The notes beneath the pieces were generated by a model. That model was given only the letters and a program-made list of their open reading frames with translations, was not told where the DNA came from and did no database searches. Below, in pieces: positions 1 to 64,000 of a stretch of 64,000 nucleotides of DNA. The DNA is taken from assembly GCA_964291395.2 (NCBI GenBank), contig OZ219856.1, positions 2,240,001 through 2,304,000 on the forward strand, in the 5' to 3' direction. Origin of the DNA: Alphaproteobacteria bacterium. GTDB taxonomy: Bacteria; Pseudomonadota; Alphaproteobacteria; UBA2966. Position 1 is the first letter of the stretch. Every line of letters starts with the position of its first letter. A program made the translations under genes and the position numbers.

Positions 1-678
1 CAGGAGGGCCGCGGAATCGCGTACGGAACGGGTCAGGGCATGCTCGGTGGTCTGCCCCGCATTGCCCTCGCCCGAATACGGATCCTGGGTATTCCGGGCC
101 CGGGTCGGTTTGAGACCGACCAGGCCGCAGCACGACGCGGGCGCACGAATCGATCCGAAACCGTCGCCGCCGCTCGCCATCGGCACGATATAAGCCGCGA
201 CCGCCGCCGATGATCCGCCCGATGATCCGCCCGGCGTCCGTTCGAGATCCCAGGGATTGCGCGATGGGCCGAACAGCTGCGGTTCGCACGTCAGGCTGAG
301 GCCGAGCTCCGGCGTATTCGTCTTGCCGAAGATCACAAGCCCGGCCCGTTTTCCGCGTTTGACGATGACGCTGTCCTCGGGAGGCACCAGATCATCGAAG
401 AAGCGGCTGCCGCGCGTTTGCACATAGCCGCCCAGCACCCCACCGATATCCTTCAGCAGATACGGGACGCCGGTGAACGGCCCGTCGGGCAGTCCGGCGG
501 CGACGGTGTCGCGGCCGTGATCGTAGAGCTTGTCGACGATGGCATTGACCGTCGGATTCCGCATCTCCGCCCGGGCGATCGCGGCGTCCAGCAGCTCGGT
601 GGCCGTGACTTCCCCGTTTCGGACGAGTTCCGCCAGACCGAGCGCGTCGTAGTTCTCATATTCGGGAAACGGTTCCAC
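1..678 (-). CDS. Amidase signature family protein (runs off the left window edge)
   Basis: Manual translation from GTG at 678 (GGAG upstream): MEPFPEYENYDALGLAELVRNGEV...PYLLKD...GKTNTPE...TPGGSSGGS...GGDGFGSIRAPAS, the Lys/cis-Ser/Ser amidase signature. Not in the ORF track. Confidence 0.9.
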   Translation of the reverse strand, partial: MEPFPEYENYDALGLAELVRNGEVTATELLDAAIARAEMRNPTVNAIVDKLYDHGRDTVAAGLPDGPFTGVPYLLKDIGGVLGGYVQTRGSRFFDDLVPPEDSVIVKRGKRAGLVIFGKTNTPELGLSLTCEPQLFGPSRNPWDLERTPGGSSGGSSAAVAAYIVPMASGGDGFGSIRAPASCCGLVGLKPTRARNTQDPYSGEGNAGQTTEHALTRSVRDSAALL

Positions 679-896
679 TGTGTGCTCCCTGCATCTCCAT
701 GTCGACAGTCCTCAGGCGCATACCGGAGTCTGGCCGAACGGCTTCGACTGCACAAACAGTATCCTGATCACGGCGGGTGTCGGTGGGAGTTGCGGCATTA
801 ATTGCAAGGACCAAATCCTGCGGAGAATCGTTGGGACACCGTCATTCGGGCAAGGTCCTATGGACTTGCCGGAGCGACGGCAGTAGGTCATCGGTG

Positions 897-1865
897 ATGT
901 CCGCCGCTCCAGCATCCGGTTCGATACAACGCTTGCCGCCGCGGGCCCTGCTGATGCTCGCCGTGATGACGTTGATGTGGGGCGCGGCCTGGCCCATCAT
1001 GAAGGTCGGCGCGCAGGAAATTGAAATCTTCACCTTTCGTGCCGCGGCCGCGTTCATATCGGCGTTCACGGCGTTCTCCCTCGCCCGCGCCACCAATTCG
1101 AGCCTGCGGGTACCCCGGGACGTGCGCGTGCCCCTCATCGCGGCCGGTCTCCTGTTCCAGGGGGCACTGGCGTTTTTCACCACACTGGCGTTGACGCTTA
1201 TTTCCTCGGGGCACGCCGTAATTATCGGCTACACCATGCCGCTGTGGGTGGTCTTGCTCGGGATTCCAATCCTCGGAGAGCGACCCACCCGCCTGCGGTG
1301 GCTGGGTCTCGCGCTTGGTATGGTAGGTGTGGCATTGCTGGCGAGCCGAGGCGTCGAGTTGTTCGCCAACGCGCCGCTGGGTGTCGCCGCGCAGCTGGCC
1401 GGCGCCGTTTCCTGGGCGGTCGCGGTGATCATCACCAAGAAAGTACGCTGGCGCATGCCGATGGACGTGGTATTGGGCTGGCAGTGCTTGATCGGTGGTA
1501 TCTCGTTGGCGGTCCTCGCCATTCCCGAACTGCCGGACTTGAAACCGGTGACGTGGATGGCGATCGGTTCAGTCCTCTATCTCGGGATTTGCGCCCAGGG
1601 CCTCGGGAATTGCGTATGGTTTCGCATTATCGACATGGCACCCGCGGGTGTCGCCGGTGTGTCGTCGCTTGCCGTTCCCACCGTTGGACTCGTCATCGGC
1701 TCCCTGATGCTCGACGAGCCCGTCGGCCTCATCGAGGTCACCGCTCTCCTCCTCGTCCTCGGCGCGCTCGCGACGGTGTTGACGTTGCCGACGTTCCGCC
1801 GCCGCGGCCTGGAGACGAAAACGACGCGAAACCCACGGCATCCAATTGACTCCGCGAAAAAATGA
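897..1865 (+). CDS. EamA/DMT family transporter
   Basis: About 10 TM segments; WGAAWPIMKVG and TMPLW...LGERPT motifs. ATG 897 chosen within ORF 777..1865. Confidence 0.85.
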   Translation: MSAAPASGSIQRLPPRALLMLAVMTLMWGAAWPIMKVGAQEIEIFTFRAAAAFISAFTAFSLARATNSSLRVPRDVRVPLIAAGLLFQGALAFFTTLALTLISSGHAVIIGYTMPLWVVLLGIPILGERPTRLRWLGLALGMVGVALLASRGVELFANAPLGVAAQLAGAVSWAVAVIITKKVRWRMPMDVVLGWQCLIGGISLAVLAIPELPDLKPVTWMAIGSVLYLGICAQGLGNCVWFRIIDMAPAGVAGVSSLAVPTVGLVIGSLMLDEPVGLIEVTALLLVLGALATVLTLPTFRRRGLETKTTRNPRHPIDSAKK

Positions 1866-2772
1866 GCCCACCCGAATTCCGGCGCGGGGATTGGTCCTTC
1901 TCGTGCTGCTGACCCTGGCGTGGGGCACCAACTGGCCGATTCTCAAGATCGCGTCGACAGGCCTGCCGCTTTTCCCGTTTCGGGCGATCTGCGCGCTCGG
2001 CGTGGGCATCCTCATGCTGTCCATCGCAGCCGCCAATCGGGAACGTCTCCGGATTCCGCGCGACAACTGGATCGGTATCGGCGTTACGGGTTTTTGCAAC
2101 ATGACCGTGTGGTTCATCTGCTCCGCCCTCGCCGTCCGGTTCACGACCTCGGGCCACACCGCGATCGCCGCCTACACGATGCCGCTCTACGTGTTCCTGA
2201 TCGGCACGCTGTTCCTGGGCGAGCGGCCGACCCTGGGCAAATGGTTCGGCCTGGCCCTTGGCCTCGCCGCCATCGCGTTGCTGGTCACGCGTGACTTCGA
2301 ATCGACCTACGGAAGCTGGCTCGGCATCGCGGTGATGAGCGTCGGCGCCGTGTTCTGGGCGCTGTCCTCGATCGTCGTGAAACGGGTGCGTTGGCGGATC
2401 TCAGCCACCGCGGTGGTGGGCTGGCAGGCATTGATCGGCGGCCTGCCCGTCATCGTGATCGGGATCCTTCAGTTCCCGGACCTGCACGAATTTCCCGGAG
2501 ATGCCGTTCTCGCCACGATCTACGCCATCGTTGTCGGCATCGCATTCGCGCACTGGCTTTACTTCAAGATCCTGCAACTCGTGCCGGTTTGGGTGGCTTC
2601 GCTCTCGACGCTGGCGGTCCCGGCGGTGGGTCTGGTGTCGGGCGCTTTGTTTCTGAATGAACCGTTGGGTTGGGTCGAGATCCTGGCTCTTTTTCTTCTC
2701 GTCGGCGGCATTTCAACCGTGTTGCCCCGACCCGGCAGATTTTCTTCCGGGGGAAGCGGCGACGATTCTTGA
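1846..2772 (+). CDS. EamA/DMT family transporter (tandem paralog)
   Basis: WGTNWPILK, YTMPLY...LGERPT; overlaps the end of the upstream paralog. Confidence 0.85.
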   Translation: MTPRKNEPTRIPARGLVLLVLLTLAWGTNWPILKIASTGLPLFPFRAICALGVGILMLSIAAANRERLRIPRDNWIGIGVTGFCNMTVWFICSALAVRFTTSGHTAIAAYTMPLYVFLIGTLFLGERPTLGKWFGLALGLAAIALLVTRDFESTYGSWLGIAVMSVGAVFWALSSIVVKRVRWRISATAVVGWQALIGGLPVIVIGILQFPDLHEFPGDAVLATIYAIVVGIAFAHWLYFKILQLVPVWVASLSTLAVPAVGLVSGALFLNEPLGWVEILALFLLVGGISTVLPRPGRFSSGGSGDDS

Positions 2773-2792
2773 CGCGCTTGCCGCGCGTTGGA

Positions 2793-3251
2793 CTACCGGA
2801 GCACGTCGGGCCAGTTTGCGTCGGCCTTGGCGATGTTGCCCGGGATGTCCTCTTCCCATCGCTTCTTCACGGAAAGGCTGTAGTTGAGGTAAAGCTTGCC
2901 GTCGACGATGCGCCAGGCTTCCGGAACCGACGAGGCTGTGTAGCCCTGCGAGACAGCCCAGGCGCAATAGCCGCCGTACCGGGGCGCGAAGGCCTCGGGG
3001 TCCGCCGCGAACCGGTCCCGATTTTCGGCGCTGACGAAGCGCCAAGTGGCGCCGTTCCATTCGTGCTCGAACGCGGACGACCCCTCGACGGGTCCACCCT
3101 GAGTGAAGTAGGCGACCGGGTCGTAGCCCGAAACCGCGAGGTCGGAGAACGTGCCCGTGTACACGGGGTCTTTGGCGCTGGCCGGCGGCGAGGCCGCAAC
3201 CGCGAGCCCGAATACGAGCACCCAATACGCGAAACGGCGAACGGCCATCAC
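2793..3251 (-). CDS. Secreted YHS domain-containing (seleno)protein family member, Cys form
   Basis: Signal peptide; GYDPVAYF, FAPRYGGYCAWAV, DGKLYLNY, KADANW; GGAGGAGG SD. Confidence 0.85.
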   Translation of the reverse strand: MMAVRRFAYWVLVFGLAVAASPPASAKDPVYTGTFSDLAVSGYDPVAYFTQGGPVEGSSAFEHEWNGATWRFVSAENRDRFAADPEAFAPRYGGYCAWAVSQGYTASSVPEAWRIVDGKLYLNYSLSVKKRWEEDIPGNIAKADANWPDVLR

Positions 3252-3443
3252 TCACCTCCTCCTTTCGGCGCGGCCTTCTCCTCTTTCCGGCGCACCAGCC
3301 TTCGACTCTCCCGAAAAAGCACTGCCGATCTCTTTTTTGTCTTCCGGTTCAAATACTTAACGGGAATCAGGCGTGAGAGTACGGCAGCGACGCATTTCGG
3401 TGCCGGTGCGCTTTCCCGACCGGTCCTCGCGTGGCGCGAGACG

Positions 3444-3955
3444 CTACAGCAGCTTGACCAAGGCCACGATCAGGCCGCCCTGGGCGATCAGCGCGCCGAA
3501 CAGCCATTTCAGAAGGTCGGCCTTGACCGCCTCGATGCTGGCTCTGGTCTCCTGCCGCAAGGCTTCCATGCCGGCCTTGACTTCTGCGATATCGGCCTTG
3601 GTCTCCTGCCGCAAGGCTTCCATGCCGGCCTTGGTCTCCTGCCGCAAGGCTTCCATGCCGGCCTTGACTTCTGCGATAAGGCTTCCATGCCGGCCTTGAC
3701 TTCTGCGATATCGGCCTTGGTCTCCTGCCGCAAGGCTTCCATGCCGGCCTTGACTTCTGCGATATCGGCCTTGGTCTCCTGCCGCAAGGCTTCCATGCCG
3801 GCCTTGACCTCTGCGATATCGACCTTGGTCGCCAGATTGGCGTTGAGCAGGGCGACATGCTCTTCGGCCAGGGTCTCCGCCTGCTTCTCGGTGAAGCCGC
3901 TCTCCGTCAGGCGCTTGACGAAGCGGTGGGTGTCGAAGGCGATGGCCTCGGTCAT
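3444..3955 (-). pseudogene. DUF1640/CCDC90-like coiled-coil membrane-anchored protein, frameshifted within its internal repeats
   Basis: N-terminus MTEAIAFDTHRFVKRLTESGFTEKQAE...LATKVD in one frame; C-terminal anchor DLLKWLFGALIAQGGLIVALVKLL in another frame (ORF 3444..3656). One repeat unit near 3678 lacks 22 nt. Confidence 0.75.
3545..3830. repeat. Intragenic tandem repeat: 54-bp units (KADIAEVKAGMEALRQET), one 33-bp unit and one unit missing 22 nt
   Basis: Near-identical copies of ttggtctcctgccgcaaggcttccatgccggccttgacttctgcgatatcggcc on the + strand. Confidence 0.95.
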
Positions 3956-4037
3956 GCTCCGATCATAGGAAGCCCGCCGGTGCGGGACAAGGACCATCGC
4001 GCCGGACGGCCCGATGAAAGCTTCGTTCATGCCCCTT

Positions 4038-4067
4038 TCACTTACGGGTGTCACTTACGGGTTGACT
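4038..4067 (+). promoter_or_regulatory. 12-bp direct repeat abutting a candidate -35 box upstream of the riboswitch
   Basis: TCACTTACGGGT at 4038-4049 and 4051-4062; TTGACT at 4062-4067. No convincing -10 box. Confidence 0.4.
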
Positions 4068-4106
4068 GTGCGATACCCTTCTGCTTCAACTATCGGCTCA
4101 GGACGC

Positions 4107-4187
4107 GCTCATCCAGAGCGGTGGAGGGACAGGCCCTTTGAAACCGCGGCAACCGCTACGAGCGGTGCCAATGCCTGATCGATGAGT
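4107..4187 (+). ncRNA. SAM-I (S-box) riboswitch aptamer lacking P4
   Basis: P1 CTCATC(4108-13)/GATGAG(4181-86); J1/2 CAGA; P2a GCGGT/ACCGC with GGA...TTTGAA kink-turn; P2b GGG/CCC, loop ACAGG; P3 GGC-AA-CCGCT/AGCGG-T-GCC; pseudoknot CAGG(4130-33)/CCTG(4174-77). Confidence 0.9.
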
Positions 4188-4259
4188 CAGCCGAAGGCGG
4201 AACCCCGCTCTCGGCGCTCTTAGATAGAGCGCGTAGGAAGCGAGAGAGGAGACCGCCAG

Positions 4260-4337
4260 ATGATGGTCCTGTGCTCCCCATTCGGGGCCGATTTCCGCGA
4301 CATGTCCGCACCCGGCCGTTCGGTCGGCGGTACCTAG
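4260..4337 (+). CDS. Putative 25-aa leader peptide MMVLCSPFGADFRDMSAPGRSVGGT
   Basis: GAGAGGAG 8 nt upstream of ATG 4260; TAG at 4335-4337; lies between the riboswitch and the OsmC gene. Confidence 0.35.
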   Translation: MMVLCSPFGADFRDMSAPGRSVGGT

Positions 4338-4456
4338 TTCGCTCCGCTGCCTGAGAGACGGGAAGGACCGCCGGTCCTCCGAGCCGTTCGTTCCACGATC
4401 GTCCCGATGCCGGCCCTTCCCATTCCCCAGAGTCGAATCTCAGTGAGGAGAATCCC

Positions 4457-5020
4457 ATGACCACAACCTCAGAGAAGCCTGCCGGAAACGGCGTCAACGT
4501 CGAAGCCCTGCTCAATGCGCGCGATGCATTGGGCGAGACGCCGGAAGCCGGCAAGTTCATGTGGCGGGCCACCAACGAGTGGCTGCACGGTACCCATAGC
4601 CGGTCCTCGGTAACGGGCTACTTCGGCTTGGGCGAAGAGCACTCGCACAAGTCGGCCTTCGGCTTCGAGTCGGATCATCCCCTCGTGTTCGCCGCCGAGG
4701 ACAATGCCGCCACGCCGGTCGAGATCGTCCTCGTGGGGCTGGCGAGCTGCCTGACGGCCGGCGTTGCCGCCGTCGCCCAGAATCGGGACATCCAGCTTCG
4801 ATCGGTGAAGGCAACGGTCGAAGGCGACATGGACATCCAAGGCATCCTGGGCGCCGATCCCGACGTCCGGAACGGCTTCAGCGGCATCCGGGTCAAGTAC
4901 GACATCGATGCCGACGCCACTCCGGACGAGATCGAGGCGCTGGTCGCCCAGTCGCAGAAGCGCTCGGCGGTGTTCGACATCCTGACCAACCCGACGAACG
5001 TGACCGTCGAGGTCGGCTGA
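4457..5020 (+). CDS. OsmC/Ohr family protein
   Basis: NGVNVEAL, ESDHP...ATPVE..LVGLASCL, VEGDMD.QGILG, RNGFSGIRV; GAGGAG SD. Confidence 0.85.
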   Translation: MTTTSEKPAGNGVNVEALLNARDALGETPEAGKFMWRATNEWLHGTHSRSSVTGYFGLGEEHSHKSAFGFESDHPLVFAAEDNAATPVEIVLVGLASCLTAGVAAVAQNRDIQLRSVKATVEGDMDIQGILGADPDVRNGFSGIRVKYDIDADATPDEIEALVAQSQKRSAVFDILTNPTNVTVEVG

Positions 5021-5028
5021 TCGCCGCC

Positions 5029-6282
5029 ATGCGCACGACCACCGTCGTGGTCGGAGCCGGGCATGCCGGCCTTGCCGTAAGCCATTACCTCGCCGCAAGC
5101 TCGATCGACCACGTGTTGATCGAGCGCGGCGAGGTCGCCAATTCGTGGCGAACGGAGCGATGGGATTCGCTGAGGCTGCTCACCCCGAATTGGCAGGCGC
5201 GGGTCCCCGGTCTCGCCTACGACGGAGACGACCCCGACGGCTTCATGGACATGACCGAGGTGGTGACGTTCATCGAACGCTACGCCCGGCTCGTCGCGCC
5301 GTCGCTCGAGCCCCATACCACCGTCGAATCGGTTCGGCGGAATGGAACCGGTTACCAGGTGGTGACGGATCGCGGGGTGTGGCACGCTCCCACGGTGGTG
5401 CTCGCCACCGGCGGCTTCAATATCCCGAAGGTTCCCCCGTTCGCGGCGGACCTTCCCGGATTCGTCATGTCCTTCACCCCGATGCAGTACACGAAGCCCT
5501 CCGCCCTTCCGGACGGGGGTGTCCTGGTCGTAGGCGCGTCGGCCAGCGGGGTACAGATCGCGGAAGAAGTTCACGGCTCCGGTCGCCCGGTGACGTTGGC
5601 GGTCGGCGAGCACGTCCGCATGCCGCGGACGTACCGCGGCAAGGACATTCTGTGGTGGATGGATCGGACCGGGCTCCACGACGAGCGGTATGACGAGATA
5701 GACGACATCGGACGGGCGCGCCGGGTTCCGGCGCCCCAGTTGGTGGGAAAACCCGAGCGGACCACGCTGGACCTGAATGCGCTCACCGATCAAGGCGTGC
5801 GCCTGGTCGGTCGGTTGGTCGGGATCGCGGACGGCAAGGCCCTGTTCTCGGGCTCGCTTCGCAACAAGTGCACCCTCGCCGACCTCAAGCTGGGACGCCT
5901 CCTCGACACGATCGACGAGTGGGTCGGCAGCAACGGCCTCGACGGCCAGGTGGAGCCGGCGCAGCGTTTCGCGCCGACGCGGGTCGAGGAGTCCCCGCCG
6001 TTGGTGCTCGACCTCGCCAAGGGCGGAATCTGCACGGTCATCTGGGCCACGGGGTTCGAGCCCGACCATTCGTGGCTCCACGTGCCCGTTCTCGACCGCA
6101 AGGGCCGGCTCCGCCATGACGGCGGGGTGGTAAGCGGCTCGCCCGGGCTCTACCGCATCGGCCTCAACTTCCTGCGGCGCCGCAAATCGAGCTTCATCCA
6201 CGGGACCGGGGACGACGCCTGCGATCTGGTTGGGCACTTGGCCGCCCGGGTCGGAGCCCGCCCTCCGGGCCCACCGGGGTGA
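5029..6282 (+). CDS. FAD/NAD(P)-dependent oxidoreductase (FMO-like flavoprotein)
   Basis: GAGHAG FAD motif, WRTERWDSLRLLTPNW, ATG, VVGASASG NAD(P) motif, IWATGF; 8 bp after the OsmC gene. Confidence 0.85.
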   Translation: MRTTTVVVGAGHAGLAVSHYLAASSIDHVLIERGEVANSWRTERWDSLRLLTPNWQARVPGLAYDGDDPDGFMDMTEVVTFIERYARLVAPSLEPHTTVESVRRNGTGYQVVTDRGVWHAPTVVLATGGFNIPKVPPFAADLPGFVMSFTPMQYTKPSALPDGGVLVVGASASGVQIAEEVHGSGRPVTLAVGEHVRMPRTYRGKDILWWMDRTGLHDERYDEIDDIGRARRVPAPQLVGKPERTTLDLNALTDQGVRLVGRLVGIADGKALFSGSLRNKCTLADLKLGRLLDTIDEWVGSNGLDGQVEPAQRFAPTRVEESPPLVLDLAKGGICTVIWATGFEPDHSWLHVPVLDRKGRLRHDGGVVSGSPGLYRIGLNFLRRRKSSFIHGTGDDACDLVGHLAARVGARPPGPPG

Positions 6283-6337
6283 CGCGCCGGACGGCGGCCG
6301 GCCGCTTTTTCGAGATCCCGGCCGGCGCGCCCGGCGA

Positions 6338-6868
6338 TCAATCTTCCAAGATTTCGTAGGCCAAGCCCTGCTCGTTCTTCCAGATCTCGGTATGGGACTC
6401 GGTGTACGCGACTCCATGCCCCATGACGAGGCGGTTGATGAAGTTGTAACGCCCACAGACGGCGATCGCGAAATGGAGCGCGCCCTCCTCCCAACCGGCC
6501 TCGTAGACGGCATCGGCATCCGCCTGGACCATCTTTGCCGGCGTCAGCGTGAGCTTGCGGACGAAGCGCAAAATCGGCTTCATCCTTTCGTCTACCGACG
6601 AGGAGTCGATATCGTCCATGAGGTTGTCGAAGACATCCGCATCGACGCCGAAGGCCTCGGCGGCCATGGTGTGATCCTTGAAGCAATACTCACAGTCGTT
6701 CAGGCCCGAGACATAGGCTGCGACCAGCTCGCGTTCCGCAATCGATAGCGGTCCGGGCCCCCGCATGAGGGCCTGGCTGAATTTTCCCCATAGCAGCCAG
6801 ATGTCACGATGCGGCGCCTGTATCTCTGCGAGGCCCGCGCTCGCGGGCAATGAAGGAAAAAAGGTCAT
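6338..6868 (-). CDS. AhpD/carboxymuconolactone decarboxylase family peroxidase-related protein
   Basis: ERELVAAYVSGLNDCEYCFKDH; FVRKLTLTP; FINRLV. Confidence 0.85.
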   Translation of the reverse strand: MTFFPSLPASAGLAEIQAPHRDIWLLWGKFSQALMRGPGPLSIAERELVAAYVSGLNDCEYCFKDHTMAAEAFGVDADVFDNLMDDIDSSSVDERMKPILRFVRKLTLTPAKMVQADADAVYEAGWEEGALHFAIAVCGRYNFINRLVMGHGVAYTESHTEIWKNEQGLAYEILED

Positions 6869-7146
6869 CTGTGTTCTCCCTGATATCCTGCCCCGGCTTC
6901 AGGCCCCCCCGGCCTCAGGCCCAAGGGTTCCTGAAGCGCTCACGATGCTCTCCGAGCGGCGGCCCCGCCCCATCGATCATTGACTGGCCTTTCGGACCTG
7001 CGATCGGAAGTTGCCGACGGCAAGACGTGAAGGCGGGGTACCGCGCCAACCGCTTCGATCCCCGTGAGGCTCAGCGGACATTTTTACCCGGACCGGGGAG
7101 ACTTGCAGCAGCCATGACCGGGGTCCACCGGGGCGGAAAACGCAGA

Positions 7147-7557
7147 CTATCGATGGTTTACGGTCGGTCGATCCTCCGCAATCCATTGGGCGATGCCCCC
7201 GTGCGCGTTGTGGACCCGCCGGTATCCGAACTGTCTGTCCAACAAGCGGCTAACCACATTGCTGCGCCCACCGCTGTGGCAAATGATCGCGATGGGTTCA
7301 TCAGGGACCGCAATGGCGGCAAGCTCCGACATCCAGGCGCGAACGTCGTAGCGTCCACGCGAGTCGAAAAAGGTCAGCAAGTGACTTCCTTTGATGACGC
7401 CGGTCCTGTCCCATTCCTCCGGGGTTCGGACGTCAACGACCGGCACCCCGCCTGCCAGCAGCCGCTCGAGCGCGAGGTTGTCGATGTTGGTGACCTCCGC
7501 ACGAAGCGGCGTACCGCCGGCGAGGAACGCGACGACGAGGAATATCGGGTACTGCAT
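7147..7557 (-). CDS. Exported single-domain rhodanese-like protein
   Basis: Signal peptide; VVDVRTPEEW..TGVIKGS, active-site loop CHSGGRS, GGIAQW. Confidence 0.85.
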   Translation of the reverse strand: MQYPIFLVVAFLAGGTPLRAEVTNIDNLALERLLAGGVPVVDVRTPEEWDRTGVIKGSHLLTFFDSRGRYDVRAWMSELAAIAVPDEPIAIICHSGGRSNVVSRLLDRQFGYRRVHNAHGGIAQWIAEDRPTVNHR

Positions 7558-7712
7558 CAGTTTGAAAATTTCGGTTATTCCTGCGCAGCCTGATCAAATG
7601 GAAATTCCGATTGCATTCATAATAGGGTTGGACGGTACCATCGCAATGATTCTCGACCTAAATGATACCATTGGTCACGCGATGGCCTGAGGAGAACGAA
7701 GAGGCAGGAACC

Positions 7713-8345
7713 ATGTCTGTCGCCGAGCCCGCCGCCGTTCCGGTTACCATCACCCTTTATCGTTGGGCGGGTGCATGGGGGCCGTTCAAGGTCAGCATTC
7801 CGTGCGGCGAGTGCTCGCTGACCCTTGACGTCATCAATGACACGCTGGCACGCGAACTCGAGGGCATCCCGGTTACGGTCGACGTTCGCGAATGGCTCAG
7901 CGAATGGTGGCGCCCCCTTCCCAAAGGAGGTTGGCACGCCCCCATCGTCATCGTGGAGGGACGGCTCATCAGTCAGGGGCACGCCCTCAACCGCGGCGTT
8001 CTGACGGAGGCGGTGATCGAGGCCTGGGCACGCCGCAGCGCACCCGTGGGCAACCACCTGTTCGGCAAGGAGACCTGCCCGCACTGTGTCCGCGCCAAGG
8101 GGTACCTGGCCGAGGCGGGAATGGAATTCGCCTATCACGACGTGGTGCGCGATCCCCGCGCGCTTTACGAGATGCTGGCGCGGGTCAAACCGATCGTCGG
8201 GCCCAAGACGCCCATCACGGTACCGCAGATCTGGTTGGACGGCGTCTATGTCGGCGGCGCCGATATGCTCGGCGAGGTGCTCGAACGCGAAGTCGAGCCC
8301 AACCCCGACCGGGGCCGGTGTTCGCTGTCACCACCGGCCGCCTAG
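7713..8345 (+). CDS. Glutaredoxin-domain protein with an extra N-terminal thioredoxin-like CxxC domain
   Basis: IPCGEC...GWHAP; TCPHC...TVPQIWLDG.YVGG. ATG 7713 follows GAGGCAGGA. Confidence 0.8.
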   Translation: MSVAEPAAVPVTITLYRWAGAWGPFKVSIPCGECSLTLDVINDTLARELEGIPVTVDVREWLSEWWRPLPKGGWHAPIVIVEGRLISQGHALNRGVLTEAVIEAWARRSAPVGNHLFGKETCPHCVRAKGYLAEAGMEFAYHDVVRDPRALYEMLARVKPIVGPKTPITVPQIWLDGVYVGGADMLGEVLEREVEPNPDRGRCSLSPPAA

Positions 8346-8830
8346 AACCGACCGCAAGCGTGGCGCGTTGTGATACGCGAAGCGAAGCCGCGCGGGGGGT
8401 GCCTGTTGGCCCACCGGGGCAACCGAGCCGCTGTCACGGCCGGCGACTTCGATCATGACCTGAAGGCTTTCCTTTTCCCCATCGATCCACCCTCCCGGAA
8501 ATCCTTTCCCTCCGGCGGATTTGAACCTCCAATCCGGCAGTGCCGTACGGTTTCTCGGAGGGCTCGATGCGTCATCTCATACATCCGCGCAGCCATGCGC
8601 ACTCTCGAACGGCCTCGTTTGGAAATAGCCGCCCGTCGGAGTAAGGTCGGCCGCGCTCCGTTCCGCACAGGCGACCTCCTGTGGTGGGCGTCCGAAGCGG
8701 AGGCAGGCGTACGCAAGAACGAAACTGAGATGATCGATAGAGGGAAAGCACCTGCGGCGACGCTGGACGGCTGAGTTGGCGGGCCGATCACCTCGATCCC
8801 ACGTATCCCGTTCAAAACCCGGTTGGATGG

Positions 8831-9859
8831 ATGACTCCCAAGAAGACCATCAGCGTTCTCGCGGTCGTCGGCGCACTGACGGCCTTCGCGGCAATATCGA
8901 GCCACGCAGCGACACTCGACAAGGTGAAGGCCGCCGACACGCTCAAATGCGGCGTCAATCCGGGCCTGCCGGGCTTCTCCTTCACCGATGACGCGGGCAA
9001 CTGGACCGGCTTCGAGGAGGCCTATTGCCGGGCGCTCGCCGCCGCCGTGCTGGGCGACGCGGACAAGGTCTCCTTCGTCCCCTTGACCGGCAAGAACCGC
9101 TTTCCGGCGTTGGCGGCGGGCGAGGTCGACATTCTGCCGCGCAACACGACCTGGACGTTTTCGCGCGATGTCAATCTCGGCTTCACCTTCATCGGCATCT
9201 ACTACTATGACGGCCAGGGCTTCATCGGCCGCAAGGCGCTCGGCGTGACCAGCGCCACCGAGCTCGACGGCGCCTCGATCTGCATCCAGACCGGCACCAC
9301 TACGGAGCTCAACCTGGCGGACTTCTTCCGCATCAACGACATGACCTACGAGCCGGTGCCGATCGAGACCAACGCCGAGGCGCGCGTCGCCTACGAGGCG
9401 GAGCGCTGCGACGTCTACACGACGGACATCTCGGGCCTCGCGGCGACCCGGACCACCTTCGACGACCCGGACGCGCACATGGTGTTCCCGGAGATCATCT
9501 CCAAGGAGCCGCTGGGACCGCTGGTGCGCCAGGGAGACGACCAGTGGGCGGACATCGCGCGCTGGACGCTGAACGCGCTTGTCGCCGCCGAGGAGCTTGG
9601 CGTGACCCGGGCGAACGTGGCGGAGATGGCAAACGGGACCGACCATCCGGAGATCGACCGGATGCTCGGTACGGAAGGCTCGCTGGGCGGCATGCTGGGC
9701 CTCGACGCACGGTGGGCGGTCCGCGCGATTGCGGCGGAGGGCAACTTCGCGGAGATCTTCGACAAGTATCTGGGCGCCGGCAGCCTGCTCGGCCTGCCGC
9801 GGGGTCTCAACGCACTCTACAGGGACGGCGGCATCCTCTACTCGCCCCCGTTCCGGTAG
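8831..9859 (+). CDS. General L-amino acid ABC transporter substrate-binding protein (AapJ/BztA-like)
   Basis: Signal peptide; CGVNPGLPGFS, RNTTWTFSRD, YYDGQGF, GTTTELNLAD, ISKEPLGP, GILYSPPFR. Confidence 0.9.
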   Translation: MTPKKTISVLAVVGALTAFAAISSHAATLDKVKAADTLKCGVNPGLPGFSFTDDAGNWTGFEEAYCRALAAAVLGDADKVSFVPLTGKNRFPALAAGEVDILPRNTTWTFSRDVNLGFTFIGIYYYDGQGFIGRKALGVTSATELDGASICIQTGTTTELNLADFFRINDMTYEPVPIETNAEARVAYEAERCDVYTTDISGLAATRTTFDDPDAHMVFPEIISKEPLGPLVRQGDDQWADIARWTLNALVAAEELGVTRANVAEMANGTDHPEIDRMLGTEGSLGGMLGLDARWAVRAIAAEGNFAEIFDKYLGAGSLLGLPRGLNALYRDGGILYSPPFR

Positions 9860-10002
9860 CGTCCAAGATGTACACTCCGCCGACCTCCGCGACTCTACGG
9901 TCTGCCACGCCACACCGCGCGACACGGTCTCGGGCCCGCTCGCACGGGACATGCGGGATGATATAGTTCGTGCGGTCCAGTGGCAGAGGAATTTGGCCAG
10001 CC

Positions 10003-10515
10003 ATGTCCGAGACTCCCGCCAAGAGAACGATACTCTCCGATATCGTAAGAGATCTGGATCTATATTTGTCCGCGGCGGCTTTCTTGTTTGTAAGCTGCGT
10101 CATGTTTCTCCTGGTCATCACACGATATCTGTACTCCTTGTCGCTGCCGGCCCTCGAAGAATTCACGATGGTGGTGTTCGTGTGGTTCCTTTATTTTTCG
10201 ATGATTTATTGTCTCCGACATAACCTTCACATAAAAGTCGAAATCATAGACACTCTGATTGGCCAAAAATCAAAGAAAATAATTGATACAATTGCCGATA
10301 TAGTACTACTTGTATTTACTTCTGTAATGTTTTACAATGGAATACTTCTAGTTGTCTTCAATATGGGTCGCTCGGGCGGCAAGACACCCATGCTCGATAT
10401 TCCCTACTACGTGGTCTATATCGTGCTCCCGTTCTCGTTCGGACTGTTTACGGTGTTCCTGGCAATGAGAATTTTCGGACACGTCAAAGATATTCTTCCG
10501 ACAAAGATAAAATAA
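10003..10515 (+). CDS. TRAP transporter small permease (DctQ-like)
   Basis: 4 TM segments; VITRY...EEF...W, HIKVEI motif; precedes the DctM gene. Confidence 0.85.
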   Translation: MSETPAKRTILSDIVRDLDLYLSAAAFLFVSCVMFLLVITRYLYSLSLPALEEFTMVVFVWFLYFSMIYCLRHNLHIKVEIIDTLIGQKSKKIIDTIADIVLLVFTSVMFYNGILLVVFNMGRSGGKTPMLDIPYYVVYIVLPFSFGLFTVFLAMRIFGHVKDILPTKIK

Positions 10516-10546
10516 ACACAATACATAGGGAGAATATATCCAAATC

Positions 10547-11827
10547 ATGGAAATACTAGGTGCATTTGTATTTCTCTTTGTTCTTATCTTCCTTATGTTC
10601 GCCAAGGTTCCCATCGGCTTCGCCATCGGCATCGTCAGCCTGTTGGCGTTCGCCATCTACGATTTGCCGCAGCAGATACTCGCGCAGCGGTTCTATACGG
10701 GCATGGCATCGCAGACCTGGATCGCCATTCCCCTGTTCATCTTCGCCGGAACCCTGATGGGCTGCGGAGGCCTGTCGCGGCGCATCGTCAATTTCTCCGA
10801 CGCGGTTATCGGCCACGTCAGAGGCGGGCTCGGCATCACCACGATATTTTCGTGCGCATTTTTCTCCGCCATTTCCGGCGCGTCGCCGGCGACCGCCGCG
10901 GCGATCGGATCGATCATGATCCCGGAAATGAAGAACAAACAGTATCCGGAGAAGCTGGCCGCCGGCATCACCGCATCGGGCGGCGTGCTCGGCGTCTTGA
11001 TTCCGCCCAGCATCATCCTGATCGCCTACGGCGTCTTGGCGGAAGTCTCGATCGCCAAGCTCTTCATGGGCGCCATGATTCCGGGTGCCCTCCTCGCCCT
11101 GACGATGATGTTCGTGACGTACGTGATGGCGCGGCACACCGTGCCGGCGGAGCAGGCCTTCACCGTGACGCAGGTCTTCGTGACTCTCTATCGCGGATTC
11201 CTGTCGCTGCTGGCGCCGGTGATTATCTTGGGCGGCATCTATCTCGGCATCTTCACGCCCACCGAGTCCGCGGTGATCGCCGTCGTCTACGGGATCATCG
11301 TCGGGTTCGTCTACCGGGAATTGACCCTTCGCGACATCGCGGAAGCGATACGGTCGACGGTGGTCACGACCGGCACGCTGGCGATCATCTGGGCGGCGGC
11401 GGCGAGCTATTCCTACGTCCTCACCCTGAGCGGCATCACCCAGAATATCGCGCTGGCGATCACCGGCGTCTCGACGGAGCCCTTCATCGTCTTGACGATG
11501 ATCAGCGTCCTGGTGGTCGTGCTTGGCTGCTACATCAACGCGATGGGGATGGTGATCCTGCTCACGCCCATATTCGTCCCCATCCTGAACGCGATCGGAT
11601 ACGATCTGATCGCCTTTGGCGTCATTTTCACGATGATGTGCGAGGTCGGCTACATCACCCCGCCGGTCGGGACCAATTTGTTCGTCGTCAAATCGCTGTG
11701 CGAGGAGGCGGACATTCTGGAGATAAGTCGCGTGGTCATCCCCTATATCCTGGCGCTATATGCTCTGGTTCTGACGTTCGTCGTATTCCCGGAGTCCATC
11801 CTCTACCTGCCCAACCGGTTCCTGTAG
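10547..11827 (+). CDS. TRAP transporter large permease (DctM-like)
   Basis: AIPLFIFAG, AISGASPATAAAIG, LIPPSI, FTPTES, ITPPVGTNLF. Confidence 0.92.
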   Translation: MEILGAFVFLFVLIFLMFAKVPIGFAIGIVSLLAFAIYDLPQQILAQRFYTGMASQTWIAIPLFIFAGTLMGCGGLSRRIVNFSDAVIGHVRGGLGITTIFSCAFFSAISGASPATAAAIGSIMIPEMKNKQYPEKLAAGITASGGVLGVLIPPSIILIAYGVLAEVSIAKLFMGAMIPGALLALTMMFVTYVMARHTVPAEQAFTVTQVFVTLYRGFLSLLAPVIILGGIYLGIFTPTESAVIAVVYGIIVGFVYRELTLRDIAEAIRSTVVTTGTLAIIWAAAASYSYVLTLSGITQNIALAITGVSTEPFIVLTMISVLVVVLGCYINAMGMVILLTPIFVPILNAIGYDLIAFGVIFTMMCEVGYITPPVGTNLFVVKSLCEEADILEISRVVIPYILALYALVLTFVVFPESILYLPNRFL

Positions 11828-11842
11828 GATCGCGGTTCCGAC

Positions 11843-11910
11843 GCCATGACGCGCCGCAACGGGGAACCCGTCATGGCTCCCCGCGCGTCCCCGACGGCAC
11901 CCGCCGTCGG
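11843..11910. terminator. Two inverted repeats between convergent dctM and dctP
   Basis: GCCATGACG(11843-51)/CGTCATGGC(11869-77); CCGACGGC(11891-98)/GCCGTCGG(11903-10). No U-tract. Confidence 0.4.
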
Positions 11911-11945
11911 CCGCGTCGGCCGATGGGAAGCGGCCGGGGTCGCCG

Positions 11946-12950
11946 TCAGTATTTCGTCTTGCCGTCCGCGACCAGCGATTCGATGACGCTCATTCCGCCG
12001 ACCGAAGGGGCGTGTTCCTGCCAGATGTGCTTGACCAGCGGCTGCACCTCTGCCGTCTTGACGCGGGTCACCTGCAAGCCCGCCGATTTGAACTTGTCGA
12101 TGATCGTGCGGTCGTACATTTGGCAAAAGCCGTTCACGTGGTTCGTGGCCTCCGTGGCGGCCCGGTCGACCGCGTCGCGCACCTCCTCGGGCAGCCCGTT
12201 GTAGAAGTCGGCGTTCATGTAGAGGCCCGTTCCGGTGACCGCATGATTCGTCTCGGTGAGGAATTTCTGGACCTCCGCAAACCCTTGCCCATAGGCCCAA
12301 CTCACGGTCGATTCCTGACCGTCGACGGTGCCGAGCTGCAGGGCGGTGAAGATTTCCCCGCCGCTGATGCTCACGGGCTTCATGCCGAGACTCTCCAGGG
12401 TCGCGATCAGGATCGGCGAACCCGGCACCCTGACCTTCAGGCCCTCGAAATCGTCGACCTTGTTGATCGGCCGCTTGGCGTTCGTGATGCCCCGAAATCC
12501 TCCGTTGAACACGCCGAGCACACGCACGCCCGTTTCTTTCTCGAACCCTTCGTACAGCTTGCGTGCCGTCGCTCCCTCGAATGCGATGGCGGCCGATTTG
12601 AAATCCTCGAATAGAAACGGCAGCGTGAAGACGTTGAAGGGCTTGTAGAATTCCACCAGGTTCGGAAACGCGAGGATCGCGGTCTGGATGGCGCCGAACT
12701 GCATTTGCTGAAAGACCGCGGGGTCCTTGCCGAGCTGCGCCCCCGGGAAGATCCTGACCTCGAAGTCGCCGTCGGTGTAGCGGTGCATCCGTTCCGCAAA
12801 CTGGGTCGCGTAGATGTAGTGGTAGGAGTTCTCCGTCGCCGGCTGATTGACGTGCATCTTGACGGTGTACTCGGCGGCGGCGGCCGCCATCGTCAGCATG
12901 ACGACAAGACCGGCTGCCAGTGAAAATACATGGAGCGCTTTGCGTATCAT
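11946..12950 (-). CDS. TRAP transporter substrate-binding protein (DctP-like)
   Basis: Signal peptide MIRKALHVFSLAAG...; FPGAQLG, LPFLF, GFR, GLKVRVP, ALQLGTVDGQE; GGAGG SD. Start chosen inside ORF 11946..13514. Confidence 0.9.
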   Translation of the reverse strand: MIRKALHVFSLAAGLVVMLTMAAAAAEYTVKMHVNQPATENSYHYIYATQFAERMHRYTDGDFEVRIFPGAQLGKDPAVFQQMQFGAIQTAILAFPNLVEFYKPFNVFTLPFLFEDFKSAAIAFEGATARKLYEGFEKETGVRVLGVFNGGFRGITNAKRPINKVDDFEGLKVRVPGSPILIATLESLGMKPVSISGGEIFTALQLGTVDGQESTVSWAYGQGFAEVQKFLTETNHAVTGTGLYMNADFYNGLPEEVRDAVDRAATEATNHVNGFCQMYDRTIIDKFKSAGLQVTRVKTAEVQPLVKHIWQEHAPSVGGMSVIESLVADGKTKY

Positions 12951-13209
12951 CGTGGCCTCCCTGGTTCGTTCGAGACGCTTGGCGGGCCGGGATCCGTCCT
13001 CATTTTGTTTTCCCGGCGGCGGCGACTGTTGCCTGGCGGAAATCGTATTCGTGGCCCGATACCTTGTCAAAGCTTCGGCCTGTTTCAGGACAGGGGATGG
13101 CGGCTCGTACGCCGGCCGGCTACGATCTCCGGGACTGTCTGAAGGAGGCAATTTCGGCTCGCCGGACCCCGCCGCTTGGGGACTGGCGCGCACCGACGGC
13201 TTCGCCCGC

Positions 13210-15312
13210 ATGAACGCCACACGCGACTCCGAATACCAATACCGGTTCGGCTTCGACATCGGGGGAACGTTCACCGATGTCGTCGTGTCCGACGCCGGCG
13301 GCGACCTGCACGCCGGTAAATGCCTGTCGCGGCCGGATGCGATTACACGGGCCGTCGTCGACGGCCTCACCGGTCTCATCGAGCGCGAATCGATCCCGCG
13401 CGACAGAATTCGGGAGGTGATCTCGGGCGCCACGACCGTCGTGACCAACCTGATCATCGAGGGCAAAGGCGCCCCCACGGGCCTGCTGACGACCGAAGGC
13501 TTCCCCGACCTCATCGAGATCGCGCGGGAAGTGCGCTACGACATCTACGACATCACCGCGAGGCTGCCCGCGCCCGTCGTCCCCCGGCCCTGGCGCAAGG
13601 AGGTCCCGGAGCGGATCGACAAGGACGGCAACGTCGTCGTTCCCCTCGACGAGAATGCCGCGAGGCGTGCCGTCGAGGACCTCGCCGCCGGGGGCGTGAC
13701 GTCGATCGCCGTCTGCTTCCTGCACGCCTACCGCTACCCCGCCCACGAACGACGTGTCCGCGAGATCGCCTCGGAGGTCGCGCCGGACCTGTTCGTCTCG
13801 CTGTCGTCGGAGGTGTTGCCGGAGATCCGGGAGTACGAACGCACCGTCGCCACGGCGCTCAACGCCTATGTCCGTCCATACATCGGACGGTACCTTCAGG
13901 AGCTGGAGCGCGACCTGGGAGCGATCGGCGTCAGGGCGACGCTGAACATCATGCAGTCGAACGGCGGCGTGATCTCGCGCGAGTTCGCCGAGACGACGCC
14001 GTTGCGCATGCTGGAGTCCGGCCCCGCCGCGGGCGCCCTGGCGGCCTCGCACGCCGCCGGTCTGGCGGGCCTGGAGAACGTGCTGTCCTTCGACATGGGA
14101 GGAACGACGGCCAAGTCCTGCCTCGTCACCCGCGGGCGCCCGGAGATAACCCTGGAATTCGAGACGGCGCGGGTTCAGCGCTTCAAGAAGGGCAGCGGGC
14201 TGCCGGTCAAGCTGCCGATCATCGACATGATGGAGATCGGCGCGGGAGGCGGTTCGATTGCCCGCGTCGCCGACACGGGCCTCCTGAAAGTGGGGCCGGA
14301 CAGCGCCGGAGCCGTGCCCGGTCCCGCCTGCTATGGCCTCGGAGGCGAAGAGCCGACGGTGACGGATGCCGCCCTGGTGCTGGGATACCTGGACCCGGCC
14401 GCAAAGCTCGGCGGCACGGTCCGGCTTCATACGGGGCGCGCGGAAAAAGCCATCATGGAATTCGTCGCCGAACCGCTCGGCATGACGCTGATCGAGGCGG
14501 CAAGCGGCATCCATCGGATCGTGTGCGAGAGCATGGCCTCGTCGGCCGAGGTTCACGCCGTCGAAAAAGGGAAGGATATCCGGCGCTACACCCTCGTGGC
14601 GTTCGGCGGCGCCGGCCCCATGCATGCGCGGGAAATCGCCAACCGTCTGGGGTGCGGCAGGATTCTGGTGCCGCCCAACGCGGGCGTGTTCTCCGCCGTC
14701 GGCCTCCTCGTGGCGCCCGTCATGACCGACGCCGTGCGGACCCACTACACCCCGATCGCCGGGGCCGACTGGGCCGCCATCGATCGTATCTACGAGGATC
14801 TGGCAGAGTCCGCGTCGGCGGCCCTGATCCGGACCGGAATCCCGGCCGAGTCGATCGAATTCGAGCGAAGCGCCGACCTGCGTTACGTGGGCCAGGGATT
14901 CGAGGTGACCACGCCCCTTCCCCACTCCTTCGGTCCGAACGCCTCCGGCGAGGCGGTGGAGTCCTTCTACCGGACGTACGACGAGCTGTTCGGCCACCAT
15001 CTGACGAACGTCGGCGTCGAGGCGCTGACCTGGCGCTTGCGCGCCACGGCGCCGCCGCCCGCGCCTCCCGTCGCCCGCCGAAAGAACGGGCCGCACCCGG
15101 ACCGGACGGGGGAGCGTACGCGCCGGGTCTACTACCCCGACGTCGGAGAGTTCCACGACGTGCCGGTACTGGACGATTCCGGGTTGCCGGTCGGCCGGGA
15201 CTTCGAAGGACCGGCATTGATCGAGCAATCCGGATGCACGGCGGTGGTCGGCCCGCGTGAGCGGTTCTCCGCGGACGGCAACGGCAATCTTCTGATTTCA
15301 CTTCCGCGATGA
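13210..15312 (+). CDS. Hydantoinase/oxoprolinase A subunit (ATP-dependent amidohydrolase family)
   Basis: FDIGGTFTD, EYERT, ESGPAAG, DMGGTT, GAGGGS, AFGGAGP, LRYVGQ. Confidence 0.92.
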   Translation: MNATRDSEYQYRFGFDIGGTFTDVVVSDAGGDLHAGKCLSRPDAITRAVVDGLTGLIERESIPRDRIREVISGATTVVTNLIIEGKGAPTGLLTTEGFPDLIEIAREVRYDIYDITARLPAPVVPRPWRKEVPERIDKDGNVVVPLDENAARRAVEDLAAGGVTSIAVCFLHAYRYPAHERRVREIASEVAPDLFVSLSSEVLPEIREYERTVATALNAYVRPYIGRYLQELERDLGAIGVRATLNIMQSNGGVISREFAETTPLRMLESGPAAGALAASHAAGLAGLENVLSFDMGGTTAKSCLVTRGRPEITLEFETARVQRFKKGSGLPVKLPIIDMMEIGAGGGSIARVADTGLLKVGPDSAGAVPGPACYGLGGEEPTVTDAALVLGYLDPAAKLGGTVRLHTGRAEKAIMEFVAEPLGMTLIEAASGIHRIVCESMASSAEVHAVEKGKDIRRYTLVAFGGAGPMHAREIANRLGCGRILVPPNAGVFSAVGLLVAPVMTDAVRTHYTPIAGADWAAIDRIYEDLAESASAALIRTGIPAESIEFERSADLRYVGQGFEVTTPLPHSFGPNASGEAVESFYRTYDELFGHHLTNVGVEALTWRLRATAPPPAPPVARRKNGPHPDRTGERTRRVYYPDVGEFHDVPVLDDSGLPVGRDFEGPALIEQSGCTAVVGPRERFSADGNGNLLISLPR

Positions 15313-15324
15313 GATGCTTCGGCG

Positions 15325-16905
15325 ATGGATAGCGCAACCCGGCAAATCAACCCGATCGATCTGGAGATCTACTGGAATCGCCTGATCGGCATCGTCGACG
15401 AGGCGGGCGCGGCCATGAAGCGGACGTCGTTCTCCACGGTGGTCCGGGAGTCCAACGACTACACCTGCGTCATGCTCGACGCCGACGGCGCCCTGTTGGC
15501 CCAGTCGTCGTGGAGCGTTCCCGGGTTCATCGGAACGACCCCCCATTCGCTGCGGCACTTCCTGGCCGTCTACCCCCGGGAGACGCTCTCCGACGGCGAC
15601 ATCATCCTCTCCAACAACCCGTGGATCGGCTCGGGTCACCTCAACGACCTGACGATGGCGGCGCCCGTCTTCCACGGAGGCCGTCTCGTCGCCTTCGTCG
15701 TGACGGTGGCGCACCTTTCGGACATCGGCGGGCGGCAGTGGTCGGCGAGCTCGACCGAACTCTTCGAGGAAGGGCTGCACATGCCCGTTCTCAAGCTCTA
15801 CGAGGCGGGGATCAGGAACGAAGCGCTCATCAAGATCTTCGAGGCCAACGTCCGCCTGCCCGGCCAGGTGGTGGGCGACATCGAAGCCCAGGTGGTGGCG
15901 ATCAACGTGGTGAGGCGGCGCCTGCTCGAATTCATGGCGGAGTACGGCCTGAAGGACATCGGCGACATCGCGCGGGCCGTCTACGACGTCACGGAATCCG
16001 CGGTCCGAAAGCAGCTCCGCGACATCCCGGAAGGGACGTATTCCGCCGAGGTGGAAGGCGACGGCTGGGACGAGAGCATTCGCATCAAGGCCACGGTCAC
16101 CGTCGAGGACGGCCGGATTCGCGTCGACTACACGGGAAGCTCGCCCCAGGTCCGCTACGGCGTCAACGAGTCGTACAACCACACCCACGCGTACACGGTG
16201 TATCCCTTCAAGTGCATGCTGGCGCCGGGGCTGCCCAACAACGACGGGTTCATCCGCCTGTTCGACGTGGTCGCGCCCGAGGGCCTGATCGTGAACGCCA
16301 GGTTCCCCGCTGCCGTCGGCGCCCGCCAGCTCATCGGGCACATGCTGCAGGGCGCCATCTTCGAGGCCATGGCCGGCGTCATGCCCGACAAGGTCCAGGC
16401 GGACAGCGGCACGCCGCTGACCGTGTTGGTCTTCAAGGGCCTCGACATCGAATCGGGCGAGTCGTTCCAGCAGATCACGTTCCTGAACGGCGGGATCGGC
16501 GCCACCAGGGGCCGGCACGGCGAGCCCTGCTCCAGCTTCCCGGCGAATATCTCGAACACGCCGGTCGAGATCCTCGAGAACCTGGCTCCCGTCCGTTACC
16601 GGCAGAAGCGGATCCACGAAGGATCCGGCGGCGGCGGCGAGTTTCGCGGCGGCGACGGTCAGATCGTCCGGATCGAGTCCTGCTGGCACCAGCCGATGAC
16701 CGTGGCCCTGCTGACGGAGCGGACGCGAAAGGCGCCGCGCGGCGTGCTGGGCGGAGAGCCGGGAGCGTGCGGCTTCGTCCGGAAGAACGGGGAGCCCGTC
16801 GTCGAGACCAAGGGCGTCGTGGAGCTGGCGCCCGGAGACGTGCTGGAGGTCGCGCTGCCGGGCGGCGGCGGTCTCGGCGCACCCGACGCATCCGGGACGC
16901 ACTGA
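15325..16905 (+). CDS. Hydantoinase B/oxoprolinase subunit
   Basis: SFSTVVRESND, NNPWIGSGHLND, HLSDIGG, NTPVEILE, GGGGLG. Confidence 0.92.
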   Translation: MDSATRQINPIDLEIYWNRLIGIVDEAGAAMKRTSFSTVVRESNDYTCVMLDADGALLAQSSWSVPGFIGTTPHSLRHFLAVYPRETLSDGDIILSNNPWIGSGHLNDLTMAAPVFHGGRLVAFVVTVAHLSDIGGRQWSASSTELFEEGLHMPVLKLYEAGIRNEALIKIFEANVRLPGQVVGDIEAQVVAINVVRRRLLEFMAEYGLKDIGDIARAVYDVTESAVRKQLRDIPEGTYSAEVEGDGWDESIRIKATVTVEDGRIRVDYTGSSPQVRYGVNESYNHTHAYTVYPFKCMLAPGLPNNDGFIRLFDVVAPEGLIVNARFPAAVGARQLIGHMLQGAIFEAMAGVMPDKVQADSGTPLTVLVFKGLDIESGESFQQITFLNGGIGATRGRHGEPCSSFPANISNTPVEILENLAPVRYRQKRIHEGSGGGGEFRGGDGQIVRIESCWHQPMTVALLTERTRKAPRGVLGGEPGACGFVRKNGEPVVETKGVVELAPGDVLEVALPGGGGLGAPDASGTH

Positions 16906-16956
16906 GCGAGACTTCCCCGGCCCGGTGCGACGAGCAGCTTCCCCAATCGTGACAAT

Positions 16957-16984
16957 CCGTTAGGCTCGGACCGTTAGGCTCGGA
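16957..16984. repeat. Perfect 14-bp tandem duplication
   Basis: CCGTTAGGCTCGGA at 16957-16970 and 16971-16984. Confidence 0.9.
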
Positions 16985-17095
16985 TGGCCTTTCACCGCGT
17001 TTACCCGCGCGGGCTGCATCCCCTTCCCCGAACCGCCGCCGACGTTCCCTCCGAACAATACGGCGGCGACCGAGGGAACACACGGGACAAGCCCC

Positions 17096-17236
17096 ATGCG
17101 CATCAACGCCAACATCAACGAACGAACGCTCCGCCGCAGGTTCAACGAGCCCAAGCATCGCAAACGTCCGCTGAGCCTCAAGATGATCAGGCGCTTGCAC
17201 CAGGGGCTCGGCGGCACCACGAACCGATTTTCCTGA
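17096..17236 (+). pseudogene. Antitoxin remnant (HigA-like C-terminal segment)
   Basis: 46-aa ORF MRINANINERTLRRRFNEPKHRKRPLSLKMIRRLHQGLGGTTNRFS; RKRPLSLKMIRRLHQGLG resembles the end of HigA-type HTH antitoxins. Confidence 0.5.
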
Positions 17237-17313
17237 CACCCATTCCCTTGGCGCGGACCGGCGGTCCGTTGCCGTGAACGACAAGGAATTGGGATAGGGC
17301 GATCCGCGTGCCC

Positions 17314-18069
17314 CTACATCCCGCCCGTGAGAAAATCCCCGACCACCTGATTGAAGAGCTCCGGCCTCTCCAGGTGAAGGTTGTGCGCGGCGCCCGGCAG
17401 GATGGCCAGGCGCGCGTTGGGCAGACCTTCGAACAGGCGCATGGACCGTTGCGGCGGCGTTCCTCGATCCCCGTCGCCGCAAATCACCAGGGCGGGCGTC
17501 GTGATCTCATGGAGCCGGTCGTCCGAGCTCCAATTCCTTACCGCGGTCAACGCGCTGGTCGCACCGTCCACGGTCGCGCCGCGGCCGGCCTGAAGACAGA
17601 AGTCGAAGGCCGGCGCATCGTCCCCGTGGAGAAACCATGATTTCGCGAAGCGGACCGCCGTCTTGTCGATGTCGTCCTCTTGCAGCTTTTCGATGCTGTC
17701 GGCGATGGTTTCGAACCGGCCCGGGATCTCGCCGATTGACGAGGCCCCGTAGAACACGACCCGCTCCAGGCGGTCCGGGTGGTCGAGGGCCGTCTGTTGA
17801 GCGATCGACCCGCCCATCGAATGCCCCACGAGGGAGAACGTCCCGACCCCCAATTCGTCGAGCAGTCCGATCAAGGCGCTGACGAATCCATCGATCGAAT
17901 CGGGCGCGGCCATTCTTGCGCTGCTGGCGAAGCCCGGAAGGTCCGGCGCGATCACGTCGAACCTCGGGCACAGATACTGGATCTGGGGAAGCCAGTAGCC
18001 CGACCCCCCGAGGAACCCGTGCTGCAGGACCACGGTGGGCCCCGTTCCCGCGCGCCGGTAGTTCTGCAT
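17314..18069 (-). CDS. Alpha/beta hydrolase
   Basis: HGFLGG oxyanion loop, GHSMGG nucleophile elbow, GDGD, AHNLHLE. Confidence 0.9.
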   Translation of the reverse strand: MQNYRRAGTGPTVVLQHGFLGGSGYWLPQIQYLCPRFDVIAPDLPGFASSARMAAPDSIDGFVSALIGLLDELGVGTFSLVGHSMGGSIAQQTALDHPDRLERVVFYGASSIGEIPGRFETIADSIEKLQEDDIDKTAVRFAKSWFLHGDDAPAFDFCLQAGRGATVDGATSALTAVRNWSSDDRLHEITTPALVICGDGDRGTPPQRSMRLFEGLPNARLAILPGAAHNLHLERPELFNQVVGDFLTGGM

Positions 18070-18119
18070 CCGATGGATCCCCTTTCTTCGTGGTTCCGCT
18101 TCGCGGGACTCCGCGGCGC

Positions 18120-18545
18120 TCAATCGAACGCCGTCAGCGGAATATCGGCCGTCCCGTCGATCAGGCGCCGGCCGTCCGGCCCTTCGCACCAGACCTCGTA
18201 GGTCACGGCTTCGCCGTCGCTCTCGTGCCGGCGACCCGTCCGCACGGCCCGCATCGTCAGCCGGTCTCCCGGACGGGCGGGCGCGCGGAAGCGGACGTCG
18301 AGAACGCCGTCCGACAGCCAGGGCTCCGGGCGGTCGAGGCCGCGGGAGACCTGTTCCGCCATCACGGCGAACAGGAGGAAACCCTGACCGATGGTCCCGC
18401 CGAGGGGCGTTCCCTTGGCGAATTCCGGATCCACGTGGATGGGGTCGCTCGCCCCGGCCACTTCGGCGTAGGCGTCGATCTGTTCCTGGGTCAGCGTCCA
18501 GGAGAGCGGCGGCAGTTCCCGCGGAGCCGCGACGCCGGCCGTCAT
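18120..18545 (-). CDS. MaoC-like hot-dog fold dehydratase family protein
   Basis: YAEVAGASDPIHVDPEFA...GGTIGQG, VRFRAPARPGD; ATGA overlap with the upstream gene. Confidence 0.8.
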   Translation of the reverse strand: MTAGVAAPRELPPLSWTLTQEQIDAYAEVAGASDPIHVDPEFAKGTPLGGTIGQGFLLFAVMAEQVSRGLDRPEPWLSDGVLDVRFRAPARPGDRLTMRAVRTGRRHESDGEAVTYEVWCEGPDGRRLIDGTADIPLTAFD

Positions 18546-18964
18546 GCCGGCCACACGATCGTCATTTCGCCGCTCGCCACTTCCCCACCCTCGAGGTCCG
18601 AGAGCCTCGACTCGAAGACGACCCAGGGCCTGTCTCTGCGGATGTATTTCTCCTTGAGGCGGATGCGGACCCGCAGGGTCGACCCGGCGGGAATGCGCCG
18701 GGCGCACCGCCAGCGCTGGCCCGCATGAATGCCGCCGACCGGGACGTTCCATTCGCCGAACATGACCCGCGGGACGGTCCACATGGCCGCCATCGTCGGC
18801 GGCGCATGGTCGTCGCCCGAACCGCCTTCGCTCCCGGAGCCGGGAGAGGTGGCTCGACGGAACTCCGCGATCGATTCGGCCGTGACGGTGACCGTCGAAT
18901 CGACGAGAACGTCCCCTACGGTCATGCCGTCGTAGGTCAGGTCGGGCGCTTCCGGATTTGACAT
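18542..18964 (-). CDS. Hot-dog fold protein (HadA/FAS1-like partner subunit)
   Basis: HAPPTMA, GGIHAGQRW, EKYIRRDRPWVVFE; translationally coupled to the MaoC-like gene. Confidence 0.7.
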   Translation of the reverse strand: MSNPEAPDLTYDGMTVGDVLVDSTVTVTAESIAEFRRATSPGSGSEGGSGDDHAPPTMAAMWTVPRVMFGEWNVPVGGIHAGQRWRCARRIPAGSTLRVRIRLKEKYIRRDRPWVVFESRLSDLEGGEVASGEMTIVWPA

Positions 18965-19056
18965 CGCGGCCGGAAGTGTAGGCCGCCGGGACGGGCGCCG
19001 CCAAGGCACGCCCGACGCGCATCCGCTCGTGCGGTCCGCCAGGCGGTGCGTCTCGC

Positions 19057-20109
19057 TCAATCCTCCAGAACGCGATAACCCATGACCTGGCGCTCGGTGA
19101 TCAGTGCCCGTCCCGAGGTGGTGCCGTAGCGGTTGAGCGTATCGACCATGACCGACGGCCCGACGGCGTGGTCCGGATTGAAGGCCGCTCCCGCGAGAAC
19201 GCATTCCGCGGTGAGCGTATCCCCGGGGCGGGCAAGGGAGTGGATCTCGACGAAATTTCCGCCATTGAAGATGCCTCCGGGAGGCACTCCCAGTCGCACG
19301 GGATCGAGGCGGCCGATGTCGGTGACGCCTTCCCGGCCCAGCGTCGCCGGGTCGGGATCGAACGGCTTGGCGTCGGGCCACGACTCCAGGCCGTGCAACG
19401 GATAGAGCGGCATCGCCACCACGCCCCCAAAGGGGCCTTCCGCCGCCTTCTCCGGGTGATAGTGCCAAGGGTTCACGTTCATGACCGCGTCGGCCATCAG
19501 CCGCAGGCGACTCAGATCGACCGGGATGACCGACTCGACCACGTCCATCCGTTTTCCGACCATCCCGCGGATCCGGTCCGGCACGCCGTCGCCCGCCTCC
19601 CGGATCCCGGTGTCCACGCGCCAGTCGTCCGGCAAGTCCCGGTCATCGACTTCGACGACGCAGTTGCCTTCGGGATCGAGCAGGACGATGGCATCCCCTT
19701 GGGTGGTGTCGGCGCCTTGGTCGGGATTGTGGATGCGAAAACCGACGCGCGCGGCCACGTAGCGCCCCGCCTCGACGACGTCTTCGATCGACCCGTGAAT
19801 GACGAGATGTTCCTCGGCGAAATCCATGCCGCGGAAATCCGTGTTCACGCGCCACACCCAGCCCCGATGGTCGAAAGACGCGCCCAGGAACTGGACGATG
19901 GACTGTCCCTTGATCGCGCCGTTGATGTACACGTCCTTCAGCTTGCCGTGCTCCCGCGCGTAGTCCTGGTTGTAGTGGACCTTGTCCCAGTTCTGCTGTG
20001 CGGCGCACCATCGGGTGAGATGCTTGTAGCCGATCAGGCCCTTGTCCGACGGGGGCAGTTCCGTGCCCGCCCGCAGCGGCAGGTCCAGCCCTGGAATGTC
20101 GATCGTCAT
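19057..20109 (-). CDS. Double hot-dog (MaoC-like + FAS1-like) dehydratase family protein
   Basis: N domain WCAAQQNWDKVHYNQDYA...VYING; C domain AVMNVNPWHY...GGVVAMP, FNGGN, ARPGD. Confidence 0.7.
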   Translation of the reverse strand: MTIDIPGLDLPLRAGTELPPSDKGLIGYKHLTRWCAAQQNWDKVHYNQDYAREHGKLKDVYINGAIKGQSIVQFLGASFDHRGWVWRVNTDFRGMDFAEEHLVIHGSIEDVVEAGRYVAARVGFRIHNPDQGADTTQGDAIVLLDPEGNCVVEVDDRDLPDDWRVDTGIREAGDGVPDRIRGMVGKRMDVVESVIPVDLSRLRLMADAVMNVNPWHYHPEKAAEGPFGGVVAMPLYPLHGLESWPDAKPFDPDPATLGREGVTDIGRLDPVRLGVPPGGIFNGGNFVEIHSLARPGDTLTAECVLAGAAFNPDHAVGPSVMVDTLNRYGTTSGRALITERQVMGYRVLED

Positions 20110-20219
20110 CCGTGTGGTCTCCTCAGATGTCTCGTGTCTCGAGCGCGCCGGCGCCGCTGGACGTCTCCGCCCCACTCGCCCACGCTCATCGTCCGCCCGG
20201 GTCCGGCACCGTTCTTCAC

Positions 20220-21005
20220 CTATCCGAATCGGACGGCGGCCTCTCCCAGGCCTTCCATTCGAACCGTGACTTCGTCCCCCGGTTCGGGCCACTTCGTGCC
20301 GACGACGCTTCCGGTCATGACGATCATGTCCCGGCGCAACGGGCGGCCTTGCTCGACGAGGCCGTTCGCCACGAAGGCGAGCGCTTCGAACGGATGGCCC
20401 ATGACATCGACACCTTTGCCGGTCTCGATATCCGCCCCGTTGATGACGAGCGTTCCAGCGACTTCACGGAGGTCGAGTTCCCGCCAGCCGGTTTGCGGCG
20501 CCGAGAGCACGCACCCGCCGTTCCACGCGCCCGAGGCGATGAGCGCGTGGGCATCGATGGCGTCGTAGTCCGCGTTCTGATCATCGACGATCTCGATCGC
20601 CGCCATGCACGCGGCAACCGCCTCGCCGACCGACTCGCGGTGGTAAGGCCCACCGTCGAGATCGGCACCGAGACGCACGGCGATCTCGCATTCGACCCCC
20701 GGACGTCCGTACGCATCGAATCGAACGTCGGCGGGCGAGGCGTGGATGCCCTTCTCGAAGACCGGTCCGATGCAAGGCTGATCGAACCCCAGGAGCCGCT
20801 GCATCACCGGCGTCGTGAGAGCGATCTTGTAGCCGGCCAACCCGCCGCGACTGCCGTCGTCGAAGGTTGCGGCCCAGGACTTCTGGACGTCGTATGCGTC
20901 CTTCAGCGTATCCGGCCGACACCGCTTGGGCGGAGACAGTGGCCCTCGGGTATCGAACACCTGCCGGTAATACTTCGCCGCGGCGGCGAGTTCCTCTGGC
21001 GACAC
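20220..21005 (-). CDS. 2-keto-4-pentenoate hydratase-like (FAH superfamily, MhpD-type)
   Basis: GYKIALT, VECEIA, IEIVD, MGHPFEAL, VMTGS. Confidence 0.85.
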   Translation of the reverse strand: MSPEELAAAAKYYRQVFDTRGPLSPPKRCRPDTLKDAYDVQKSWAATFDDGSRGGLAGYKIALTTPVMQRLLGFDQPCIGPVFEKGIHASPADVRFDAYGRPGVECEIAVRLGADLDGGPYHRESVGEAVAACMAAIEIVDDQNADYDAIDAHALIASGAWNGGCVLSAPQTGWRELDLREVAGTLVINGADIETGKGVDVMGHPFEALAFVANGLVEQGRPLRRDMIVMTGSVVGTKWPEPGDEVTVRMEGLGEAAVRFG

Positions 21006-21021
21006 TTCTCTCTCCGGCGCG

Positions 21022-22521
21022 CTATCCGGCCGCGTTGGCGACGTGGAACGACCTGATGCTGCCGCGCTCGGAAAGCTCTTTCATCAGGGTCACCAAAGGG
21101 GTCGACCCCATGGAGTATTCGGTGTCGATGGGCCCCGCGGCCTTCAGGGCGCCGTACTCCTTGTCGGCGTAATACGCCGCCAGCAAGAGGTCGTCGTCAC
21201 TGGCGAAGGGTCCCCGCTCTTCCCGGATCCCGGGCAGCGCGGGCGGCACCAGGGCGCCGGGACGCTCCTTCACGGGTTCTTCGCCGCGCGTGATCTTGTC
21301 GTAGAGGTTCGGTTCGATCGGTCCCGCGATTTCGCCGTAATAGCCGAGGACGTACTTCCTGACCTCGTCGGGCACGGTGTCGTACCGGTCCTTGCCCTGC
21401 AGCTCTCCCATCACGTTGAGCACGGCTTGCGTCATGACGTACTGCGCGAAGGGACTCACGATGATGGGATAGCCGAGCTCGCGGCGGACGTGCCCGGCCT
21501 CCTCCATCACCTCGTCCAACCTGTCGACGATGCCCAGCGGCTCTAGCTGCGATTTCAGGTTCGAGATCATCCCGCCCGGAACCTGGTGATGATAGTGAAA
21601 CTCGTCGTACTCCACGGGCTCGCCGGTGGGCTTGTCCTCCCGCGCCGCGATATAGCGCAATTTGTCGGCTACCTGGCCGATCAGGTCGAGATCGAGATCC
21701 ACGGCATGGCCCCGGCGGCGGACGTTCCGCACGAATCGTTCCGTCGGCGGATGGGAGGCGGCGTTGGCCAGGGTCGACGTGGCCGTGTGCACCACGTCGA
21801 CGCCGTGGTCGACGGCGAGGACCGCGACGTACGGCGACAGACCCGAAAGACAATGACTGTGGAGCTGGAGCGGGATATCGCGGCAAACGTCCTTCAGGGC
21901 GGGCACCAGGGTCGGGACGCGTTCCGGCCGCAACAGACCGCTGGGGTCCTTGATGAAAATTCCGTCCACGTCGAGCTTCAGGAGCTCCCGGGCCTTGGAG
22001 ACGTAGTAGGCGTCCGTGTGCACCGGCGTCTCGGTGTAGACCAATCCGCCGACCGTGTGCATCCCGAGACGCTTGGCGGCGCGGATGCACACTTCCAGAT
22101 TGCGGATGTCGTTCAGGGCGTCATAGGTCGTGTGATACCGCATGCCGTTCGCGATCATGCGCTCGGCCGTGAGCTCCACGACGTCGTCCGCGAACAATTC
22201 GAAGGTGAACAGGCTCTGCCCGCGGTGGTGCAGGATGAGGGGCGTTTCCGTCACCCAACTCGACAGGATACGCATGCGTTCCCAGGGATCTTCGAGGAGG
22301 TAGCGCACGCAGACGTCGAACACCGCGCCGCCGACGAGATCTATGGCCTCGAACCCGGCGCGATCCAGCAGCGGAGCCGTCTCCCGCATCATCGCGGTGG
22401 TCATGCGCGTGGCCCACAGGCATTGGTGAGCGTCCCGCAGCGTCACGTCGATCAGATTTATGGCTCGCCCGCCTTCACGCGGCGGCGCACCCGCGGCCGT
22501 CATCCCGTTACCCCTCGACAC
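21022..22521 (-). CDS. Pyruvate carboxylase subunit B/OadA-like carboxyltransferase without a biotinyl domain
   Basis: DVTLRDAHQ, EDPWER, KDPSG, HSH, HQVPGGMISN, GYPIIVSPFAQ. Start may be ATG 22503. Confidence 0.88.
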   Translation of the reverse strand: MSRGNGMTAAGAPPREGGRAINLIDVTLRDAHQCLWATRMTTAMMRETAPLLDRAGFEAIDLVGGAVFDVCVRYLLEDPWERMRILSSWVTETPLILHHRGQSLFTFELFADDVVELTAERMIANGMRYHTTYDALNDIRNLEVCIRAAKRLGMHTVGGLVYTETPVHTDAYYVSKARELLKLDVDGIFIKDPSGLLRPERVPTLVPALKDVCRDIPLQLHSHCLSGLSPYVAVLAVDHGVDVVHTATSTLANAASHPPTERFVRNVRRRGHAVDLDLDLIGQVADKLRYIAAREDKPTGEPVEYDEFHYHHQVPGGMISNLKSQLEPLGIVDRLDEVMEEAGHVRRELGYPIIVSPFAQYVMTQAVLNVMGELQGKDRYDTVPDEVRKYVLGYYGEIAGPIEPNLYDKITRGEEPVKERPGALVPPALPGIREERGPFASDDDLLLAAYYADKEYGALKAAGPIDTEYSMGSTPLVTLMKELSERGSIRSFHVANAAG

Positions 22522-22620
22522 TCGTGGTCCCTGTGCTAAAACGCGGTTGCCGCGGCATTATATCGTCGCGGCCGTCTCGCGCCATTCGCCGCCGGACTCC
22601 CGTTTCGAATCGGCTTCCGC

Positions 22621-23133
22621 ATGACCCTGACCTACGCCGAAATCGCCGAGATCATCAAGCTCATCGACGCCAGCTCATGCGAGGAGATCACGCTCGACCT
22701 CGGCGAGATCAAACTCTCCATGCGCCGCAAGGGCGACGGCGGGCCGTCCGCGACGACGGCCGCTCCAACGGCCGCCGAGGAGTCCCATGAAACCGGCATG
22801 GAGCCAAGCCCGCCAGCGGACCCGCCCGCCGGGGACGAAGATCCGCCGGCAACCGGGTCTTCCCGGACCGAAGCTTCCGCGACGGCCGACGGCATGTCGG
22901 AAATCCGCTCCCCCATGGTCGGGACGTTCTATCGGGCGCCATCGCCCACGTCGCCTCCGTTCGTCGAGGTCGGCAGCCACGTCGACGAGGATGATCCGTT
23001 GTGCTTGATCGAGGTGATGAAGCTTTACACCACGATCTCCGCGAAGGGTCCCGGCCGCGTTGCGGAAATCTGTGCCGAGAATGGCGCCATGGTGGGAGCC
23101 GACGAGATTCTGTTCCGCATCGAGCCCGTATAG
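22621..23133 (+). CDS. Biotin carboxyl carrier protein
   Basis: SPMVGTFYRAPSP, IEVMKL biotinylation motif, Pro/Ala-rich linker. Confidence 0.9.
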   Translation: MTLTYAEIAEIIKLIDASSCEEITLDLGEIKLSMRRKGDGGPSATTAAPTAAEESHETGMEPSPPADPPAGDEDPPATGSSRTEASATADGMSEIRSPMVGTFYRAPSPTSPPFVEVGSHVDEDDPLCLIEVMKLYTTISAKGPGRVAEICAENGAMVGADEILFRIEPV

Positions 23134-23205
23134 GCGGAGCCGCGCCGGCCTACGGCTCGTCGAACCGGTTCACGGATTCCGCGAAGAGACCGCCGCGCAA
23201 GGCGT

Positions 23206-24588
23206 TCAAGCGTCCCGCTCCATCGCTCGATAACGCTCGCGTACGAAGGCACGGCGCTCATCCCCGAAGAATCGCGCGCTCTCCATCACCGTCTCGAACA
23301 CCTTCCGCCCGACCTCGCTAAGCAAGGTGCGGTCCGTATCGCCCTCGGCAGGCGGAATTTCCAATACCGCATCCTGGGTGAAGGTATTGATATGGGGACC
23401 GCCGGTTCCTCGCTGCGACCGGGCGACCGCGTCCGGGATCTCGCCGCGCGCCGCCGCGCGCAGCAGCCTCCGCAACATCGTCACGCCCCGGTCGTGCACG
23501 CCGAGATGTTCGAGCGCATGCACCGCGATGGGCCGCTGGCCGGTCAGCACTTCCCAATCTCCGGGCTCGCGCTGCCGTTGCTCGTAACTGCGATTGCCGT
23601 CCTGACCGAACAGGTCGATCGAGTTCGGTCCGCACAGGTCCTCCCGCCCCTCGCCGCGGGGATCGACGAGGTCGCTGAAGTGGCGCCAGCCGACCAGGTT
23701 GCATTCGCCGTTGTCGATCGGGACGCACCACCGCGTGTTGCCGACACGCGCGAAATGGGTCGACGTGTGGGTGCGCGGAAAAATCGGGGCGATCTGCAGG
23801 AAGTTGGGCAGCAAGGCATGATTGGTCCGCACCCAGATGCGCTCTCCGACGCGGCGGGACGTCACGAACAGCATGCCGCTGCCGCCCTCGGTCTCGTGGA
23901 ATTCAAGCTCCGGAAAGCCGCCGAAGTCCCCGGAAAGCTGGAGATTCGTCATATTGACGTGAAGGAAGCAGGCATGGATCGGATCCATGATGTTCTCCTG
24001 CACCTGCAGCCAGTTGCAGCCATGCCAGACCGAATACGGGACCATACGGTCATCGGGTTCGTCATAGGTATCGAAAAGGGGAAACTCCGGTTCCTCTCCG
24101 GGCGGCCCCATATAGGCGAACACCAGCCCGCGATGCTCCCGCGCGGGGTAGGCACCATGCCGGAACGAGTCCTTCAGGCGCGAGCCCGGAGGCTCGCCCG
24201 GCGTATCCAGAATCGTACCGTCGGGCGCGAACAGCCAACCGTGATAGCAGCATCGCAGTCCGTGCTCCGAAACGATCCCGTATTCGAGCGAGGTGCCGCG
24301 ATGGCTGCAGTGGCGGTGCAGGACCCCGACGTCGCCCGACTTGTCGCGGAAGGCGACCAGATCCTCGTTGAGAACCCGGAGGGCCTTGGGCAAATCCGAC
24401 AATTCCTCGCTCAGGCAAACCGGCTGCCAGAAACGGCGCATGAGCTCGCCCATCGGCGATCCCGGGTCCGTATGCGTGAGCTCCGCGTCCTCTCGAGGCA
24501 CGTCCCGAAGCAGATATCCCGAATAGGGCTCGGTCACCGCTCCGAGGTCGGCGCTGTCCGAACCGGAATTTCGAATGGTCACCCGCAT
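23206..24588 (-). CDS. Rieske non-heme iron oxygenase alpha subunit (phthalate dioxygenase-like), copy 1
   Basis: CSH...CCYHGW Rieske motif; ENIMDPIHACFLH mononuclear Fe motif. Confidence 0.9.
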   Translation of the reverse strand: MRVTIRNSGSDSADLGAVTEPYSGYLLRDVPREDAELTHTDPGSPMGELMRRFWQPVCLSEELSDLPKALRVLNEDLVAFRDKSGDVGVLHRHCSHRGTSLEYGIVSEHGLRCCYHGWLFAPDGTILDTPGEPPGSRLKDSFRHGAYPAREHRGLVFAYMGPPGEEPEFPLFDTYDEPDDRMVPYSVWHGCNWLQVQENIMDPIHACFLHVNMTNLQLSGDFGGFPELEFHETEGGSGMLFVTSRRVGERIWVRTNHALLPNFLQIAPIFPRTHTSTHFARVGNTRWCVPIDNGECNLVGWRHFSDLVDPRGEGREDLCGPNSIDLFGQDGNRSYEQRQREPGDWEVLTGQRPIAVHALEHLGVHDRGVTMLRRLLRAAARGEIPDAVARSQRGTGGPHINTFTQDAVLEIPPAEGDTDRTLLSEVGRKVFETVMESARFFGDERRAFVRERYRAMERDA

Positions 24589-24607
24589 CTCCCTTCCCGC
24601 TACCGCC

Positions 24608-25474
24608 CTATTCGAGGCTCAGGTATTCCGATTCCCGCGCCCGCCACCACTCGGTGTTGACCGCCACCTCGCGGTCCATCCACGACGCCATCCGATCCTC
24701 GTAGCGCTCGGTGTCACCATCCTCCTTGAGAACCTGGAGCACTTCCTTCGCCGCGAAGATGGCGGCCCGGTGGGTCTGGTTCGGATAGATGCCGATCCGG
24801 TAACCCATCCCGGCGAACTCCGCCTTTGGAAGAACGGGCGTCTTGCCGCCCTTGAAGACGTTCACGAGCGCGGGCCCGTCGATCTTCGAGGGAATGGACT
24901 CGAGCTGCTCGCGGTTCCGGGGCGCTTCCACGAAGCCGACGTCCGCCCCCGACTCGATGTAGAGGTTCATGCGATCGATGGCGGCGTCGAACCCTTCCAC
25001 CGCGATCGCGTCGGTGCGCGCGATAATGACGAAGTCGTCGTCTTTCCGCGCGTCGACGGCAGCCTTGATCTTCCCGGCCATCTCCTGTGACGGCACGATT
25101 TCCTTGCCCTCGTAGTGTCCGCACTTCTTGGGCGCGACCTGGTCCTCGAGGTGGATGCCGGAAACGCCGGTCTTCTCGAACTCCCGCACCGTGCGCACCA
25201 CGTTGACGGCGTTGCCGTAGCCGGAATCCGCGTCGGCGATGACGGGAATGCTCACGGCATCGCAGACGAGACCGACCCAATGAGTGACCTCGAGCATCGT
25301 CATCAATCCCATGTCGGGGTAGCCGTTGGCGCGAGAGAACCCGCCGCCCGTCAGGTAAAGCGCCTCGAACCCGGCGACCTCGATGAGGCGGGCGGTCAGG
25401 GCGTCGAAGGCACCGGGGACCACCAGATATTTGTCCTCGGAAATATGCTTGCGAAGCTGTTCGCGGGGTTCCAT
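24608..25474 (-). CDS. Isocitrate lyase/PEP mutase family protein (PrpB/dimethylmalate lyase-like)
   Basis: DADSGYG, EDQVAPKKCGH, IARTDA. Confidence 0.88.
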   Translation of the reverse strand: MEPREQLRKHISEDKYLVVPGAFDALTARLIEVAGFEALYLTGGGFSRANGYPDMGLMTMLEVTHWVGLVCDAVSIPVIADADSGYGNAVNVVRTVREFEKTGVSGIHLEDQVAPKKCGHYEGKEIVPSQEMAGKIKAAVDARKDDDFVIIARTDAIAVEGFDAAIDRMNLYIESGADVGFVEAPRNREQLESIPSKIDGPALVNVFKGGKTPVLPKAEFAGMGYRIGIYPNQTHRAAIFAAKEVLQVLKEDGDTERYEDRMASWMDREVAVNTEWWRARESEYLSLE

Positions 25475-25642
25475 GTCGAGAAATCCTTCCTGTGGGTCGA
25501 GGTGAATTTTCAGGGCGCATACCCATCTGTCAACCAGCGGTTGCGGGAGATCCGGTGCCCGAAAGGCGGACGACCGGCGAAAGGTCTATAATTCCTGTGA
25601 ATTCCGCCCGAGGAGCCGCGGCGAATCCGCCCGGAGGAGTCT

Positions 25643-26527
25643 GTGCTCGACAACACCTTCAAGAGATCGCTGGTGCTCCTGTGCATCGGGTCGAGCGCCA
25701 TGTGCGCCGCCATGGGGGTCTGGTACTGGACGACGCCGGGCTTGGTCGGGCCGGAGGTGCCGGCGGCCGACCTGACCATCGTTCTGACCATCGACCTGTC
25801 GGAGTACTGGCGGCCCCAGTTCGTGTACGCCCTCGTGGTGGCAGCCGCGGGCGGCATGCTTCAGGGGTTCACCGGCTTCGGCGCGACCCTCGTCATGGTG
25901 CCCCTGCTCACGTTCGTCTACGGGCCCGCGGAGTCCGTCGCCGTCGGCATCGGTCTCTCCGCCCTCGGGTCCGTTCTGCTGCTGCCGGAGGCATCTCGCG
26001 ACGCGGACTGGCCGGACGTCATTCCCGCCTGCCTCATGGGGTTCGTCATGGCACCCGCCGGGGTCATCCTGCTGCTCACCCTCGACCCGGGCATCACGCG
26101 CCGGCTGATGGGCGGGATCGTCATCCTGGTCGCCCTGATAATGATCCGAGGCTGGAACTACAACGGACCGCGCAACATTCTGACCAGTGCGGTGGCGGGC
26201 TCGTTCAGCGGCTTCACCGCCGGCTTCTTCGGCATGGCTGCCCCGGGGGCGACCATCTACTACCTCTCGGGAGCCATCCGGGCCGCCGTTCAGCGCGCCA
26301 ACATCCTCATCGTTCTCGGGGTGGTGTCGGCTGTTACCATGACGGGTGTCGCCGTCGGCGGCGGCGCGGATCTGGGTTCCCTCGTCCTGGGCATCCTCCT
26401 GATCCTGCCCTTCTCGCTCCCCATGTGGGTGGGTGCCCACTACTTCCGCCGCGCGTCCAACGACGTTTACCGGCAGGTCTGCCTGTGGCTGCTGATCGTC
26501 ATGGGCACGGCGGTCATCGTGCTGTAG
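25643..26527 (+). CDS. TauE/SafE sulfite exporter family protein
   Basis: GMLQGFTGFG.TLVMVPLL and TM pattern; GTG start after GGAGGAG. Confidence 0.8.
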   Translation: MLDNTFKRSLVLLCIGSSAMCAAMGVWYWTTPGLVGPEVPAADLTIVLTIDLSEYWRPQFVYALVVAAAGGMLQGFTGFGATLVMVPLLTFVYGPAESVAVGIGLSALGSVLLLPEASRDADWPDVIPACLMGFVMAPAGVILLLTLDPGITRRLMGGIVILVALIMIRGWNYNGPRNILTSAVAGSFSGFTAGFFGMAAPGATIYYLSGAIRAAVQRANILIVLGVVSAVTMTGVAVGGGADLGSLVLGILLILPFSLPMWVGAHYFRRASNDVYRQVCLWLLIVMGTAVIVL

Positions 26528-26561
26528 TTCCGCACCCCCGCCCGACTCCGACACCTCCCGG

Positions 26562-27302
26562 ATGATCGAACTCTCGCAGTTCCTGACCCTCTCGTTCGCC
26601 TTCGCTGGAGCCGCCGCCGTGCTGGGCGGGATTCTCATGGGGTTCACGGGTTTCGGCTCGACGCTCGTGATGGTCCCGCTGCTCACCATCGTCTACGGCC
26701 CTGCCGAGGCGGTGGTCGTGGGCGTCTCCATCTCCGCCGCGGGGTTGGCCCAGATGGTGCCGCAGGCATCCCGCGACGCGGTATGGAGGGACGTGATCCC
26801 GACCTGCATCGGCGCCATGACGCTGATCCCGGTGGGAACCGCGCTCCTCTTGCTCACGGATCCCGAACTGACTCGGCGGCTGATCGGTGCGGTGGTTCTC
26901 CTGGTGGCGATCGTGATGCTGCGCGGCTGGTCGTACTCCGGGCCGCGTAATCGCTGGACCGCGGCTCTTTGCGGGGCCGTCGGCGGGTTCACCAACGGTT
27001 ACTTCGGGATCGGTGCCCCCGCAGTCACGTTTTATTTCCTCGGGCCGAGGGTCAGCGCCGCGGTGGCGCGGGCCAACATCCTGTTGATCATCGGCACCTT
27101 TTCCGTGGCCACCGTCATCGCGATCGCGATCGGAGGTGGCATCGGCGCCGACACGGGGTTGCGCGCCGTCGTCCTGTTCGTGCCCTATTCGCTGTCGCTT
27201 TGGATCGGATCGCGGTTGTTCCGGCGCGCCTCGGACGACCTCTACCGCAACATCGCCCTCTGGCTGCTGATGGCCATGGGCGTGACCGTGCTCGTGTTCT
27301 AG
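26562..27302 (+). CDS. TauE/SafE family protein (tandem paralog)
   Basis: GILMGFTGFGSTLVMVPLL, GGFTNGYFGIGAP, RAN. Confidence 0.82.
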   Translation: MIELSQFLTLSFAFAGAAAVLGGILMGFTGFGSTLVMVPLLTIVYGPAEAVVVGVSISAAGLAQMVPQASRDAVWRDVIPTCIGAMTLIPVGTALLLLTDPELTRRLIGAVVLLVAIVMLRGWSYSGPRNRWTAALCGAVGGFTNGYFGIGAPAVTFYFLGPRVSAAVARANILLIIGTFSVATVIAIAIGGGIGADTGLRAVVLFVPYSLSLWIGSRLFRRASDDLYRNIALWLLMAMGVTVLVF

Positions 27303-28690
27303 CCGGCCGGCCTCGTCCTCGCGAACTCGGGCCGATCCTTGATCCCGGCAAGCTCGGCTTCGATGTAAGCCACCCGCTCCCCGCGCGACATACCGTCCGC
27401 CGAACGGAGAACCTCGATGACGGCGTCGGACACGCGCCGACGCAGCTCCTCGTCGTCCCCGCCCGGCACCTCCGGCATCGGGATGATCGTGTCGCTGCAG
27501 TAGGACGGCACTTCCCCCCCGTTCTGCGGCGGCCGGGCGGGCGGCTCCCCGTTCCGCACCCGCTCGATGCCGGCACGGAGGTTCTTGCGCAGGATGGCGA
27601 CGCCCCGGTCGGTGTGGCCGAGGTTCTCGGTGCCGTGCACGGCGACGAGTCCCTGTCCTACCTGCGCCTCGTAGTCACTCGGGACGCGCTGGCGCTCCTC
27701 GTAGGGCCGGTCCGCGGTCTGGCCCAGGAAGTCGACGGTATCCTTGCCTACCAGCTCGCGGCGTCCCTGGTTGTCCGGGTCGATGGCCTTACCGAAGTGC
27801 CGCCAGGCCGTGATCCTGGTCGTCGTGTCGTCGACCGGCACCGTCCACTTGGTAATTGCGGCACGCTGGAAATACTTTTCGGCTTCCGCGGTCTCGAAGA
27901 ACGATCCGACCTGGCTGAAGCTCGGAAAGAACGTCTCGTAGACCCGCACCCAGACATTGTCCTTCCAGCGGAAGGTGCAGACGTTGCAGGTGTGCCGGCC
28001 GTTGTCATGCTCATACCAATCGATGACCGGAATCTCGCCCCAGCTCTCCTCGAAGTGATCGACGGAGTGGTTCGCATGCAGAAAGACCGTGTGGTACGGA
28101 TCCGTGGTGTTCTCGGCGATCTGCAGCCAGTTCGCCGGATACGAGATCGAATACGGCACCAACTCGTCGTCGGCCAGGTTGAAGGTGTCGTAGACCGGGA
28201 ACTCCGGCATCCAATCCTGCGGCCCCATGTACACGAACAGCAGGCCCTTGAACTCGATCACGGGATAAGCGCCGTGGAACACCCTTTCCTTGATCCTGCT
28301 ATTGGCGGGCTCGCCCGGCGTGTCGAGGATGGTTCCGTCGACGGCGTACTCCCAGCCGTGGTAGCAGCACCGGATACCGCATTCCGTCACGTGCCCGAAC
28401 TCGAGGGACGTGTTGCGATGGCTGCAGTTCAAATGAAGGCAGCCGTACTCGCCCCGGCGGGTCTTGAACACCACCAGGTCCTCGCCGAGGAGTCTGGTCC
28501 TGAAGGGGAGATCGCCAGGAACCTCCTCCGTCATCCCGATCGGCCACCAGAAAGTCCGCAAATACTCCCCGCACGGCGTGCCAGGGCCCGTCTCGGTAAG
28601 CAGCGGATCGGGCGGCGGACGGTTGGCCTTCTGCGCGCCACGGAAGTTACCCTTCGGCGGATCAGGCCGGACGAATTCTGCAACGCTCAT
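27299..28690 (-). CDS. Rieske oxygenase alpha subunit, copy 2
   Basis: CSH...CCYHGW; ENTTDPYHTVFLH. Confidence 0.9.
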   Translation of the reverse strand: MSVAEFVRPDPPKGNFRGAQKANRPPPDPLLTETGPGTPCGEYLRTFWWPIGMTEEVPGDLPFRTRLLGEDLVVFKTRRGEYGCLHLNCSHRNTSLEFGHVTECGIRCCYHGWEYAVDGTILDTPGEPANSRIKERVFHGAYPVIEFKGLLFVYMGPQDWMPEFPVYDTFNLADDELVPYSISYPANWLQIAENTTDPYHTVFLHANHSVDHFEESWGEIPVIDWYEHDNGRHTCNVCTFRWKDNVWVRVYETFFPSFSQVGSFFETAEAEKYFQRAAITKWTVPVDDTTTRITAWRHFGKAIDPDNQGRRELVGKDTVDFLGQTADRPYEERQRVPSDYEAQVGQGLVAVHGTENLGHTDRGVAILRKNLRAGIERVRNGEPPARPPQNGGEVPSYCSDTIIPMPEVPGGDDEELRRRVSDAVIEVLRSADGMSRGERVAYIEAELAGIKDRPEFARTRPAG

Positions 28691-28886
28691 CGAAGCTCTC
28701 CCGTCCCGTCGCTTCCGCGATACGCCGCTGATCGCACCGGGGCGCACGCGGAAATTTCCCGGCGGCAACTATGCCCCAGGCGAACGCGCCCCTTCAACCG
28801 GCGAACTCCCGCAACTCCGACTCCCGCGGGCACTTCGTGTAGATCGGGCCCGCTCCCCGGCGACGGGGAGACGCGGATCGAGGGGT

Positions 28887-28996
28887 CGCCCAGTCCGCGA
28901 ACGACGATCGGAACCCATGCGGCACGGCCTCGATCCCGAGCTTCCGGAGTAGATCGGAGAGCATACTATTGTCTATCGCGCGACCCCGCGCCGCCG
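28887..28996 (-). pseudogene. Fragment of a P4-like tyrosine integrase
   Basis: Translates to RGRAIDNSMLSDLLRKLGIEAVPHGFRSSFADWA, the H-x-x-R box of P4-type integrases. No remaining gene. Confidence 0.6.
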
Positions 28997-30313
28997 TCAG
29001 CACACCGAGTCGGGCGGTCGCGACGCTTGGACTCGTCCCCAATCCAGGACCTCGGGTTCCATGATCTCGGGCTCCGGCTCTCCTTCCTCCGGCTCGGACC
29101 GGGGATCGAGCTCTGCGATCACCGGCGTCGTCGTGGGCATCGGCGAGAATGGAGTCTGATCCTCCACGGGAAGCGGCTCGCGCCGCGTCATGCGATACAT
29201 GACGAACGACGCCAGGATCGCCGTTGCGGCCCCGGTGAAGACGAAGAGACCGAAGGGTCCCGCCAGGCCCATGATCGCCGATGCGGCAATCGGGCCGATG
29301 ACCGCGCCGACACCGTACGCGAACAGGAGGCCCGCGCTGACGGATACGAGCTGGGACGTATCGGCGAAGTCGTTGGCATGAGTCACGCCCTGGCCATAGA
29401 GGGTGAAGGCGAGGCCGCCATAGACCGCGACCAAGGAGAGCAGCATGAGGAATGGAAGGTCGCCGACGACGACGATGGCAACACTGGCCGCGGCGGCGCC
29501 CACCAGGACCCACATGACGACTCTGCGGCGGTCGAAGCGGTCCGAGAACCATCCGACAGGCCATTGCAGGACGAGGCCGGCGAAAATGGCCGTGGCCATG
29601 AAGGTCGACACTTGACCCGTGTCGAAACCGCTCTGTTGGGCGAACAAGGGACCCATGTTGAAGAACGCGGCATTGACCGCCCCGGCCGAGAAACACAGCG
29701 CGACGCCGAGGGGAGAGATTCGAGCCAGCGCCAGGATGCCGAGCCGCCCGCTCGGATCGGGCACGGGCGCCTCCATCCGCGTCAGCGCTACGGGGACGAG
29801 GCAGACCGCGAACAGCATGGCGACGACGCTGAATAGAACGAACGTCTCCGGACCGCCGAGGTTCAGCATCAGCTGCCCCGCGCTCAAGGCGAGAAACGAG
29901 GTCACCATGTAGAGGGAGAGAATCCGCCCACGAACCTCGTTGGGGACCTTGGCGTTGATCCACGACTCGGCGATCGTGTAGAGCCCCGCCGTGCAGTATC
30001 CGGTAAGAACCCGCAGAGCGCCCCAAGTGATCTCCGAAATGAACACCGGGTGCAGGAGCGCCGAGCACGCGGCAAGCGCCGCGAGCGCCGCGAACGAACG
30101 GATGTGGCCGACGCGGTCCACGAACCAGCGGCACGTCTGCGCACCGAGTATGAAGCCCACCGAGAAGCAGGAAAGCACGATGCCGACCGACAGAGCCGGC
30201 ATGTCCTCGATCCCCATGCGGACGGCCAGCAACGTCGTGAACAAACCGTTTCCGGTAATGAGCAGTCCCGCGCCTAGGAACAGCGCTCCGAGGACCGGCA
30301 ACAACTGAACCAT
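28997..30313 (-). CDS. MFS transporter (YcaD-like)
   Basis: 12 TM segments; DRVGHIRSF, ESWIN, QWPVGWFSDRFDRR, HAND. Confidence 0.88.
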   Translation of the reverse strand: MVQLLPVLGALFLGAGLLITGNGLFTTLLAVRMGIEDMPALSVGIVLSCFSVGFILGAQTCRWFVDRVGHIRSFAALAALAACSALLHPVFISEITWGALRVLTGYCTAGLYTIAESWINAKVPNEVRGRILSLYMVTSFLALSAGQLMLNLGGPETFVLFSVVAMLFAVCLVPVALTRMEAPVPDPSGRLGILALARISPLGVALCFSAGAVNAAFFNMGPLFAQQSGFDTGQVSTFMATAIFAGLVLQWPVGWFSDRFDRRRVVMWVLVGAAAASVAIVVVGDLPFLMLLSLVAVYGGLAFTLYGQGVTHANDFADTSQLVSVSAGLLFAYGVGAVIGPIAASAIMGLAGPFGLFVFTGAATAILASFVMYRMTRREPLPVEDQTPFSPMPTTTPVIAELDPRSEPEEGEPEPEIMEPEVLDWGRVQASRPPDSVC

Positions 30314-30465
30314 CCGCTATCCCCGATTCATCATTCCACGAGAGTTTTCCGCCGCTACGTGTTGCGGACGACGCTGCGTCAAATGGGAATTCCCGCCCTG
30401 AGACGCAAGATCATTCGCGAAATTCGGTTGGGACCGGACGGGTGTTGGAACGGGAGCGCTGCCGC

Positions 30466-33400
30466 TCACATGTTGCGCCGGTACTGGCCACCCACCTCGA
30501 ATAGGGCATCGGTGATCTGCCCGAGCGAGCAGACGCGGACGGCATCCATCAGCACCGCAAAGACGTTGCCGTTTGCCGCCGCCGCCGTCTGGAGGCGTTC
30601 GAGCATGGCCGGCGCCTCCGCCGCGTGACGCTCGTGAAAGCCGCGCAGACGCTTGAGCTGGCTCTTCTTCTCCCTGTCCGTCGACCGGGCCAATGCCACG
30701 GTCGTCGTCTTCGGCACGTCGGCGTCGGGATCGATGAAGGTGTTGACGCCGACGAGGGGATAACTGCCGTCGTGCTTGCGGGTCTCGTAGTAAAGCGATT
30801 CGTCCTGGATCTTGCCGCGCTGGTAACCGGTTTCCATGGCACCGAGCACTCCTCCGCGCTCGGAGATGCGCTCGAACTCCTTGAGGACCGCCTCTTCCAC
30901 GAGGTCGGTGAGCTCGTCAATGATGAAGGATCCCTGGTTCGGGTTTTCGTTACCGGCCAGACCCCACTCCTTGTTGATGATGAGTTGAATGGCCACGGCC
31001 CGGCGCACCGACTCTTCCGACGGCGTAGTGATCGCCTCGTCGTACGCGTTGGTGTGCAGGCTGTTGGTGCCATCGTAGGTGGCAACCAGCGCCTGCAGAG
31101 TGGTCCGGATATCGTTGAAGGCGTATTCCTGCGCGTGCAGGGAACGTCCCGACGTCTGCGTGTGATACTTGAGCTTCTGACTCCGTTCCGAAGCTCCGTA
31201 TTTCTCGCGCATGGTCACGGCCCAGATCCGCCGAGCCACCCGGCCAAGCACCGTGTATTCCGGGTCCATGCCCGCCGAGAAGAAGAACGACAAGTTGGGG
31301 GCGAAGTCGTCGACATCCATGCCCCGAGCGAGGTACGCCTCCACATACGTGAATCCGTTCGCCAGCGTGAAGGCGAGTTGACTGATCGGATTCGCCCCCG
31401 CCTCGGCGATGTGGTAGCCGGAGATCGATACCGAATAGAAGTTCGTCACGTCGTGTTCGACGAAATACTCCTGGATGTCGCCCATCACCTTGAGCGAGAA
31501 CTCGGTGGAGAACAGGCAGGTGTTCTGGCCCTGGTCCTCCTTGAGGATGTCGGCCTGCACGGTTCCGCGGACGTTTTCGTGCACCCATTGCCGGATCTTC
31601 GCGGCCTCCGCTTTCTTCGGGTCGCGTCCGTGGTCGGTCCTGAACTTGTCGAGCCGCTGATCGATGGCGGTGTTGAGGAACATCGCCATAATCGTGGGTG
31701 CCGGCCCGTTGATGGTCATGGAGACGGACGTCGAGGGGTCGCACAAGTCGAAACCGTCGTACGTCGCCTTCATGTCGTCGAGGGTCGCGATCGACACGCC
31801 CGAGTTGCCGACCTTTCCATAGATGTCGGGCCGCAGGTCGGGATCGTTGCCGTAGAGCGTCACCGAGTCGAAAGCCGTCGACAGGCGCTTGGCGTCCGAG
31901 TGCTTGGACAGGAGCTTGAAGCGCTTGTTGGTGCGGAACGGATCACCCTCGCCCGCGAACATCCGCGTGGGGTCTTCGCCCCGGCGCTTGAAGGGGAATA
32001 CGCCCGCGGTGAACGGGAAGTATCCCGGCAGGTTCTCCCGCCGGCGCCACCTCAACAGCTCGCCCTCGTCTTCGTATTCCGGCAACGCGACGCGCGACAG
32101 CTCGTTGCCGCAGATCGTCGTCGCGGTCAGCGGCGTGCGGACCTCCCGCCCCCGCACCCGATAGGTATACTCCCTGCCGGAATAGGCCTTCTTCACCTCC
32201 GGCCAGTCGGCCAGCAACCGTCGCGATTCTTCATCGAGGGCGGCTTCCTTCCCCTCCGCGAGTTGGTCCAGGTCATCCGTCCCGCCGCCGACGTCTCTTA
32301 CCATCGCCGCGGCGGCACGAAGCTGCTGACGTTCGCGCGCGATCCGTACCTGGGCTTCCGTGGCTCGGTGGTATTTCCGCACCGTGTCTGCGATTTCGGC
32401 GAGATACCGCGTCCGGTCGGCCGGCACGATCAGATCGCGGTCCGAAGAAGTCCTGGCCCGGACCGGAGAGAGACCGCCGGTCCAATCGGCGAAACCGCGT
32501 TCCGCGAGCAACCCCACGACCGCCTGATACAAGGCCGTGACGCCGTCGTCGTTGAACTTCGAGGCGATGGTTCCGAACACCGGCATCTCCTCGGGCGGCA
32601 TTCCGAACAGCTCGTGGTTGCGCTGATACTGCTTGCGCACGTCGCGGAGCGCGTCTTCGGCCCCCCTCCGATCGAACTTGTTGATCGCCACGAGGTCGGC
32701 GAGATCCAGCATGTCGATCTTCTCGAGCTGGCTCGCAGCGCCGTATTCCGGCGTCATGGCGTAGATCGCAAGGTCGACGAAGGGTACGATTTCCGCATCC
32801 CCCTGCCCGATGCCCGACGTCTCGACGATGACGAGGTCGTGACCCGCCGCCCGGCACGCCGTGACCGCATCGGGGAGACAGCCCGCAAGCTCCGTGCCCG
32901 AGCCGCGCGTCGCCAGCGAGCGCACGTAGACGTTCGAACCGTGAATCGCGTTCATGCGGATGCGATCGCCGAGAAGCGCGCCGCCCGTTCGGCGCTTCGA
33001 TGGATCGACGGCGATGACCGCGACCGTGAGCTCGGGTCGATGCTGCCGGAACCGCCGGACGATTTCGTCCGTGAGGGAGGATTTCCCGGCGCCGCCGGTT
33101 CCGGTCAGGCCGATGACGGGGCACCTGCCGCGCGCCTTTGCACGCTTTTCGATGTCCTTGCGGAACCGCGCCCCGGGCTTGCCGAGCTCGAGCGCCGTGA
33201 TGACGCGCGCCAGCGTGCCGTGGTCGCCCGTGTCGAGCCCGTCCAGACTTTTGGGCAGCGAACCGGCAAGGTCGAAGTCGGCCCGCCGGAGCATGTCGTC
33301 GATCATGCCCTGCAGGCCCAGCTTTTGGCCGTCTTCGGGCGAGTAGACGCGCGCGACGCCGTAGTCGTGGAGTTCCCGAATTTCCTCCGGCACGATGACG

Positions 33401-33816
33401 CCGCCGCCGCCGCCGAAGACCTTGATGTGCGACGCCCCCCGCTCCGTGAGAAGATCGATCACGTACTTGAAGAACTCGACGTGCCCGCCCTGGTAGGAGC
33501 TAACCGCGATGCCGTGGGCATCCTCCTGAACGGCCGCCGTCACGATCTCGTCGACCGAGCGGTTGTGGCCGAGGTGAACGACTTCGGCGCCCGCCGCCTG
33601 AAGGATTCGCCGCATGACGTTGATCGAGGCATCGTGGCCGTCGAACAGGCTGGTGGCCGTCACGAAACGTAGCGTGCGCTTCGGCACGTAGCGCCTGCTG
33701 GCCGCCCTCTCCGCCTTCGCCGACGTCGGACGGCGCTTCGCCCGGGACTTCGACGACCCGTTCCCGTTCCGGCCCTTGGCCTCCAGTTTCTTGGCCGATC
33801 CCGCGTTTTCCAGCAA
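30466..33816 (-). CDS. icmF: Fused isobutyryl-CoA mutase/GTPase chaperone
   Basis: B12-binding DGHDAS; MeaB-type P-loop [20 protein letters not shown]; mutase [10 protein letters not shown] (Phe, ICM-type); C-terminal [11 protein letters not shown] 33816 after GGAGGAG. Confidence 0.93.
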
Positions 33817-33858
33817 GGACTCTCCTCCGCAACGGCGTTTGAAGCCGGGTGTTCTTAG

Positions 33859-34977
<1,119 letters not shown>

Positions 34978-35213
34978 GGACGCACCACGCGCCGGAGGTT
35001 CAGTTAGCTCAAAGTCTTGGCGGGCACGCTTAGCCTTGGCCCCCAGTTTGGGCACTCACGCACATAAGTCCCATTTCATTGCCCGTTGCCTCGGAAGGAC
35101 CAGAAACCGCAGTTCCCCGTGCGTCTCGCCTCATCACGCATAACCTCGGCACTTCCCACTTCACACCATGTGGGGACTCCAAGGATTCTGCCTCCGTGTC
35201 CCCGGCCGGATTG

Positions 35214-36527
35214 CTACCGGTGCGCCCTGAACGGCGTCAGATCGATGCCCGGGTCGCGACCCGCGACGAGATCGGAGATCAGCCGCCCCGTGAGCGGCCC
35301 GAGCGACAGGCCGTAGTGCTGATGCCCGAAAGCGAAATACACGTCTGGATACATGGGCGACGGCCCGATCACCGGCCGGGAATCCGGAAGCGTCGGGCGA
35401 AATCCGAGCCACGCGCTCAGTTCCCGCGTTTCCAGACCGGGAAGCATGCGTTTGGCGTGCGGGAGCAGACGGCGAACCCAACCGTAGTCGGGAGGCGCCG
35501 AGAGACTGGCGAGTTCGACGCCATGCGCGAGCCGCAATCCCTCCTCCATGGGGGTGATGGCAAAGCCGTAATCCCCATGGAGGAGAGGCCGCGTGGGTCC
35601 CGGCGTCATCGCGGGCAACATGAAATGGTAGCCCCGCTCGGTATCGAGCGGCACGTCGCCGCCCAATTGCCGGGCCAAGCCCCGCGACCACGCCCCGGCC
35701 GCAAGCACGATCCCGTCGGCCTCAACGTTGTCGCCTCCAACCCGGACTGCTCGGGGCCGCCCCACTAGGTCGAAACCGGTCACCTCCCCGGTCCTGAGTC
35801 GACCGCCTCTGCCCACGAAATCCGCGGCGAAAGCCTGGACCACGCGCAGGGGATTGGTGAGTGAATCGAACTCCGGGAAATACAGTCCCCGACCGAAGAT
35901 CGGCGCGATCGTCGGCTCCATCTGGCGGATCTCATCGGCGTCGAGGATTTCGTACCGGCCGCCGTGGTGATCGTAGAGCGCGCGTACGTCCGCCGTGGCA
36001 TCGAATGCCGCGTCGCTCTCGTACACCTTGAGCCAGCCTTTCTGGATGACGAAATTCTGCGCCCCCGTCTGTTCTACCAGATCACGCCACGCCGGCTTGA
36101 CGTGCCGGGCGAGCGTCGCCAGGGCGGCGGCGTTGGCGTTGACCCGCGACGCGCGGGTTTGGCCCAATAGCCGCACCAGCCAGGGCGTCAGTCGCGGCAG
36201 ACAGGACCAGCGCATCGTGAAATAGGGCTGGATGCCCGACAGGAATTTCGGGAGGTCCCGCCACATGCCCGGCATACCCACGGGAACGGACGCGCCGTGG
36301 ACGATGATGCCGGCGTTGCCGTAGGACGTTCCCCGCCCGGGTTCGCCGCGGTCAATCAACGTGACGTTATGGCCGTCCCGCTGAAGGTAGAGCGCGCACG
36401 AAACACCAACGATGCCGGCGCCGATCACGACCATGTCGCGCGGCACCGGGCGATGGTCGCGTCTGGGCATTCGCGCGCGTTCCGGCACAGGCAGATTGTT
36501 GCCGTTTTCTTCGGGGCTTCCCACCAC
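35214..36527 (-). CDS. D-amino acid dehydrogenase-like FAD-dependent oxidoreductase (DadA/DAO family)
   Basis: GAGIVG, TSYGNAG, ERGYH, WLGFRPTLPDSRPVIG, FGHQHYG. True start may be downstream. Confidence 0.88.
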   Translation of the reverse strand: MVGSPEENGNNLPVPERARMPRRDHRPVPRDMVVIGAGIVGVSCALYLQRDGHNVTLIDRGEPGRGTSYGNAGIIVHGASVPVGMPGMWRDLPKFLSGIQPYFTMRWSCLPRLTPWLVRLLGQTRASRVNANAAALATLARHVKPAWRDLVEQTGAQNFVIQKGWLKVYESDAAFDATADVRALYDHHGGRYEILDADEIRQMEPTIAPIFGRGLYFPEFDSLTNPLRVVQAFAADFVGRGGRLRTGEVTGFDLVGRPRAVRVGGDNVEADGIVLAAGAWSRGLARQLGGDVPLDTERGYHFMLPAMTPGPTRPLLHGDYGFAITPMEEGLRLAHGVELASLSAPPDYGWVRRLLPHAKRMLPGLETRELSAWLGFRPTLPDSRPVIGPSPMYPDVYFAFGHQHYGLSLGPLTGRLISDLVAGRDPGIDLTPFRAHR

Positions 36528-36661
36528 AATATGTCACCCGCCCGTGACGCAGTGCTTGCGCCGGGAATTGCGAATCTATATACGTCCGCCCTCCGAGGCC
36601 TTGGCCGTGCGGGTTCCGGAACCTCCGTGAGTGAATTGACGTTACGTGGGTAAGAAGACAC

Positions 36662-37042
36662 ATGTGGGGCCAGCACCTCATTCTCGACATGTGCGATTGC
36701 GACCGCGGGGCCATCGGCAATCCCGATACGATCCGGGCGTTCACCGCCGAGCTTGTCGAGGCCATCGGGATGAGGGCTTATGGAGAGCCCGTCCTTGAAC
36801 ACTTCGCGACCCACGATCCCGCCGCGAGCGGCTACACGCTGGTCCAGCTCATCGAGACGTCGAACGTCACGGCGCACTTCGCCGAGCGATCCGGCGACGT
36901 CTATCTCGACGTATTCTCGTGCAAGGCGTTCTCGGAAGAGAACGCGATCGGCGTATGCCGGAAGTACTTCGCGCCACGCGACGTCAGGCGCACGTCGCTC
37001 AAGCGTGGCGTGAAACCCCCGGACGTCAGCGACGCCGCTTAG
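36662..37042 (+). CDS. S-adenosylmethionine decarboxylase-like pyruvoyl proenzyme (SpeD/SpeH family, atypical motif)
   Basis: WGQHLILD..CD, LVEAIGM, LIETSNVTAH, YLDVFSCK; 126 aa. Confidence 0.8.
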   Translation: MWGQHLILDMCDCDRGAIGNPDTIRAFTAELVEAIGMRAYGEPVLEHFATHDPAASGYTLVQLIETSNVTAHFAERSGDVYLDVFSCKAFSEENAIGVCRKYFAPRDVRRTSLKRGVKPPDVSDAA

Positions 37043-37068
37043 CGCCCCGCGCGGCCGGAAGACCGCTC

Positions 37069-37383
37069 ATGCCACACGTACTCAAGTTCGACCGCTTCCG
37101 GATGGCCGTCGCCGCGTACCTGACCAACCGCTCACCGCTCGCCCTTGTCGAGTGCCTGGATGTGGTGGACTCACATTGGCTCCATGTGCGGACGGCTTGG
37201 GAACTGGGCAGGCGATTTCAAGACTGTGCGAGTCCGTTGATCGCCGCAATGAGAAGGTCGATGGGAGATATGACTTCCGAGGCGGTGCCTCGTCAGCTCG
37301 CCCTGCCCTTCGGGCCGTTGCAGCAGAGGTTCCAGTTTTCAGGCCCGGTCGCGCTGACGCCCTACGCCCTCGCCCACTCGTAG
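37069..37383 (+). CDS. Hypothetical protein (104 aa)
   Basis: MPHVLKFDRFRMAVAAYL...; fills the gap downstream of the AdoMetDC-like gene; no motif recognised. Confidence 0.35.
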   Translation: MPHVLKFDRFRMAVAAYLTNRSPLALVECLDVVDSHWLHVRTAWELGRRFQDCASPLIAAMRRSMGDMTSEAVPRQLALPFGPLQQRFQFSGPVALTPYALAHS

Positions 37384-37419
37384 GCCGACGGTTGGGTGAC
37401 GGCCGGCGAATTCAAACGC

Positions 37420-37962
37420 TCAGCTTTTCAGCAGCCTGTTCGACTCCTCGAAAACACGCTTGGTGTGCTCGACGTCGTAAGGGTGCTCCTGACGCGTCTC
37501 AGGGTCCCACTCGCTTCGCGGCGTATTGAAGAAGTCGCCACCGTAAACGTGGATGGCCGCCGTGATCTTGTCCAACGGGTTGTGCACCGAGTGGATGACA
37601 GGCACCCCCAACGGCGCAGCGTCCCTGGTCACCAGCCGTTTCGCCGACGTGATCTCAAGGCCACCAATCGCGCGCTTGTAGAAGGTGTTGTCTTCCTGTC
37701 CGCCATAGATGCCGATGATCGCCCACATGAGATGGTTGTGGGGATGCATGGTCATGCGCGGACCCCACAGCACGTTGAGGATCGTCAGATCCTCCCCTTG
37801 GTAAATCGTGTCGACGCCCGCCCGCGTGGGCTCCCCGAGCTCCCGCAGCACATCGTCCGGATGCGCCACGGCGCGCTCGACGACTCCTCGGACGGCACCG
37901 TGGGTATCGTCCTCGCGTAACGCTTCCTTGCAATCCTCGATGAATCGGCCGACCTCGAACAA
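37420..37962 (-). CDS. Cysteine/thiol dioxygenase-like cupin
   Basis: HPHNH..W..IGIY.G.EDN, IHSVHN, AIHVYGGDF. Confidence 0.75.
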   Translation of the reverse strand: MFEVGRFIEDCKEALREDDTHGAVRGVVERAVAHPDDVLRELGEPTRAGVDTIYQGEDLTILNVLWGPRMTMHPHNHLMWAIIGIYGGQEDNTFYKRAIGGLEITSAKRLVTRDAAPLGVPVIHSVHNPLDKITAAIHVYGGDFFNTPRSEWDPETRQEHPYDVEHTKRVFEESNRLLKS

Positions 37963-37963
37963 T

Positions 37964-38263
37964 CTACGGCGCCTCCTTCTTCAACAACCGGATGGCGATG
38001 TCGTCCCACTCCGTCGCCAGCGGCGCGGTCGAGTATTCCTTTCCGGCGCGGCGATACCAACCACCCGCGTTGGATTCGTCGCCTTCCATCCGATGCAAAT
38101 AAGCGTGCACCCAGGAACCGTCTTCATCCTTTTGGGACTGGGCGAGCTCGTGGGCACGGCGCCAATCACCCTTGGCCTCCCACCACAACGCCCGGAGCGC
38201 GGCGCTCAGGCCCTCGGCCGGGGACTCGTCTCGCAGAGAGGCTTTGAAGTCCGTCAGGTCCAT
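37964..38263 (-). CDS. Small helical hypothetical protein
   Basis: GDWRRAHELAQ...WVHAYLHRMEGDESNAGGWYRRAG; GGGAG SD before ATG 38263; alternative GTG start at 38293. Confidence 0.7.
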   Translation of the reverse strand: MDLTDFKASLRDESPAEGLSAALRALWWEAKGDWRRAHELAQSQKDEDGSWVHAYLHRMEGDESNAGGWYRRAGKEYSTAPLATEWDDIAIRLLKKEAP

Positions 38264-38289
38264 GGCGAACGTACTCCCTTTGGCGGCTC

Positions 38290-39672
38290 TCACGGCCCGG
38301 AACCGAGCTCGGCTTCGACCTCGGCCAGCCGCCGTTCGACGAAGGTTTGCCGCTCCTCGCCCCAGAGATGATCGGCTGCGGCGATGGCGTCGTTGATGCG
38401 CCGGCCGACCTCTCCCAGGAGCGCCCAGTCCTCGTCCGGGTCCGGACGCCTGGGAATCCGCAGCGTCGTGTCCTGGGAGAAGGTCCTGACCGGTCGGGAC
38501 TCGCCGTCGGCCGGCGGCGGTAGGAGGTCGTCGCGCTCGCCGTTCAGCACCTGCCGCAGCATACGTCGCCGAGCCTGCACGCCGGCATCCGTCGACCCGA
38601 GGTTCTCCGCGGCATGGACGGCGATGGGCCGCTGCGCCGTCAAAGCCTCCCAGTCTCCGGGATCCCGCTGTCCGGCCTCGTAGGTAGGACGGGCGACCTG
38701 GGCGTCGAAGTCCACCATGTTCTTGCCGATCTCACCTTCGTCGGCCTTGCCCCAGGGATCGACGAAATCGTTGAGGTGACGCCAGCCGAACATGACCGTG
38801 TTCGTGTCATCGATTGGGACCGCCCATCGCGTGGCATAGACGCGCCGGAACAGGGCCGGCTCGAGACCCTCCTCCCACGGCGAGCCGAGCTCTCCGATAT
38901 TCGGGGTCACGGCATGATTCATGCGGTTCCACACGAGCTCGTCCGTCGTGCGCCGCGTCGTGCTGTGCGTGATGCCGGACCCACCGGGGGTTTCGAAGAA
39001 GTGACAGTAGGGCCTGAGAAGGAAACTCTCCGTAAGCTGGGTGGAGGCGTACGAGCTGTGGAGGAACATCGAGTGGATCGGATCGACGTAATTGTCCGTC
39101 ACCTGCAGCCAGTTGCAGGGGAAGGTCACCTCGAAACTCTTCATCCGGGTGTCCCAGAGGTCGTATCCATCGAAGACGGGGAAGTCGGGCTGCAGCGCCG
39201 TTGGCCCCATGTAGGCGAATACCAGACCGCCCTCCTCGCGAGCCGGATAGGCACCATGTCTAAAGCTGTCCTTCAGCTTCGAGTTCGGCGGCTCACCCGG
39301 TGTGTCCAGGATGGTTCCGTCGGCGTCGAACAACCAACCGTGGTAGCAACACCGCAAACCCCGCTCGGAGACGATGCCGTATTCCAGGGACGTGCCCCGG
39401 TGGCTGCAATGGCGATGCAGCACGCCGACCTGGCCAGATTTGTCGCGAAACGCGACTAGGTCTTCGCCCATGATCCGGATCGCCTTGGGCAGATCCGCCA
39501 GATCTTCCGACATGCAGACCGGCTGCCAGAAACGCCTCAGGTATTCTCCCATGGCCGTTCCCGAACCGACGTGGGTCAATTCGGGATTCTCGCGCGGCAC
39601 GTCCCGTTTGAAATAGCCCTGGTAGGCCCCCGCGCCAACGGGTGTGATCCGGTCCTGAACGGCCATCGACAT
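38290..39672 (-). CDS. Rieske oxygenase alpha subunit, copy 3
   Basis: CSH...CCYHGW; DNYVDPIHSMFLH. Confidence 0.9.
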   Translation of the reverse strand: MSMAVQDRITPVGAGAYQGYFKRDVPRENPELTHVGSGTAMGEYLRRFWQPVCMSEDLADLPKAIRIMGEDLVAFRDKSGQVGVLHRHCSHRGTSLEYGIVSERGLRCCYHGWLFDADGTILDTPGEPPNSKLKDSFRHGAYPAREEGGLVFAYMGPTALQPDFPVFDGYDLWDTRMKSFEVTFPCNWLQVTDNYVDPIHSMFLHSSYASTQLTESFLLRPYCHFFETPGGSGITHSTTRRTTDELVWNRMNHAVTPNIGELGSPWEEGLEPALFRRVYATRWAVPIDDTNTVMFGWRHLNDFVDPWGKADEGEIGKNMVDFDAQVARPTYEAGQRDPGDWEALTAQRPIAVHAAENLGSTDAGVQARRRMLRQVLNGERDDLLPPPADGESRPVRTFSQDTTLRIPRRPDPDEDWALLGEVGRRINDAIAAADHLWGEERQTFVERRLAEVEAELGSGP

Positions 39673-39744
39673 CTCTATGACTCTCGCGTTGCCTCGGCGG
39701 TACCGCTTCGGTACGGCCGGATCATGATTTTACTGGCCACGGGA

Positions 39745-40908
39745 CTACGCGCCAACAGACGCGATGCTTTCGTCCGGAACGATTGTCGCCTTGACGCACT
39801 TCATGGCGTCGGCATCGCTGATCGCGGCGGCGATACCTTCTTCGCTGAAGGGGTACTTGGTCTGCATGTCACCGAACGGATAACGATCGCGCGCACGGCG
39901 CAACATGGCGATACCGAGCGCGATGTCATCGGCCGTGAAGGCCCAGCTTCCCAGAATGTTGATGTCCTTGACGCAGAACCGGTGCCAATTCGTCTCGATG
40001 GAACCGGCGTCGGTGAACTGCCCCATTTCGATATAGGTCCCGCCGTCGCGCAACATCTCGATGCCTTCGGGGCCAGCGGAGGGATGCCCACTACAGTCGA
40101 CGACCAAGTCGGCGCCAAACCCGCCGACTATGTCCCGCGTCGCGGCGATACGCGCCTCGGGCGTGATCAATTCCTCGATATTCACCGTCGCCTCGGCACC
40201 AAACTCGCGGCACAATGCAAGGCGAGGCTCTTCGGGGGCGCCGACCACGATCACCCGACCGGCTCCCATCTCCCTGGCTGATACGATCGCCAAGACGCCG
40301 ATCGGGCCGGAGCCCTGAATGACCACGGTATCACCGACCCGAAACGAGCCGATTTCCTGGGCCCGCCTGAACGCGCGGACGCTCGACGTCAGCGGCTCCG
40401 CCAGCGTGCCGATCATCAGAGGCAGGTCGTCCGGCAGCCGGTAGACCTTGGTCCCGGGCAGCATATCGAGATCGAGATAAACCGCTTCGGCCCAGCCGCC
40501 CCAAAGGTGCGGCGCCTCGTCGAAGCCCAGGTAGCGTCCGTAGTAGACCGGTGTCAGGCACTTGTTGGCCTTTTCAGGATAGTGGACGCAGTAATAGCAT
40601 TTCCCGCAGGGCATGAAGGGCGGGATCATGATCTTGCAGCCTATCTCGATGGGATTTCCCATGTAGTCATGGGTAAAGCCGGGTCCCTTCTCCACGACGA
40701 TGCCGGCCACCTCGTGCCCCAACGTAAAGGGCCACGGCAACGGCTTCGGCCAATGACCCTTGAGGATGTGAAGGTCAGTGCCGCAGACGCCGCAGGCCGC
40801 GACTTTCATCAATGCTGCCTTGTCCGGAATCACGGGACGATCGACGGTTCGTATCACGGGATTTGAGCCCGGACCGTCAAACGTCGCCACCCTGACAGTG
40901 TCCATCAC
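39745..40908 (-). CDS. Zinc-binding alcohol dehydrogenase (MDR family)
   Basis: CGTDLH, GHE, structural Zn CGKCYYC...C, GSGPIG. Confidence 0.9.
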   Translation of the reverse strand: MMDTVRVATFDGPGSNPVIRTVDRPVIPDKAALMKVAACGVCGTDLHILKGHWPKPLPWPFTLGHEVAGIVVEKGPGFTHDYMGNPIEIGCKIMIPPFMPCGKCYYCVHYPEKANKCLTPVYYGRYLGFDEAPHLWGGWAEAVYLDLDMLPGTKVYRLPDDLPLMIGTLAEPLTSSVRAFRRAQEIGSFRVGDTVVIQGSGPIGVLAIVSAREMGAGRVIVVGAPEEPRLALCREFGAEATVNIEELITPEARIAATRDIVGGFGADLVVDCSGHPSAGPEGIEMLRDGGTYIEMGQFTDAGSIETNWHRFCVKDINILGSWAFTADDIALGIAMLRRARDRYPFGDMQTKYPFSEEGIAAAISDADAMKCVKATIVPDESIASVGA

Positions 40909-41086
40909 ATCCCCTTTCGGCGTCGCGGTTCTGAGCCCGGGTAACCTTGCCTCGTCGCGCGACGCCGAACGATACCGTACCGTCGCCGCGTGACCGAGAG
41001 GTGCACCGCGTTGTCGCGGCCGTCATCCTGACGTATGAAACACCTCAGCTCAATTCGGCCACACGATTCAAAACCGAGGCAGTCAC

Positions 41087-42253
41087 ATGGCGCTTGCACC
41101 GTCGACCGTCGAAGGCCCGCTTAACGGAATACTCGTCGTCGATCTCACCAGAGTCCTCGCCGGACCCTATTGCACGATGGTGCTCGCCGACCTCGGCGCC
41201 CGGGTCATCAAGGTCGAGGTTCCCGGCCGCGGCGACGACGCCCGTCAGATCGGTCCGTGGTGGTACCATCAGTCGGCCTATTTCATGTCACTCAACCGGG
41301 GCAAGGAAAGCATCGCCCTCGACCTGAAATCCCAAACCGACCGCGGCACATTCGAGCGGCTGCTGGAGGAGGCCGACGTTCTGATTGAAAACTATCGGCC
41401 CGGAACCATGGAGCGGCTGGGGTATTCTTGGGAACTGCTTCACGACACATACCCGCGACTTGTCTACGCGGCGGTATCCGGATTTGGCCAAACCGGCCCC
41501 TACGCGCCGCGGCCCGCCTACGACATGGTCGTTCAGGGTATGGGCGGTATCGTGAGCCTGACTGGGCATCCCGAATCGCCCCCGACACGGGTGGGTACGT
41601 CCGTCGGCGACATCACGGCGGGCCTGTTCGCAAGCATAGGGATCTGTGCGGCTCTCAAGGAGCGCGAGCAAACCGGTGCCGGTCGCATGGTCGACGTCGG
41701 CATGCTCGATTGCCAAGTCGCGATCCTGGAAAATGCGATCGCCCGGTACGTGGCGACGGGAGACGTTCCCAGCCCCTTGGGCGCGCGCCATCCGACGATC
41801 ACGCCGTTCGACTCGTTTGCCACCGCGGATGGCCATATCATCATCGCCGCAGGAAATGATGGCCTGTTTCAGCGCCTTTGCGAAGCCATCGGCAGAACGG
41901 ACCTGTTGGAGGACGACAAATTCATATCCAACCCGGAACGAACCACACACGTCGCTGATCTCAAAATAGAGCTTGAATCGACCCTGCGCGGGCAAGAGAC
42001 GCAACACTGGCTCCCGATACTCGAGGCCGCAGGCGTACCCTGCGGACCCATCAACAACGTCGCCGAAGTCGTACGGGATCCGCACGTGCTCGCACGAAAC
42101 ATGATCGTCGAGGTCGAGGACACGGACGGCTTTCGAGTGGCCGGAAACCCGATCAAATTTTCCGGATTGTCCGATCCCCGGCAACGGGGGGCGGTGCCGG
42201 ATCTCGATTCAGGACGAGGAGACATTTTGCGTGAGCTTGGGCTCGAGACATAA
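41087..42253 (+). CDS. Class III CoA-transferase (CaiB/BaiF family)
   Basis: DLTRVLAGP, LNRGKES, ENYRPG, catalytic Asp in SVGDIT. Confidence 0.92.
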   Translation: MALAPSTVEGPLNGILVVDLTRVLAGPYCTMVLADLGARVIKVEVPGRGDDARQIGPWWYHQSAYFMSLNRGKESIALDLKSQTDRGTFERLLEEADVLIENYRPGTMERLGYSWELLHDTYPRLVYAAVSGFGQTGPYAPRPAYDMVVQGMGGIVSLTGHPESPPTRVGTSVGDITAGLFASIGICAALKEREQTGAGRMVDVGMLDCQVAILENAIARYVATGDVPSPLGARHPTITPFDSFATADGHIIIAAGNDGLFQRLCEAIGRTDLLEDDKFISNPERTTHVADLKIELESTLRGQETQHWLPILEAAGVPCGPINNVAEVVRDPHVLARNMIVEVEDTDGFRVAGNPIKFSGLSDPRQRGAVPDLDSGRGDILRELGLET

Positions 42254-42258
42254 GCGCC

Positions 42259-43140
42259 TTAGTCGTATCGACGATCCCACAGCGTGATCAGACTGGTGCT
42301 TTCCCACCTGTCCCGCCCTCGAGCCTTCGCCGCGACATAAAACTGGGCGATCAGTGACGTGATCGGCAGTGATATCCCGTGGCGACGGGCCTCGTTGAGG
42401 CAAATGCCCAGGTCCTTCGTCATGTTAGAGGTGCCACCATCGGAGTCGTCCAGCGTGGCCGTCGCCATTCGCGCCCCACGATTGTCGAGCCACCAGGACT
42501 GTGCCGACCCCTGACCGAGCAGCCTGAGCACCTTCTCCATGTCGAGACCGGTTTCCTGGCCCATGACGATACCTTCCGCCAACCCCTGCATGTTGGCGGA
42601 GATCATGATCTGATTGACCATCTTGGTCAGCTGTCCATGGCCGTTCGGCCCCATCAGTTCGGCCGCCTTGGCATACGCATCCAGGAACGGTTCGGCTTTC
42701 CGGAATCCCTCCTCGGCCCCCCCGATCATCACCGTCAACTGGCCGGCTTTGGAAGCCTCCTCGGCACCGGCCACCGGGGCATCCAGATAGAAGAAACCGC
42801 GCTTGTCCGCTTCTGATCCCAGCAGCTCGGCCGTCTCCGCGCTCGCCGTCGTATGATCGGCCCATACGGCACCCGGCGTCATGGCTTCAAACGCTCCATC
42901 ATCCCCGAGTGAAATCTCCCTGACGTCGTCGTCGCCGAAGACGCAAACCCCAACGTAGGCGGCGCCCGTGACGGCGTCTGCCGGGCTGGTTGCCACGCGA
43001 CCACCGTATTTCGAGACAAACGCCTCGGCTTTGGAACGCGTGCGGTTATAGACCGATACGTCGTGACCCGCCTTGGCGAGATGCATGGCCATGGGGCCGC
43101 CCATGTGCCCCAATCCAATGTAGCCGACCTTGCTGCTCAA
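42259..43140 (-). CDS. Beta-hydroxyacid dehydrogenase (3-hydroxyisobutyrate dehydrogenase family)
   Basis: GYIGLGHMG, YNRT, LDAPV.G, KMVNQ, KDLG. Confidence 0.9.
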   Translation of the reverse strand: MSSKVGYIGLGHMGGPMAMHLAKAGHDVSVYNRTRSKAEAFVSKYGGRVATSPADAVTGAAYVGVCVFGDDDVREISLGDDGAFEAMTPGAVWADHTTASAETAELLGSEADKRGFFYLDAPVAGAEEASKAGQLTVMIGGAEEGFRKAEPFLDAYAKAAELMGPNGHGQLTKMVNQIMISANMQGLAEGIVMGQETGLDMEKVLRLLGQGSAQSWWLDNRGARMATATLDDSDGGTSNMTKDLGICLNEARRHGISLPITSLIAQFYVAAKARGRDRWESTSLITLWDRRYD

Positions 43141-43234
43141 GAGTTTGCCCTCCGTCCCTTGATCGTCCTTCCGGGCGGTCGCGCGTTCCGGACGTCGACC
43201 CGCCGTTTCCGTGCCGTCGCGCCCGTACGGTCCG

Positions 43235-45658
43235 CTACCGTTCGAAGGCCTTGGCCGGGGTAAACCGTGATTCGGTCAGGGGCAACGCGCCGAACGATGT
43301 CGAGACTCGCTCCTCGGCCGCCGCCGTGTACAACGTCGTTCTCTGGGCAGGGGTCCGCCCCAGGTCACGAATCAGTGCTTCCATCCGCTCGGGCGGCATC
43401 TCTTGGCCATGGGATGCTCCAGCCGCCCGGCTGATGCTCTCATTCATGAGCGTGCCCCCGAGATCGTTGGCGCCGGCCTCGAGACAGGCTTTGGCCCCTC
43501 GAGGCCCCATCTTCACCCATGAAACCTGAATGTTGACGATGTGAGGGTTGAGCGCGAGACGCGCGACCGCATGCATCAGAATCGCCTCTCTCGAGGTGGG
43601 ACCGCGCCTGGCCCGCCCTTTGAGATAGATAGGCGCTTCCATGTGCACGAACGGGAGCGGAACGAATTCGGTGAATCCGCCGCTCTCAGCTTGCAGCGAC
43701 CGGAGGCGTATCAGGTGACGCGCCCAGTGCCGGTAACCCTCGACATGTCCGAACATGATCGTCGAGGTCGAGCGCAGCCCGAGCCGGTGGGCCGTCCGCA
43801 TGACATCCAGCCACTCCCCTGTCGTGACCTTGTCGGGGCAGATAACGTCCCGAACCTCGTCGTCGAGGATCTCCGCCGCCGTACCCGGCAACGTTCCCAA
43901 CCCCGCCTCGATCAACCGCTCAAGATATTCGGGAACCCCGGTTTCCAACGTGCTCGCCCCTTGCACGATCTCCAGGGGCGTGAAGGCGTGCACGTGGATC
44001 CCCGGCGCGGCGTCCTTGGCGGTCTTGCAAATGTCAAGGTAGGTCCGGCCGGTGTAGCTTGGGTGAATACCGCCCTGCATGCAGACCTCGGTGGCGCCGC
44101 GATCCCACGCCTCGGCCGTGCGCCGCGCTATCTCATCGAGGTCGACGACATAGGGCCGGCCACGCAGGCTCTCGCTGAGCTTACCCTTCGAGAAGGCGCA
44201 GAACTGGCAGCGGAAAGAACACACGTTCGTATAGTTGATGTTTCGATTTACCGCGTACGTCACGGTATCACCCACGGTCTCCCGTCGAAGGGAGTCCGCC
44301 GACCGGCAGACCGCCTCGAACTCGGCTCCGCGAGTGCCGAACAGCTGCACGATTTCGTCTTCGGTCAACCCGTCCCCGCGTTTGCCGCGCGCCAGTATCC
44401 GGTCGATCCCGGACGTGATTCGGGCCGTCACGGGACCCATGCTCTCGCATCGGATATCGATTCGCAGCGGCTCCGTCGTCCCGGGCGACCACGGATCCGT
44501 TCTGGCGAGACCCGCCGCATCGATGGAGCGGGTGACAGCCGGCCGGAACTTTGGCGCCAGCCACCGGCCGGCGTTCACCGCGTAGGCCGGGTAGATCGCC
44601 AACCGCTCGACAAGCTCCTTACCGCAAGCGCGCGTCCGGCCGGCCAACCGGTCGAGGTGCGGCCACGGCGCTTCGGGATTCACGAAATCAGGGGTTACGG
44701 GCGAAACGCCCCCCCAATCGTTGATGCCGGCCGCGATGAGGCGCGACGTGATCCCGGGACTCAGGTTGGGCGGTGCCTGGATGTTGGCATGCGGCCCCAA
44801 GATCAACCGGGCCATGGCCACGGTCCAGAGGAGCTCCTCCGCAGCGGGTTCGGGCGCGTCCGCCATGCGCGTATCCGGCTTGGCACGGAAATTCTGGACG
44901 ATGACTTCCTGGATGTGATCGAACGAGTCGTGCAGATCGCGGATCGCCAACAGCGTGTCGATGCGTTCCTCGCGAGTCTCGCCGATCCCGATCAGGATTC
45001 CCGTCGTCATCGGCACCGATGCTTCCCCCGCCATTCTCAACGTTTCGAGCCGCACAGCCGGCTTCTTGTCGGGCGAACCATGGTGCGGCCCGCCCTTCTC
45101 GCAAAGCCGTTCCGACGCACTTTCCAGCATCAAGCCTTGAGAAACGGACACTTCGCGCAGGGCCACGATGTCGTCGTGGCTCATGACGCCGGGATTGACG
45201 TGGGGCAACAAGCCCGTCTCGTCGAAGACGAGCTTCGCGACTTCCGCCAGATACGACAGCGTCGTCGCGTGCCCCAACTCGTCGAGGGCGCGGCGAGCCG
45301 CGCCGTACCGCAACTCCGGCTTGTCACCGAGCGTGAACAACGCCTCCTTGCAGCCCGCCTCGACGCCCTTTCGCGCGACCGCCAGCACCTCGTTCCAGGA
45401 CATGTAAACGACGGCACCTTTTCGCGGCGGCTCGGCGAACGTGCAGTAATGGCAGACGTCCCGGCAGAGATGGGTCAACGGTATGAAGACCTTGCGCGAA
45501 TACGAGACGATTCCGCCGTGGCCCTCATCGCGCAGGTCGGCAGCAACTCCCATGAGCTCGGGAAGAGGCACGCTCGCACCGACAGCGAGCGCGCCGTCGC
45601 GATCGAGAGCCGTTCCCAGCCGCGACCGATCCAGGAGATAGCGGGAATGCGGAGTCAC
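43235..45658 (-). CDS. fbiC: Bifunctional FO synthase (CofG-CofH fusion)
   Basis: Two radical-SAM motifs, CRDVCHYC and CSFRCQFC; SYSRKVFIPLT, DWGGVSP, PGTAAEIL, DLGGTLMNESISR; GTGA overlap with cofC. Confidence 0.95.
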   Translation of the reverse strand: MTPHSRYLLDRSRLGTALDRDGALAVGASVPLPELMGVAADLRDEGHGGIVSYSRKVFIPLTHLCRDVCHYCTFAEPPRKGAVVYMSWNEVLAVARKGVEAGCKEALFTLGDKPELRYGAARRALDELGHATTLSYLAEVAKLVFDETGLLPHVNPGVMSHDDIVALREVSVSQGLMLESASERLCEKGGPHHGSPDKKPAVRLETLRMAGEASVPMTTGILIGIGETREERIDTLLAIRDLHDSFDHIQEVIVQNFRAKPDTRMADAPEPAAEELLWTVAMARLILGPHANIQAPPNLSPGITSRLIAAGINDWGGVSPVTPDFVNPEAPWPHLDRLAGRTRACGKELVERLAIYPAYAVNAGRWLAPKFRPAVTRSIDAAGLARTDPWSPGTTEPLRIDIRCESMGPVTARITSGIDRILARGKRGDGLTEDEIVQLFGTRGAEFEAVCRSADSLRRETVGDTVTYAVNRNINYTNVCSFRCQFCAFSKGKLSESLRGRPYVVDLDEIARRTAEAWDRGATEVCMQGGIHPSYTGRTYLDICKTAKDAAPGIHVHAFTPLEIVQGASTLETGVPEYLERLIEAGLGTLPGTAAEILDDEVRDVICPDKVTTGEWLDVMRTAHRLGLRSTSTIMFGHVEGYRHWARHLIRLRSLQAESGGFTEFVPLPFVHMEAPIYLKGRARRGPTSREAILMHAVARLALNPHIVNIQVSWVKMGPRGAKACLEAGANDLGGTLMNESISRAAGASHGQEMPPERMEALIRDLGRTPAQRTTLYTAAAEERVSTSFGALPLTESRFTPAKAFER

Positions 45659-46365
45659 TTCGTCGCCCCGACAGCCACGGCGCTCCCTTGCGGCCCCACG
45701 GCGGTACCGCCGAGCCATCGGTGGAAACGGCCCGGCACACCGGCGTCCGCCAGGAATTCCTGCGCGCGGGTACGGGTGGGTTCACGCATCAAGAAATCGA
45801 GATCATCCGACGTATCGACATCGAGGGCGAGATTGGGCAGCTCGATCGTGAGCGGCGAGATTCCGGCCTCGCGCGCGGCATCGAGGTGCGGATAAAAGCT
45901 ATTCCTACCGAATCTCAAGGTCACGCATCCCGGGGGCGATAGAACGACGCAATTCGAGCCCCGATGGTCTCGCGCCGGGACGATCGTCATCGCGGGCGCG
46001 TCGCCATGTGCCGCTACCACGGACCGAACGTCGCGCGGCAGAACCAGGGGCACGTCACCAGGGACGGTCAGGACATCCTTTACGCCCTCGTCCTTCAAGA
46101 CTCGGTTCGCCGACACGACGGCAACCGTTTGCCCTTCGTTCCGCGGCTCCGTGAGGATCCGTGCTCCGAGGTCGGCGCACAACTCCTTTGCTTCTGCATC
46201 GCGCGTGATCACCGCGACTCCCTCGAGCTCCGAAACCGCGAGGAGGGTTCGCAGCACGTCCTCGGCCATGATCCTCGCCAGAGCGCGACGCTCGGACGGA
46301 CTCAGGATGCGCGACAGGCGCTCCTTGGCATTCGTGAAGTCCTTGATGGGGACTACAGCCCACAT
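45655..46365 (-). CDS. cofC: 2-phospho-L-lactate/PEP guanylyltransferase
   Basis: AVVPIK...AKERLS, PGDVP, RFG..SF..H, ALDVDT; operon context. Confidence 0.92.
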   Translation of the reverse strand: MWAVVPIKDFTNAKERLSRILSPSERRALARIMAEDVLRTLLAVSELEGVAVITRDAEAKELCADLGARILTEPRNEGQTVAVVSANRVLKDEGVKDVLTVPGDVPLVLPRDVRSVVAAHGDAPAMTIVPARDHRGSNCVVLSPPGCVTLRFGRNSFYPHLDAAREAGISPLTIELPNLALDVDTSDDLDFLMREPTRTRAQEFLADAGVPGRFHRWLGGTAVGPQGSAVAVGATK

Positions 46366-46374
46366 GATCGAACG

Positions 46375-47391
46375 CTATCGGGAAGCACGGCCGCCGCCGC
46401 TCGGCCTTGATATTTGATCGCAGAATTCAAGCACGTCGCGGGCGAGCATAACCCGATCATCGAGAGAGTCCATCATCGTGTTCGTGGTCAACGCGTCGAT
46501 TCCCAATGCCTTCACCCGCGAGGCCAATTTCGCGTCCGCCGTGTCGAGAACGAAACCGTCGACGAAGTCCTCATAATGGAGTGCGATGGCCACCGGCGAG
46601 ACTTCGACATCCAATTCGCGCATCATTTTTGCCGTGGGGCCCTTGATCGAGTCCCCCCCGACGATCGGGGTCACCGCGACAACGGGCGCTCGGCACATGC
46701 GCAACGCCCCGCGAATTCCCGGAACCGCGAGTATGGGATCGATGCTGACGAACGGGTTGGACGGTGCCACGATCACCGCGCGCAACCCTTCGACGGCAAG
46801 GGCATCCAAAAGCTCGGCACTGGCTGCCGCGGTCTCCGCGCCGTCATAATCGAACCTCCGGACTACGGGTTGGCAGCGGTCACGCACGAAGTAGTGCTGG
46901 AAAGGCAGCCGGCTTTCGACCGTCTCGACAACCGTAGAGACCGGATCGTCGCTCATGGGCAGAATCCGCGCCGCCACACCGAGGCGCCGACAGACGTCGC
47001 GTGTGATGGAGCTCAAGCGCTCGCCAGCGGCGAGACGCCGCGTCCGCGCCACATGCATGGCGAGATCCTTGTCGCCCAGGAAAAACCAAGTGTCCTCGCC
47101 CAAAGCCTCGATCGCCTCCATGAAGTTTCCCGACTCCCCTGCCCGGCCCCACCCGGTGTCGGGGTTGTCGAGGCCTGAAAGTGTGTAGACGAGCGTGTCG
47201 ATGTCCGGACACACCCGGAGGCCCAGATGATCGAAATCGTCACCGGTGTTTGCCACGATCGTGAGAGCCGCAGAATTCACGAAATGTGACAGGCCGAGCA
47301 CGAGTTTGGCCCCTCCGACGCCGCCAGAGAGGACGACGACCGGCGCGGAGTCCGGCGGACGATTCCGGGCGGGCATCCGTCCAGCCGTCAC
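46375..47391 (-). CDS. cofD: 2-phospho-L-lactate transferase
   Basis: LSGGVGGAKL, NTGDD, PDIDT, WFFLGDKD, PSNPFVSI, IKGPTAKMM. Confidence 0.95.
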   Translation of the reverse strand: MTAGRMPARNRPPDSAPVVVLSGGVGGAKLVLGLSHFVNSAALTIVANTGDDFDHLGLRVCPDIDTLVYTLSGLDNPDTGWGRAGESGNFMEAIEALGEDTWFFLGDKDLAMHVARTRRLAAGERLSSITRDVCRRLGVAARILPMSDDPVSTVVETVESRLPFQHYFVRDRCQPVVRRFDYDGAETAAASAELLDALAVEGLRAVIVAPSNPFVSIDPILAVPGIRGALRMCRAPVVAVTPIVGGDSIKGPTAKMMRELDVEVSPVAIALHYEDFVDGFVLDTADAKLASRVKALGIDALTTNTMMDSLDDRVMLARDVLEFCDQISRPSGGGRASR

Positions 47392-48158
47392 CGGAACAGA
47401 TCTTCCTCGGAATCCCGAATGAGCGCGCCGGCATCCGTCGGCGAGCCGGAAAAGGTCATCCCGCGGACGACGACAAATGGCGTTCCCTCGTCGGCCTGCC
47501 CTTGCAGAAGGGAGGCCGCGGAGGCGATTTCGTCCGCCAAACCAATCTGCGTCACCTCCAAGGGACGTCCGAAGAGATCTTCCCGACCACGGATGTCCAT
47601 CAGGGCCGGTAGCCCCGAGGACCCGAGAGCCACGCCCGTCGTGCCATTGCGCCACGCGCGGCCCAGACTGTCGTTGATGACGACCGCGACGGTCGCTCCA
47701 CCGAGATCATGCAGCCCTTGCCGGATGCGTTCGCAACTCGCGTTGGGATCCTCGGGCAGGAGAAGAACCCTTTCGCCCTCCTTCTCCGGTCCCACGTTGG
47801 AGCGGTCGATGCCAGCGTTGGCGAGGACAAATCCCAATCGATGCACGACGATCAGGACCCCTTGGCGATAACGCAAGACACGATCGCTCTCCGACAGAAT
47901 CAGCTCTACGAGTCGGGCGTCCTTGTCGGTTTCCCGTGCCAGCCCGAGCGCCTTTTCCGAGGGCGTCACTTCGTCAAGCACGAAAAACCGGTTCTCCGAC
48001 TTGGAGACGACTTTCTGAGCGATGACGACGACATCGCCGTCCCGCAAGGACTCGTTCGCGTGTGCAATACCTTCCGCGATCAGGGCAGCGATGTCGTCGC
48101 CGGGTTCCACCAGGGGAACGCCCGGCAAAGCGAACAGACTGAGAGAGAGAGGAGCCAC
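47388..48158 (-). CDS. cofE: Coenzyme F420-0:L-glutamate ligase (single domain, no nitroreductase fusion)
   Basis: PGDD, QKVVSKSE, ANAGIDRSN, DSLGRAWR, D.FGR.L. Confidence 0.93.
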   Translation of the reverse strand: MAPLSLSLFALPGVPLVEPGDDIAALIAEGIAHANESLRDGDVVVIAQKVVSKSENRFFVLDEVTPSEKALGLARETDKDARLVELILSESDRVLRYRQGVLIVVHRLGFVLANAGIDRSNVGPEKEGERVLLLPEDPNASCERIRQGLHDLGGATVAVVINDSLGRAWRNGTTGVALGSSGLPALMDIRGREDLFGRPLEVTQIGLADEIASAASLLQGQADEGTPFVVVRGMTFSGSPTDAGALIRDSEEDLFR

Positions 48159-48176
48159 GTGGCTGCGACCCCGCAA

Positions 48177-48860
48177 CTATTGATCGGCGTCGCCACGGGA
48201 CTCGCCGGTAATCCGAATTCCGGCACCGTCGATCTCGTAGGTTCTGTTCAGGAAGATCAGCACCGATGTCAGGGCCTCGGCCACTGCCGAGTTGTCCACG
48301 GGGCCCGCATGCCAACCCTTCATGCCGGCGGCTTCGACGAGTTCGAGCACCGTTTCACGTGCCGCCTTGTCGTTGCCGCTGACCAGGACGTCGCAATCGA
48401 TATCGTGCTCGATATTGGCCAAGTGGCCGGCCGCGACATTTTGAAAGGCTGAGACCACGCGTACATCCTCACCGAGAAACTCCTGCGATCTGCCCGCCGC
48501 AGACCCTTCGGGCGGCAACTGCACCCGGCTCACCTTGGGTGGCACGAGAGGTACCGTGACATCCACGAAAATCTTGCCTTGAACCGCGTCCTTGACGGTC
48601 TTGAGCATGACATGGTGATTGGCGAAGGGAACCGTGAGGACGACGATATCGGCGGCCGTCGCCGCCTCTACGTTTTCCAGTCCGCGCACAGTGCCCGAGA
48701 ACCCAAACTCCGTCAGTTTGTTGGCTGCGTCCTCCGCCTTCTCCCTGGTACGAGAGCCGATGGTAATGTCGTAACCTGCGTTGAGCCAACGGACGGCGAG
48801 ACCCCATCCGAGGTCGCCAGTGCCGCCGAGTATCGCGAGGGTGGGTCCGGTATCAGTCAT
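48177..48860 (-). CDS. npdG: NADPH-dependent F420 reductase (Fno)
   Basis: GGTGDLG, IGSR, VVSAFQNVAA, EALTSVLI; heads the cof operon. Confidence 0.92.
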   Translation of the reverse strand: MTDTGPTLAILGGTGDLGWGLAVRWLNAGYDITIGSRTREKAEDAANKLTEFGFSGTVRGLENVEAATAADIVVLTVPFANHHVMLKTVKDAVQGKIFVDVTVPLVPPKVSRVQLPPEGSAAGRSQEFLGEDVRVVSAFQNVAAGHLANIEHDIDCDVLVSGNDKAARETVLELVEAAGMKGWHAGPVDNSAVAEALTSVLIFLNRTYEIDGAGIRITGESRGDADQ

Positions 48861-49060
48861 TTCGTCTCCATGCCCAGTCAGCGCGGTGCCGACTTCTAGC
48901 ATCCCGGCACGGTCCGGAACACACCGGCGACGCCTCCCGATTCATCGGGGTCGGGCTTGGAGGCCAGCCCCATGCTACAGTCACGGCCACGAGGGCGGGA
49001 CCTTCCCTTACCAACGGGGGACGGACGATTCGGAATGCCTACGGTTTGAAGGACGACGAC

Positions 49061-50044
49061 ATGGAATTCGGCTTTTACCTCCCGACGCGCGGACCACTCA
49101 GCACACCCGAGCACATGACGGCGCTGGCCACCAGGGGCGAGGAGCTGGGCTACGGCTACATCGCCGTGACTGATCACGTCGTCGTGCCGCGCAGCGTGGA
49201 GTCCAGATACCCTTATACCGACCAGGGCGACTGGCCCGCGGCACGGTTCGGTGATTTCCACGACCAATTGACGGTTCTCGCCTATCTCGCCGGACAAACC
49301 AGCACGGCCCGCCTCCTGACTTCGGTCATGGTCGCGCCACATCGGGCACCGGTGCTCGCGGCAAAGATGTTGTCCACGATCGATGTCTTGTCACATGGTC
49401 GCCTCACGGTTGGCGTCGGCGCGGGTTGGTGCAAGGAGGAGTTCGAGGCAGTGGGGGCGCCACCGCATGCCGAGCGCGGCAAGGTCACCGACGAATATGT
49501 CCGCGTGTTCAGGGAACTTTGGAGCGCCGATGACCCGGAATTCCACGGCGACTACGCGGACTTCGCTGATATCACGTGCCTCCCCCGTCCCATCCAGCGG
49601 CCGGGACCGCCGATCTGGGTGGGGGGCGAAAGCAAGCCTGCCCTGCGTCGTGTCGTCCGGGTCGGCGACGGCTGGCTTCCCATCGCTCACAATCCGAACT
49701 TCCCCCTCGACACCCGTGAACGCTACGAGACGGCCCTGGGCGATTTGGGACGTCTCGCCGAAGATGCGGGAAGGAGCATAGACGACATCGAACTCGCCTT
49801 TTTCATCATGCAGTGGGGATCGGAACCCAGCGATCCCTTGCCGCCGATGGGCACGAACGGTCCGGCGACGGACGGGAACCGCCGCCTCATGACGGGGTCG
49901 GCGGAGCAGATGGCGGCGGACGTCAAGGCGTTGGAACGACTCGGCGTCACGGCGCTCACGCTGAGCTTCGAACGCTCGGGCCTTTCCGAAACCATGGATT
50001 GCATGGAAGCGTTCGCCCGCGACATCATCCCGCTTGCAGCCTAG
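49061..50044 (+). CDS. LLM class F420-dependent oxidoreductase
   Basis: DHVVVP, TSVMVAPHR, D.LSHGR, GAGW..EE, PPIWVGG; divergent from the cof operon. Confidence 0.88.
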   Translation: MEFGFYLPTRGPLSTPEHMTALATRGEELGYGYIAVTDHVVVPRSVESRYPYTDQGDWPAARFGDFHDQLTVLAYLAGQTSTARLLTSVMVAPHRAPVLAAKMLSTIDVLSHGRLTVGVGAGWCKEEFEAVGAPPHAERGKVTDEYVRVFRELWSADDPEFHGDYADFADITCLPRPIQRPGPPIWVGGESKPALRRVVRVGDGWLPIAHNPNFPLDTRERYETALGDLGRLAEDAGRSIDDIELAFFIMQWGSEPSDPLPPMGTNGPATDGNRRLMTGSAEQMAADVKALERLGVTALTLSFERSGLSETMDCMEAFARDIIPLAA

Positions 50045-50090
50045 ACGGCAGGCGCTCAAGGCCGCCGAAGCGCAGGACGGGGAGACCTGT

Positions 50091-51074
50091 ATGAAGATCG
50101 GGTTCTACGTTCCCACGCGGGGACCATTGAGCACGCCGGAGAACATGTCGGCCCTAGCCAGGAAGGGCGAGTCGCTTGGATTCGATTTCCTTTCCATGAC
50201 AGATCATCTGGTCGTGCCGCGAAGCCGAGTCTCGGACTATCCCTACACGAGAGACGGTAACTGGCTGCCGGGACTCTTCGGGGATTTCGTCGATCAACTC
50301 ACGGCCATGGCGTTCGTCGCCGGCCAGACAGAAACCGTCCGGCTGCTGACCTCGGTGCTCGTGCTGCCGCACCGGTCGCCTGTTCCGACCGCGAAAGCCC
50401 TCGCGAGTCTCGACTATCTGTCCGGAGGGCGTCTCTCCGTCGGTTGCGGAGCCGGATGGATGAAGGAGGAATTCGAGGCGGTGGGTGCCCCGCCGCACCC
50501 CGAGCGCGGGAGGGTCGCAGACGAATACATCCGAGTCTTCAAGGAGCTCTGGACCAACGACGATCCGGAATTTCACGGAGACTACGCGAATTTTTCCGAC
50601 ATTACGTTCGAGCCGAAACCCGTTCAGAAACCACACCCGCCGATCCTGATCGGCGGCGAGAGCCCGCCGGCCATGCGCCGTGCCGCGACACTGGGCGATG
50701 GCTGGATCCCCATGGCCCATAACACCAGGGTCCCCCTCGATACGTTCGAGCGGTTGAAGACCTATGTGAGCAAACTCCACGGACTCGCTGAAGGCGCCGA
50801 TCGTGACTCGACGTCGCTCCGGGTCACATGGTTCGTGCTGTGGTGGGGGACGGAACCGGGCGAGCCGCTCCAACCGATGGAAGCCGACGAACCGTTCCCG
50901 GGTGGCGCCCGTCGGCTCCTGAGCGGCAGCGCGCAGCAGATGAAGGACGACATGGCGGCAATGGAGGAAATCGGCGTCCAGTCCATCATCGTCAACTTCG
51001 AGCGGGAGACCATCGAGGCCTCGCTCGAAGGCATGGAGGCGTACGCGGCCGAGTTCATCCGGAAAGGCGCCTGA
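50091..51074 (+). CDS. LLM class F420-dependent oxidoreductase (paralog)
   Basis: DHLVVP, TSVLVLPHR, LSGGR, PKPVQKPHPPILIGG. Confidence 0.88.
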   Translation: MKIGFYVPTRGPLSTPENMSALARKGESLGFDFLSMTDHLVVPRSRVSDYPYTRDGNWLPGLFGDFVDQLTAMAFVAGQTETVRLLTSVLVLPHRSPVPTAKALASLDYLSGGRLSVGCGAGWMKEEFEAVGAPPHPERGRVADEYIRVFKELWTNDDPEFHGDYANFSDITFEPKPVQKPHPPILIGGESPPAMRRAATLGDGWIPMAHNTRVPLDTFERLKTYVSKLHGLAEGADRDSTSLRVTWFVLWWGTEPGEPLQPMEADEPFPGGARRLLSGSAQQMKDDMAAMEEIGVQSIIVNFERETIEASLEGMEAYAAEFIRKGA

Positions 51075-51203
51075 AGATCGGATCGGCGCAGCGCCGGTTG
51101 AAACCGAACCACGGCGGCGCTACGTGGATGGGAAAGCGGGCCCGCCCCACGGCACCGAACGCCCGTCGCGGGGCAACTGTGAGATCATGAAACTGGAAAC
51201 CCG

Positions 51204-52019
51204 ATGAACGAAGTCTCCAATGAGCCAATTCACGCCTACCACAACGAAGGATTCCTGGGCAGCAAGGACGCCCGGGCACTGCGAATCCTTTCCGAATATC
51301 TCGAACCCAACAGCCGGTTTCAGTACCATCATGTGGGCGACACGATCGTTTTAATGGGTTCCGCACGGATCCTGCCACGTGATGAGGCGCAAGCACGCCT
51401 GAAGCGCGCCGAGGCCGGTGACGGCGACCTGGGGCGAGCGCGTACCGATCTGGAGATGTCCCGATACTACGAAGCCTCTCGCACTCTGGCATCTCGGCTT
51501 ACCGAATGGTCGAAGACGCTCGACGAGAGCGAACGCCGCTTCGTCATCTGCACGGGCGGCGGCCCGGGCATCATGGAAGCGGGCAACCGGGGGGCCTCCG
51601 AAGCGGGTGGCATGAACGTCGGGCTCACCATCTCGATCCCCAAGGAGGAATTCAAGAACGAATACGTCACGCGGGAGCTGGGATTCCATTTTCACTACTT
51701 CTTCATGCGCAAGTTCTGGTTCACCTATCTCGCCAAGGCCGTCGTGGTTTTTCCCGGGGGCTATGGAACCCTCGATGAGCTGTTCGAGATCCTCACGCTG
51801 CTGCAAACGGGTAAGATCCGGAAACATCTGCCCGTGGTCCTGTTCGGGACCGGGTACTGGAACGAGGTGATCGATTTCGAGGCGCTGGCCAAGTACGGCT
51901 GTATCGACCGGGAGGACATCGACCTCGTCTTCCGAACGGACTCCGTCGACGAGGCCCAAGACTTCATCGTACGCGAACTGACCGAGCACGCGATCGGAGA
52001 ACCCGGCGCCATGCTGTAG
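51204..52019 (+). CDS. LOG family protein (nucleotide phosphoribohydrolase-like)
   Basis: GSAR, TGGGPGIMEA.N.GA, YFFMRK, PGGYGTLDE. Confidence 0.9.
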   Translation: MNEVSNEPIHAYHNEGFLGSKDARALRILSEYLEPNSRFQYHHVGDTIVLMGSARILPRDEAQARLKRAEAGDGDLGRARTDLEMSRYYEASRTLASRLTEWSKTLDESERRFVICTGGGPGIMEAGNRGASEAGGMNVGLTISIPKEEFKNEYVTRELGFHFHYFFMRKFWFTYLAKAVVVFPGGYGTLDELFEILTLLQTGKIRKHLPVVLFGTGYWNEVIDFEALAKYGCIDREDIDLVFRTDSVDEAQDFIVRELTEHAIGEPGAML

Positions 52020-52071
52020 TAGATACCGGTGCCGCTTGTGGAGGCTGCCCAATTCCCACCGGAAATCGAAC

Positions 52072-52641
52072 ATGAACCACGACCTCAAGCCATGGAAGCT
52101 TTTGGAATCACGGGAAGTCTTCGTGATTCCACGGCGCCTGAGCGTGTCGGCGCATGCGGTGGAACTGCCCAACGGCCGGCGCTATGAGCCGTATTACCGC
52201 GTCGACCTTGCCGACCAGGCCTGGGTCGCGGCCGTGACGAACGACGATCGGTTCATCTGCCAGCGCCAGTACAAGCACGGTCCGGGCCGCATTTCGTTGA
52301 CCCTTCCCGGCGGGATCGTCGATCCGGGAGAGGACCCCCTTGCCGCGGCCCGGAGGGAACTTCTGGAGGAAACGGGATACGCGTGCCAACACTGGCAACA
52401 TCTCGGCACATTCTGCCGCAACAACAACCAGTATTGCGGAGAAGAACATTTCTTCTGGGCAACTGGGGCCGAGTGGAAACAGGAGCCGGATCCGACTCCC
52501 AATCTCGAGGAAATCGAGACCGTGCTTCTGACGCGCGATGAACTCGCCGTCGCCGTAGCGGAAGGAGAAGCGCCGGTTCTTGGACATCTGGCCGGCATAT
52601 TGATGGCGCTCAACCGATCGGCGACGGGTCCGGACGCGTGA
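52072..52641 (+). CDS. Nudix hydrolase
   Basis: Nudix box GGIVDPGEDPLAAARRELLEETGY; RQYKH. Confidence 0.9.
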   Translation: MNHDLKPWKLLESREVFVIPRRLSVSAHAVELPNGRRYEPYYRVDLADQAWVAAVTNDDRFICQRQYKHGPGRISLTLPGGIVDPGEDPLAAARRELLEETGYACQHWQHLGTFCRNNNQYCGEEHFFWATGAEWKQEPDPTPNLEEIETVLLTRDELAVAVAEGEAPVLGHLAGILMALNRSATGPDA

Positions 52642-52677
52642 CGCCGCGCCCGAATCGTCCGTCCTAGAATCGCGATC

Positions 52678-53130
52678 ATGCGCGTAAGGCCGCGGCGACG
52701 GCGTCCCGCTCGGTATTTCGCATACGGCTCCAACATGCATGTATCGGGCATGCGCATCCGGTGCCCGCGAGCACGCCTCGTCGGCGCGGCGTCGTTACGG
52801 GACTGGGAGTTTTTCATCAACGCCCAGGGATATGCGTCGATCAGGCAGGTTCGAAACTCGACGGTGCATGGCGCGCTTTGGGCCATCGGACCGAGGGAAG
52901 AAACCGCCCTGGATCTCTATGAGGACATCTCGGATCGCCTGTACGAGAGAATCTCGATCGACGTCATCGCGTCGGAATCGGACTCCCGGCATGATGATGT
53001 CCTGACCTACGTGGCCACCGATCGACGGACAGGCCGGCCCCGCGCTGGATACATGCGGATCGTCCACGAAGCAGCCGCCAGCCTCGGCCTGCCAAAGGAC
53101 TATCGAGCGTTCCTTCGCACCTATGGTTAG
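52678..53130 (+). CDS. Gamma-glutamylcyclotransferase family protein
   Basis: YFAYGSNM, VHGALW, LDLYE, P..GY. Confidence 0.85.
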   Translation: MRVRPRRRRPARYFAYGSNMHVSGMRIRCPRARLVGAASLRDWEFFINAQGYASIRQVRNSTVHGALWAIGPREETALDLYEDISDRLYERISIDVIASESDSRHDDVLTYVATDRRTGRPRAGYMRIVHEAAASLGLPKDYRAFLRTYG

Positions 53131-53552
53131 GCGCCGGGTTCCAAATTTCCCCAACTCGTCACCTGCGCGACGCGGATGGCGATCACGGGGAGACCCTGCA
53201 AGGACATATCGCGCAGCTGGGGATACCTGTCGCGGAGGATCTCCTGCGCGCGGTCATGCTCGGTTCCGTCCTCGAGTATGTCGGCGTCCCCCCGCACCAT
53301 CACCCAACCCAGACGCTCCCAGTTCTCGTCGTATCGATCGACGACCAAGGCCACCGCGGGATTTTCCTCAATATTCCTGATACGCTTCAGAGGCCGCCCC
53401 GTCTTCGGTTTTTCGTCGATCGTGATGTATACGTTGCCCATTCCCACCGCGTAGCACACGGGCACGACGTGCGGCTGACCGGTGGCTTCGGCCGTTGCCA
53501 GCCGGCCCACACGATGACTTTCCAGGAATCCGCTTTGCAGCTCGTCGAACAC
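53127..53552 (-). CDS. PPOX class F420-dependent oxidoreductase (Rv0121-like)
   Basis: RVGRLATA..GQPHVVPVCY, IDEKPK, RIRNIEENP, DRYDENW..L.WV. GTG start inferred inside ORF 53127..54632. Confidence 0.85.
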   Translation of the reverse strand: MFDELQSGFLESHRVGRLATAEATGQPHVVPVCYAVGMGNVYITIDEKPKTGRPLKRIRNIEENPAVALVVDRYDENWERLGWVMVRGDADILEDGTEHDRAQEILRDRYPQLRDMSLQGLPVIAIRVAQVTSWGNLEPGA

Positions 53553-53654
53553 GGGTACTACCGTACCACGGTCGGCGATTCCCAGCGCTTCGGAGGTTTG
53601 CCCGGGCGGTACCCGCAGTGGCAAAGTATCCGGAAGCCCATCAAGGAGATCGCG

Positions 53655-54602
53655 ATGCAGTTCGGTTTCGGACTTCCGACTCGGGGTCCGCTCGCCAACC
53701 TCGACGGCGTGCGCACCATGGCGACACGAGGTGAAGAGCTGGGCTACGGCTATTTGACCGTTCCAGATCATCTCGTCATTCCGCGAACGTACGACCATGA
53801 GTATCCCTATTCCGACTCCGGCGAGATGCCGGGTGGAGGCTCGGGGGATTGTCTCGACCAACTGACCGTCATGACCTTCGCGGCGGCGATTACGACCAAG
53901 CCACGGCTTCTCACTTCGGTGCTGGTCGTTCCCCACCGGCCGGCGGTCTTGACGGCGAAGATGCTCTCGACCATCGACGTCCTGTCGAACGGACGTATCA
54001 GCGTCGGCGTCGGTGCCGGCTGGATGCGCGAGGAATTCGAGGCGCTCGGTGCGCCGCCCCATGCCGAACGGGGCAAGGTCACCAACGAATACATCCGGGC
54101 GTTCAAGGAACTGTGGACCGAGGACAGTCCGTCCATGCAGGGGGATTACGTCAATTTCTCGGATGTCATCTTCGAACCCAAGCCCGTCCAGAAGCCGCAC
54201 CCGCCGATCTTCGTCGGGGGCGAGAGCGGCCGGGCCCTGCGCCGCACGGTCGAGTTGGGTGACGCCTGGTACCCCCTCGGGGCGAACCCCAGGAACCGCA
54301 TGGACACGCGCGAACGCTACAAGGCCAACGTCGAAAGGCTCCATGCGCTCGCGACCGAGAGGGGTCGCGATCCTTCCACCATTACGCTGGCTTTCTGGGC
54401 CAATTGGGCCGGCGTGACCGAAACCGAGGCCGACGACGGCAGCCGCCGCCTGTTCATGGGCTCGCCGGAGGAAATCGCCAGCGACGTCGAATTCTTCCGC
54501 GAGATGAACGTCAGCGTGCTCAACTTCAATTTTCTCAGCCCGAGCCTGAGCGAAACGCTCGAGAAGATGGACCAATACGCGAAGGACATCCTCGCCCTGT
54601 AA
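53655..54602 (+). CDS. LLM class F420-dependent oxidoreductase (third paralog)
   Basis: MQFGFGLPTRG, DHLVIP, TSVLVVPHR; AGGAG SD. Confidence 0.88.
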   Translation: MQFGFGLPTRGPLANLDGVRTMATRGEELGYGYLTVPDHLVIPRTYDHEYPYSDSGEMPGGGSGDCLDQLTVMTFAAAITTKPRLLTSVLVVPHRPAVLTAKMLSTIDVLSNGRISVGVGAGWMREEFEALGAPPHAERGKVTNEYIRAFKELWTEDSPSMQGDYVNFSDVIFEPKPVQKPHPPIFVGGESGRALRRTVELGDAWYPLGANPRNRMDTRERYKANVERLHALATERGRDPSTITLAFWANWAGVTETEADDGSRRLFMGSPEEIASDVEFFREMNVSVLNFNFLSPSLSETLEKMDQYAKDILAL

Positions 54603-54713
54603 CGCGCCGTTCCGGAGTCCTGTCAACCGCAAAGGGGACGCGGTACACGGACTTCGGTTTTTCGACTCCCATCCCGGAGCCGCGAAGCCCTATGGCCCTC
54701 GTGGCGACTCCGA

Positions 54714-55391
54714 CTACTGGTTCGCGGGGACGTAGTCTTCGAGGTAGCCGACCACCTCGCTCACGGGGACGACGTCGGCATACTTCTTGGCCATATCGTA
54801 AAGGTTCTGGAAATGCGGGCTCTCGTGCACATCTGCGACGCACTCCTCTGGCACGATGGTGCGGTAGCCGTGCTGCACGCTGTCGAGCACGGTTGAGCGG
54901 ATGCACCCGGAGGTCGAACCGCCGGTGACGATCACCGTGTCGATGCCGTACCAGACGCAGAGCGACGGCAAGTGCGTCTGGAAGAACGCCGACGCCCCCA
55001 CCTTTCGGTAGATCACGTCGCGGCTCCCGTCGACGGTCAGGCGGGGATCGAGCTCGGCCATCTTCGAGCCGATCTTTATGTTCTGCAGGGCGGTCGGGCT
55101 GTCGCTGCGGGTGCCCCGCACGCCGCAGTCGTGTCCGTTTTCCATGTAGGCCACATAGCACCACACGACCGGTAATCCCTTTGACCGCGCAATCCCGCAG
55201 ATCTCGTTGATGTAGTCCATCTGCTTGGGATCGGTGGAATAGGCGGAGTCGTATTCCTCTTCGAGCGTGAAGGCGCTCTGCACGTCGACGTTGACGATCA
55301 TGGGCTTGCGGCCAAAGCCGAATCTGCGCCGCGGCGGCGCCGACTTCAGATCCTCATACATCTGCCGGGCTGTCTTATTGGATAGTTCCAT
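54714..55391 (-). CDS. Isochorismatase family cysteine amidohydrolase (NicF/N-carbamoylsarcosine amidase-like)
   Basis: Asp-Lys-Cys triad: VDVQ, KVGASAFF, TSGC. Confidence 0.88.
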   Translation of the reverse strand: MELSNKTARQMYEDLKSAPPRRRFGFGRKPMIVNVDVQSAFTLEEEYDSAYSTDPKQMDYINEICGIARSKGLPVVWCYVAYMENGHDCGVRGTRSDSPTALQNIKIGSKMAELDPRLTVDGSRDVIYRKVGASAFFQTHLPSLCVWYGIDTVIVTGGSTSGCIRSTVLDSVQHGYRTIVPEECVADVHESPHFQNLYDMAKKYADVVPVSEVVGYLEDYVPANQ

Positions 55392-55436
55392 GGCTCCGCC
55401 TTTCCTGGGAATCCGACGTTGTTCGTGAATGGTCGG

Positions 55437-56360
55437 CTATGCCTGTTCCTTGCAGGTGTCCAGAATTTCCGCCCCCGTGGCGGGCCAGACGCCGTCATGT
55501 CCGAGAATGTAGTCCAAGGCCTCTTTGAGATACCGGGCCCGGTAGGGATGCCCCATCACCCACGGATGCAGGGTGATCGACAGAATCCGTCCGCCGTATT
55601 GCCCGGCCTCGGCGTAAAGCACGTCGAACTGATCCTTGATCTGCTGCACGAATTCCGCCTCACGGTGGTGGAAGCGGAGCAGCACCTCCCGGTCGTCGAG
55701 TTCCACCGTGTGAGGCATGGCGAAGAGATTGCCGTCCTTCGTCCTGAAGGGGTACGGCATGTCGTCATTGCACCAATCGCACTGGTACTCAATGCCGTTC
55801 GCGGCCAGAAGGTCGGGGGTGTTGTCCGATTCGGACTTGCCGATGGACAACCAGCCGCGGACCGGCTGGCCCGTCGACTTGCGCAAAGACTCGACGCTGT
55901 CCTTGACCCAGTCGGCCTCCAGCTTCTCGTCCATACCCCCGTAGTGCATGCAGCCCATGTGCACGCCGTGGGCCATGACCTCCCACTCCCGCTTGTTGAT
56001 CTCTTCGACAACGCCGGGATAGCGCTCTCCGACCGCTGAATTCACCGCCACTGAGGCCTTGATTCCGAGTTCATCGAAAAGCTTGAAAAAGCGGAAAATA
56101 CCGACCCGCAAGCTGTAATCGCGATGGGAGTAATTCCGGTAGTCGGGATAGGGCCTGTTGAAGCCGCCGGGCGGCGGCACGGGCCCGGCCTTCATGTCCA
56201 TCGGGAACCATTGCAGCAGCGGCGTGATCCACAAGGCCACGCGCGCGTCGTTCGGCCATGTGACGGGCTTCTTGCGGAACAGGATCTCCCAGTCGTAGCG
56301 GTCGTGGTCCATCCCGTAGCCGCGGATCGGGTACCTGAGATAATCGTCGGGCAGGCTCAT
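55437..56360 (-). CDS. Polysaccharide deacetylase (CE4)/PuuE-like hydrolase
   Basis: WPNDARVALW, SHRDY.LRVG, AHG, GWLS, DDMP, LHPW..G.PYR. Confidence 0.85.
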   Translation of the reverse strand: MSLPDDYLRYPIRGYGMDHDRYDWEILFRKKPVTWPNDARVALWITPLLQWFPMDMKAGPVPPPGGFNRPYPDYRNYSHRDYSLRVGIFRFFKLFDELGIKASVAVNSAVGERYPGVVEEINKREWEVMAHGVHMGCMHYGGMDEKLEADWVKDSVESLRKSTGQPVRGWLSIGKSESDNTPDLLAANGIEYQCDWCNDDMPYPFRTKDGNLFAMPHTVELDDREVLLRFHHREAEFVQQIKDQFDVLYAEAGQYGGRILSITLHPWVMGHPYRARYLKEALDYILGHDGVWPATGAEILDTCKEQA

Positions 56361-56364
56361 GGCG

Positions 56365-57282
56365 TCACTCCGCGGTGGCGGCCGATTGCGCCGCGACGAC
56401 GTTGTCGTAGTGGTGTTCGAAGTAGTACTCGGCGATCTCGCGCCCCGTCGTCACCCAGACGTCGTCGTGACTGGTGACGTATTCGAGCGCCTCGGCGAAC
56501 GGCCCGACACGGTGCGGCTGGCCGACGAGGAACGGATGCAGCGGAATGCACATGACGGTGCCGTTCTCGGCCCCTTCCTCGTAGAGCTGATCGAACTGCC
56601 GCTTGATCACCTCGGTGTACTGACGCGGCGGGCTCGAGTTGATCTGGTGGTAGACCACGATGTCGTTCATCTCCAGCGAGTAGGGAATACTGATCAGCCG
56701 GCCTCTCTTGACCTTGACGGGCTGCGGCTGGTCGTCGTGGAAGAGGTCGCACGTGTAGAGGACTTCGTACTCGGCCAGCAGGTCGAGCGTCTGCTCGGTA
56801 TTGCTCAGCGCCGGTGACAGCCAGCCGGCCAGCTTCTGGCCGGACGCCTTCTTGATGGTCTCGATCACGTCCTCGATGAGTTCACGGTGCTGCGCCTCGC
56901 TCATGCCGTACTGGTAGCGGGTGTTGTAGACGCCGTGGGAGAACAGTTCCCAGTCGCGCTCGACGCAGGCCTCGATGATCTCGGGATGATGGTCGCAAAC
57001 GGCCACGTTGAGGGATACGCTGCCGCGTACGCCGTAGCGGTCCATCGCCTCCATCATGCGCCACACGCCCACCCGGTTTCCGTAGTCGCGGTGGGAGTAG
57101 AAGACGACGTCCGGCGCCGGCCTCGACATGTCCTGACGCGTCGGATTGGGCGGCGGATAGGTTTCGTAGAACTCGATATTGGGCGCGACCCAGAAGGCGA
57201 CGCGGGCGCCGTTCGGCCAAGTGATCTTCGGCCGGTTGTTGTACGGCGAATACTCGTAGATGCCGGGATCGCTGAGCGTCAC
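56365..57282 (-). CDS. Polysaccharide deacetylase (CE4)/PuuE-like hydrolase (paralog)
   Basis: WPNGARVAFW..PNIE, SHRDYGNRVG, SHG, DDQP, LHPFLVGQPHR. Confidence 0.87.
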   Translation of the reverse strand: MTLSDPGIYEYSPYNNRPKITWPNGARVAFWVAPNIEFYETYPPPNPTRQDMSRPAPDVVFYSHRDYGNRVGVWRMMEAMDRYGVRGSVSLNVAVCDHHPEIIEACVERDWELFSHGVYNTRYQYGMSEAQHRELIEDVIETIKKASGQKLAGWLSPALSNTEQTLDLLAEYEVLYTCDLFHDDQPQPVKVKRGRLISIPYSLEMNDIVVYHQINSSPPRQYTEVIKRQFDQLYEEGAENGTVMCIPLHPFLVGQPHRVGPFAEALEYVTSHDDVWVTTGREIAEYYFEHHYDNVVAAQSAATAE

Positions 57283-57293
57283 GGTTCTCCTCC

Positions 57294-57968
57294 CTAGTCG
57301 TTCGCTGGAACGTACTCGTTGAGATGGTCGATCACCTCCCCGGCAGGTATCACATCAGCATACTTTGCCGCCATATCGTAGAGGTTGGCGAAATGCGGGC
57401 TCTCGTGCCGGTCCGAGGTGCATTCCTCGGGAACCACGGTGCGATAGCCGCTCTGCAGACTGTCCACCACGGTCGCACGCACGCAGCCGGAGGTCGACCC
57501 GCCGGTAACGATCATGGTGTCGGTCCGGTACCACACGCAGAGTGATGGCAAGTGCGTCTGGAAGAACGCCGACGCACCCCGTTTGTTGAAGACAATATCG
57601 TTGTCGCGGTCGACATGGCAGCGATCGTCGAGCTCCGCCTTGCGCGAGCCGACCTTGATGTTCTGCAAGGCATCGTCGTGCTGGTTCCGGGTCCCCCAGA
57701 CGCCGCAGTCATCGGCGTTCTCCATGTAGGCCACGTAGGTCCACACGACGGGCAGGTTCTTCGACCGGGCGATGTCGGAGATCTCGTTGATGTAGTCGAT
57801 CTGCTTCGGGTGCGTCGAATAGGCGGACGTGTAGTCGTCCTCCAGCGTGAAGGACTTCTGAACGTCGACATTGACGACCATCGGCCGCCTGCCGAAACCG
57901 AAACGCGGCTTCGGGTTGGCCTTGAGCTCCTCCCACATCTGACGAGCTGTCTTGTCCGAGAGTTCCAT
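57294..57968 (-). CDS. Isochorismatase family cysteine amidohydrolase (close paralog of 54714..55391)
   Basis: Same MELS.KTARQM start; VDVQ, KRGASAFF, TSGC. Confidence 0.88.
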   Translation of the reverse strand: MELSDKTARQMWEELKANPKPRFGFGRRPMVVNVDVQKSFTLEDDYTSAYSTHPKQIDYINEISDIARSKNLPVVWTYVAYMENADDCGVWGTRNQHDDALQNIKVGSRKAELDDRCHVDRDNDIVFNKRGASAFFQTHLPSLCVWYRTDTMIVTGGSTSGCVRATVVDSLQSGYRTVVPEECTSDRHESPHFANLYDMAAKYADVIPAGEVIDHLNEYVPAND

Positions 57969-58095
57969 GGTCGCCCCTTCCTGTTCGTACCGCACATCGC
58001 GATCACGTTGCGCCTTGCGGTAACGTTACCGGGGCCGGACGGGGGTGGTAAAGTCGCTCCACGTCACCGGAACACACTTTCAGGAGCCCGAGACC

Positions 58096-58986
58096 GTGAC
58101 AGACAGCGCTACTGCGGCCTTCCGCCGGTTGCTCGCCGGACCCGACGTCATCATGGCGCCGGGCGCGCCGGACCCATTTTACGCCAGACTCGTTGCCCGC
58201 ACAGGGTTTCCGGCCGTCTACATGACCGGCGCGGGCACGACGGCCGTACGCCTCGGCATGCCCGATATCGGCCTCCTGACGATGACGGAAATGGTTGATA
58301 ACGCGGCACGCATCGTGGATGCCTCGGGGTTGCCCGTCATCGCCGATTGCGACAACGGCTATGGCGGACCGCTGAACGTCCGACGCGCGATTCAGAGCTA
58401 TGAGCGGGCCGGGGTCGCCGCCATTCACATGGAAGACCAGATCATTCCGAAGCGTTGCGGCCACTTCAGTGGAAAGCAGCTCGTTTCGGCAGAGGAGATG
58501 GTGACCAAGATCAAGGCGGCGGTCGATGCGAAGGCGGATTCCGATTTCGTCGTCATCGCCCGCACCGACGCCATCGCGGTGGAAGGGTTCGATGCGGCGA
58601 TGGACCGCGCCGCCATGTATGAAGAGGCTGGCGCCGACATGCTCTTCGTCGAAGCACCGACGGACACCAGGCAAATGGCGAAGATCGGAAACAGCTTCGG
58701 CGTCCCGCACGTCGCCAACCTGGCGTCGAGCCGCAAGACACCGCTGCTGCCCGCCGAGGAACTGGGGAAGCTCGGGTTCAAGCTCGTGATCTATCCCGGC
58801 TTGCTCCTGCTTTCGACGATCCGCGCGGCATTGAGTTGCCTCGATCATCTCAAGGAAAAGCGGACCTGGGCCGGCATGGAGGCAGACCTGCCCACCTTCG
58901 ACGAGATGCTCACCCTCATGGGGATGGAGGAGGTGGAGTCGCTCGAAGAACGTTACGCGCTTCCCGAACAAGGAGGAACGCGATGA
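58096..58986 (+). CDS. Isocitrate lyase/PEP mutase family protein (second copy)
   Basis: DCDNGYG, EDQIIPKRCGH, IARTDA; GTG after CAGGAG. Confidence 0.88.
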   Translation: MTDSATAAFRRLLAGPDVIMAPGAPDPFYARLVARTGFPAVYMTGAGTTAVRLGMPDIGLLTMTEMVDNAARIVDASGLPVIADCDNGYGGPLNVRRAIQSYERAGVAAIHMEDQIIPKRCGHFSGKQLVSAEEMVTKIKAAVDAKADSDFVVIARTDAIAVEGFDAAMDRAAMYEEAGADMLFVEAPTDTRQMAKIGNSFGVPHVANLASSRKTPLLPAEELGKLGFKLVIYPGLLLLSTIRAALSCLDHLKEKRTWAGMEADLPTFDEMLTLMGMEEVESLEERYALPEQGGTR

Positions 58987-59984
58987 AAGTCGGCGTCTTC
59001 CTAGGCAGCCAGCATCCGCCCGAAGCGGACATCCGTCGGGAGTTCGAGCACACGGTCGAACAGACGCGCGCCATCCGCGACGCCGGTTTCGATTCGTTGT
59101 GGCTGGGACAGCACTACCTCACCTATCCCAACCAGTTCCTGCAGACCACGCCCCTGCTCGCCCGCCTGGCGGCGGAGACCGGCGATATGGCCGTCGGCAC
59201 CAACATGATCCTGCTGCCGCTGCACAACGTCGTCGATATCGCCGAACAGTATGCGACGATGGATGTCATCTCGGGGGGGCGCCTGATCCTGGGTGTCGGG
59301 CTCGGGTACCGCGACATCGAATTCCAGGGGCTCGCTGCCGACCGCGAGACGCGGGCGCCGCGGTTCGAAGAGCAGATCACCGCCCTGAAGCTGCTCTGGG
59401 AGGAGGACGACGCCACTTTCGAGGGCGAGCACGTCAAGTTCAAAAACCTCTCGATCCGCCCGAAGCCGCTGCAGAAGCCCAGGCCGGAGATCTGGATCGG
59501 CGCCACCGCGGATCCCGCCATCAAGCGCGCCGCGCGGATGGGCGACGCCTGGGCCGGGACCTCGGTCACGACGTTCGGCGAGATCAAGCGGCAGTTGCCC
59601 GTCTACCATCAGGCCCGCGAGGAGGCCGGCCTGCCGCCGCCCCAAGACATCGCCCGCAACGTCGAGGTCTTCGTCGCCGAGACTCGCGAGAAGGCCTGGG
59701 AAGAAGGCGGGCAGTACATCGCCAGGAAATTCGAGACCTACTTTTCCTGGGGCATGGACAAGAACATCGGCGACGACGGAAACGCGGAGATGTCCCTCGA
59801 AGACCTTGCGGAAGACAGGTTCATCGTCGGCGATCCCGAGGACTGCATCCGCGGCTGCCTCCAACACCGGGATGCGGGCATCACCCATCTGCAGATCCGC
59901 CTCAACTTCCCCGGCATCCCTCACGCCTCGGTGATCAGGGCGATCGAGCTATTCGGCGCGAAAGTCCTGCCGCGCCTGCGATAG
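58983..59984 (+). CDS. LLM class flavin- or F420-dependent oxidoreductase
   Basis: LGQHY, D.ISGGR..LGVGLGYR, PKPLQKPRPEIWIG; ATGA overlap with the upstream gene. Confidence 0.85.
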   Translation: MKVGVFLGSQHPPEADIRREFEHTVEQTRAIRDAGFDSLWLGQHYLTYPNQFLQTTPLLARLAAETGDMAVGTNMILLPLHNVVDIAEQYATMDVISGGRLILGVGLGYRDIEFQGLAADRETRAPRFEEQITALKLLWEEDDATFEGEHVKFKNLSIRPKPLQKPRPEIWIGATADPAIKRAARMGDAWAGTSVTTFGEIKRQLPVYHQAREEAGLPPPQDIARNVEVFVAETREKAWEEGGQYIARKFETYFSWGMDKNIGDDGNAEMSLEDLAEDRFIVGDPEDCIRGCLQHRDAGITHLQIRLNFPGIPHASVIRAIELFGAKVLPRLR

Positions 59985-60053
59985 GAGATCCTCACCCGGC
60001 CGAGGATGCTGCCCTTCGGGCACCCGGAATAGAGCCAGGGTGAGGGCGCGCGC

Positions 60054-60815
60054 CTATCCCCGCGTCTCCTTTCCGGCCCGGAGCATGGCGTGGATCATGT
60101 CCGGGTGCGGGTCGAGGGGCTTGGGATAGGCCTTGCGGCTGTGCGTGAGTTTGAGGTCGAGGACCGACTCGACGAGCTTGTAGGTGAGCGGACCCGGATT
60201 GACGACGGGGATCGGCAAGGTCTCGGCCAGATACTCTGCCGCCTGGTGCATGGTCGTCGAACCCAGGCAGACCACGTCCGCGCCTGCCGCCATCGCCTCC
60301 TCGCAAGCGGCCTTCATCTTCGGAAAGACCTTGTCCTCCTTGCCGTCGAGCAGGTTGGCGTAGTCCGGCGGCACGTCGAAGTTTACCACCGCGGCACAGA
60401 AGTCCTCGAGCCCGAGCGCGCGGATCATCTTGGTGGTCCGCGCGACGGCGTAGTCCCACTGACAGATGATGGAGAACTTGTTGCCGAGCGTCAGGCAGAA
60501 CAGCATCGCTGCCTTCCCCGGCGCGATGACCGGAATATCGAGCACCGACCTGAGCGCATCGAGACCCGAATCGCTCATGGTATCGATGCAAACGGCGTCG
60601 TAACCCTCGTCCTGCGCGCTCAACCCGGCCTCGAAGATCGCCATGTCCATGAGCACGAAATCGTGGGGACTCATATAGCTCTTCGGGCCCGCCGTAACGC
60701 CGCGGAAGTCGAATTCGACATCCGGGCCCAGGCGGACATAATCGAGCTGGGCGCGCCGATTGGCGATGCCGCTTTCATCGAGCGCGAACGGCACCAGAAC
60801 CAAAGCCTTGGCCAT
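60054..60815 (-). CDS. Asp/Glu/hydantoin racemase family protein
   Basis: GYDAVCIDTMSDSG..ALR..LDIPV, GADVVCLGSTTM, PVVNPG. Confidence 0.82.
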   Translation of the reverse strand: MAKALVLVPFALDESGIANRRAQLDYVRLGPDVEFDFRGVTAGPKSYMSPHDFVLMDMAIFEAGLSAQDEGYDAVCIDTMSDSGLDALRSVLDIPVIAPGKAAMLFCLTLGNKFSIICQWDYAVARTTKMIRALGLEDFCAAVVNFDVPPDYANLLDGKEDKVFPKMKAACEEAMAAGADVVCLGSTTMHQAAEYLAETLPIPVVNPGPLTYKLVESVLDLKLTHSRKAYPKPLDPHPDMIHAMLRAGKETRG

Positions 60816-60857
60816 GGCTTTTCTCCTTTCCCGGAAGGCCGGCCCCGGAGGACGGTC

Positions 60858-61637
60858 CTATGGGTTCTTCTGTACCTCGACCGCGCCGTCCAGCATGGCG
60901 CGAAGCGTCTCGTCGACCCGCACGATAGGCGGCTTGTAGTACTGACGGCTATGCGAGAGACCCAGCCCGAGCACGGCTTCGGCAAGCTTGTAGGACACCG
61001 GACCCGGATTGATGATCGGCACGGGTATCTTGCCGGATAGATGCACGTGAGCCTGGTGCATCGAGGTCGATCCGAGACAGATGACGTCGGCGCCACGGTC
61101 GTTGATCAGAGCCCAGCAACCCTCCTCAAGCTGCCCGAAGGTCTCCTCCTCCTTGCCGCTGAGCAGGTTCCGGTTGTCCACAGCCGCGTCGATGCTATGC
61201 ACGCCCACGAACTTGTGGCCGATACCAAGCTCTTCCAGAGTCTTTTTGTAGAGCCCCGACCAGCGCTCCCACATCGCCAACACGCCGAACTTGTCCCCGA
61301 GCAGCATGGCCAGCAGGAACGACGCCCGCCCTGGACCGATAACGGGAATATCGAGAACGGTCCGCAGCGCGGCAACGCCGGAGTCGCTGACGGTGTCGAT
61401 GCACACGGCGTCGTAACCATCCTCCTGGGCGCTGAGGCCCGCTTCGAGAACGACGATGTCGCCGATGCTCCAGTCATAGGGGCTCACCAGGTTGCCGCCC
61501 GCCGCGCGGACCGGCCGGTAGTCGAATTCGATGTCGGGGCCGAAATCGAGCGAGGCGTGCTGCTGTTGCCGGAACCCGAGCTGTTCCTCCGTCATCGGGA
61601 ACGGAACAATGACCAAGACTCTCTTCTTTCTCGCCAC
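60858..61637 (-). CDS. Asp/Glu/hydantoin racemase family protein (paralog)
   Basis: GYDAVCIDTVSDSG, GADVICLGSTSM; GTG after GGGAGG. Confidence 0.82.
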   Translation of the reverse strand: MARKKRVLVIVPFPMTEEQLGFRQQQHASLDFGPDIEFDYRPVRAAGGNLVSPYDWSIGDIVVLEAGLSAQEDGYDAVCIDTVSDSGVAALRTVLDIPVIGPGRASFLLAMLLGDKFGVLAMWERWSGLYKKTLEELGIGHKFVGVHSIDAAVDNRNLLSGKEEETFGQLEEGCWALINDRGADVICLGSTSMHQAHVHLSGKIPVPIINPGPVSYKLAEAVLGLGLSHSRQYYKPPIVRVDETLRAMLDGAVEVQKNP

Positions 61638-61826
61638 GGGAACCTCCCTGTCCTGCATCGCCACGCGTATAGCGCGTGGCGCCAGCACGGAATTACAGGG
61701 TAGCCGCCAAGGGAGTCAACGCGGCCGCCGTATCGGAGTCGGCCGGTGACTGGTTGGGTGGGAAACGTGCGCGTTATAGTGATCCTGGAATTCGACGTGC
61801 GACCAGCCGATGGAGAGGACACAGCG

Positions 61827-63224
61827 ATGGGAATCATCAGATCCGGTGACCGGTTGTTCGACATCTCCGTTCCCGTTGCCGTGATCGGAGCCGGCGCCTG
61901 CGGCTGCAGCGCGGCGCTGGCCGCGAACGAACGCGGCGCCGGCGTTCTGATGATCGAGCGCGACGATCCGCCGGCGGGCAGCACATCCCTGTCCGGCGGA
62001 CAGATTCCCGCCGCCGGCACCAGGCTCCAGAAGGCGGCGGGCATCGACGACACGCCGGAGGATTTCGCCGAGGAGATACTCGAGAAGGCGCGGCATCAAA
62101 CCGACGCGGAGATGGCGCTCGCCGTCTCTCGTGGCTCTACCGTGACCGTGGATTGGCTGGTCGACACCTACGGCGCGCCGCTGGAGGTCCTGACCGATTT
62201 CTTCTACCCCGGCCACAAGAAGCACCGCATGCACGGCACGCCCAACCGGGATGGCGCCGAATTGCTGACCTGCCTCCTCGAGGCGGTCTCGCGCGAAGGG
62301 ATCGACATGCTGACGGCCGCGGTGGCCACCGACCTCTACGCCGACGAGGACGGCAAGGTCACGGGCGTGCGCATCCGGCGCCCGGACGGGAGCAGTGAGG
62401 ACGTCGGTTGCGGCGCCCTGGTCTTGGCCTGCAACGGATTCGGCGGTAGTCCTGAGATGGTCAGGGAGTACATACCGGAGATCGCCGATGCTCTCTACTT
62501 CGGTCACGTGGGCAACAAGGGAGACGCGGTGAAGTGGGGTTTGGAGCTCGGTGCCGACATCGCCGACATGGGCAGCTACCAGGGCCACGGCGCCGTCGCG
62601 ACGCCCCACAACACGCACATCGGCTGGCCCTCGATCACCGAGGGCGGGATCATGGTCAACACGGATGGCAAGCGCTTCAGCCACGAGAACCGGGGCTATT
62701 CCGAACAAGCCATCGAGGTCATCCGCCAGCCCGGCAACTTCGCCTGGACGATCTTCAACGAGACCGCCCACGACGTCGCCATGCAGTTCAACCACCAGCG
62801 GGAGTCGGTGGAGGCCGGCGCGGTCCGCGTGGCGGAAACCTTCGACCAACTGGTGGAGGTCACCGAGCTGCCCGAAGATGCGCTGGCCGAGACCATCGCC
62901 GAGGTCAACGATATCCTGGCAGGAAGGAAGACCGACCCCTTCGGCCGGGACTTCGGCGGCAAGGCGCCGTTGGAACCTCCGTACTACACGGTCAAGGTGA
63001 CCGGAGCTCTCTTCCACACCCAGGGCGGTCTGGTCATCGACCCCGAAGCACGGGTCCTGCGCAGGGGCACCAGGCAGCCGCTGCCCAATCTGTTCGCAGG
63101 GGGCGGCGCCGCACGCGGCCTCACCGGTCCGTCTTGCTGGGGCTACACCTCCGGTGCCGGCCTGATGACCGCGACCACGCTCGGCCGGCTCGGCGGCGAA
63201 GGCGCCGCCGCGATCGTCTCCTGA
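61827..63224 (+). CDS. FAD-binding oxidoreductase (flavocytochrome c/TcuA/KstD-like FAD_binding_2 family)
   Basis: GAGACG, STSLSGG, ACNGF, VNTDGKRF..E, HTQGGL, LFAGG. Confidence 0.85.
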   Translation: MGIIRSGDRLFDISVPVAVIGAGACGCSAALAANERGAGVLMIERDDPPAGSTSLSGGQIPAAGTRLQKAAGIDDTPEDFAEEILEKARHQTDAEMALAVSRGSTVTVDWLVDTYGAPLEVLTDFFYPGHKKHRMHGTPNRDGAELLTCLLEAVSREGIDMLTAAVATDLYADEDGKVTGVRIRRPDGSSEDVGCGALVLACNGFGGSPEMVREYIPEIADALYFGHVGNKGDAVKWGLELGADIADMGSYQGHGAVATPHNTHIGWPSITEGGIMVNTDGKRFSHENRGYSEQAIEVIRQPGNFAWTIFNETAHDVAMQFNHQRESVEAGAVRVAETFDQLVEVTELPEDALAETIAEVNDILAGRKTDPFGRDFGGKAPLEPPYYTVKVTGALFHTQGGLVIDPEARVLRRGTRQPLPNLFAGGGAARGLTGPSCWGYTSGAGLMTATTLGRLGGEGAAAIVS

Positions 63225-63237
63225 CCCGGAGACCGCC

Positions 63238-64000
63238 ATGAGCTGGGACATCGAAACGGACGTCGCCGTCGTCGGCGGTGGCGGCGCCGGCCTCATGGCA
63301 GCCTCTACCGCGGCGTCGGTGGACGACGGTGTCGACGTGATCCTGCTCGAAAAGGATTCCGACGACCCCTGCACGTCCGTCATCACCAGCAGTTTCATTC
63401 CGGCGGCGGGCACCCGGCTGCAGCGAGCCGCCGGCATCGAGGATTCACCGGAGATCATGGCCGGCGATATCCTCAGAAAGAACGGCCACAAGAGCGATCA
63501 AGACGTGACGCTGGCGTTATGCCGCCGCTCCGCCGAGATGATCCACTGGTTCATCGACGGACTCGGTGTCGACCTCGAGTTCGCGCCCGAGGTCGCGTGG
63601 TTCGGACACACCAACAAGCGAATGCACAGCCATCCGACGCGCATCGGCGTGCCCATCGTCGACCGCATGCGCGAATACTTCACATCGCTCGACAACGCCA
63701 CCTATCACGATAGGACACCCGGAACGGGGTTGGTCGTCGATGACGCGGGTACGGTCCTGGGCGTCACGGCGGAACGAAGCGGCACCGGGATTCGGATCGC
63801 GGCCAGGAAGGTCGTGCTCACCACCGGCGGGTTCAATGCCAACCGAGAGATGCTGGCCCAATACATCCCCGATATGGCCGACGCCCCCAACATCGGCTCG
63901 AAGTCCAACACGGGCGAAGGCATCCTCTGGGGCATGGAAGCCGGGGCCGCGACGGATCGGATGACGGGTTATCAGGGCCGCGACTGTATCTTCGAGGACG
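63238..64000 (+). CDS. Second FAD_binding_2 family oxidoreductase (runs off the right window edge)
   Basis: Manual translation MSWDIETDVAVVGGGGAGLMAA...FIPAAGTRLQRAAGIEDSPE...LTTGGFNAN...NTGEG; paralog of the upstream gene. Not in the ORF track. Confidence 0.85.
   Translation, partial: MSWDIETDVAVVGGGGAGLMAASTAASVDDGVDVILLEKDSDDPCTSVITSSFIPAAGTRLQRAAGIEDSPEIMAGDILRKNGHKSDQDVTLALCRRSAEMIHWFIDGLGVDLEFAPEVAWFGHTNKRMHSHPTRIGVPIVDRMREYFTSLDNATYHDRTPGTGLVVDDAGTVLGVTAERSGTGIRIAARKVVLTTGGFNANREMLAQYIPDMADAPNIGSKSNTGEGILWGMEAGAATDRMTGYQGRDCIFED

Follow-up and report, generated by a model that had tools for sequence, protein, structure and literature searches.

The locus described here raises two linked questions: whether a SAM-I riboswitch controls two genes that lie outside the classical methionine and cysteine pathways, and, if so, what those genes contribute to a cell short of sulfur amino acids. 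It lies in a window of 64,000 nucleotides (the whole stretch of DNA that was analysed) from an alphaproteobacterium. The host is sponge-associated.

A SAM-I aptamer without P4 and its origin

A cmscan search of the whole 64-kb window returned a single match, to SAM-I (RF00162), at 4106-4188 on the forward strand, which scored 72.0 bits (E 7e-15) against a gathering score of 44.4 bits and spanned model positions 1-108. In the Rfam clan competition, RF00162 was retained over SAM-IV and SAM-I/IV. The elements of the aptamer are as follows.

4106-4188, forward strand: SAM-I aptamer without P4 (cmscan and covariation counts)
4107-4113/4181-4187, forward strand: P1
4118-4122/4143-4147, forward strand: P2 with kink-turn (K-turn)
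4126-4128/4134-4136, forward strand: P2b
4130-4133/4174-4177, forward strand: pseudoknot CAGG/CCUG
4148-4156/4162-4169, forward strand: P3
4178-4180, forward strand: AUC replacing P4

The core that a preliminary description of this DNA had called complete save for P4 is thus present in all its parts. All of the P4 model positions are deleted, the AUC alone separating the pseudoknot CCUG from the 3' strand of P1, and the four-way junction with P4 that characterizes SAM-I is absent from 4106-4188. Across 38 distinct P4-less relatives, 96.6% of the cells at the 27 pairs were standard, against 29-49% for slid partners, and compensatory changes were found at 6 pairs; pseudoknot pair 29-81, for example, is AU in 35 sequences, GC in 2 and CG in 1. 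Inspection of the leaders by eye revealed nothing complementary to the variable P3 loops that would make a second pseudoknot. Judged by its sequence, 4106-4188 is a real P4-less SAM-I aptamer and is predicted to bind SAM. A chance match and a relic aptamer were also considered, and were rejected on the score and the covariation.

SAM-I lacking P4 is an already known form: a passage of PMC12714719 treats some Actinomycetota SAM-I with "very short or no P4" as natural variants, and P4 is absent from 30 of 40 SAM-I aptamers fetched from a single class (Acidimicrobiia). A literature search aimed at SAM-I without P4 returned no papers. The rarity of SAM-I in the host's own lineage, in contrast, stood up, since the motif occurs in 3 of the 61 genomes of the window's class (G000 included), in agreement with the statement in Barrick & Breaker 2007 (PMC2258182) that Alphaproteobacteria are 'almost devoid' of it. 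In the host genome the window's RF00162 match is the sole one; RF00521 and RF01727 gave no match there, a negative that does not establish absence, since the control genomes were equally silent. The operon falls in an alphaproteobacterial clade of 8 rows, all with the riboswitch (SH-aLRT 99), and the enclosing clade of 27 rows (SH-aLRT 96) is otherwise made up of Acidimicrobiia (14) and unlabelled rows (6). The tree therefore favours the horizontal acquisition suggested earlier, with Acidimicrobiia as the source of both switch and operon, in which case a riboswitch would have moved together with its own operon from Actinomycetota to Alphaproteobacteria.

The leader and its expression platform

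Some 270 nt of leader precede the OsmC-like gene, and hold an extra Shine-Dalgarno (SD) sequence and a short open reading frame (uORF). The preliminary description makes no mention of this leader. The features outside the aptamer are listed here.

4038-4049 and 4051-4062, forward strand: 12-nt direct repeat, read by eye
4062-4067, forward strand: TTGACT, a possible -35 element abutting the direct repeat, read by eye; candidate promoter/operator only
4103-4110, forward strand: 5' switching strand ACGCGCUC, overlapping the first 5' bases of P1; alternative partner 4227-4234
4190-4215, forward strand: hairpin directly 3' of P1, GCCGAAGGCGG / CCGCUCUCGGC, conserved in relatives' leaders
4214-4219/4227-4232, within 4214-4234, forward strand: local hairpin GCGCUC / GAGCGC
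4242-4251, forward strand: Shine-Dalgarno GAGAGAGGAG
4260-4337 (stop included), forward strand: uORF of 25 codons with one Cys and two internal Met
4361-4380, forward strand: conserved distal-leader hairpin GGAAGGACC...GGUCCUCC with an anti-SD-like 3' arm (RNAalifold, 6 alphaproteobacterial leaders)
6286-6312, forward strand: terminator-like hairpin with T-run at the operon end

A promoter scan reported no sigma-70-like site on the forward strand at 4038-4067. Downstream of the aptamer, the clearest element is a helix between 4103-4110 and 4227-4234. Among 34 leaders, 93.0% of its cells are paired compared with 16-63% for slid partners, and 15 cells have changed on both sides compared with 4.4 +/- 1.6 after shuffling, a count reached by 0 of 500 shuffles; pair 11-176 is CG in 21 leaders, AU in 8 and UA in 1, and pair 12-175 is GC in 24, AU in 5 and GU in 5. 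This helix covaries and competes with P1. The local hairpin at 4214-4234 is equally well kept (93.1% paired, with zero compensatory changes), and its 3' arm, 4227-4234, toggles between the local hairpin and the 5' switching strand. The strands of the hairpin at 4190-4215 could also base-pair with the SD region (CUCUCG/CGAGAG and GGCGG/CCGCC), an alternative that appears in a constrained fold, and this hairpin probably belongs to the expression platform. Another 7 alphaproteobacterial loci carry an almost unchanged aptamer, switching helix and SD, the differences being mostly compensated changes in P3.

Folding calculations were less informative. When thermodynamic folds of the window's leader were constrained, the SD was unpaired with a probability of 0.48 for P1 on and 0.26 for P1 off, and in nine leaders SD accessibility showed no consistent change between P1 forced and P1 forbidden, a result that counts neither way. 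Since closure of the SD with P1 closed is absent from the folds, the ON/OFF logic rests on family precedent and on the topology of the helices. The distal hairpin mostly retains its pairs at columns 113-117/129-133; the distal-leader RNAalifold covariation term (+1.81, from six leaders that are close relatives only) and the whole-leader MFE z of -2.33 are uninformative on mechanism.

The position of the uORF is homologous in L002, L007 and L009-L011. The 30 uORFs called among 47 leaders, by a heuristic that admits some probable false ones, contain 6.6% Cys and 3.3% Met, the two remaining frames giving 3.5% and 1.1%. A [C/M]x[C/M]SRV-type ending recurs among the relatives, and clustered Cys/Met codons are found immediately ahead of a conserved stem. 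Terminal Cys codons kept in relatives' uORFs are lost in the window's, the uORFs called for L004, L005 and L008 show no richness in Cys, that of L013 is ATG-TGA only, and the peptides are poorly conserved. In Acidimicrobiia an identical platform directly precedes the metH start, with no long leader, and precedes a uORF in OsmC/metY leaders, an arrangement that argues for control of translation initiation at the SD.

A contig of 661 nt from an RNA library, with 2 differences, covers 4296-4956 and so runs across the OsmC start; it is one of the assembled contigs that make up this evidence, from libraries that may hold DNA, and in the four RNA runs compared contig cover is partial, with gaps such as 5098-5179 and 5262-5425. 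In the small-share RNA runs X16, X19 and X20, matches were mainly to other organisms' conserved aptamer.

The OsmC-flavoprotein pair and its regulon

The two genes below the leader agree with the earlier account of a closely spaced pair of which neither is a classical met/cys gene.

4457-5020, forward strand: OsmC-like gene, 187 aa (PF02566)
5029-6282, forward strand: FAD/NAD(P)H flavoprotein gene, 417 aa, type II FMO-like (Pyr_redox_3/FMO-like)

Only 8 nt separate them, and at 78 of 80 related loci the OsmC gene has the flavoprotein gene after it. The module has more than 590 genomic matches at 70-87% identity in Acidimicrobiia, Alpha-, Beta- and Gammaproteobacteria, Gemmatimonadota and Acidobacteriota. 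The expectation that SAM motifs would precede homologous pairs held in part: a SAM-I-type leader stands upstream in 11 of the 80 loci, while the other 69 lack any Rfam riboswitch at gathering score, so the pair is not SAM-controlled everywhere. The cultured Saccharopolyspora rosea (L056) is one carrier that has no riboswitch at the locus. When all ORFs of 81 loci were clustered and representatives compared with Pfam, no conserved neighbours of the pair emerged beyond small clades. The large neighbour-ORF clusters were mostly spurious high-GC frames.

Canonical OsmC/Ohr proteins use two catalytic cysteines, one peroxidatic and one resolving. The OsmC-like protein (PF02566, 66.7 bits against a cut-off of 27.5) carries an N-terminal extension and has a single conserved cysteine, Cys98 (codon 4748-4750), which is invariant in the alignments; Ser170 is invariant where two-Cys forms have the resolving Cys (HCPV), and the two-cysteine pattern of OsmC/Ohr is therefore absent. 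Its closest structure, PDB 2opl (E 8.5e-37), is annotated merely as 'hypothetical protein'.

The flavoprotein matches Pyr_redox_3/FMO-like at 82.7 bits and TIGR04046, the MSMEG_0569 family, at 350.6 bits, below the NCBIfam cut-off of 498.35, which makes it a relative and not a member of that family; a literature search on MSMEG_0569 found nothing relevant. Class B / type II flavin-containing monooxygenases carry an N-terminal FAD motif, GxGxxG, and a further dinucleotide-binding motif; in the flavoprotein the glycines G9, G11 and G14 never vary, and the candidate for the second motif reads G169-A-S171-x-x-G174 (GxSxxG). Its closest solved relatives, 4usq (E 1.9e-16), 4usr and SMFMO 4a9w, matched mainly over the N-terminal ~200 residues, are monooxygenases and not disulfide reductases, and the FMO signature His is apparently replaced (4usq alignment, by eye). 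Cys281 (codon 5869-5871) is invariant in 15 sequences and present in 93% of 56.

The two proteins are predicted to bind each other. Models of the complex gave ipSAE values of 0.87, 0.86 and 0.87, against 0.00 for the best of 3 controls, with contact agreement between runs of at least 94% and partner pLDDT of at least 92. Of 157 solved complexes, 116 attain the mark used for such scores, as do 2 of 215 mismatched pairs, rates that are only approximate here because our own alignments were used and FAD was included in the model. The modelled interface joins flavoprotein 272-286, around Cys281 (contact residues 272-279, 282-283 and 286), to OsmC 157-184, around Ser170; Cys98 and Cys281 themselves are absent from the listed contacts.

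Gene context in Acidimicrobiia, where P4-less SAM-I is common, places the pair among methionine and sulfur genes. Genes below these switches include metH, metX, metY, thrC-like, ssuA and two OsmC-like types. At 40 SAM-I loci sampled from this one class the first gene was thrC-like in 9, metH in 7, a second OsmC type (OsmC2) in 6, metY-type in 5, the 187-aa OsmC with its flavoprotein in 2 and metX in 1, with 9 unidentified and 1 cut. At 5 of these loci (L103, L105, L112, L116 and L130) a metY operon opens with OsmC2, the sulfhydrylase after it scoring 620.6 bits for TIGR01326 against a cut-off of 495.1. A single locus, L046, unites both types in the order metY<-OsmC2<-SAM-I | SAM-I->OsmC->flavoprotein->metA, and in L084 an SsuA-family sulfonate-binding protein (208.1 bits against a cut-off of 163.5) lies under a like riboswitch type. 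This context strongly supports the link to sulfur and methionine proposed earlier, and with it membership of the OsmC-flavoprotein pair in the methionine/sulfur regulon.

A parallel is seen with another switch class. Two other Alphaproteobacteria (L135 and L149) have an OsmC-like gene immediately after SAM-II, and in L135, from a small low-GC genome, the order is SAM-II, OsmC and a Cys/Met PLP enzyme (metY-like); these OsmC proteins are canonical two-Cys forms, only 25-28% identical to the window's. Literature on OsmC with a riboswitch or methionine yielded relevant work on SAR11 only. There, as reported in parts of PMC5069961, osmC lies downstream of SAM-II/SAM-V, its mRNA rises 50-fold under sulfur limitation as the most-induced transcript (Table 1), and it is co-induced with bhmT and metY. 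Searches linking OsmC, flavin, sulfur and homocysteine found nothing relevant.

Proposed mechanism, alternatives and known systems

We favour, with a probability of roughly 0.55, an acquired, SAM-repressed sulfur-starvation operon whose OsmC-flavoprotein complex is an NAD(P)H-driven thiol-redox/hydroperoxide pair. Bound SAM would lock P1 (4107-4113/4181-4187). When SAM is scarce, 4103-4110 would pair with 4227-4234 instead, remodelling the platform, exposing the SD at 4242-4251 and allowing the uORF (4260-4337) to be translated; this translation, which in the relatives may be slow at Cys/Met codons, would keep the ~270-nt leader unterminated and open, so that OsmC and flavoprotein are made. 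Thiol reactivity would reside in the single-Cys OsmC-like subunit; the FMO-like flavoprotein would be its redox partner, driven by NAD(P)H, and would supply Cys281 in trans for the missing resolving Cys. Such a pair would form a hydroperoxide/thiol-redox system complete in itself and independent of low-molecular-weight thiols, as would be wanted in a shortage of sulfur amino acids.

The preliminary description instead suggested that the pair might mobilize sulfur from an organosulfur compound, for example a methylated sulfide or sulfoxide. In a fuller version, which we regard as possible and rather doubtful, the substrate of the FMO-like protein is an organosulfur compound (such as a thioether, methanethiol or dimethyl disulfide) or a persulfide, which it oxygenates or reduces, and OsmC carries or releases the sulfur, delivering sulfide or methanethiol to O-acetylhomoserine sulfhydrylase. 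The type II FMOs nearest to the flavoprotein would suit this, as would the unit that the Acidimicrobiia pair shares with metA, divergent from OsmC2-metY, the OsmC2-led metY operons, the SsuA-family protein, the SAM-II locus with its PLP enzyme and the SAR11 co-induction. However, no transporter or lyase accompanies the pair, whose neighbours are unconserved over 80 loci; literature searches turned up no OsmC-family sulfur carrier; the FMO signature His appears to be lost; and 69 of the 80 operons do without the switch. The single-Cys OsmC and the modelled Cys281-centred complex fit a thiol-redox relay or peroxidase at least equally well.

Two further alternatives concern the switch itself. We think it improbable that the main output is Rho- or structure-dependent termination in the long leader, with the uORF a mere ribosome-loading site whose peptide and codons are irrelevant. 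The leader's length of 268 nt, a C-rich tract at 4410-4429, noted by eye, the poor conservation of the uORF peptides with the minimal L013 frame, and the hairpin and T-run ahead of OsmC2 in L088 speak for it, as does the window's leader, in which no intrinsic terminator was found; yet it does not account for uORFs that are enriched in Cys/Met, nor for the recurrent Cys/Met codons 5' of the stem, and an identical platform drives metH directly. That the aptamer is an inherited relic without regulation, the operon being constitutive or under another regulator, seems very unlikely: no second SAM riboswitch was detected in the genome and the window's uORF has shed the relatives' terminal Cys codons, but the score is far over threshold, and aptamer, switching helix and SD are intact here and in the 7 alphaproteobacterial counterparts.

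Beyond the favoured thiol-redox/hydroperoxide reading lies a tentative generalization, in which OsmC proteins would be overlooked general members of SAM regulons (SAM-I, SAM-II and, from the literature, SAM-V). The one-Cys OsmC and its flavoprotein might then be a hitherto unrecognized two-subunit enzyme of homocysteine/methionine synthesis that prepares or protects the reduced compound (sulfide, persulfide or methanethiol) from which O-acetylhomoserine sulfhydrylase draws its sulfur, with Cys281 as the second Cys in trans and with expression gated by a tandem sensor, the riboswitch reading SAM and the uORF charged Cys/Met-tRNA. The riboswitch itself is of a known kind, and its value lies in the genes it points to: it assigns a very widespread and highly conserved module of two genes to the response to sulfur-amino-acid starvation, and this module offers a testable explanation for the strong osmC induction in sulfur-limited SAR11.

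Among known systems, the window's switch shares with SAM-I (RF00162) the conserved core of P1, P2 with K-turn, P3 and the L2-J3/4 pseudoknot, and relatives' copies control methionine genes; it differs in lacking P4, in its alphaproteobacterial host and in genes that are not classical met genes. SAM-IV and SAM-I/IV, of the same Rfam clan, have the SAM-binding core in common and no P4 at the SAM-I position, their P4 being located 3' of P1 and a second pseudoknot joining the P3 loop to the 3' tail. The window likewise has a conserved hairpin after P1 (4190-4215), but its K-turn and pseudoknot 1 are of SAM-I type. With OsmC/Ohr thiol peroxidases the OsmC-like protein shares its fold and a peroxidatic Cys at the conserved position, and departs from them in the invariant Ser170 in place of the resolving Cys. 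AhpC/AhpF is a two-component peroxidase, and the window resembles it in having an adjacent, dedicated flavoprotein gene whose product is predicted to bind its partner, although that partner is FMO-like and not a thioredoxin-reductase-like disulfide reductase. The SAR11 bhmT-osmC-ordL arrangement, as far as described in parts of PMC5069961 and PMC2704228, also sets an OsmC-family gene and then an FAD oxidoreductase gene below SAM riboswitches; these are, however, of the SAM-II/SAM-V class, and ordL is sarcosine-oxidase-like (PMC5069961), whereas the window's flavoprotein is FMO-like. The SAM-II-linked OsmC of L135, a two-Cys protein, is only 28% identical to the window's, a comparison that leaves the HTCC1062 protein itself aside. 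Finally, Cys-responsive attenuators built on polycysteine short ORFs are described for mycobacteria in part of bioRxiv 10.1101/834739, and these too place Cys-rich short ORFs ahead of sulfur-metabolism operons in Actinomycetota. The window's short ORF, in contrast, has a single Cys and stands with its SD behind a SAM riboswitch, a tandem arrangement which suggests that SAM aptamer and Cys/Met-codon uORF may together make a composite leader able to integrate two sulfur signals.

The P4-less SAM-I aptamer, its operon and its relatives

When the whole window was searched with cmscan against Rfam 15, a single match was obtained, to RF00162 (SAM-I; 72.0 bits, E 7e-15, gathering score 44.4), which covers the full model with every P4 position deleted: AUC (4178-4180) alone lies between the pseudoknot strand CCUG (4174-4177) and the 3' strand of P1 (4181-4187). 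This confirms the preliminary description of a SAM-I aptamer without P4 ahead of a two-gene OsmC/flavoprotein operon, whose ORFs are as described there.

Features of the operon and its flanks
4038-4049 and 4051-4062: copies of a 12-nt direct repeat, upstream of and overlapping TTGACT (4062-4067)
4106-4188(+): SAM-I aptamer
4260-4337(+): short ORF in the leader (uORF) with its own Shine-Dalgarno sequence (SD)
4457-5020: OsmC-like ORF (PF02566, 66.7 bits)
5029-6282: Pyr_redox_3 flavoprotein ORF, 8 nt downstream of the OsmC ORF
6286-6312: terminator-like hairpin and T-run, 3' of the flavoprotein ORF
6338-6868(-): convergent AhpD/CMD-family "peroxidase-related enzyme" gene, right behind the operon terminator

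The NCBIfam model that scored best on the flavoprotein was TIGR04046 (MSMEG_0569 family), with 350.6 bits where the cut-off is 498.35. The 12-nt repeat may be a protein operator ahead of the riboswitch promoter. The convergent gene (PF02627; TIGR01926, 80.4 bits, just below the cut-off of 81.8) did not turn up among the conserved neighbours at other loci.

Across 38 distinct P4-less aptamers, 96.6% of cells fell into standard pairs of the SAM-I structure, a share that fell to 29-49% once partners were shifted by 1-3 columns; changes on both sides were seen in six pairs, and the pseudoknot pair was AU in 35, GC in 2 and CG in 1. The riboswitch is real, and it is a known natural variant. The absence of P4 is not something new, since the sections consulted of a 2025 paper already report a group of Actinomycetota in which P4 is very short or absent (PMC12714719), and state that SAM aptamers can function without P4 at lower affinity (PMC12714719; its references 47, 48), and since most of the aptamers that we fetched from Acidimicrobiia lack it too. 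In this class, to which the genome of locus L046 belongs, 59 of 121 genomes have RF00162 above cut-off, and 31 of the 80 matches are at most 91 nt long (our own count from the table). Among 40 fetched matches, a selection deliberately rich in short ones, the stretch from pseudoknot to P1 was without P4 in 30, with P4 in 6 and off the search pattern in 4.

First gene after SAM-I in the 40 fetched loci
thrC-like PLP enzyme: 9, one with a ThiS-family ORF
metH: 7
OsmC2, a shorter OsmC-like paralogue (171-174 aa): 6
metY-type sulfhydrylase: 5
187-aa OsmC with flavoprotein: 2
metX: 1
unidentified: 9
cut by contig end: 1

OsmC2 is followed by a Cys/Met PLP enzyme in five of its six loci, and one such enzyme, scored on NCBIfam, matched TIGR01326 (620.6 bits; cut-off 495.1). 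Four extra loci, from the genomes of L013, L035, L046 and L054, added metH, an SsuA-family binding protein and two further OsmC2 genes. Both OsmC types meet at L046, where metY-like <- OsmC2 <- SAM-I stands back to back with SAM-I -> OsmC -> flavoprotein -> metA. Separately, thrC-like genes (L097:184-1751; also L095, L096, L122, L124, L125, L127-L129) head more of the SAM-I loci sampled from the class than any other identified gene type. With the ThiS-family ORF that follows one of them, this hints that these organisms have a route to homocysteine that depends on a sulfur carrier. At L084:221-1611, the SAM-I aptamer lacks P4 and has an extended P3; downstream of it come a uORF that contains Cys and the gene for an SsuA-family aliphatic sulfonate-binding protein (208.1 bits; cut-off 163.5).

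Distribution and probable transfer of the operon

The OsmC-like family is very large and very conserved, the best 120 of at least 8000 matches being 74-100% identical, and a genome scan found at least 590 relatives among at least 599 pattern matches. The best 80 of these relatives were kept for comparison, and came from Acidimicrobiia, Alpha-, Beta- and Gammaproteobacteria, Gemmatimonadota, Acidobacteriota and one Saccharopolyspora. In 78 of the 80 loci the flavoprotein gene follows the OsmC gene, the remaining two being cut by contig ends, and no further conserved neighbour was found across the loci compared. At the Rfam gathering score, a SAM-I match of 82-84 nt lies upstream on the same strand in 11 of the 80, and the remaining 69 had no match to any riboswitch class nearby. 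The outcome that the preliminary description named as refuting, homologous operons without the motif, thus applies to most homologues and not to a coherent subset.

Of 61 genomes from the window's class, 3 gave a SAM-I match. In the window's own genome, one of the three, the window locus is the sole RF00162 match; one of the other two is a congener with an orthologous 83-nt locus. The third match (L003:457-592(-), 136 nt, 56.9 bits), on a contig of 2 kb, lies upstream of an unidentified small ORF, a context unrelated to the OsmC operon. SAM-II and SAM-SAH gave no match in the window's genome, and the control genomes were equally silent.

The horizontal acquisition proposed in the preliminary description was examined with a maximum-likelihood tree of the two proteins, OsmC and flavoprotein, in concatenation (quick search, LG+G4, 78 rows; 5 of 82 loci left out because their matches were partial). 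The clade that holds the window has 8 rows (SH-aLRT 99), all alphaproteobacterial and all with the riboswitch, and is nested in a 27-row clade (96) that otherwise consists of 14 Acidimicrobiia and 6 rows with no label; the remaining 10 Alphaproteobacteria, riboswitch-free, lie in the opposite half of the tree, on which riboswitch presence needs at least three changes. This nesting, and the fact that P4-less SAM-I is usual in Acidimicrobiia, favour import of switch and operon from that class, a direction that we infer, the tree having a midpoint root only. Transfer along with the operon best accounts for the riboswitch being here. Most of the public DNA runs with at least half of the sampled words of 4050-6320 bear the label sponge metagenome, so that the host bacterium probably lives in association with sponges.

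A proposed composite leader

The leaders of 34 loci were aligned from 12 nt upstream of P1 through the first start codon. A helix between 4103-4110 (the 5' flank and first P1 bases) and 4227-4234 was paired in 93.0% of cells as against 16-63% when slid, with 15 cells changed on both sides versus 4.4 +/- 1.6 in shuffles (0 of 500) and A-U in metH leaders where OsmC leaders have C-G. Since it is incompatible with P1, this helix is a candidate for the SAM-free alternative. The downstream element 4227-4234 can also form a local hairpin with 4214-4219, for which the leader alignment gave 93.1% compatible pairing and no covariation. Some 10-25 nt beyond that element lies an SD, used by the gene itself in metH and thrC-like leaders and by a short ORF in OsmC, OsmC2, metY and ssuA leaders. 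The output would be translation initiation at this SD, presumably with the OFF logic of other SAM-I switches, a scheme that constrained folding failed to recover.

Our heuristic called 30 uORFs in 47 leaders, some of them probably false. Cys makes up 50 of their 757 residues (6.6%) and Met 25 (3.3%), as against 3.5% and 1.1% in the remaining two frames of the same DNA, and in many the last codons form a Cys/Met cluster, with a conserved stem directly 3' of it. The uORFs of alphaproteobacterial relatives start MM.LC and end C.C. ahead of the stop; that of the window has one Cys and two internal Met, its terminal Cys codons being lost, and that of L013 is ATG-TGA only. Together with the Cys-responsive short-ORF attenuators described for mycobacteria in the portion consulted of bioRxiv 10.1101/834739, this composition leads us to propose that the leader could be a tandem sensor, of SAM and of charged Cys/Met-tRNA, weakened in the window.

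Contigs from one metatranscriptomic run matching the window
4296-4956: 661 nt, 2 differences, spans the OsmC start
5465-5665: 2 differences
5750-6095: 1 difference
6071-6271: 0 differences

The first of these weakly suggests that one RNA carries both the distal leader and OsmC, as assembled contigs are uninformative on ends, strand and level and RNA libraries may contain DNA.

The OsmC-flavoprotein pair and its sulfur context

The 187-aa OsmC and OsmC2 are about 31% identical and have in common an N-terminal extension, a single invariant Cys (Cys98) and an invariant Ser170, at whose position 2-Cys OsmC forms, in contrast, carry Cys. The nearest solved structure to OsmC is 2opl, a 187-residue "hypothetical protein" (E 8.5e-37), and the flavoprotein is nearest to type II FMOs (4usq, E 1.9e-16; 4usr; 4a9w), with an insertion of roughly 110 residues bearing a near-invariant Cys281 (15 of 15 sequences; 93% in a set of 56). 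Modelled together, an OsmC dimer, FAD and the flavoprotein scored 0.87, 0.86 and 0.87, as against 0.00 for the best of three controls, with at least 94% of contacts agreeing between runs and partner pLDDT of at least 92. Solved complexes reach this score mark in 116 of 157 cases and mismatched pairs in 2 of 215, counts that are only rough here because the modelling used alignments of our own and included a ligand. The predicted interface (flavoprotein 229, 232, 264-265, 272-279, 282-283, 286, 322-326 and 358; OsmC 135-136, 142-143, 157-168, 173 and 177-184) has segments flanking Cys281 and Ser170. The model supports binding between the two proteins; we know of no solved OsmC-FMO complex.

With the riboswitch variant already known, what is new is the case, built in part on this model, that a very widespread 1-Cys OsmC/FMO-like pair forms a complex and belongs to a SAM/sulfur-starvation regulon behind a composite leader. 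As to chemistry, we lean by a modest margin towards a thiol-redox or peroxidase pair driven by NAD(P)H, rather than a sulfur-mobilising monooxygenase.

Other OsmC genes also lie beside sulfur genes. In the window's genome, outside the window, a canonical 2-Cys OsmC paralogue is encoded immediately 5' of the gene for an ATP sulfurylase (PUA_2 and ATP-sulfurylase; L147:2463-4546, G000:C1), another OsmC/sulfur-assimilation adjacency, at which no Rfam riboswitch reached the gathering score. Among 301 genomes from the window's class, 75 had a match to a profile of both OsmC types, a tally that includes the unpublished G386, used nowhere else, and 2 of 18 loci fetched from these matches (L135, L149) have SAM-II (RF00521; 37.6 and 36.9 bits, cut-off 36) directly upstream of an OsmC-like gene. 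At L135:2859-4765, on a 6-kb locus of 33% GC from a 1.41-Mb genome, SAM-II is followed within 27 nt by the OsmC gene and then by a Cys/Met PLP enzyme gene. According to the sections consulted of two papers, osmC of 'Ca. Pelagibacter ubique' lies in bhmT-osmC-ordL downstream of SAM-II/SAM-V (PMC5069961; PMC2704228); the first gives it as the most induced transcript under sulfur limitation (mRNA 50-fold, protein 4.5-fold), with a tentative suggestion from its authors (PMC5069961). The SAM-II-linked OsmC proteins of L135 and L149 differ from the window's 1-Cys OsmC in being 2-Cys forms, and are 25-28% identical to it.

Follow-up and report, generated by a model that had tools for sequence, protein, structure and literature searches.

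What substrate, if any, could unite the amidase-like, deacetylase-like, lyase, racemase-like and flavin-dependent genes that lie side by side at one end of a 64,000-nucleotide stretch (the window) of contig OZ219856.1, from an alphaproteobacterium of the UBA2966 lineage? A first-pass annotation had read these genes as a paired-enzyme cluster for the catabolism of an N-heterocycle or amide, next to an F420 block. Its gene list and gene order stood up to inspection: Pfam, NCBIfam and the DNA past the window end bore out the ten gene calls and their succession, and the neighbouring block (43235-54602) does contain fbiC-like, cofC, cofD and cofE genes together with F420-type luciferase-like genes. 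Conservation marks the frames as genuine genes rather than chance ORFs: orthologues at 63-93% identity occur in 80 fetched loci. The gaps within the Iso-CE4-CE4-Iso unit are 11, 4 and 45 bp, the lyase stop and LLM1 start overlap as ATGA, and the gaps along FAD1, FAD2 and DJ-1 are 13 and 11 bp, all of which is consistent with operons. The lyase gene and the amidase operon are divergently oriented, with a 76-bp spacer between them.

At least 584 relatives were found; the best-scoring 80 loci were fetched, and the conservation counts given here refer to this non-random sample, drawn from Alpha-, Beta- and Gammaproteobacteria, Rokubacteria, Acidimicrobiia and Thermomicrobiales. Gene order in these loci narrows the conserved part of the cluster initially described to a triad of one isochorismatase-like gene (Iso), CE4b and CE4a. 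In 75 of the 76 related loci with room for it, CE4a immediately follows CE4b; Iso lies upstream of CE4b in 72 of 75, and the triad core recurs across hundreds of bacterial species. Within 10 kb of the triad, the accessory genes belong to the ICL family (35 of 81 loci), the LeuD-like (28) and LeuC-like (27) proteins, FAD_binding_2 (20) and the racemase fold (14), with compact layouts such as Iso-CE4b-CE4a-LeuC-LeuD-ABC-ICL-FAD in L012, L017 and L039. Iso, CE4b, CE4a, ICL, FAD1 and racemase-fold genes co-occur in three distant loci, with the Rac2-Rac1 pair in L027 and L063 and a single copy in L041. The combination is thus found again elsewhere, the triad being near-universal in the 80 related loci and the wider set recurring in these three. 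In the two nearest relatives, LLM1, Rac and FAD1 have not been retained together at this locus. A literature search found no account of such a gene cluster.

The centre of the triad is the CE4 pair, CE4b (56365-57282, reverse strand; Polysacc_deac_1, 1.5e-7) and CE4a (55437-56360, reverse strand; 5.2e-5). Both match the PuuE model TIGR03212 (1.8e-40 and 1e-34, respectively), at 120-139 bits against a cut-off of 425; a true PuuE reaching 425 bits is encoded elsewhere in the same genome, which holds 14 matches to this model. The solved structures matched by CE4b are the PuuE allantoinases 1z7a (7e-33) and 3cl6 (1.4e-32), and 3s6o (1.2e-27), a template given in PMC11424739 as 91% identical to the imidase BpIH. 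Glu, His and His residues, whose roles were proposed for PuuE and assumed for BpIH according to that paper, are kept by CE4b in 81 of 81 sequences (here Glu37, His116 and His249). Equally invariant are an Asn at the position of the PuuE triad Trp and the replacement of the CE4 metal triad Asp-His-His by Glu-His-Asn. CE4a, by contrast, has the full Glu/His/His set in merely 14 of 78 sequences: the first position is Glu in 50 and Gln in 28, the second His in 34, Asn in 39 and another residue in 5, and the third His in 62, Asn in 11 and Ile in 4, with one gap. The copy in this genome reads Gln-His-His. A modelled CE4b-CE4a complex reached an ipSAE of 0.84 (0.84, 0.83 and 0.85 in the individual runs) against 0.00 for the best of three controls, a high score that may echo similarity to solved PuuE homotetramers. 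Of 157 solved complexes 116 reached this mark, as did 2 of 215 mismatched pairs. At least 97% of the contacts were shared between runs, partner pLDDT was at least 93, and the modelled interface takes in CE4b residues adjoining Glu37, His116 and His249. The contrast in residue conservation, together with the complex model, suggests that CE4b is probably the catalytic subunit and CE4a a degenerate, non-catalytic partner; as the catalytic roles in PuuE are themselves merely proposed, the degeneracy of CE4a is no proof of inactivity. By the same data, the two CE4 genes form an ancient unit of two subunits, one of which has degenerated.

The two isochorismatase-like cysteine amidases have another history. 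IsoA2 (57294-57995, reverse strand, with a likely true start at 57968; Isochorismatase, 6.8e-27) and IsoA1 (54714-55391, reverse strand; PF00857, 6.6e-25) are 71% identical, and in a quick tree that carried a long-branch warning IsoA1 grouped as the sister lineage of a clade formed by the IsoA2 sequences from this genome, L003 and L004 (SH-aLRT 99). This topology points to IsoA1 as an extra, lineage-specific duplicate and to IsoA2 as the amidase of the conserved triad. The Asp-Lys-Cys triad of isochorismatase-like amidases, as defined in PMC5806882, is intact in 70 of 70 Iso orthologues. Both proteins fall short of the NCBIfam cut-offs for RutB (31 against 378) and BiuH (27-28 against 370), with scores of about 27-32 overall. 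More generally, no gene of the block reaches a nic, puu, rut or biuret equivalog cut-off in NCBIfam, in agreement with the original view that the nic, puu and rut pathways offer no match. The solved matches of IsoA2 were 4l07 (1.1e-35), N-carbamoylsarcosine amidohydrolase (3.2e-30) and NicF (3ot4/3uao, 4.7e-17, with only the C-terminal half aligned). We take 4L07 to be a nicotine degrader's maleamate amidase; its PDB title is 'hydrolase, isochorismatase family', nothing more specific.

For Iso, N-carbamoylsarcosine amidohydrolase is nearly as close a match as 4l07 is, so that a ureide substrate is still conceivable. The ring would then be a hydantoin or dihydropyrimidine, opened by CE4b/CE4a as a metal-free hydantoinase; an N-carbamoylsarcosine-amidohydrolase-like Iso would yield CO2, ammonia and an amino acid, and Rac would handle the ring stereocentre. 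We give this route a small chance. PuuE, the best solved relative of CE4b, does open a hydantoin ring, N-carbamoylsarcosine amidohydrolases match IsoA2 at 3.2e-30 and 1e-25, genes for hydantoinase A/B follow a few kb downstream, and one marine clade has 8 loci with aminotransferases close to the triad. Set against this, CE4b scores 139 where the PuuE cut-off is 425 and the genome has its true PuuE elsewhere, the block holds no allantoate or ureidoglycolate enzymes, and the commonest accessories, LeuCD-type hydratase and ICL-type lyase (27-35 of 81 loci), act on dicarboxylic acids and not on amino acids. The racemase-fold proteins bear on both sides. Rac1 (60054-60815, reverse strand; Asp_Glu_race PF01177, 5.3e-26) and its paralogue Rac2 (60858-61688, reverse strand; 4.4e-28), 44% identical, have only hydantoin and allantoin racemases as solved relatives, Rac1 aligning to 3qvj/3qvk at 2e-12. 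Both catalytic Cys sites are nevertheless replaced, by Thr in 17 of 17 and by Ser in 16 of 16 sequences, inside strictly conserved motifs, and Rac2 carries the same substitutions. This places Rac1 and Rac2 outside the two-thiol racemases, as which, on these residues, they cannot function, and leaves the isomerisation step proposed at first without support from known thiol mechanisms. The Rac2-Rac1 pair is also found in L004, L027, L063 and L064.

On the other side of the spacer lies the ICL/PEP-mutase-family C-C lyase (58045-58986, forward strand; PF13714, 3.2e-49). It carries a KRCGH loop, and K[KR]CGH is present in 34 of 35 locus-linked homologues. Its PDB matches are methylisocitrate lyases (about 1e-60), petal death protein and 2,3-dimethylmalate lyase (3fa3, 3e-55); its best model is prpB, at 281.6 against a cut-off of 354.4. 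The prpB match, like the Pfam names, agrees with a set of ordinary functions and no common pathway: polysaccharide or peptidoglycan deacetylases, isochorismatases and a propionate-pathway methylisocitrate lyase. We consider this very improbable, given that the lyase scores under the prpB cut-off, prpC, prpD and acnD were not found in the block, CE4b has Glu-His-Asn instead of the metal triad in every sequence, no signal peptide was seen by eye at the N-terminus and the gene order is kept across phyla. No hydratase gene was found in the window, and the only LeuCD of the genome belongs to the leu operon on another contig. LLM1, a luciferase-like oxidoreductase (forward strand; PF00296, 6.1e-55), has its true start, with a Shine-Dalgarno sequence, at 58983 within the lyase stop and ends at 59984; this arrangement indicates translational coupling to the lyase. 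LLM1 scored 162.7 against the F420-family model TIGR03619 (cut-off 166.9) and its PDB neighbours mix FMN and F420 enzymes, so that its cofactor may be either a flavin or F420. Among the 80 fetched loci, L003 alone has an LLM1 orthologue (85%).

The last two genes are FAD_binding_2 flavoproteins. FAD1 (61746-63224, forward strand, likely start 61827; PF00890, 2.7e-50) scored 246.9 against TIGR01813 (cut-off 285.45) and 156.5 against TcuA (cut-off 369), and matched 1qo8 (5.8e-54) and urocanate reductase (7.5e-45). It is a soluble fumarate-reductase/TcuA/KstD-like protein, and of the two flavoproteins it is this one that turns up beside the triad in other loci. Fumarate reductases have functional Arg and Glu residues of which FAD1, on our reading of the alignment, has no equivalents, and its reaction is therefore uncertain. 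FAD2 (63238-64614, forward strand, running past the window end at 64000; PF00890, 4.4e-55 on the full gene) is 36% identical to FAD1; a DJ-1/PfpI gene follows it outside the window. Across the 80 loci, neither FAD2 nor DJ-1 was found beside the triad, and an 82% orthologue of FAD2 in a relative sits away from that of FAD1. We regard FAD2 and DJ-1 as local additions, perhaps outside the pathway. Compared with the two nearest relatives, the FAD1-FAD2 adjacency is particular to this genome.

How much of the block works together can be judged from these relatives, L003 and L004. Both keep the ICL gene and the four-gene operon, and everything beyond differs: L003 has LLM1 with neither Rac nor FAD nearby, L004 has Rac with neither LLM1 nor FAD at the locus, and their FAD1 orthologues are at distances of about 55 kb and more than 1 Mb. 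The 9-kb block thus appears partly to be a local mosaic, and the pairing of enzymes largely so; pairing is not one phenomenon, the CE4 pair being old, the Iso pair a lineage-specific duplication and FAD1/FAD2 adjacent here only. Taken further, only ICL and Iso-CE4b-CE4a-Iso would function together, while LLM1, Rac1/Rac2, FAD1/FAD2 and DJ-1 would serve other substrates and be neighbours solely because paralogous catabolic genes have accumulated in one region of this genome. The FAD1 and FAD2 orthologues of those relatives, linked neither to the triad nor to each other, the 0 of 80 loci with FAD2 and DJ-1, and the wealth of paralogues (the 14 PuuE-model matches, 4 Rac, several FAD and LLM) fit this version, which seems unlikely to us all the same: FAD1-type and Rac-type genes at 51-64% identity stand beside the triad in distant lineages (e.g. 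L027, L041, L063, L050 and L077), FAD1-type genes adjoin the lyase in 13 loci, and LLM1 overlaps the lyase stop codon.

On balance, we favour a catabolic cluster for a small N-containing ring acid, most likely a cyclic imide of the substituted succinimide or maleimide type. A metal-independent, PuuE-like CE4b/CE4a hetero-oligomer would open the ring to a half-amide, with CE4b as catalyst and the degenerate CE4a packed against the regions around its catalytic residues. The cysteine amidase IsoA2, helped by its recent duplicate IsoA1, would free ammonia and leave a substituted dicarboxylate. This acid would next be converted to a substituted malate, FAD1 acting first as a dehydrogenase if the acid is saturated, and a LeuCD-type hydratase adding water, a function encoded in-cluster in many other genomes and here only by the leucine-operon copy. 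Cleavage of this substituted malate by the KRCGH lyase would finally give a 2-oxo acid plus a carboxylic acid. What the sequences themselves establish is the gene content, the conserved triad, catalytic residues that are intact in CE4b, Iso and the lyase and degenerate in CE4a, and a predicted interface between CE4b and CE4a; the succession of steps, the substrate class and what FAD1, LLM1 and Rac do are our inference. Ring hydrolysis, deamidation and C-C cleavage, already put forward in the original pathway logic, are retained as the best reading.

Parts of this scheme recall known systems. Nicotinate fermentation in Eubacterium barkeri opens the ring with an enamidase and ends with dimethylmaleate hydratase and 2,3-dimethylmalate lyase; the cluster lyase shares the ICL/PEP-mutase family with 2,3-dimethylmalate lyase and with PrpB, whose model cut-off it does not reach. 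The likeness extends to the LeuCD-type hydratase near the triad in 27-28 of 81 loci; the differences are that the present window has no hydratase and that ring opening upstream would be hydrolytic, by a CE4 enzyme and not an enamidase. NicF, the 4L07/4L08 hydrolase, N-carbamoylsarcosine amidohydrolase, RutB and BiuH have the Asp-Lys-Cys triad in common with Iso. In the cyclic-imide pathway of Blastobacter sp., an imidase described as dihydropyrimidinase-like, not CE4, is followed by a half-amidase, and the parallel, drawn by pathway logic and not by genes, is ring opening to a half-amide and deamidation to a dicarboxylate. For the hydantoin/allantoin racemases 3QVJ and 5LFD, the fold is that of Rac1 and Rac2, in which Thr and Ser stand for the two catalytic Cys. 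CE4b has the CE4/NodB fold without metal triad that is seen in PuuE (3CL6, 1Z7A) and in the imidases BpIH, CIH and fungal HxnM. It differs from PuuE, a homotetramer, by the Asn in place of the triad Trp, the proposed catalytic Glu and both His being kept, and by a His-His-Pro-Glu motif that is invariant in CE4b and is not found in the true PuuE of the same genome. Unlike PuuE and BpIH, the latter a homo-oligomer according to PMC11424739, CE4b is encoded alongside a degenerate paralogue. A precedent for the logic is fungal: in a pathway published in bioRxiv 10.1101/2021.08.17.456622, the PuuE/CE4-like imidase HxnM is followed by the amidase HxnN, just as the putative CE4b/CE4a ring hydrolase is paired here with an amidase.

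Pfam and NCBIfam searches bore out the gene list and gene order that the first-pass annotation had given for the cluster at 54714..64000. DNA fetched past the window end completed the gene of the FAD_binding_2 flavoprotein FAD2 to position 64614 and added a DJ-1/PfpI gene at 64626-65231. The genes form four transcription units. The first, IsoA2-CE4b-CE4a-IsoA1, lies on the minus strand, its genes spaced 11, 4 and 45 bp apart, and encodes two isochorismatase-like cysteine amidases (Iso) and two PuuE-like CE4-fold proteins. The second, on the plus strand and divergent from the first over about 76 bp, encodes a lyase of the ICL/PEP-mutase family (ICL) and a luciferase-like oxidoreductase (LLM1), whose ATG overlaps the ICL stop codon (ATGA) and is preceded by an AAGGAGG site. 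The third, Rac2-Rac1 on the minus strand, encodes two proteins of the Asp/Glu/hydantoin-racemase fold, and the fourth is FAD1-FAD2-DJ1 on the plus strand, its genes 13 and 11 bp apart. F420 biosynthesis genes, together with F420-type LLM and PPOX genes, were found upstream of the cluster. Positions 43235-54602 hold a full F420 set (a fused CofG/H-like radical-SAM gene, cofC, cofD, cofE and an F420-dependent NADP oxidoreductase), three TIGR03619-type LLMs and a TIGR03668 PPOX-class gene. The genome's nearest relatives are labelled Alphaproteobacteria. Downstream of the DJ-1 gene, at 13619-17405 of the fetched DNA L001 (window-equivalent 67619-71405), we observed hydantoinase/oxoprolinase A and B genes, a ComA-like gene, an aldo-keto reductase, a Rieske oxygenase and a TPR protein. 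At L002 4747-9720, some 20 kb beyond the end of the window, a xanthine-dehydrogenase-family molybdopterin subunit adjoins a FAD_binding_2-like stretch and a PuuE-like CE4 gene, and may represent a further N-heterocycle module.

CE4b was searched against one genome per species; at least 599 stretches matched, at least 584 of which encode a relative. The best 80 of these loci (63-93% identity) were fetched; they are the top scorers and not a random sample, and their record titles place them in Alpha-, Beta- and Gammaproteobacteria, Rokubacteria, Acidimicrobiia and Thermomicrobiales. Among these best 80 of at least 584, CE4a is the next gene downstream of CE4b in 75 of the 76 loci with room for it. 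In 72 of 75 loci, all but L037, L054 and L068, an Iso gene precedes CE4b on the same strand. All ORFs of the 80 loci and of the window locus were then clustered and Pfam was run on the cluster representatives. Counted within 10 kb in these 81 loci, the accompanying families were the ICL-family lyase (at least 35 loci), LeuD-like (at least 28) and LeuC-like (at least 27) proteins, FAD_binding_2 (at least 20), a Leu/Ile/Val-type binding protein (at least 17), TctC (at least 16), the racemase fold (at least 14), a GntR/UTRA regulator (at least 13), SnoaL-like proteins (at least 12), PrpD-like proteins in two clusters (at least 9 and at least 6) and TauD (at least 6), all lower bounds because many loci stop at contig ends. 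A compact form, GntR / Iso-CE4b-CE4a-LeuC-LeuD-ABC transporter-ICL-FAD, occurs for instance in L012, L017 and L039. The LeuC and LeuD of such extended clusters score over the curated leuC/leuD cut-offs (L012, 11857-13927), and automatic annotation would label them leucine-biosynthesis genes. In these clusters the transporter's binding protein is similar only to Leu/Ile/Val-binding proteins and gave no pointer to the substrate. Six Burkholderiales loci (L055, L058, L059, L061, L072 and L081) encode a third CE4b-like protein (47-51% identity), and SnoaL-like genes occur in all six; L055, L058, L072 and L081 also carry a distant CE4a-like gene (about 31% identity) and PrpD-like genes, and a Rac gene is present in L058, L059, L072 and L081.

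The combination seen in the window recurs elsewhere in part. Iso, CE4b, CE4a, ICL, FAD1 and racemase-fold genes are found together in L027, L041 and L063, with 51-64% identity to the window genes (the Rac2-Rac1 pair in L027 and L063, one Rac copy in L041), but LLM1 was found in L003 only, and FAD2 and DJ-1 in none of the 80 loci. The two nearest relatives, L003 and L004 (92-93% CE4b identity), keep ICL, the four-gene amidase operon and a nearby F420-type LLM. L003 has LLM1 and neither Rac nor FAD within 7 kb; in their place it carries amidase-signature, enolase-superfamily and DUF1611 genes. In L004, Rac2-Rac1 is present without LLM1 or FAD1. In the genomes of these relatives, FAD1 orthologues (86% and 91%) are separated from the triad (Iso, CE4b and CE4a) by about 55 kb and by more than 1 Mb, and a FAD2 orthologue (82%) maps to yet another site, apart from the FAD1 orthologue. 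The source genome itself contains four Rac paralogues, and many TauD and LLM paralogues were also observed there. The accessory set is unstable among close relatives. Since the nearest relatives differ beyond ICL and the amidase operon and the genome is rich in paralogues, what had been described as one paired-enzyme pathway block is partly a local juxtaposition: its triad/ICL core is kept in the nearest relatives, but LLM1, Rac, FAD1 and FAD2 are missing there or lie elsewhere.

Both amidases belong to the isochorismatase-like cysteine hydrolases (88.6 and 95.1 bits on PF00857, cut-off 27), and the Asp-Lys-Cys triad is invariant in 70 of 70 Iso sequences. Neither the RutB equivalog (30.9-31.6 bits, cut-off 377.95) nor that of BiuH (26.8-28.4, cut-off 370) was reached. 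Among solved structures, IsoA2 comes nearest to 4l07 (1.1e-35), followed by N-carbamoylsarcosine amidohydrolase (3.2e-30) and, in a partial-length match, NicF (4.7e-17); a literature search gave nothing confirming the identity of PDB 4L07. IsoA1 and IsoA2 are 71% identical, and in a quick tree IsoA1, on a long branch, is sister to the IsoA2 clade of the source genome, L003 and L004 (SH-aLRT 99). The A-B-B'-A' mirror order first described thus reduces to the triad and one recent extra amidase.

On the PuuE equivalog model TIGR03212 (cut-off 424.6 bits), CE4b and CE4a score 138.8 and 119.9 and thus remain under the cut-off; a true PuuE, with 425 bits, is encoded elsewhere in the genome. This model gave 14 matches in the 4.16-Mb genome, of which only one exceeds the cut-off. 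According to PMC11424739, a Glu and two His are proposed to be catalytic in PuuE and assumed to be so in the imidase BpIH. The same source describes a Glu-His-Trp set that replaces the CE4 metal triad in PuuE and the PuuE-like imidase, the second His being the proposed nucleophile. We aligned CE4b and CE4a with the true PuuE of the genome, taking these residues as the reference. CE4b retains Glu/His/His in 81 of 81 sequences, and the Trp is replaced by Asn in all 81. Among 78 CE4a sequences the first position is Glu in 50 and Gln in 28, the second His in 34, Asn in 39, Gly in 4 and Ser in 1, and the third His in 62, Asn in 11, Ile in 4 and a gap in 1; the full Glu/His/His set is found in only 14 of the 78, and the window copy reads Gln-His-His. 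Neither protein is a canonical CE4 polysaccharide deacetylase, for at the corresponding positions CE4b carries Glu, His and Asn, and CE4a has Gln or Glu at the first, His or Asn at the second and Met at the third. Mean pairwise identity is 0.58 for CE4a versus 0.68 for CE4b, and an N-terminal arm is conserved in CE4a, with invariant Arg13, Met17, Asp18 and Tyr22.

Structure prediction of the CE4b-CE4a complex, run on our own alignments, gave an ipSAE of 0.84 (runs of 0.84, 0.83 and 0.85) versus 0.00 for the best of three controls. Of solved complexes, 116 of 157 attain this mark, as do 2 of 215 mismatched pairs. Because homo-oligomeric relatives have solved structures, the pass may stem from likeness. 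The runs share at least 97% of contacts, with partner pLDDT of at least 93. The predicted interface involves residues 1-28 of CE4a and, on the CE4b side, residues 38-47, 97-101 (the invariant His-His-Pro-Glu), 118-119 and 255-261, which flank Glu37, His116 and His249. The prediction supports a CE4b-CE4a heteromer without establishing it. From residue conservation and the model, we read CE4b as the probable catalytic subunit and CE4a as a degenerate partner that would lie against the active-site regions of CE4b. A second CE4b/CE4a-type pair was observed at 2096389-2098292 of contig C1 of the source genome (L092, 8438-10371), 61% and 48% identical to the window pair; it lacks an adjacent amidase, is flanked by MMPL and RND efflux genes and offers no hint of the substrate.

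The lyase belongs to the ICL/PEP-mutase family (168.1 bits on PF13714, cut-off 31.5) and resembles methylisocitrate lyases, the petal death protein and 2,3-dimethylmalate lyase. Its catalytic loop is KRCGH; 34 of 35 homologues carry K[KR]CGH. On the PrpB model TIGR02317 (cut-off 354.4) it reaches 281.6 bits. A second gene of the family, at 24608-25474 on the minus strand, is 42% identical to it and scores 293.8 on the same model; both copies being under the cut-off, neither is a clear PrpB.

Rac1 and Rac2 align to hydantoin/allantoin racemases only, and Rac1 fell in the Protein Atlas into generic or misnamed racemase-family clusters only. At the positions aligned to the two catalytic Cys of 3qvj they carry Thr (17 of 17 sequences) and Ser (16 of 16), inside the motifs AVCIDTMSDSG and LGSTTMHQ, both of which are strictly conserved. 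With both Cys replaced they cannot use the two-thiol mechanism, and the isomerisation formerly proposed is not supported by way of the thiol chemistry of hydantoin/allantoin racemases or maleate isomerase; they form a conserved Thr/Ser subfamily of the fold. FAD1 most resembles soluble fumarate reductases, urocanate reductase and TcuA, but stays under all cut-offs (246.9 bits for flavocytochrome c / soluble fumarate reductase, TIGR01813, cut-off 285.45). Compared by eye with 1qo8, it keeps the two His; the Arg and Glu positions are not kept, and we take the His/Arg set to be important for fumarate binding. LLM1 falls just under the cut-off of the F420-dependent model TIGR03619 (162.7 bits, cut-off 166.9), on which the neighbouring LLM at 53256-54602 scores 227, and its structural neighbours in the PDB are a mixture of FMN or F420 users.

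As previously stated, the cluster could not be matched to the nic, puu/hpx or rut pathways. Its genes reach no nic, Rut or biuret equivalog, and the purine/allantoin route is rejected, CE4b and CE4a being far under the PuuE cut-off, with the true PuuE elsewhere and no allantoate or ureidoglycolate genes. We lean slightly towards a four-step reading. The CE4b/CE4a pair would open a cyclic imide or amide, Iso would release ammonia, the resulting acid would be brought to the level of a substituted malate (by FAD1 dehydrogenation if saturated, then LeuCD-type hydration), and the KRCGH lyase would cleave it. A dedicated hydratase was sought in the source genome and only LeuCD beside leuB and asd on contig C3 was found; hydration there would be left to this housekeeping LeuCD at best. 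The accompanying hydratase and lyase point to a dicarboxylate product, and hence to an imide and not a ureide. A ureide route is improbable, though Iso resembles N-carbamoylsarcosine amidohydrolase only a little less than it does 4l07. A narrower, quite speculative version of the imide route is that the triad is a two-subunit metal-free imidase, composed of a catalytic CE4 and a pseudo-enzyme, which heads a widespread route for carboxyalkyl- and alkyl-substituted maleimides and succinimides, as monopyrrole fragments. Such substrates (haematinic acid, methyl-ethyl- or methyl-vinyl-maleimide) would derive from oxidised chlorophyll, haem and bilins; the FAD enzyme would adjust a double bond in the ring or side chain, and pyruvate plus a second acid would result from the hydratase and lyase steps.

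Sequencing runs that contain at least half of the sampled words were almost all labelled sponge metagenome. Contigs from RNA libraries (four runs, three studies) matched parts of the cluster at low depth, in 29 of 30 bins for X17, 16 for X18, 14 for X19 and 10 for X20; they were not counted as expression because such libraries can hold DNA and contigs show neither level nor strand. With the triad in at least 584 species records from several phyla, its substrate may be an unrecognised but common source of nitrogen and carbon in water, soil and host-associated settings. Searches of open-access papers and bioRxiv returned no account of the gene set, nor of any heteromeric enzyme of the PuuE type. 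New from the window are the counts of catalytic residues in the two CE4 subunits, a complex prediction with controls, the racemase-fold subfamily with Thr and Ser, and the evidence for an unstable accessory set.

Catabolism by an imidase and an amidase is an already known kind of pathway. Blastobacter has an imidase/half-amidase pathway, and E. barkeri a hydratase/lyase pair. PuuE and BpIH are precedents for the ring-opening enzyme, and enzymes of the PuuE/imidase group are described as being in industrial use for enantioselective imide hydrolysis (PMC11424739). The succession of the HxnM imidase and the HxnN amidase is reported in fungi (bioRxiv 10.1101/2021.08.17.456622). If the CE4 pair is indeed a catalytic subunit with a pseudo-enzyme, it would, to judge from the literature searched, be the first member of the PuuE/imidase group built as a hetero-oligomer.
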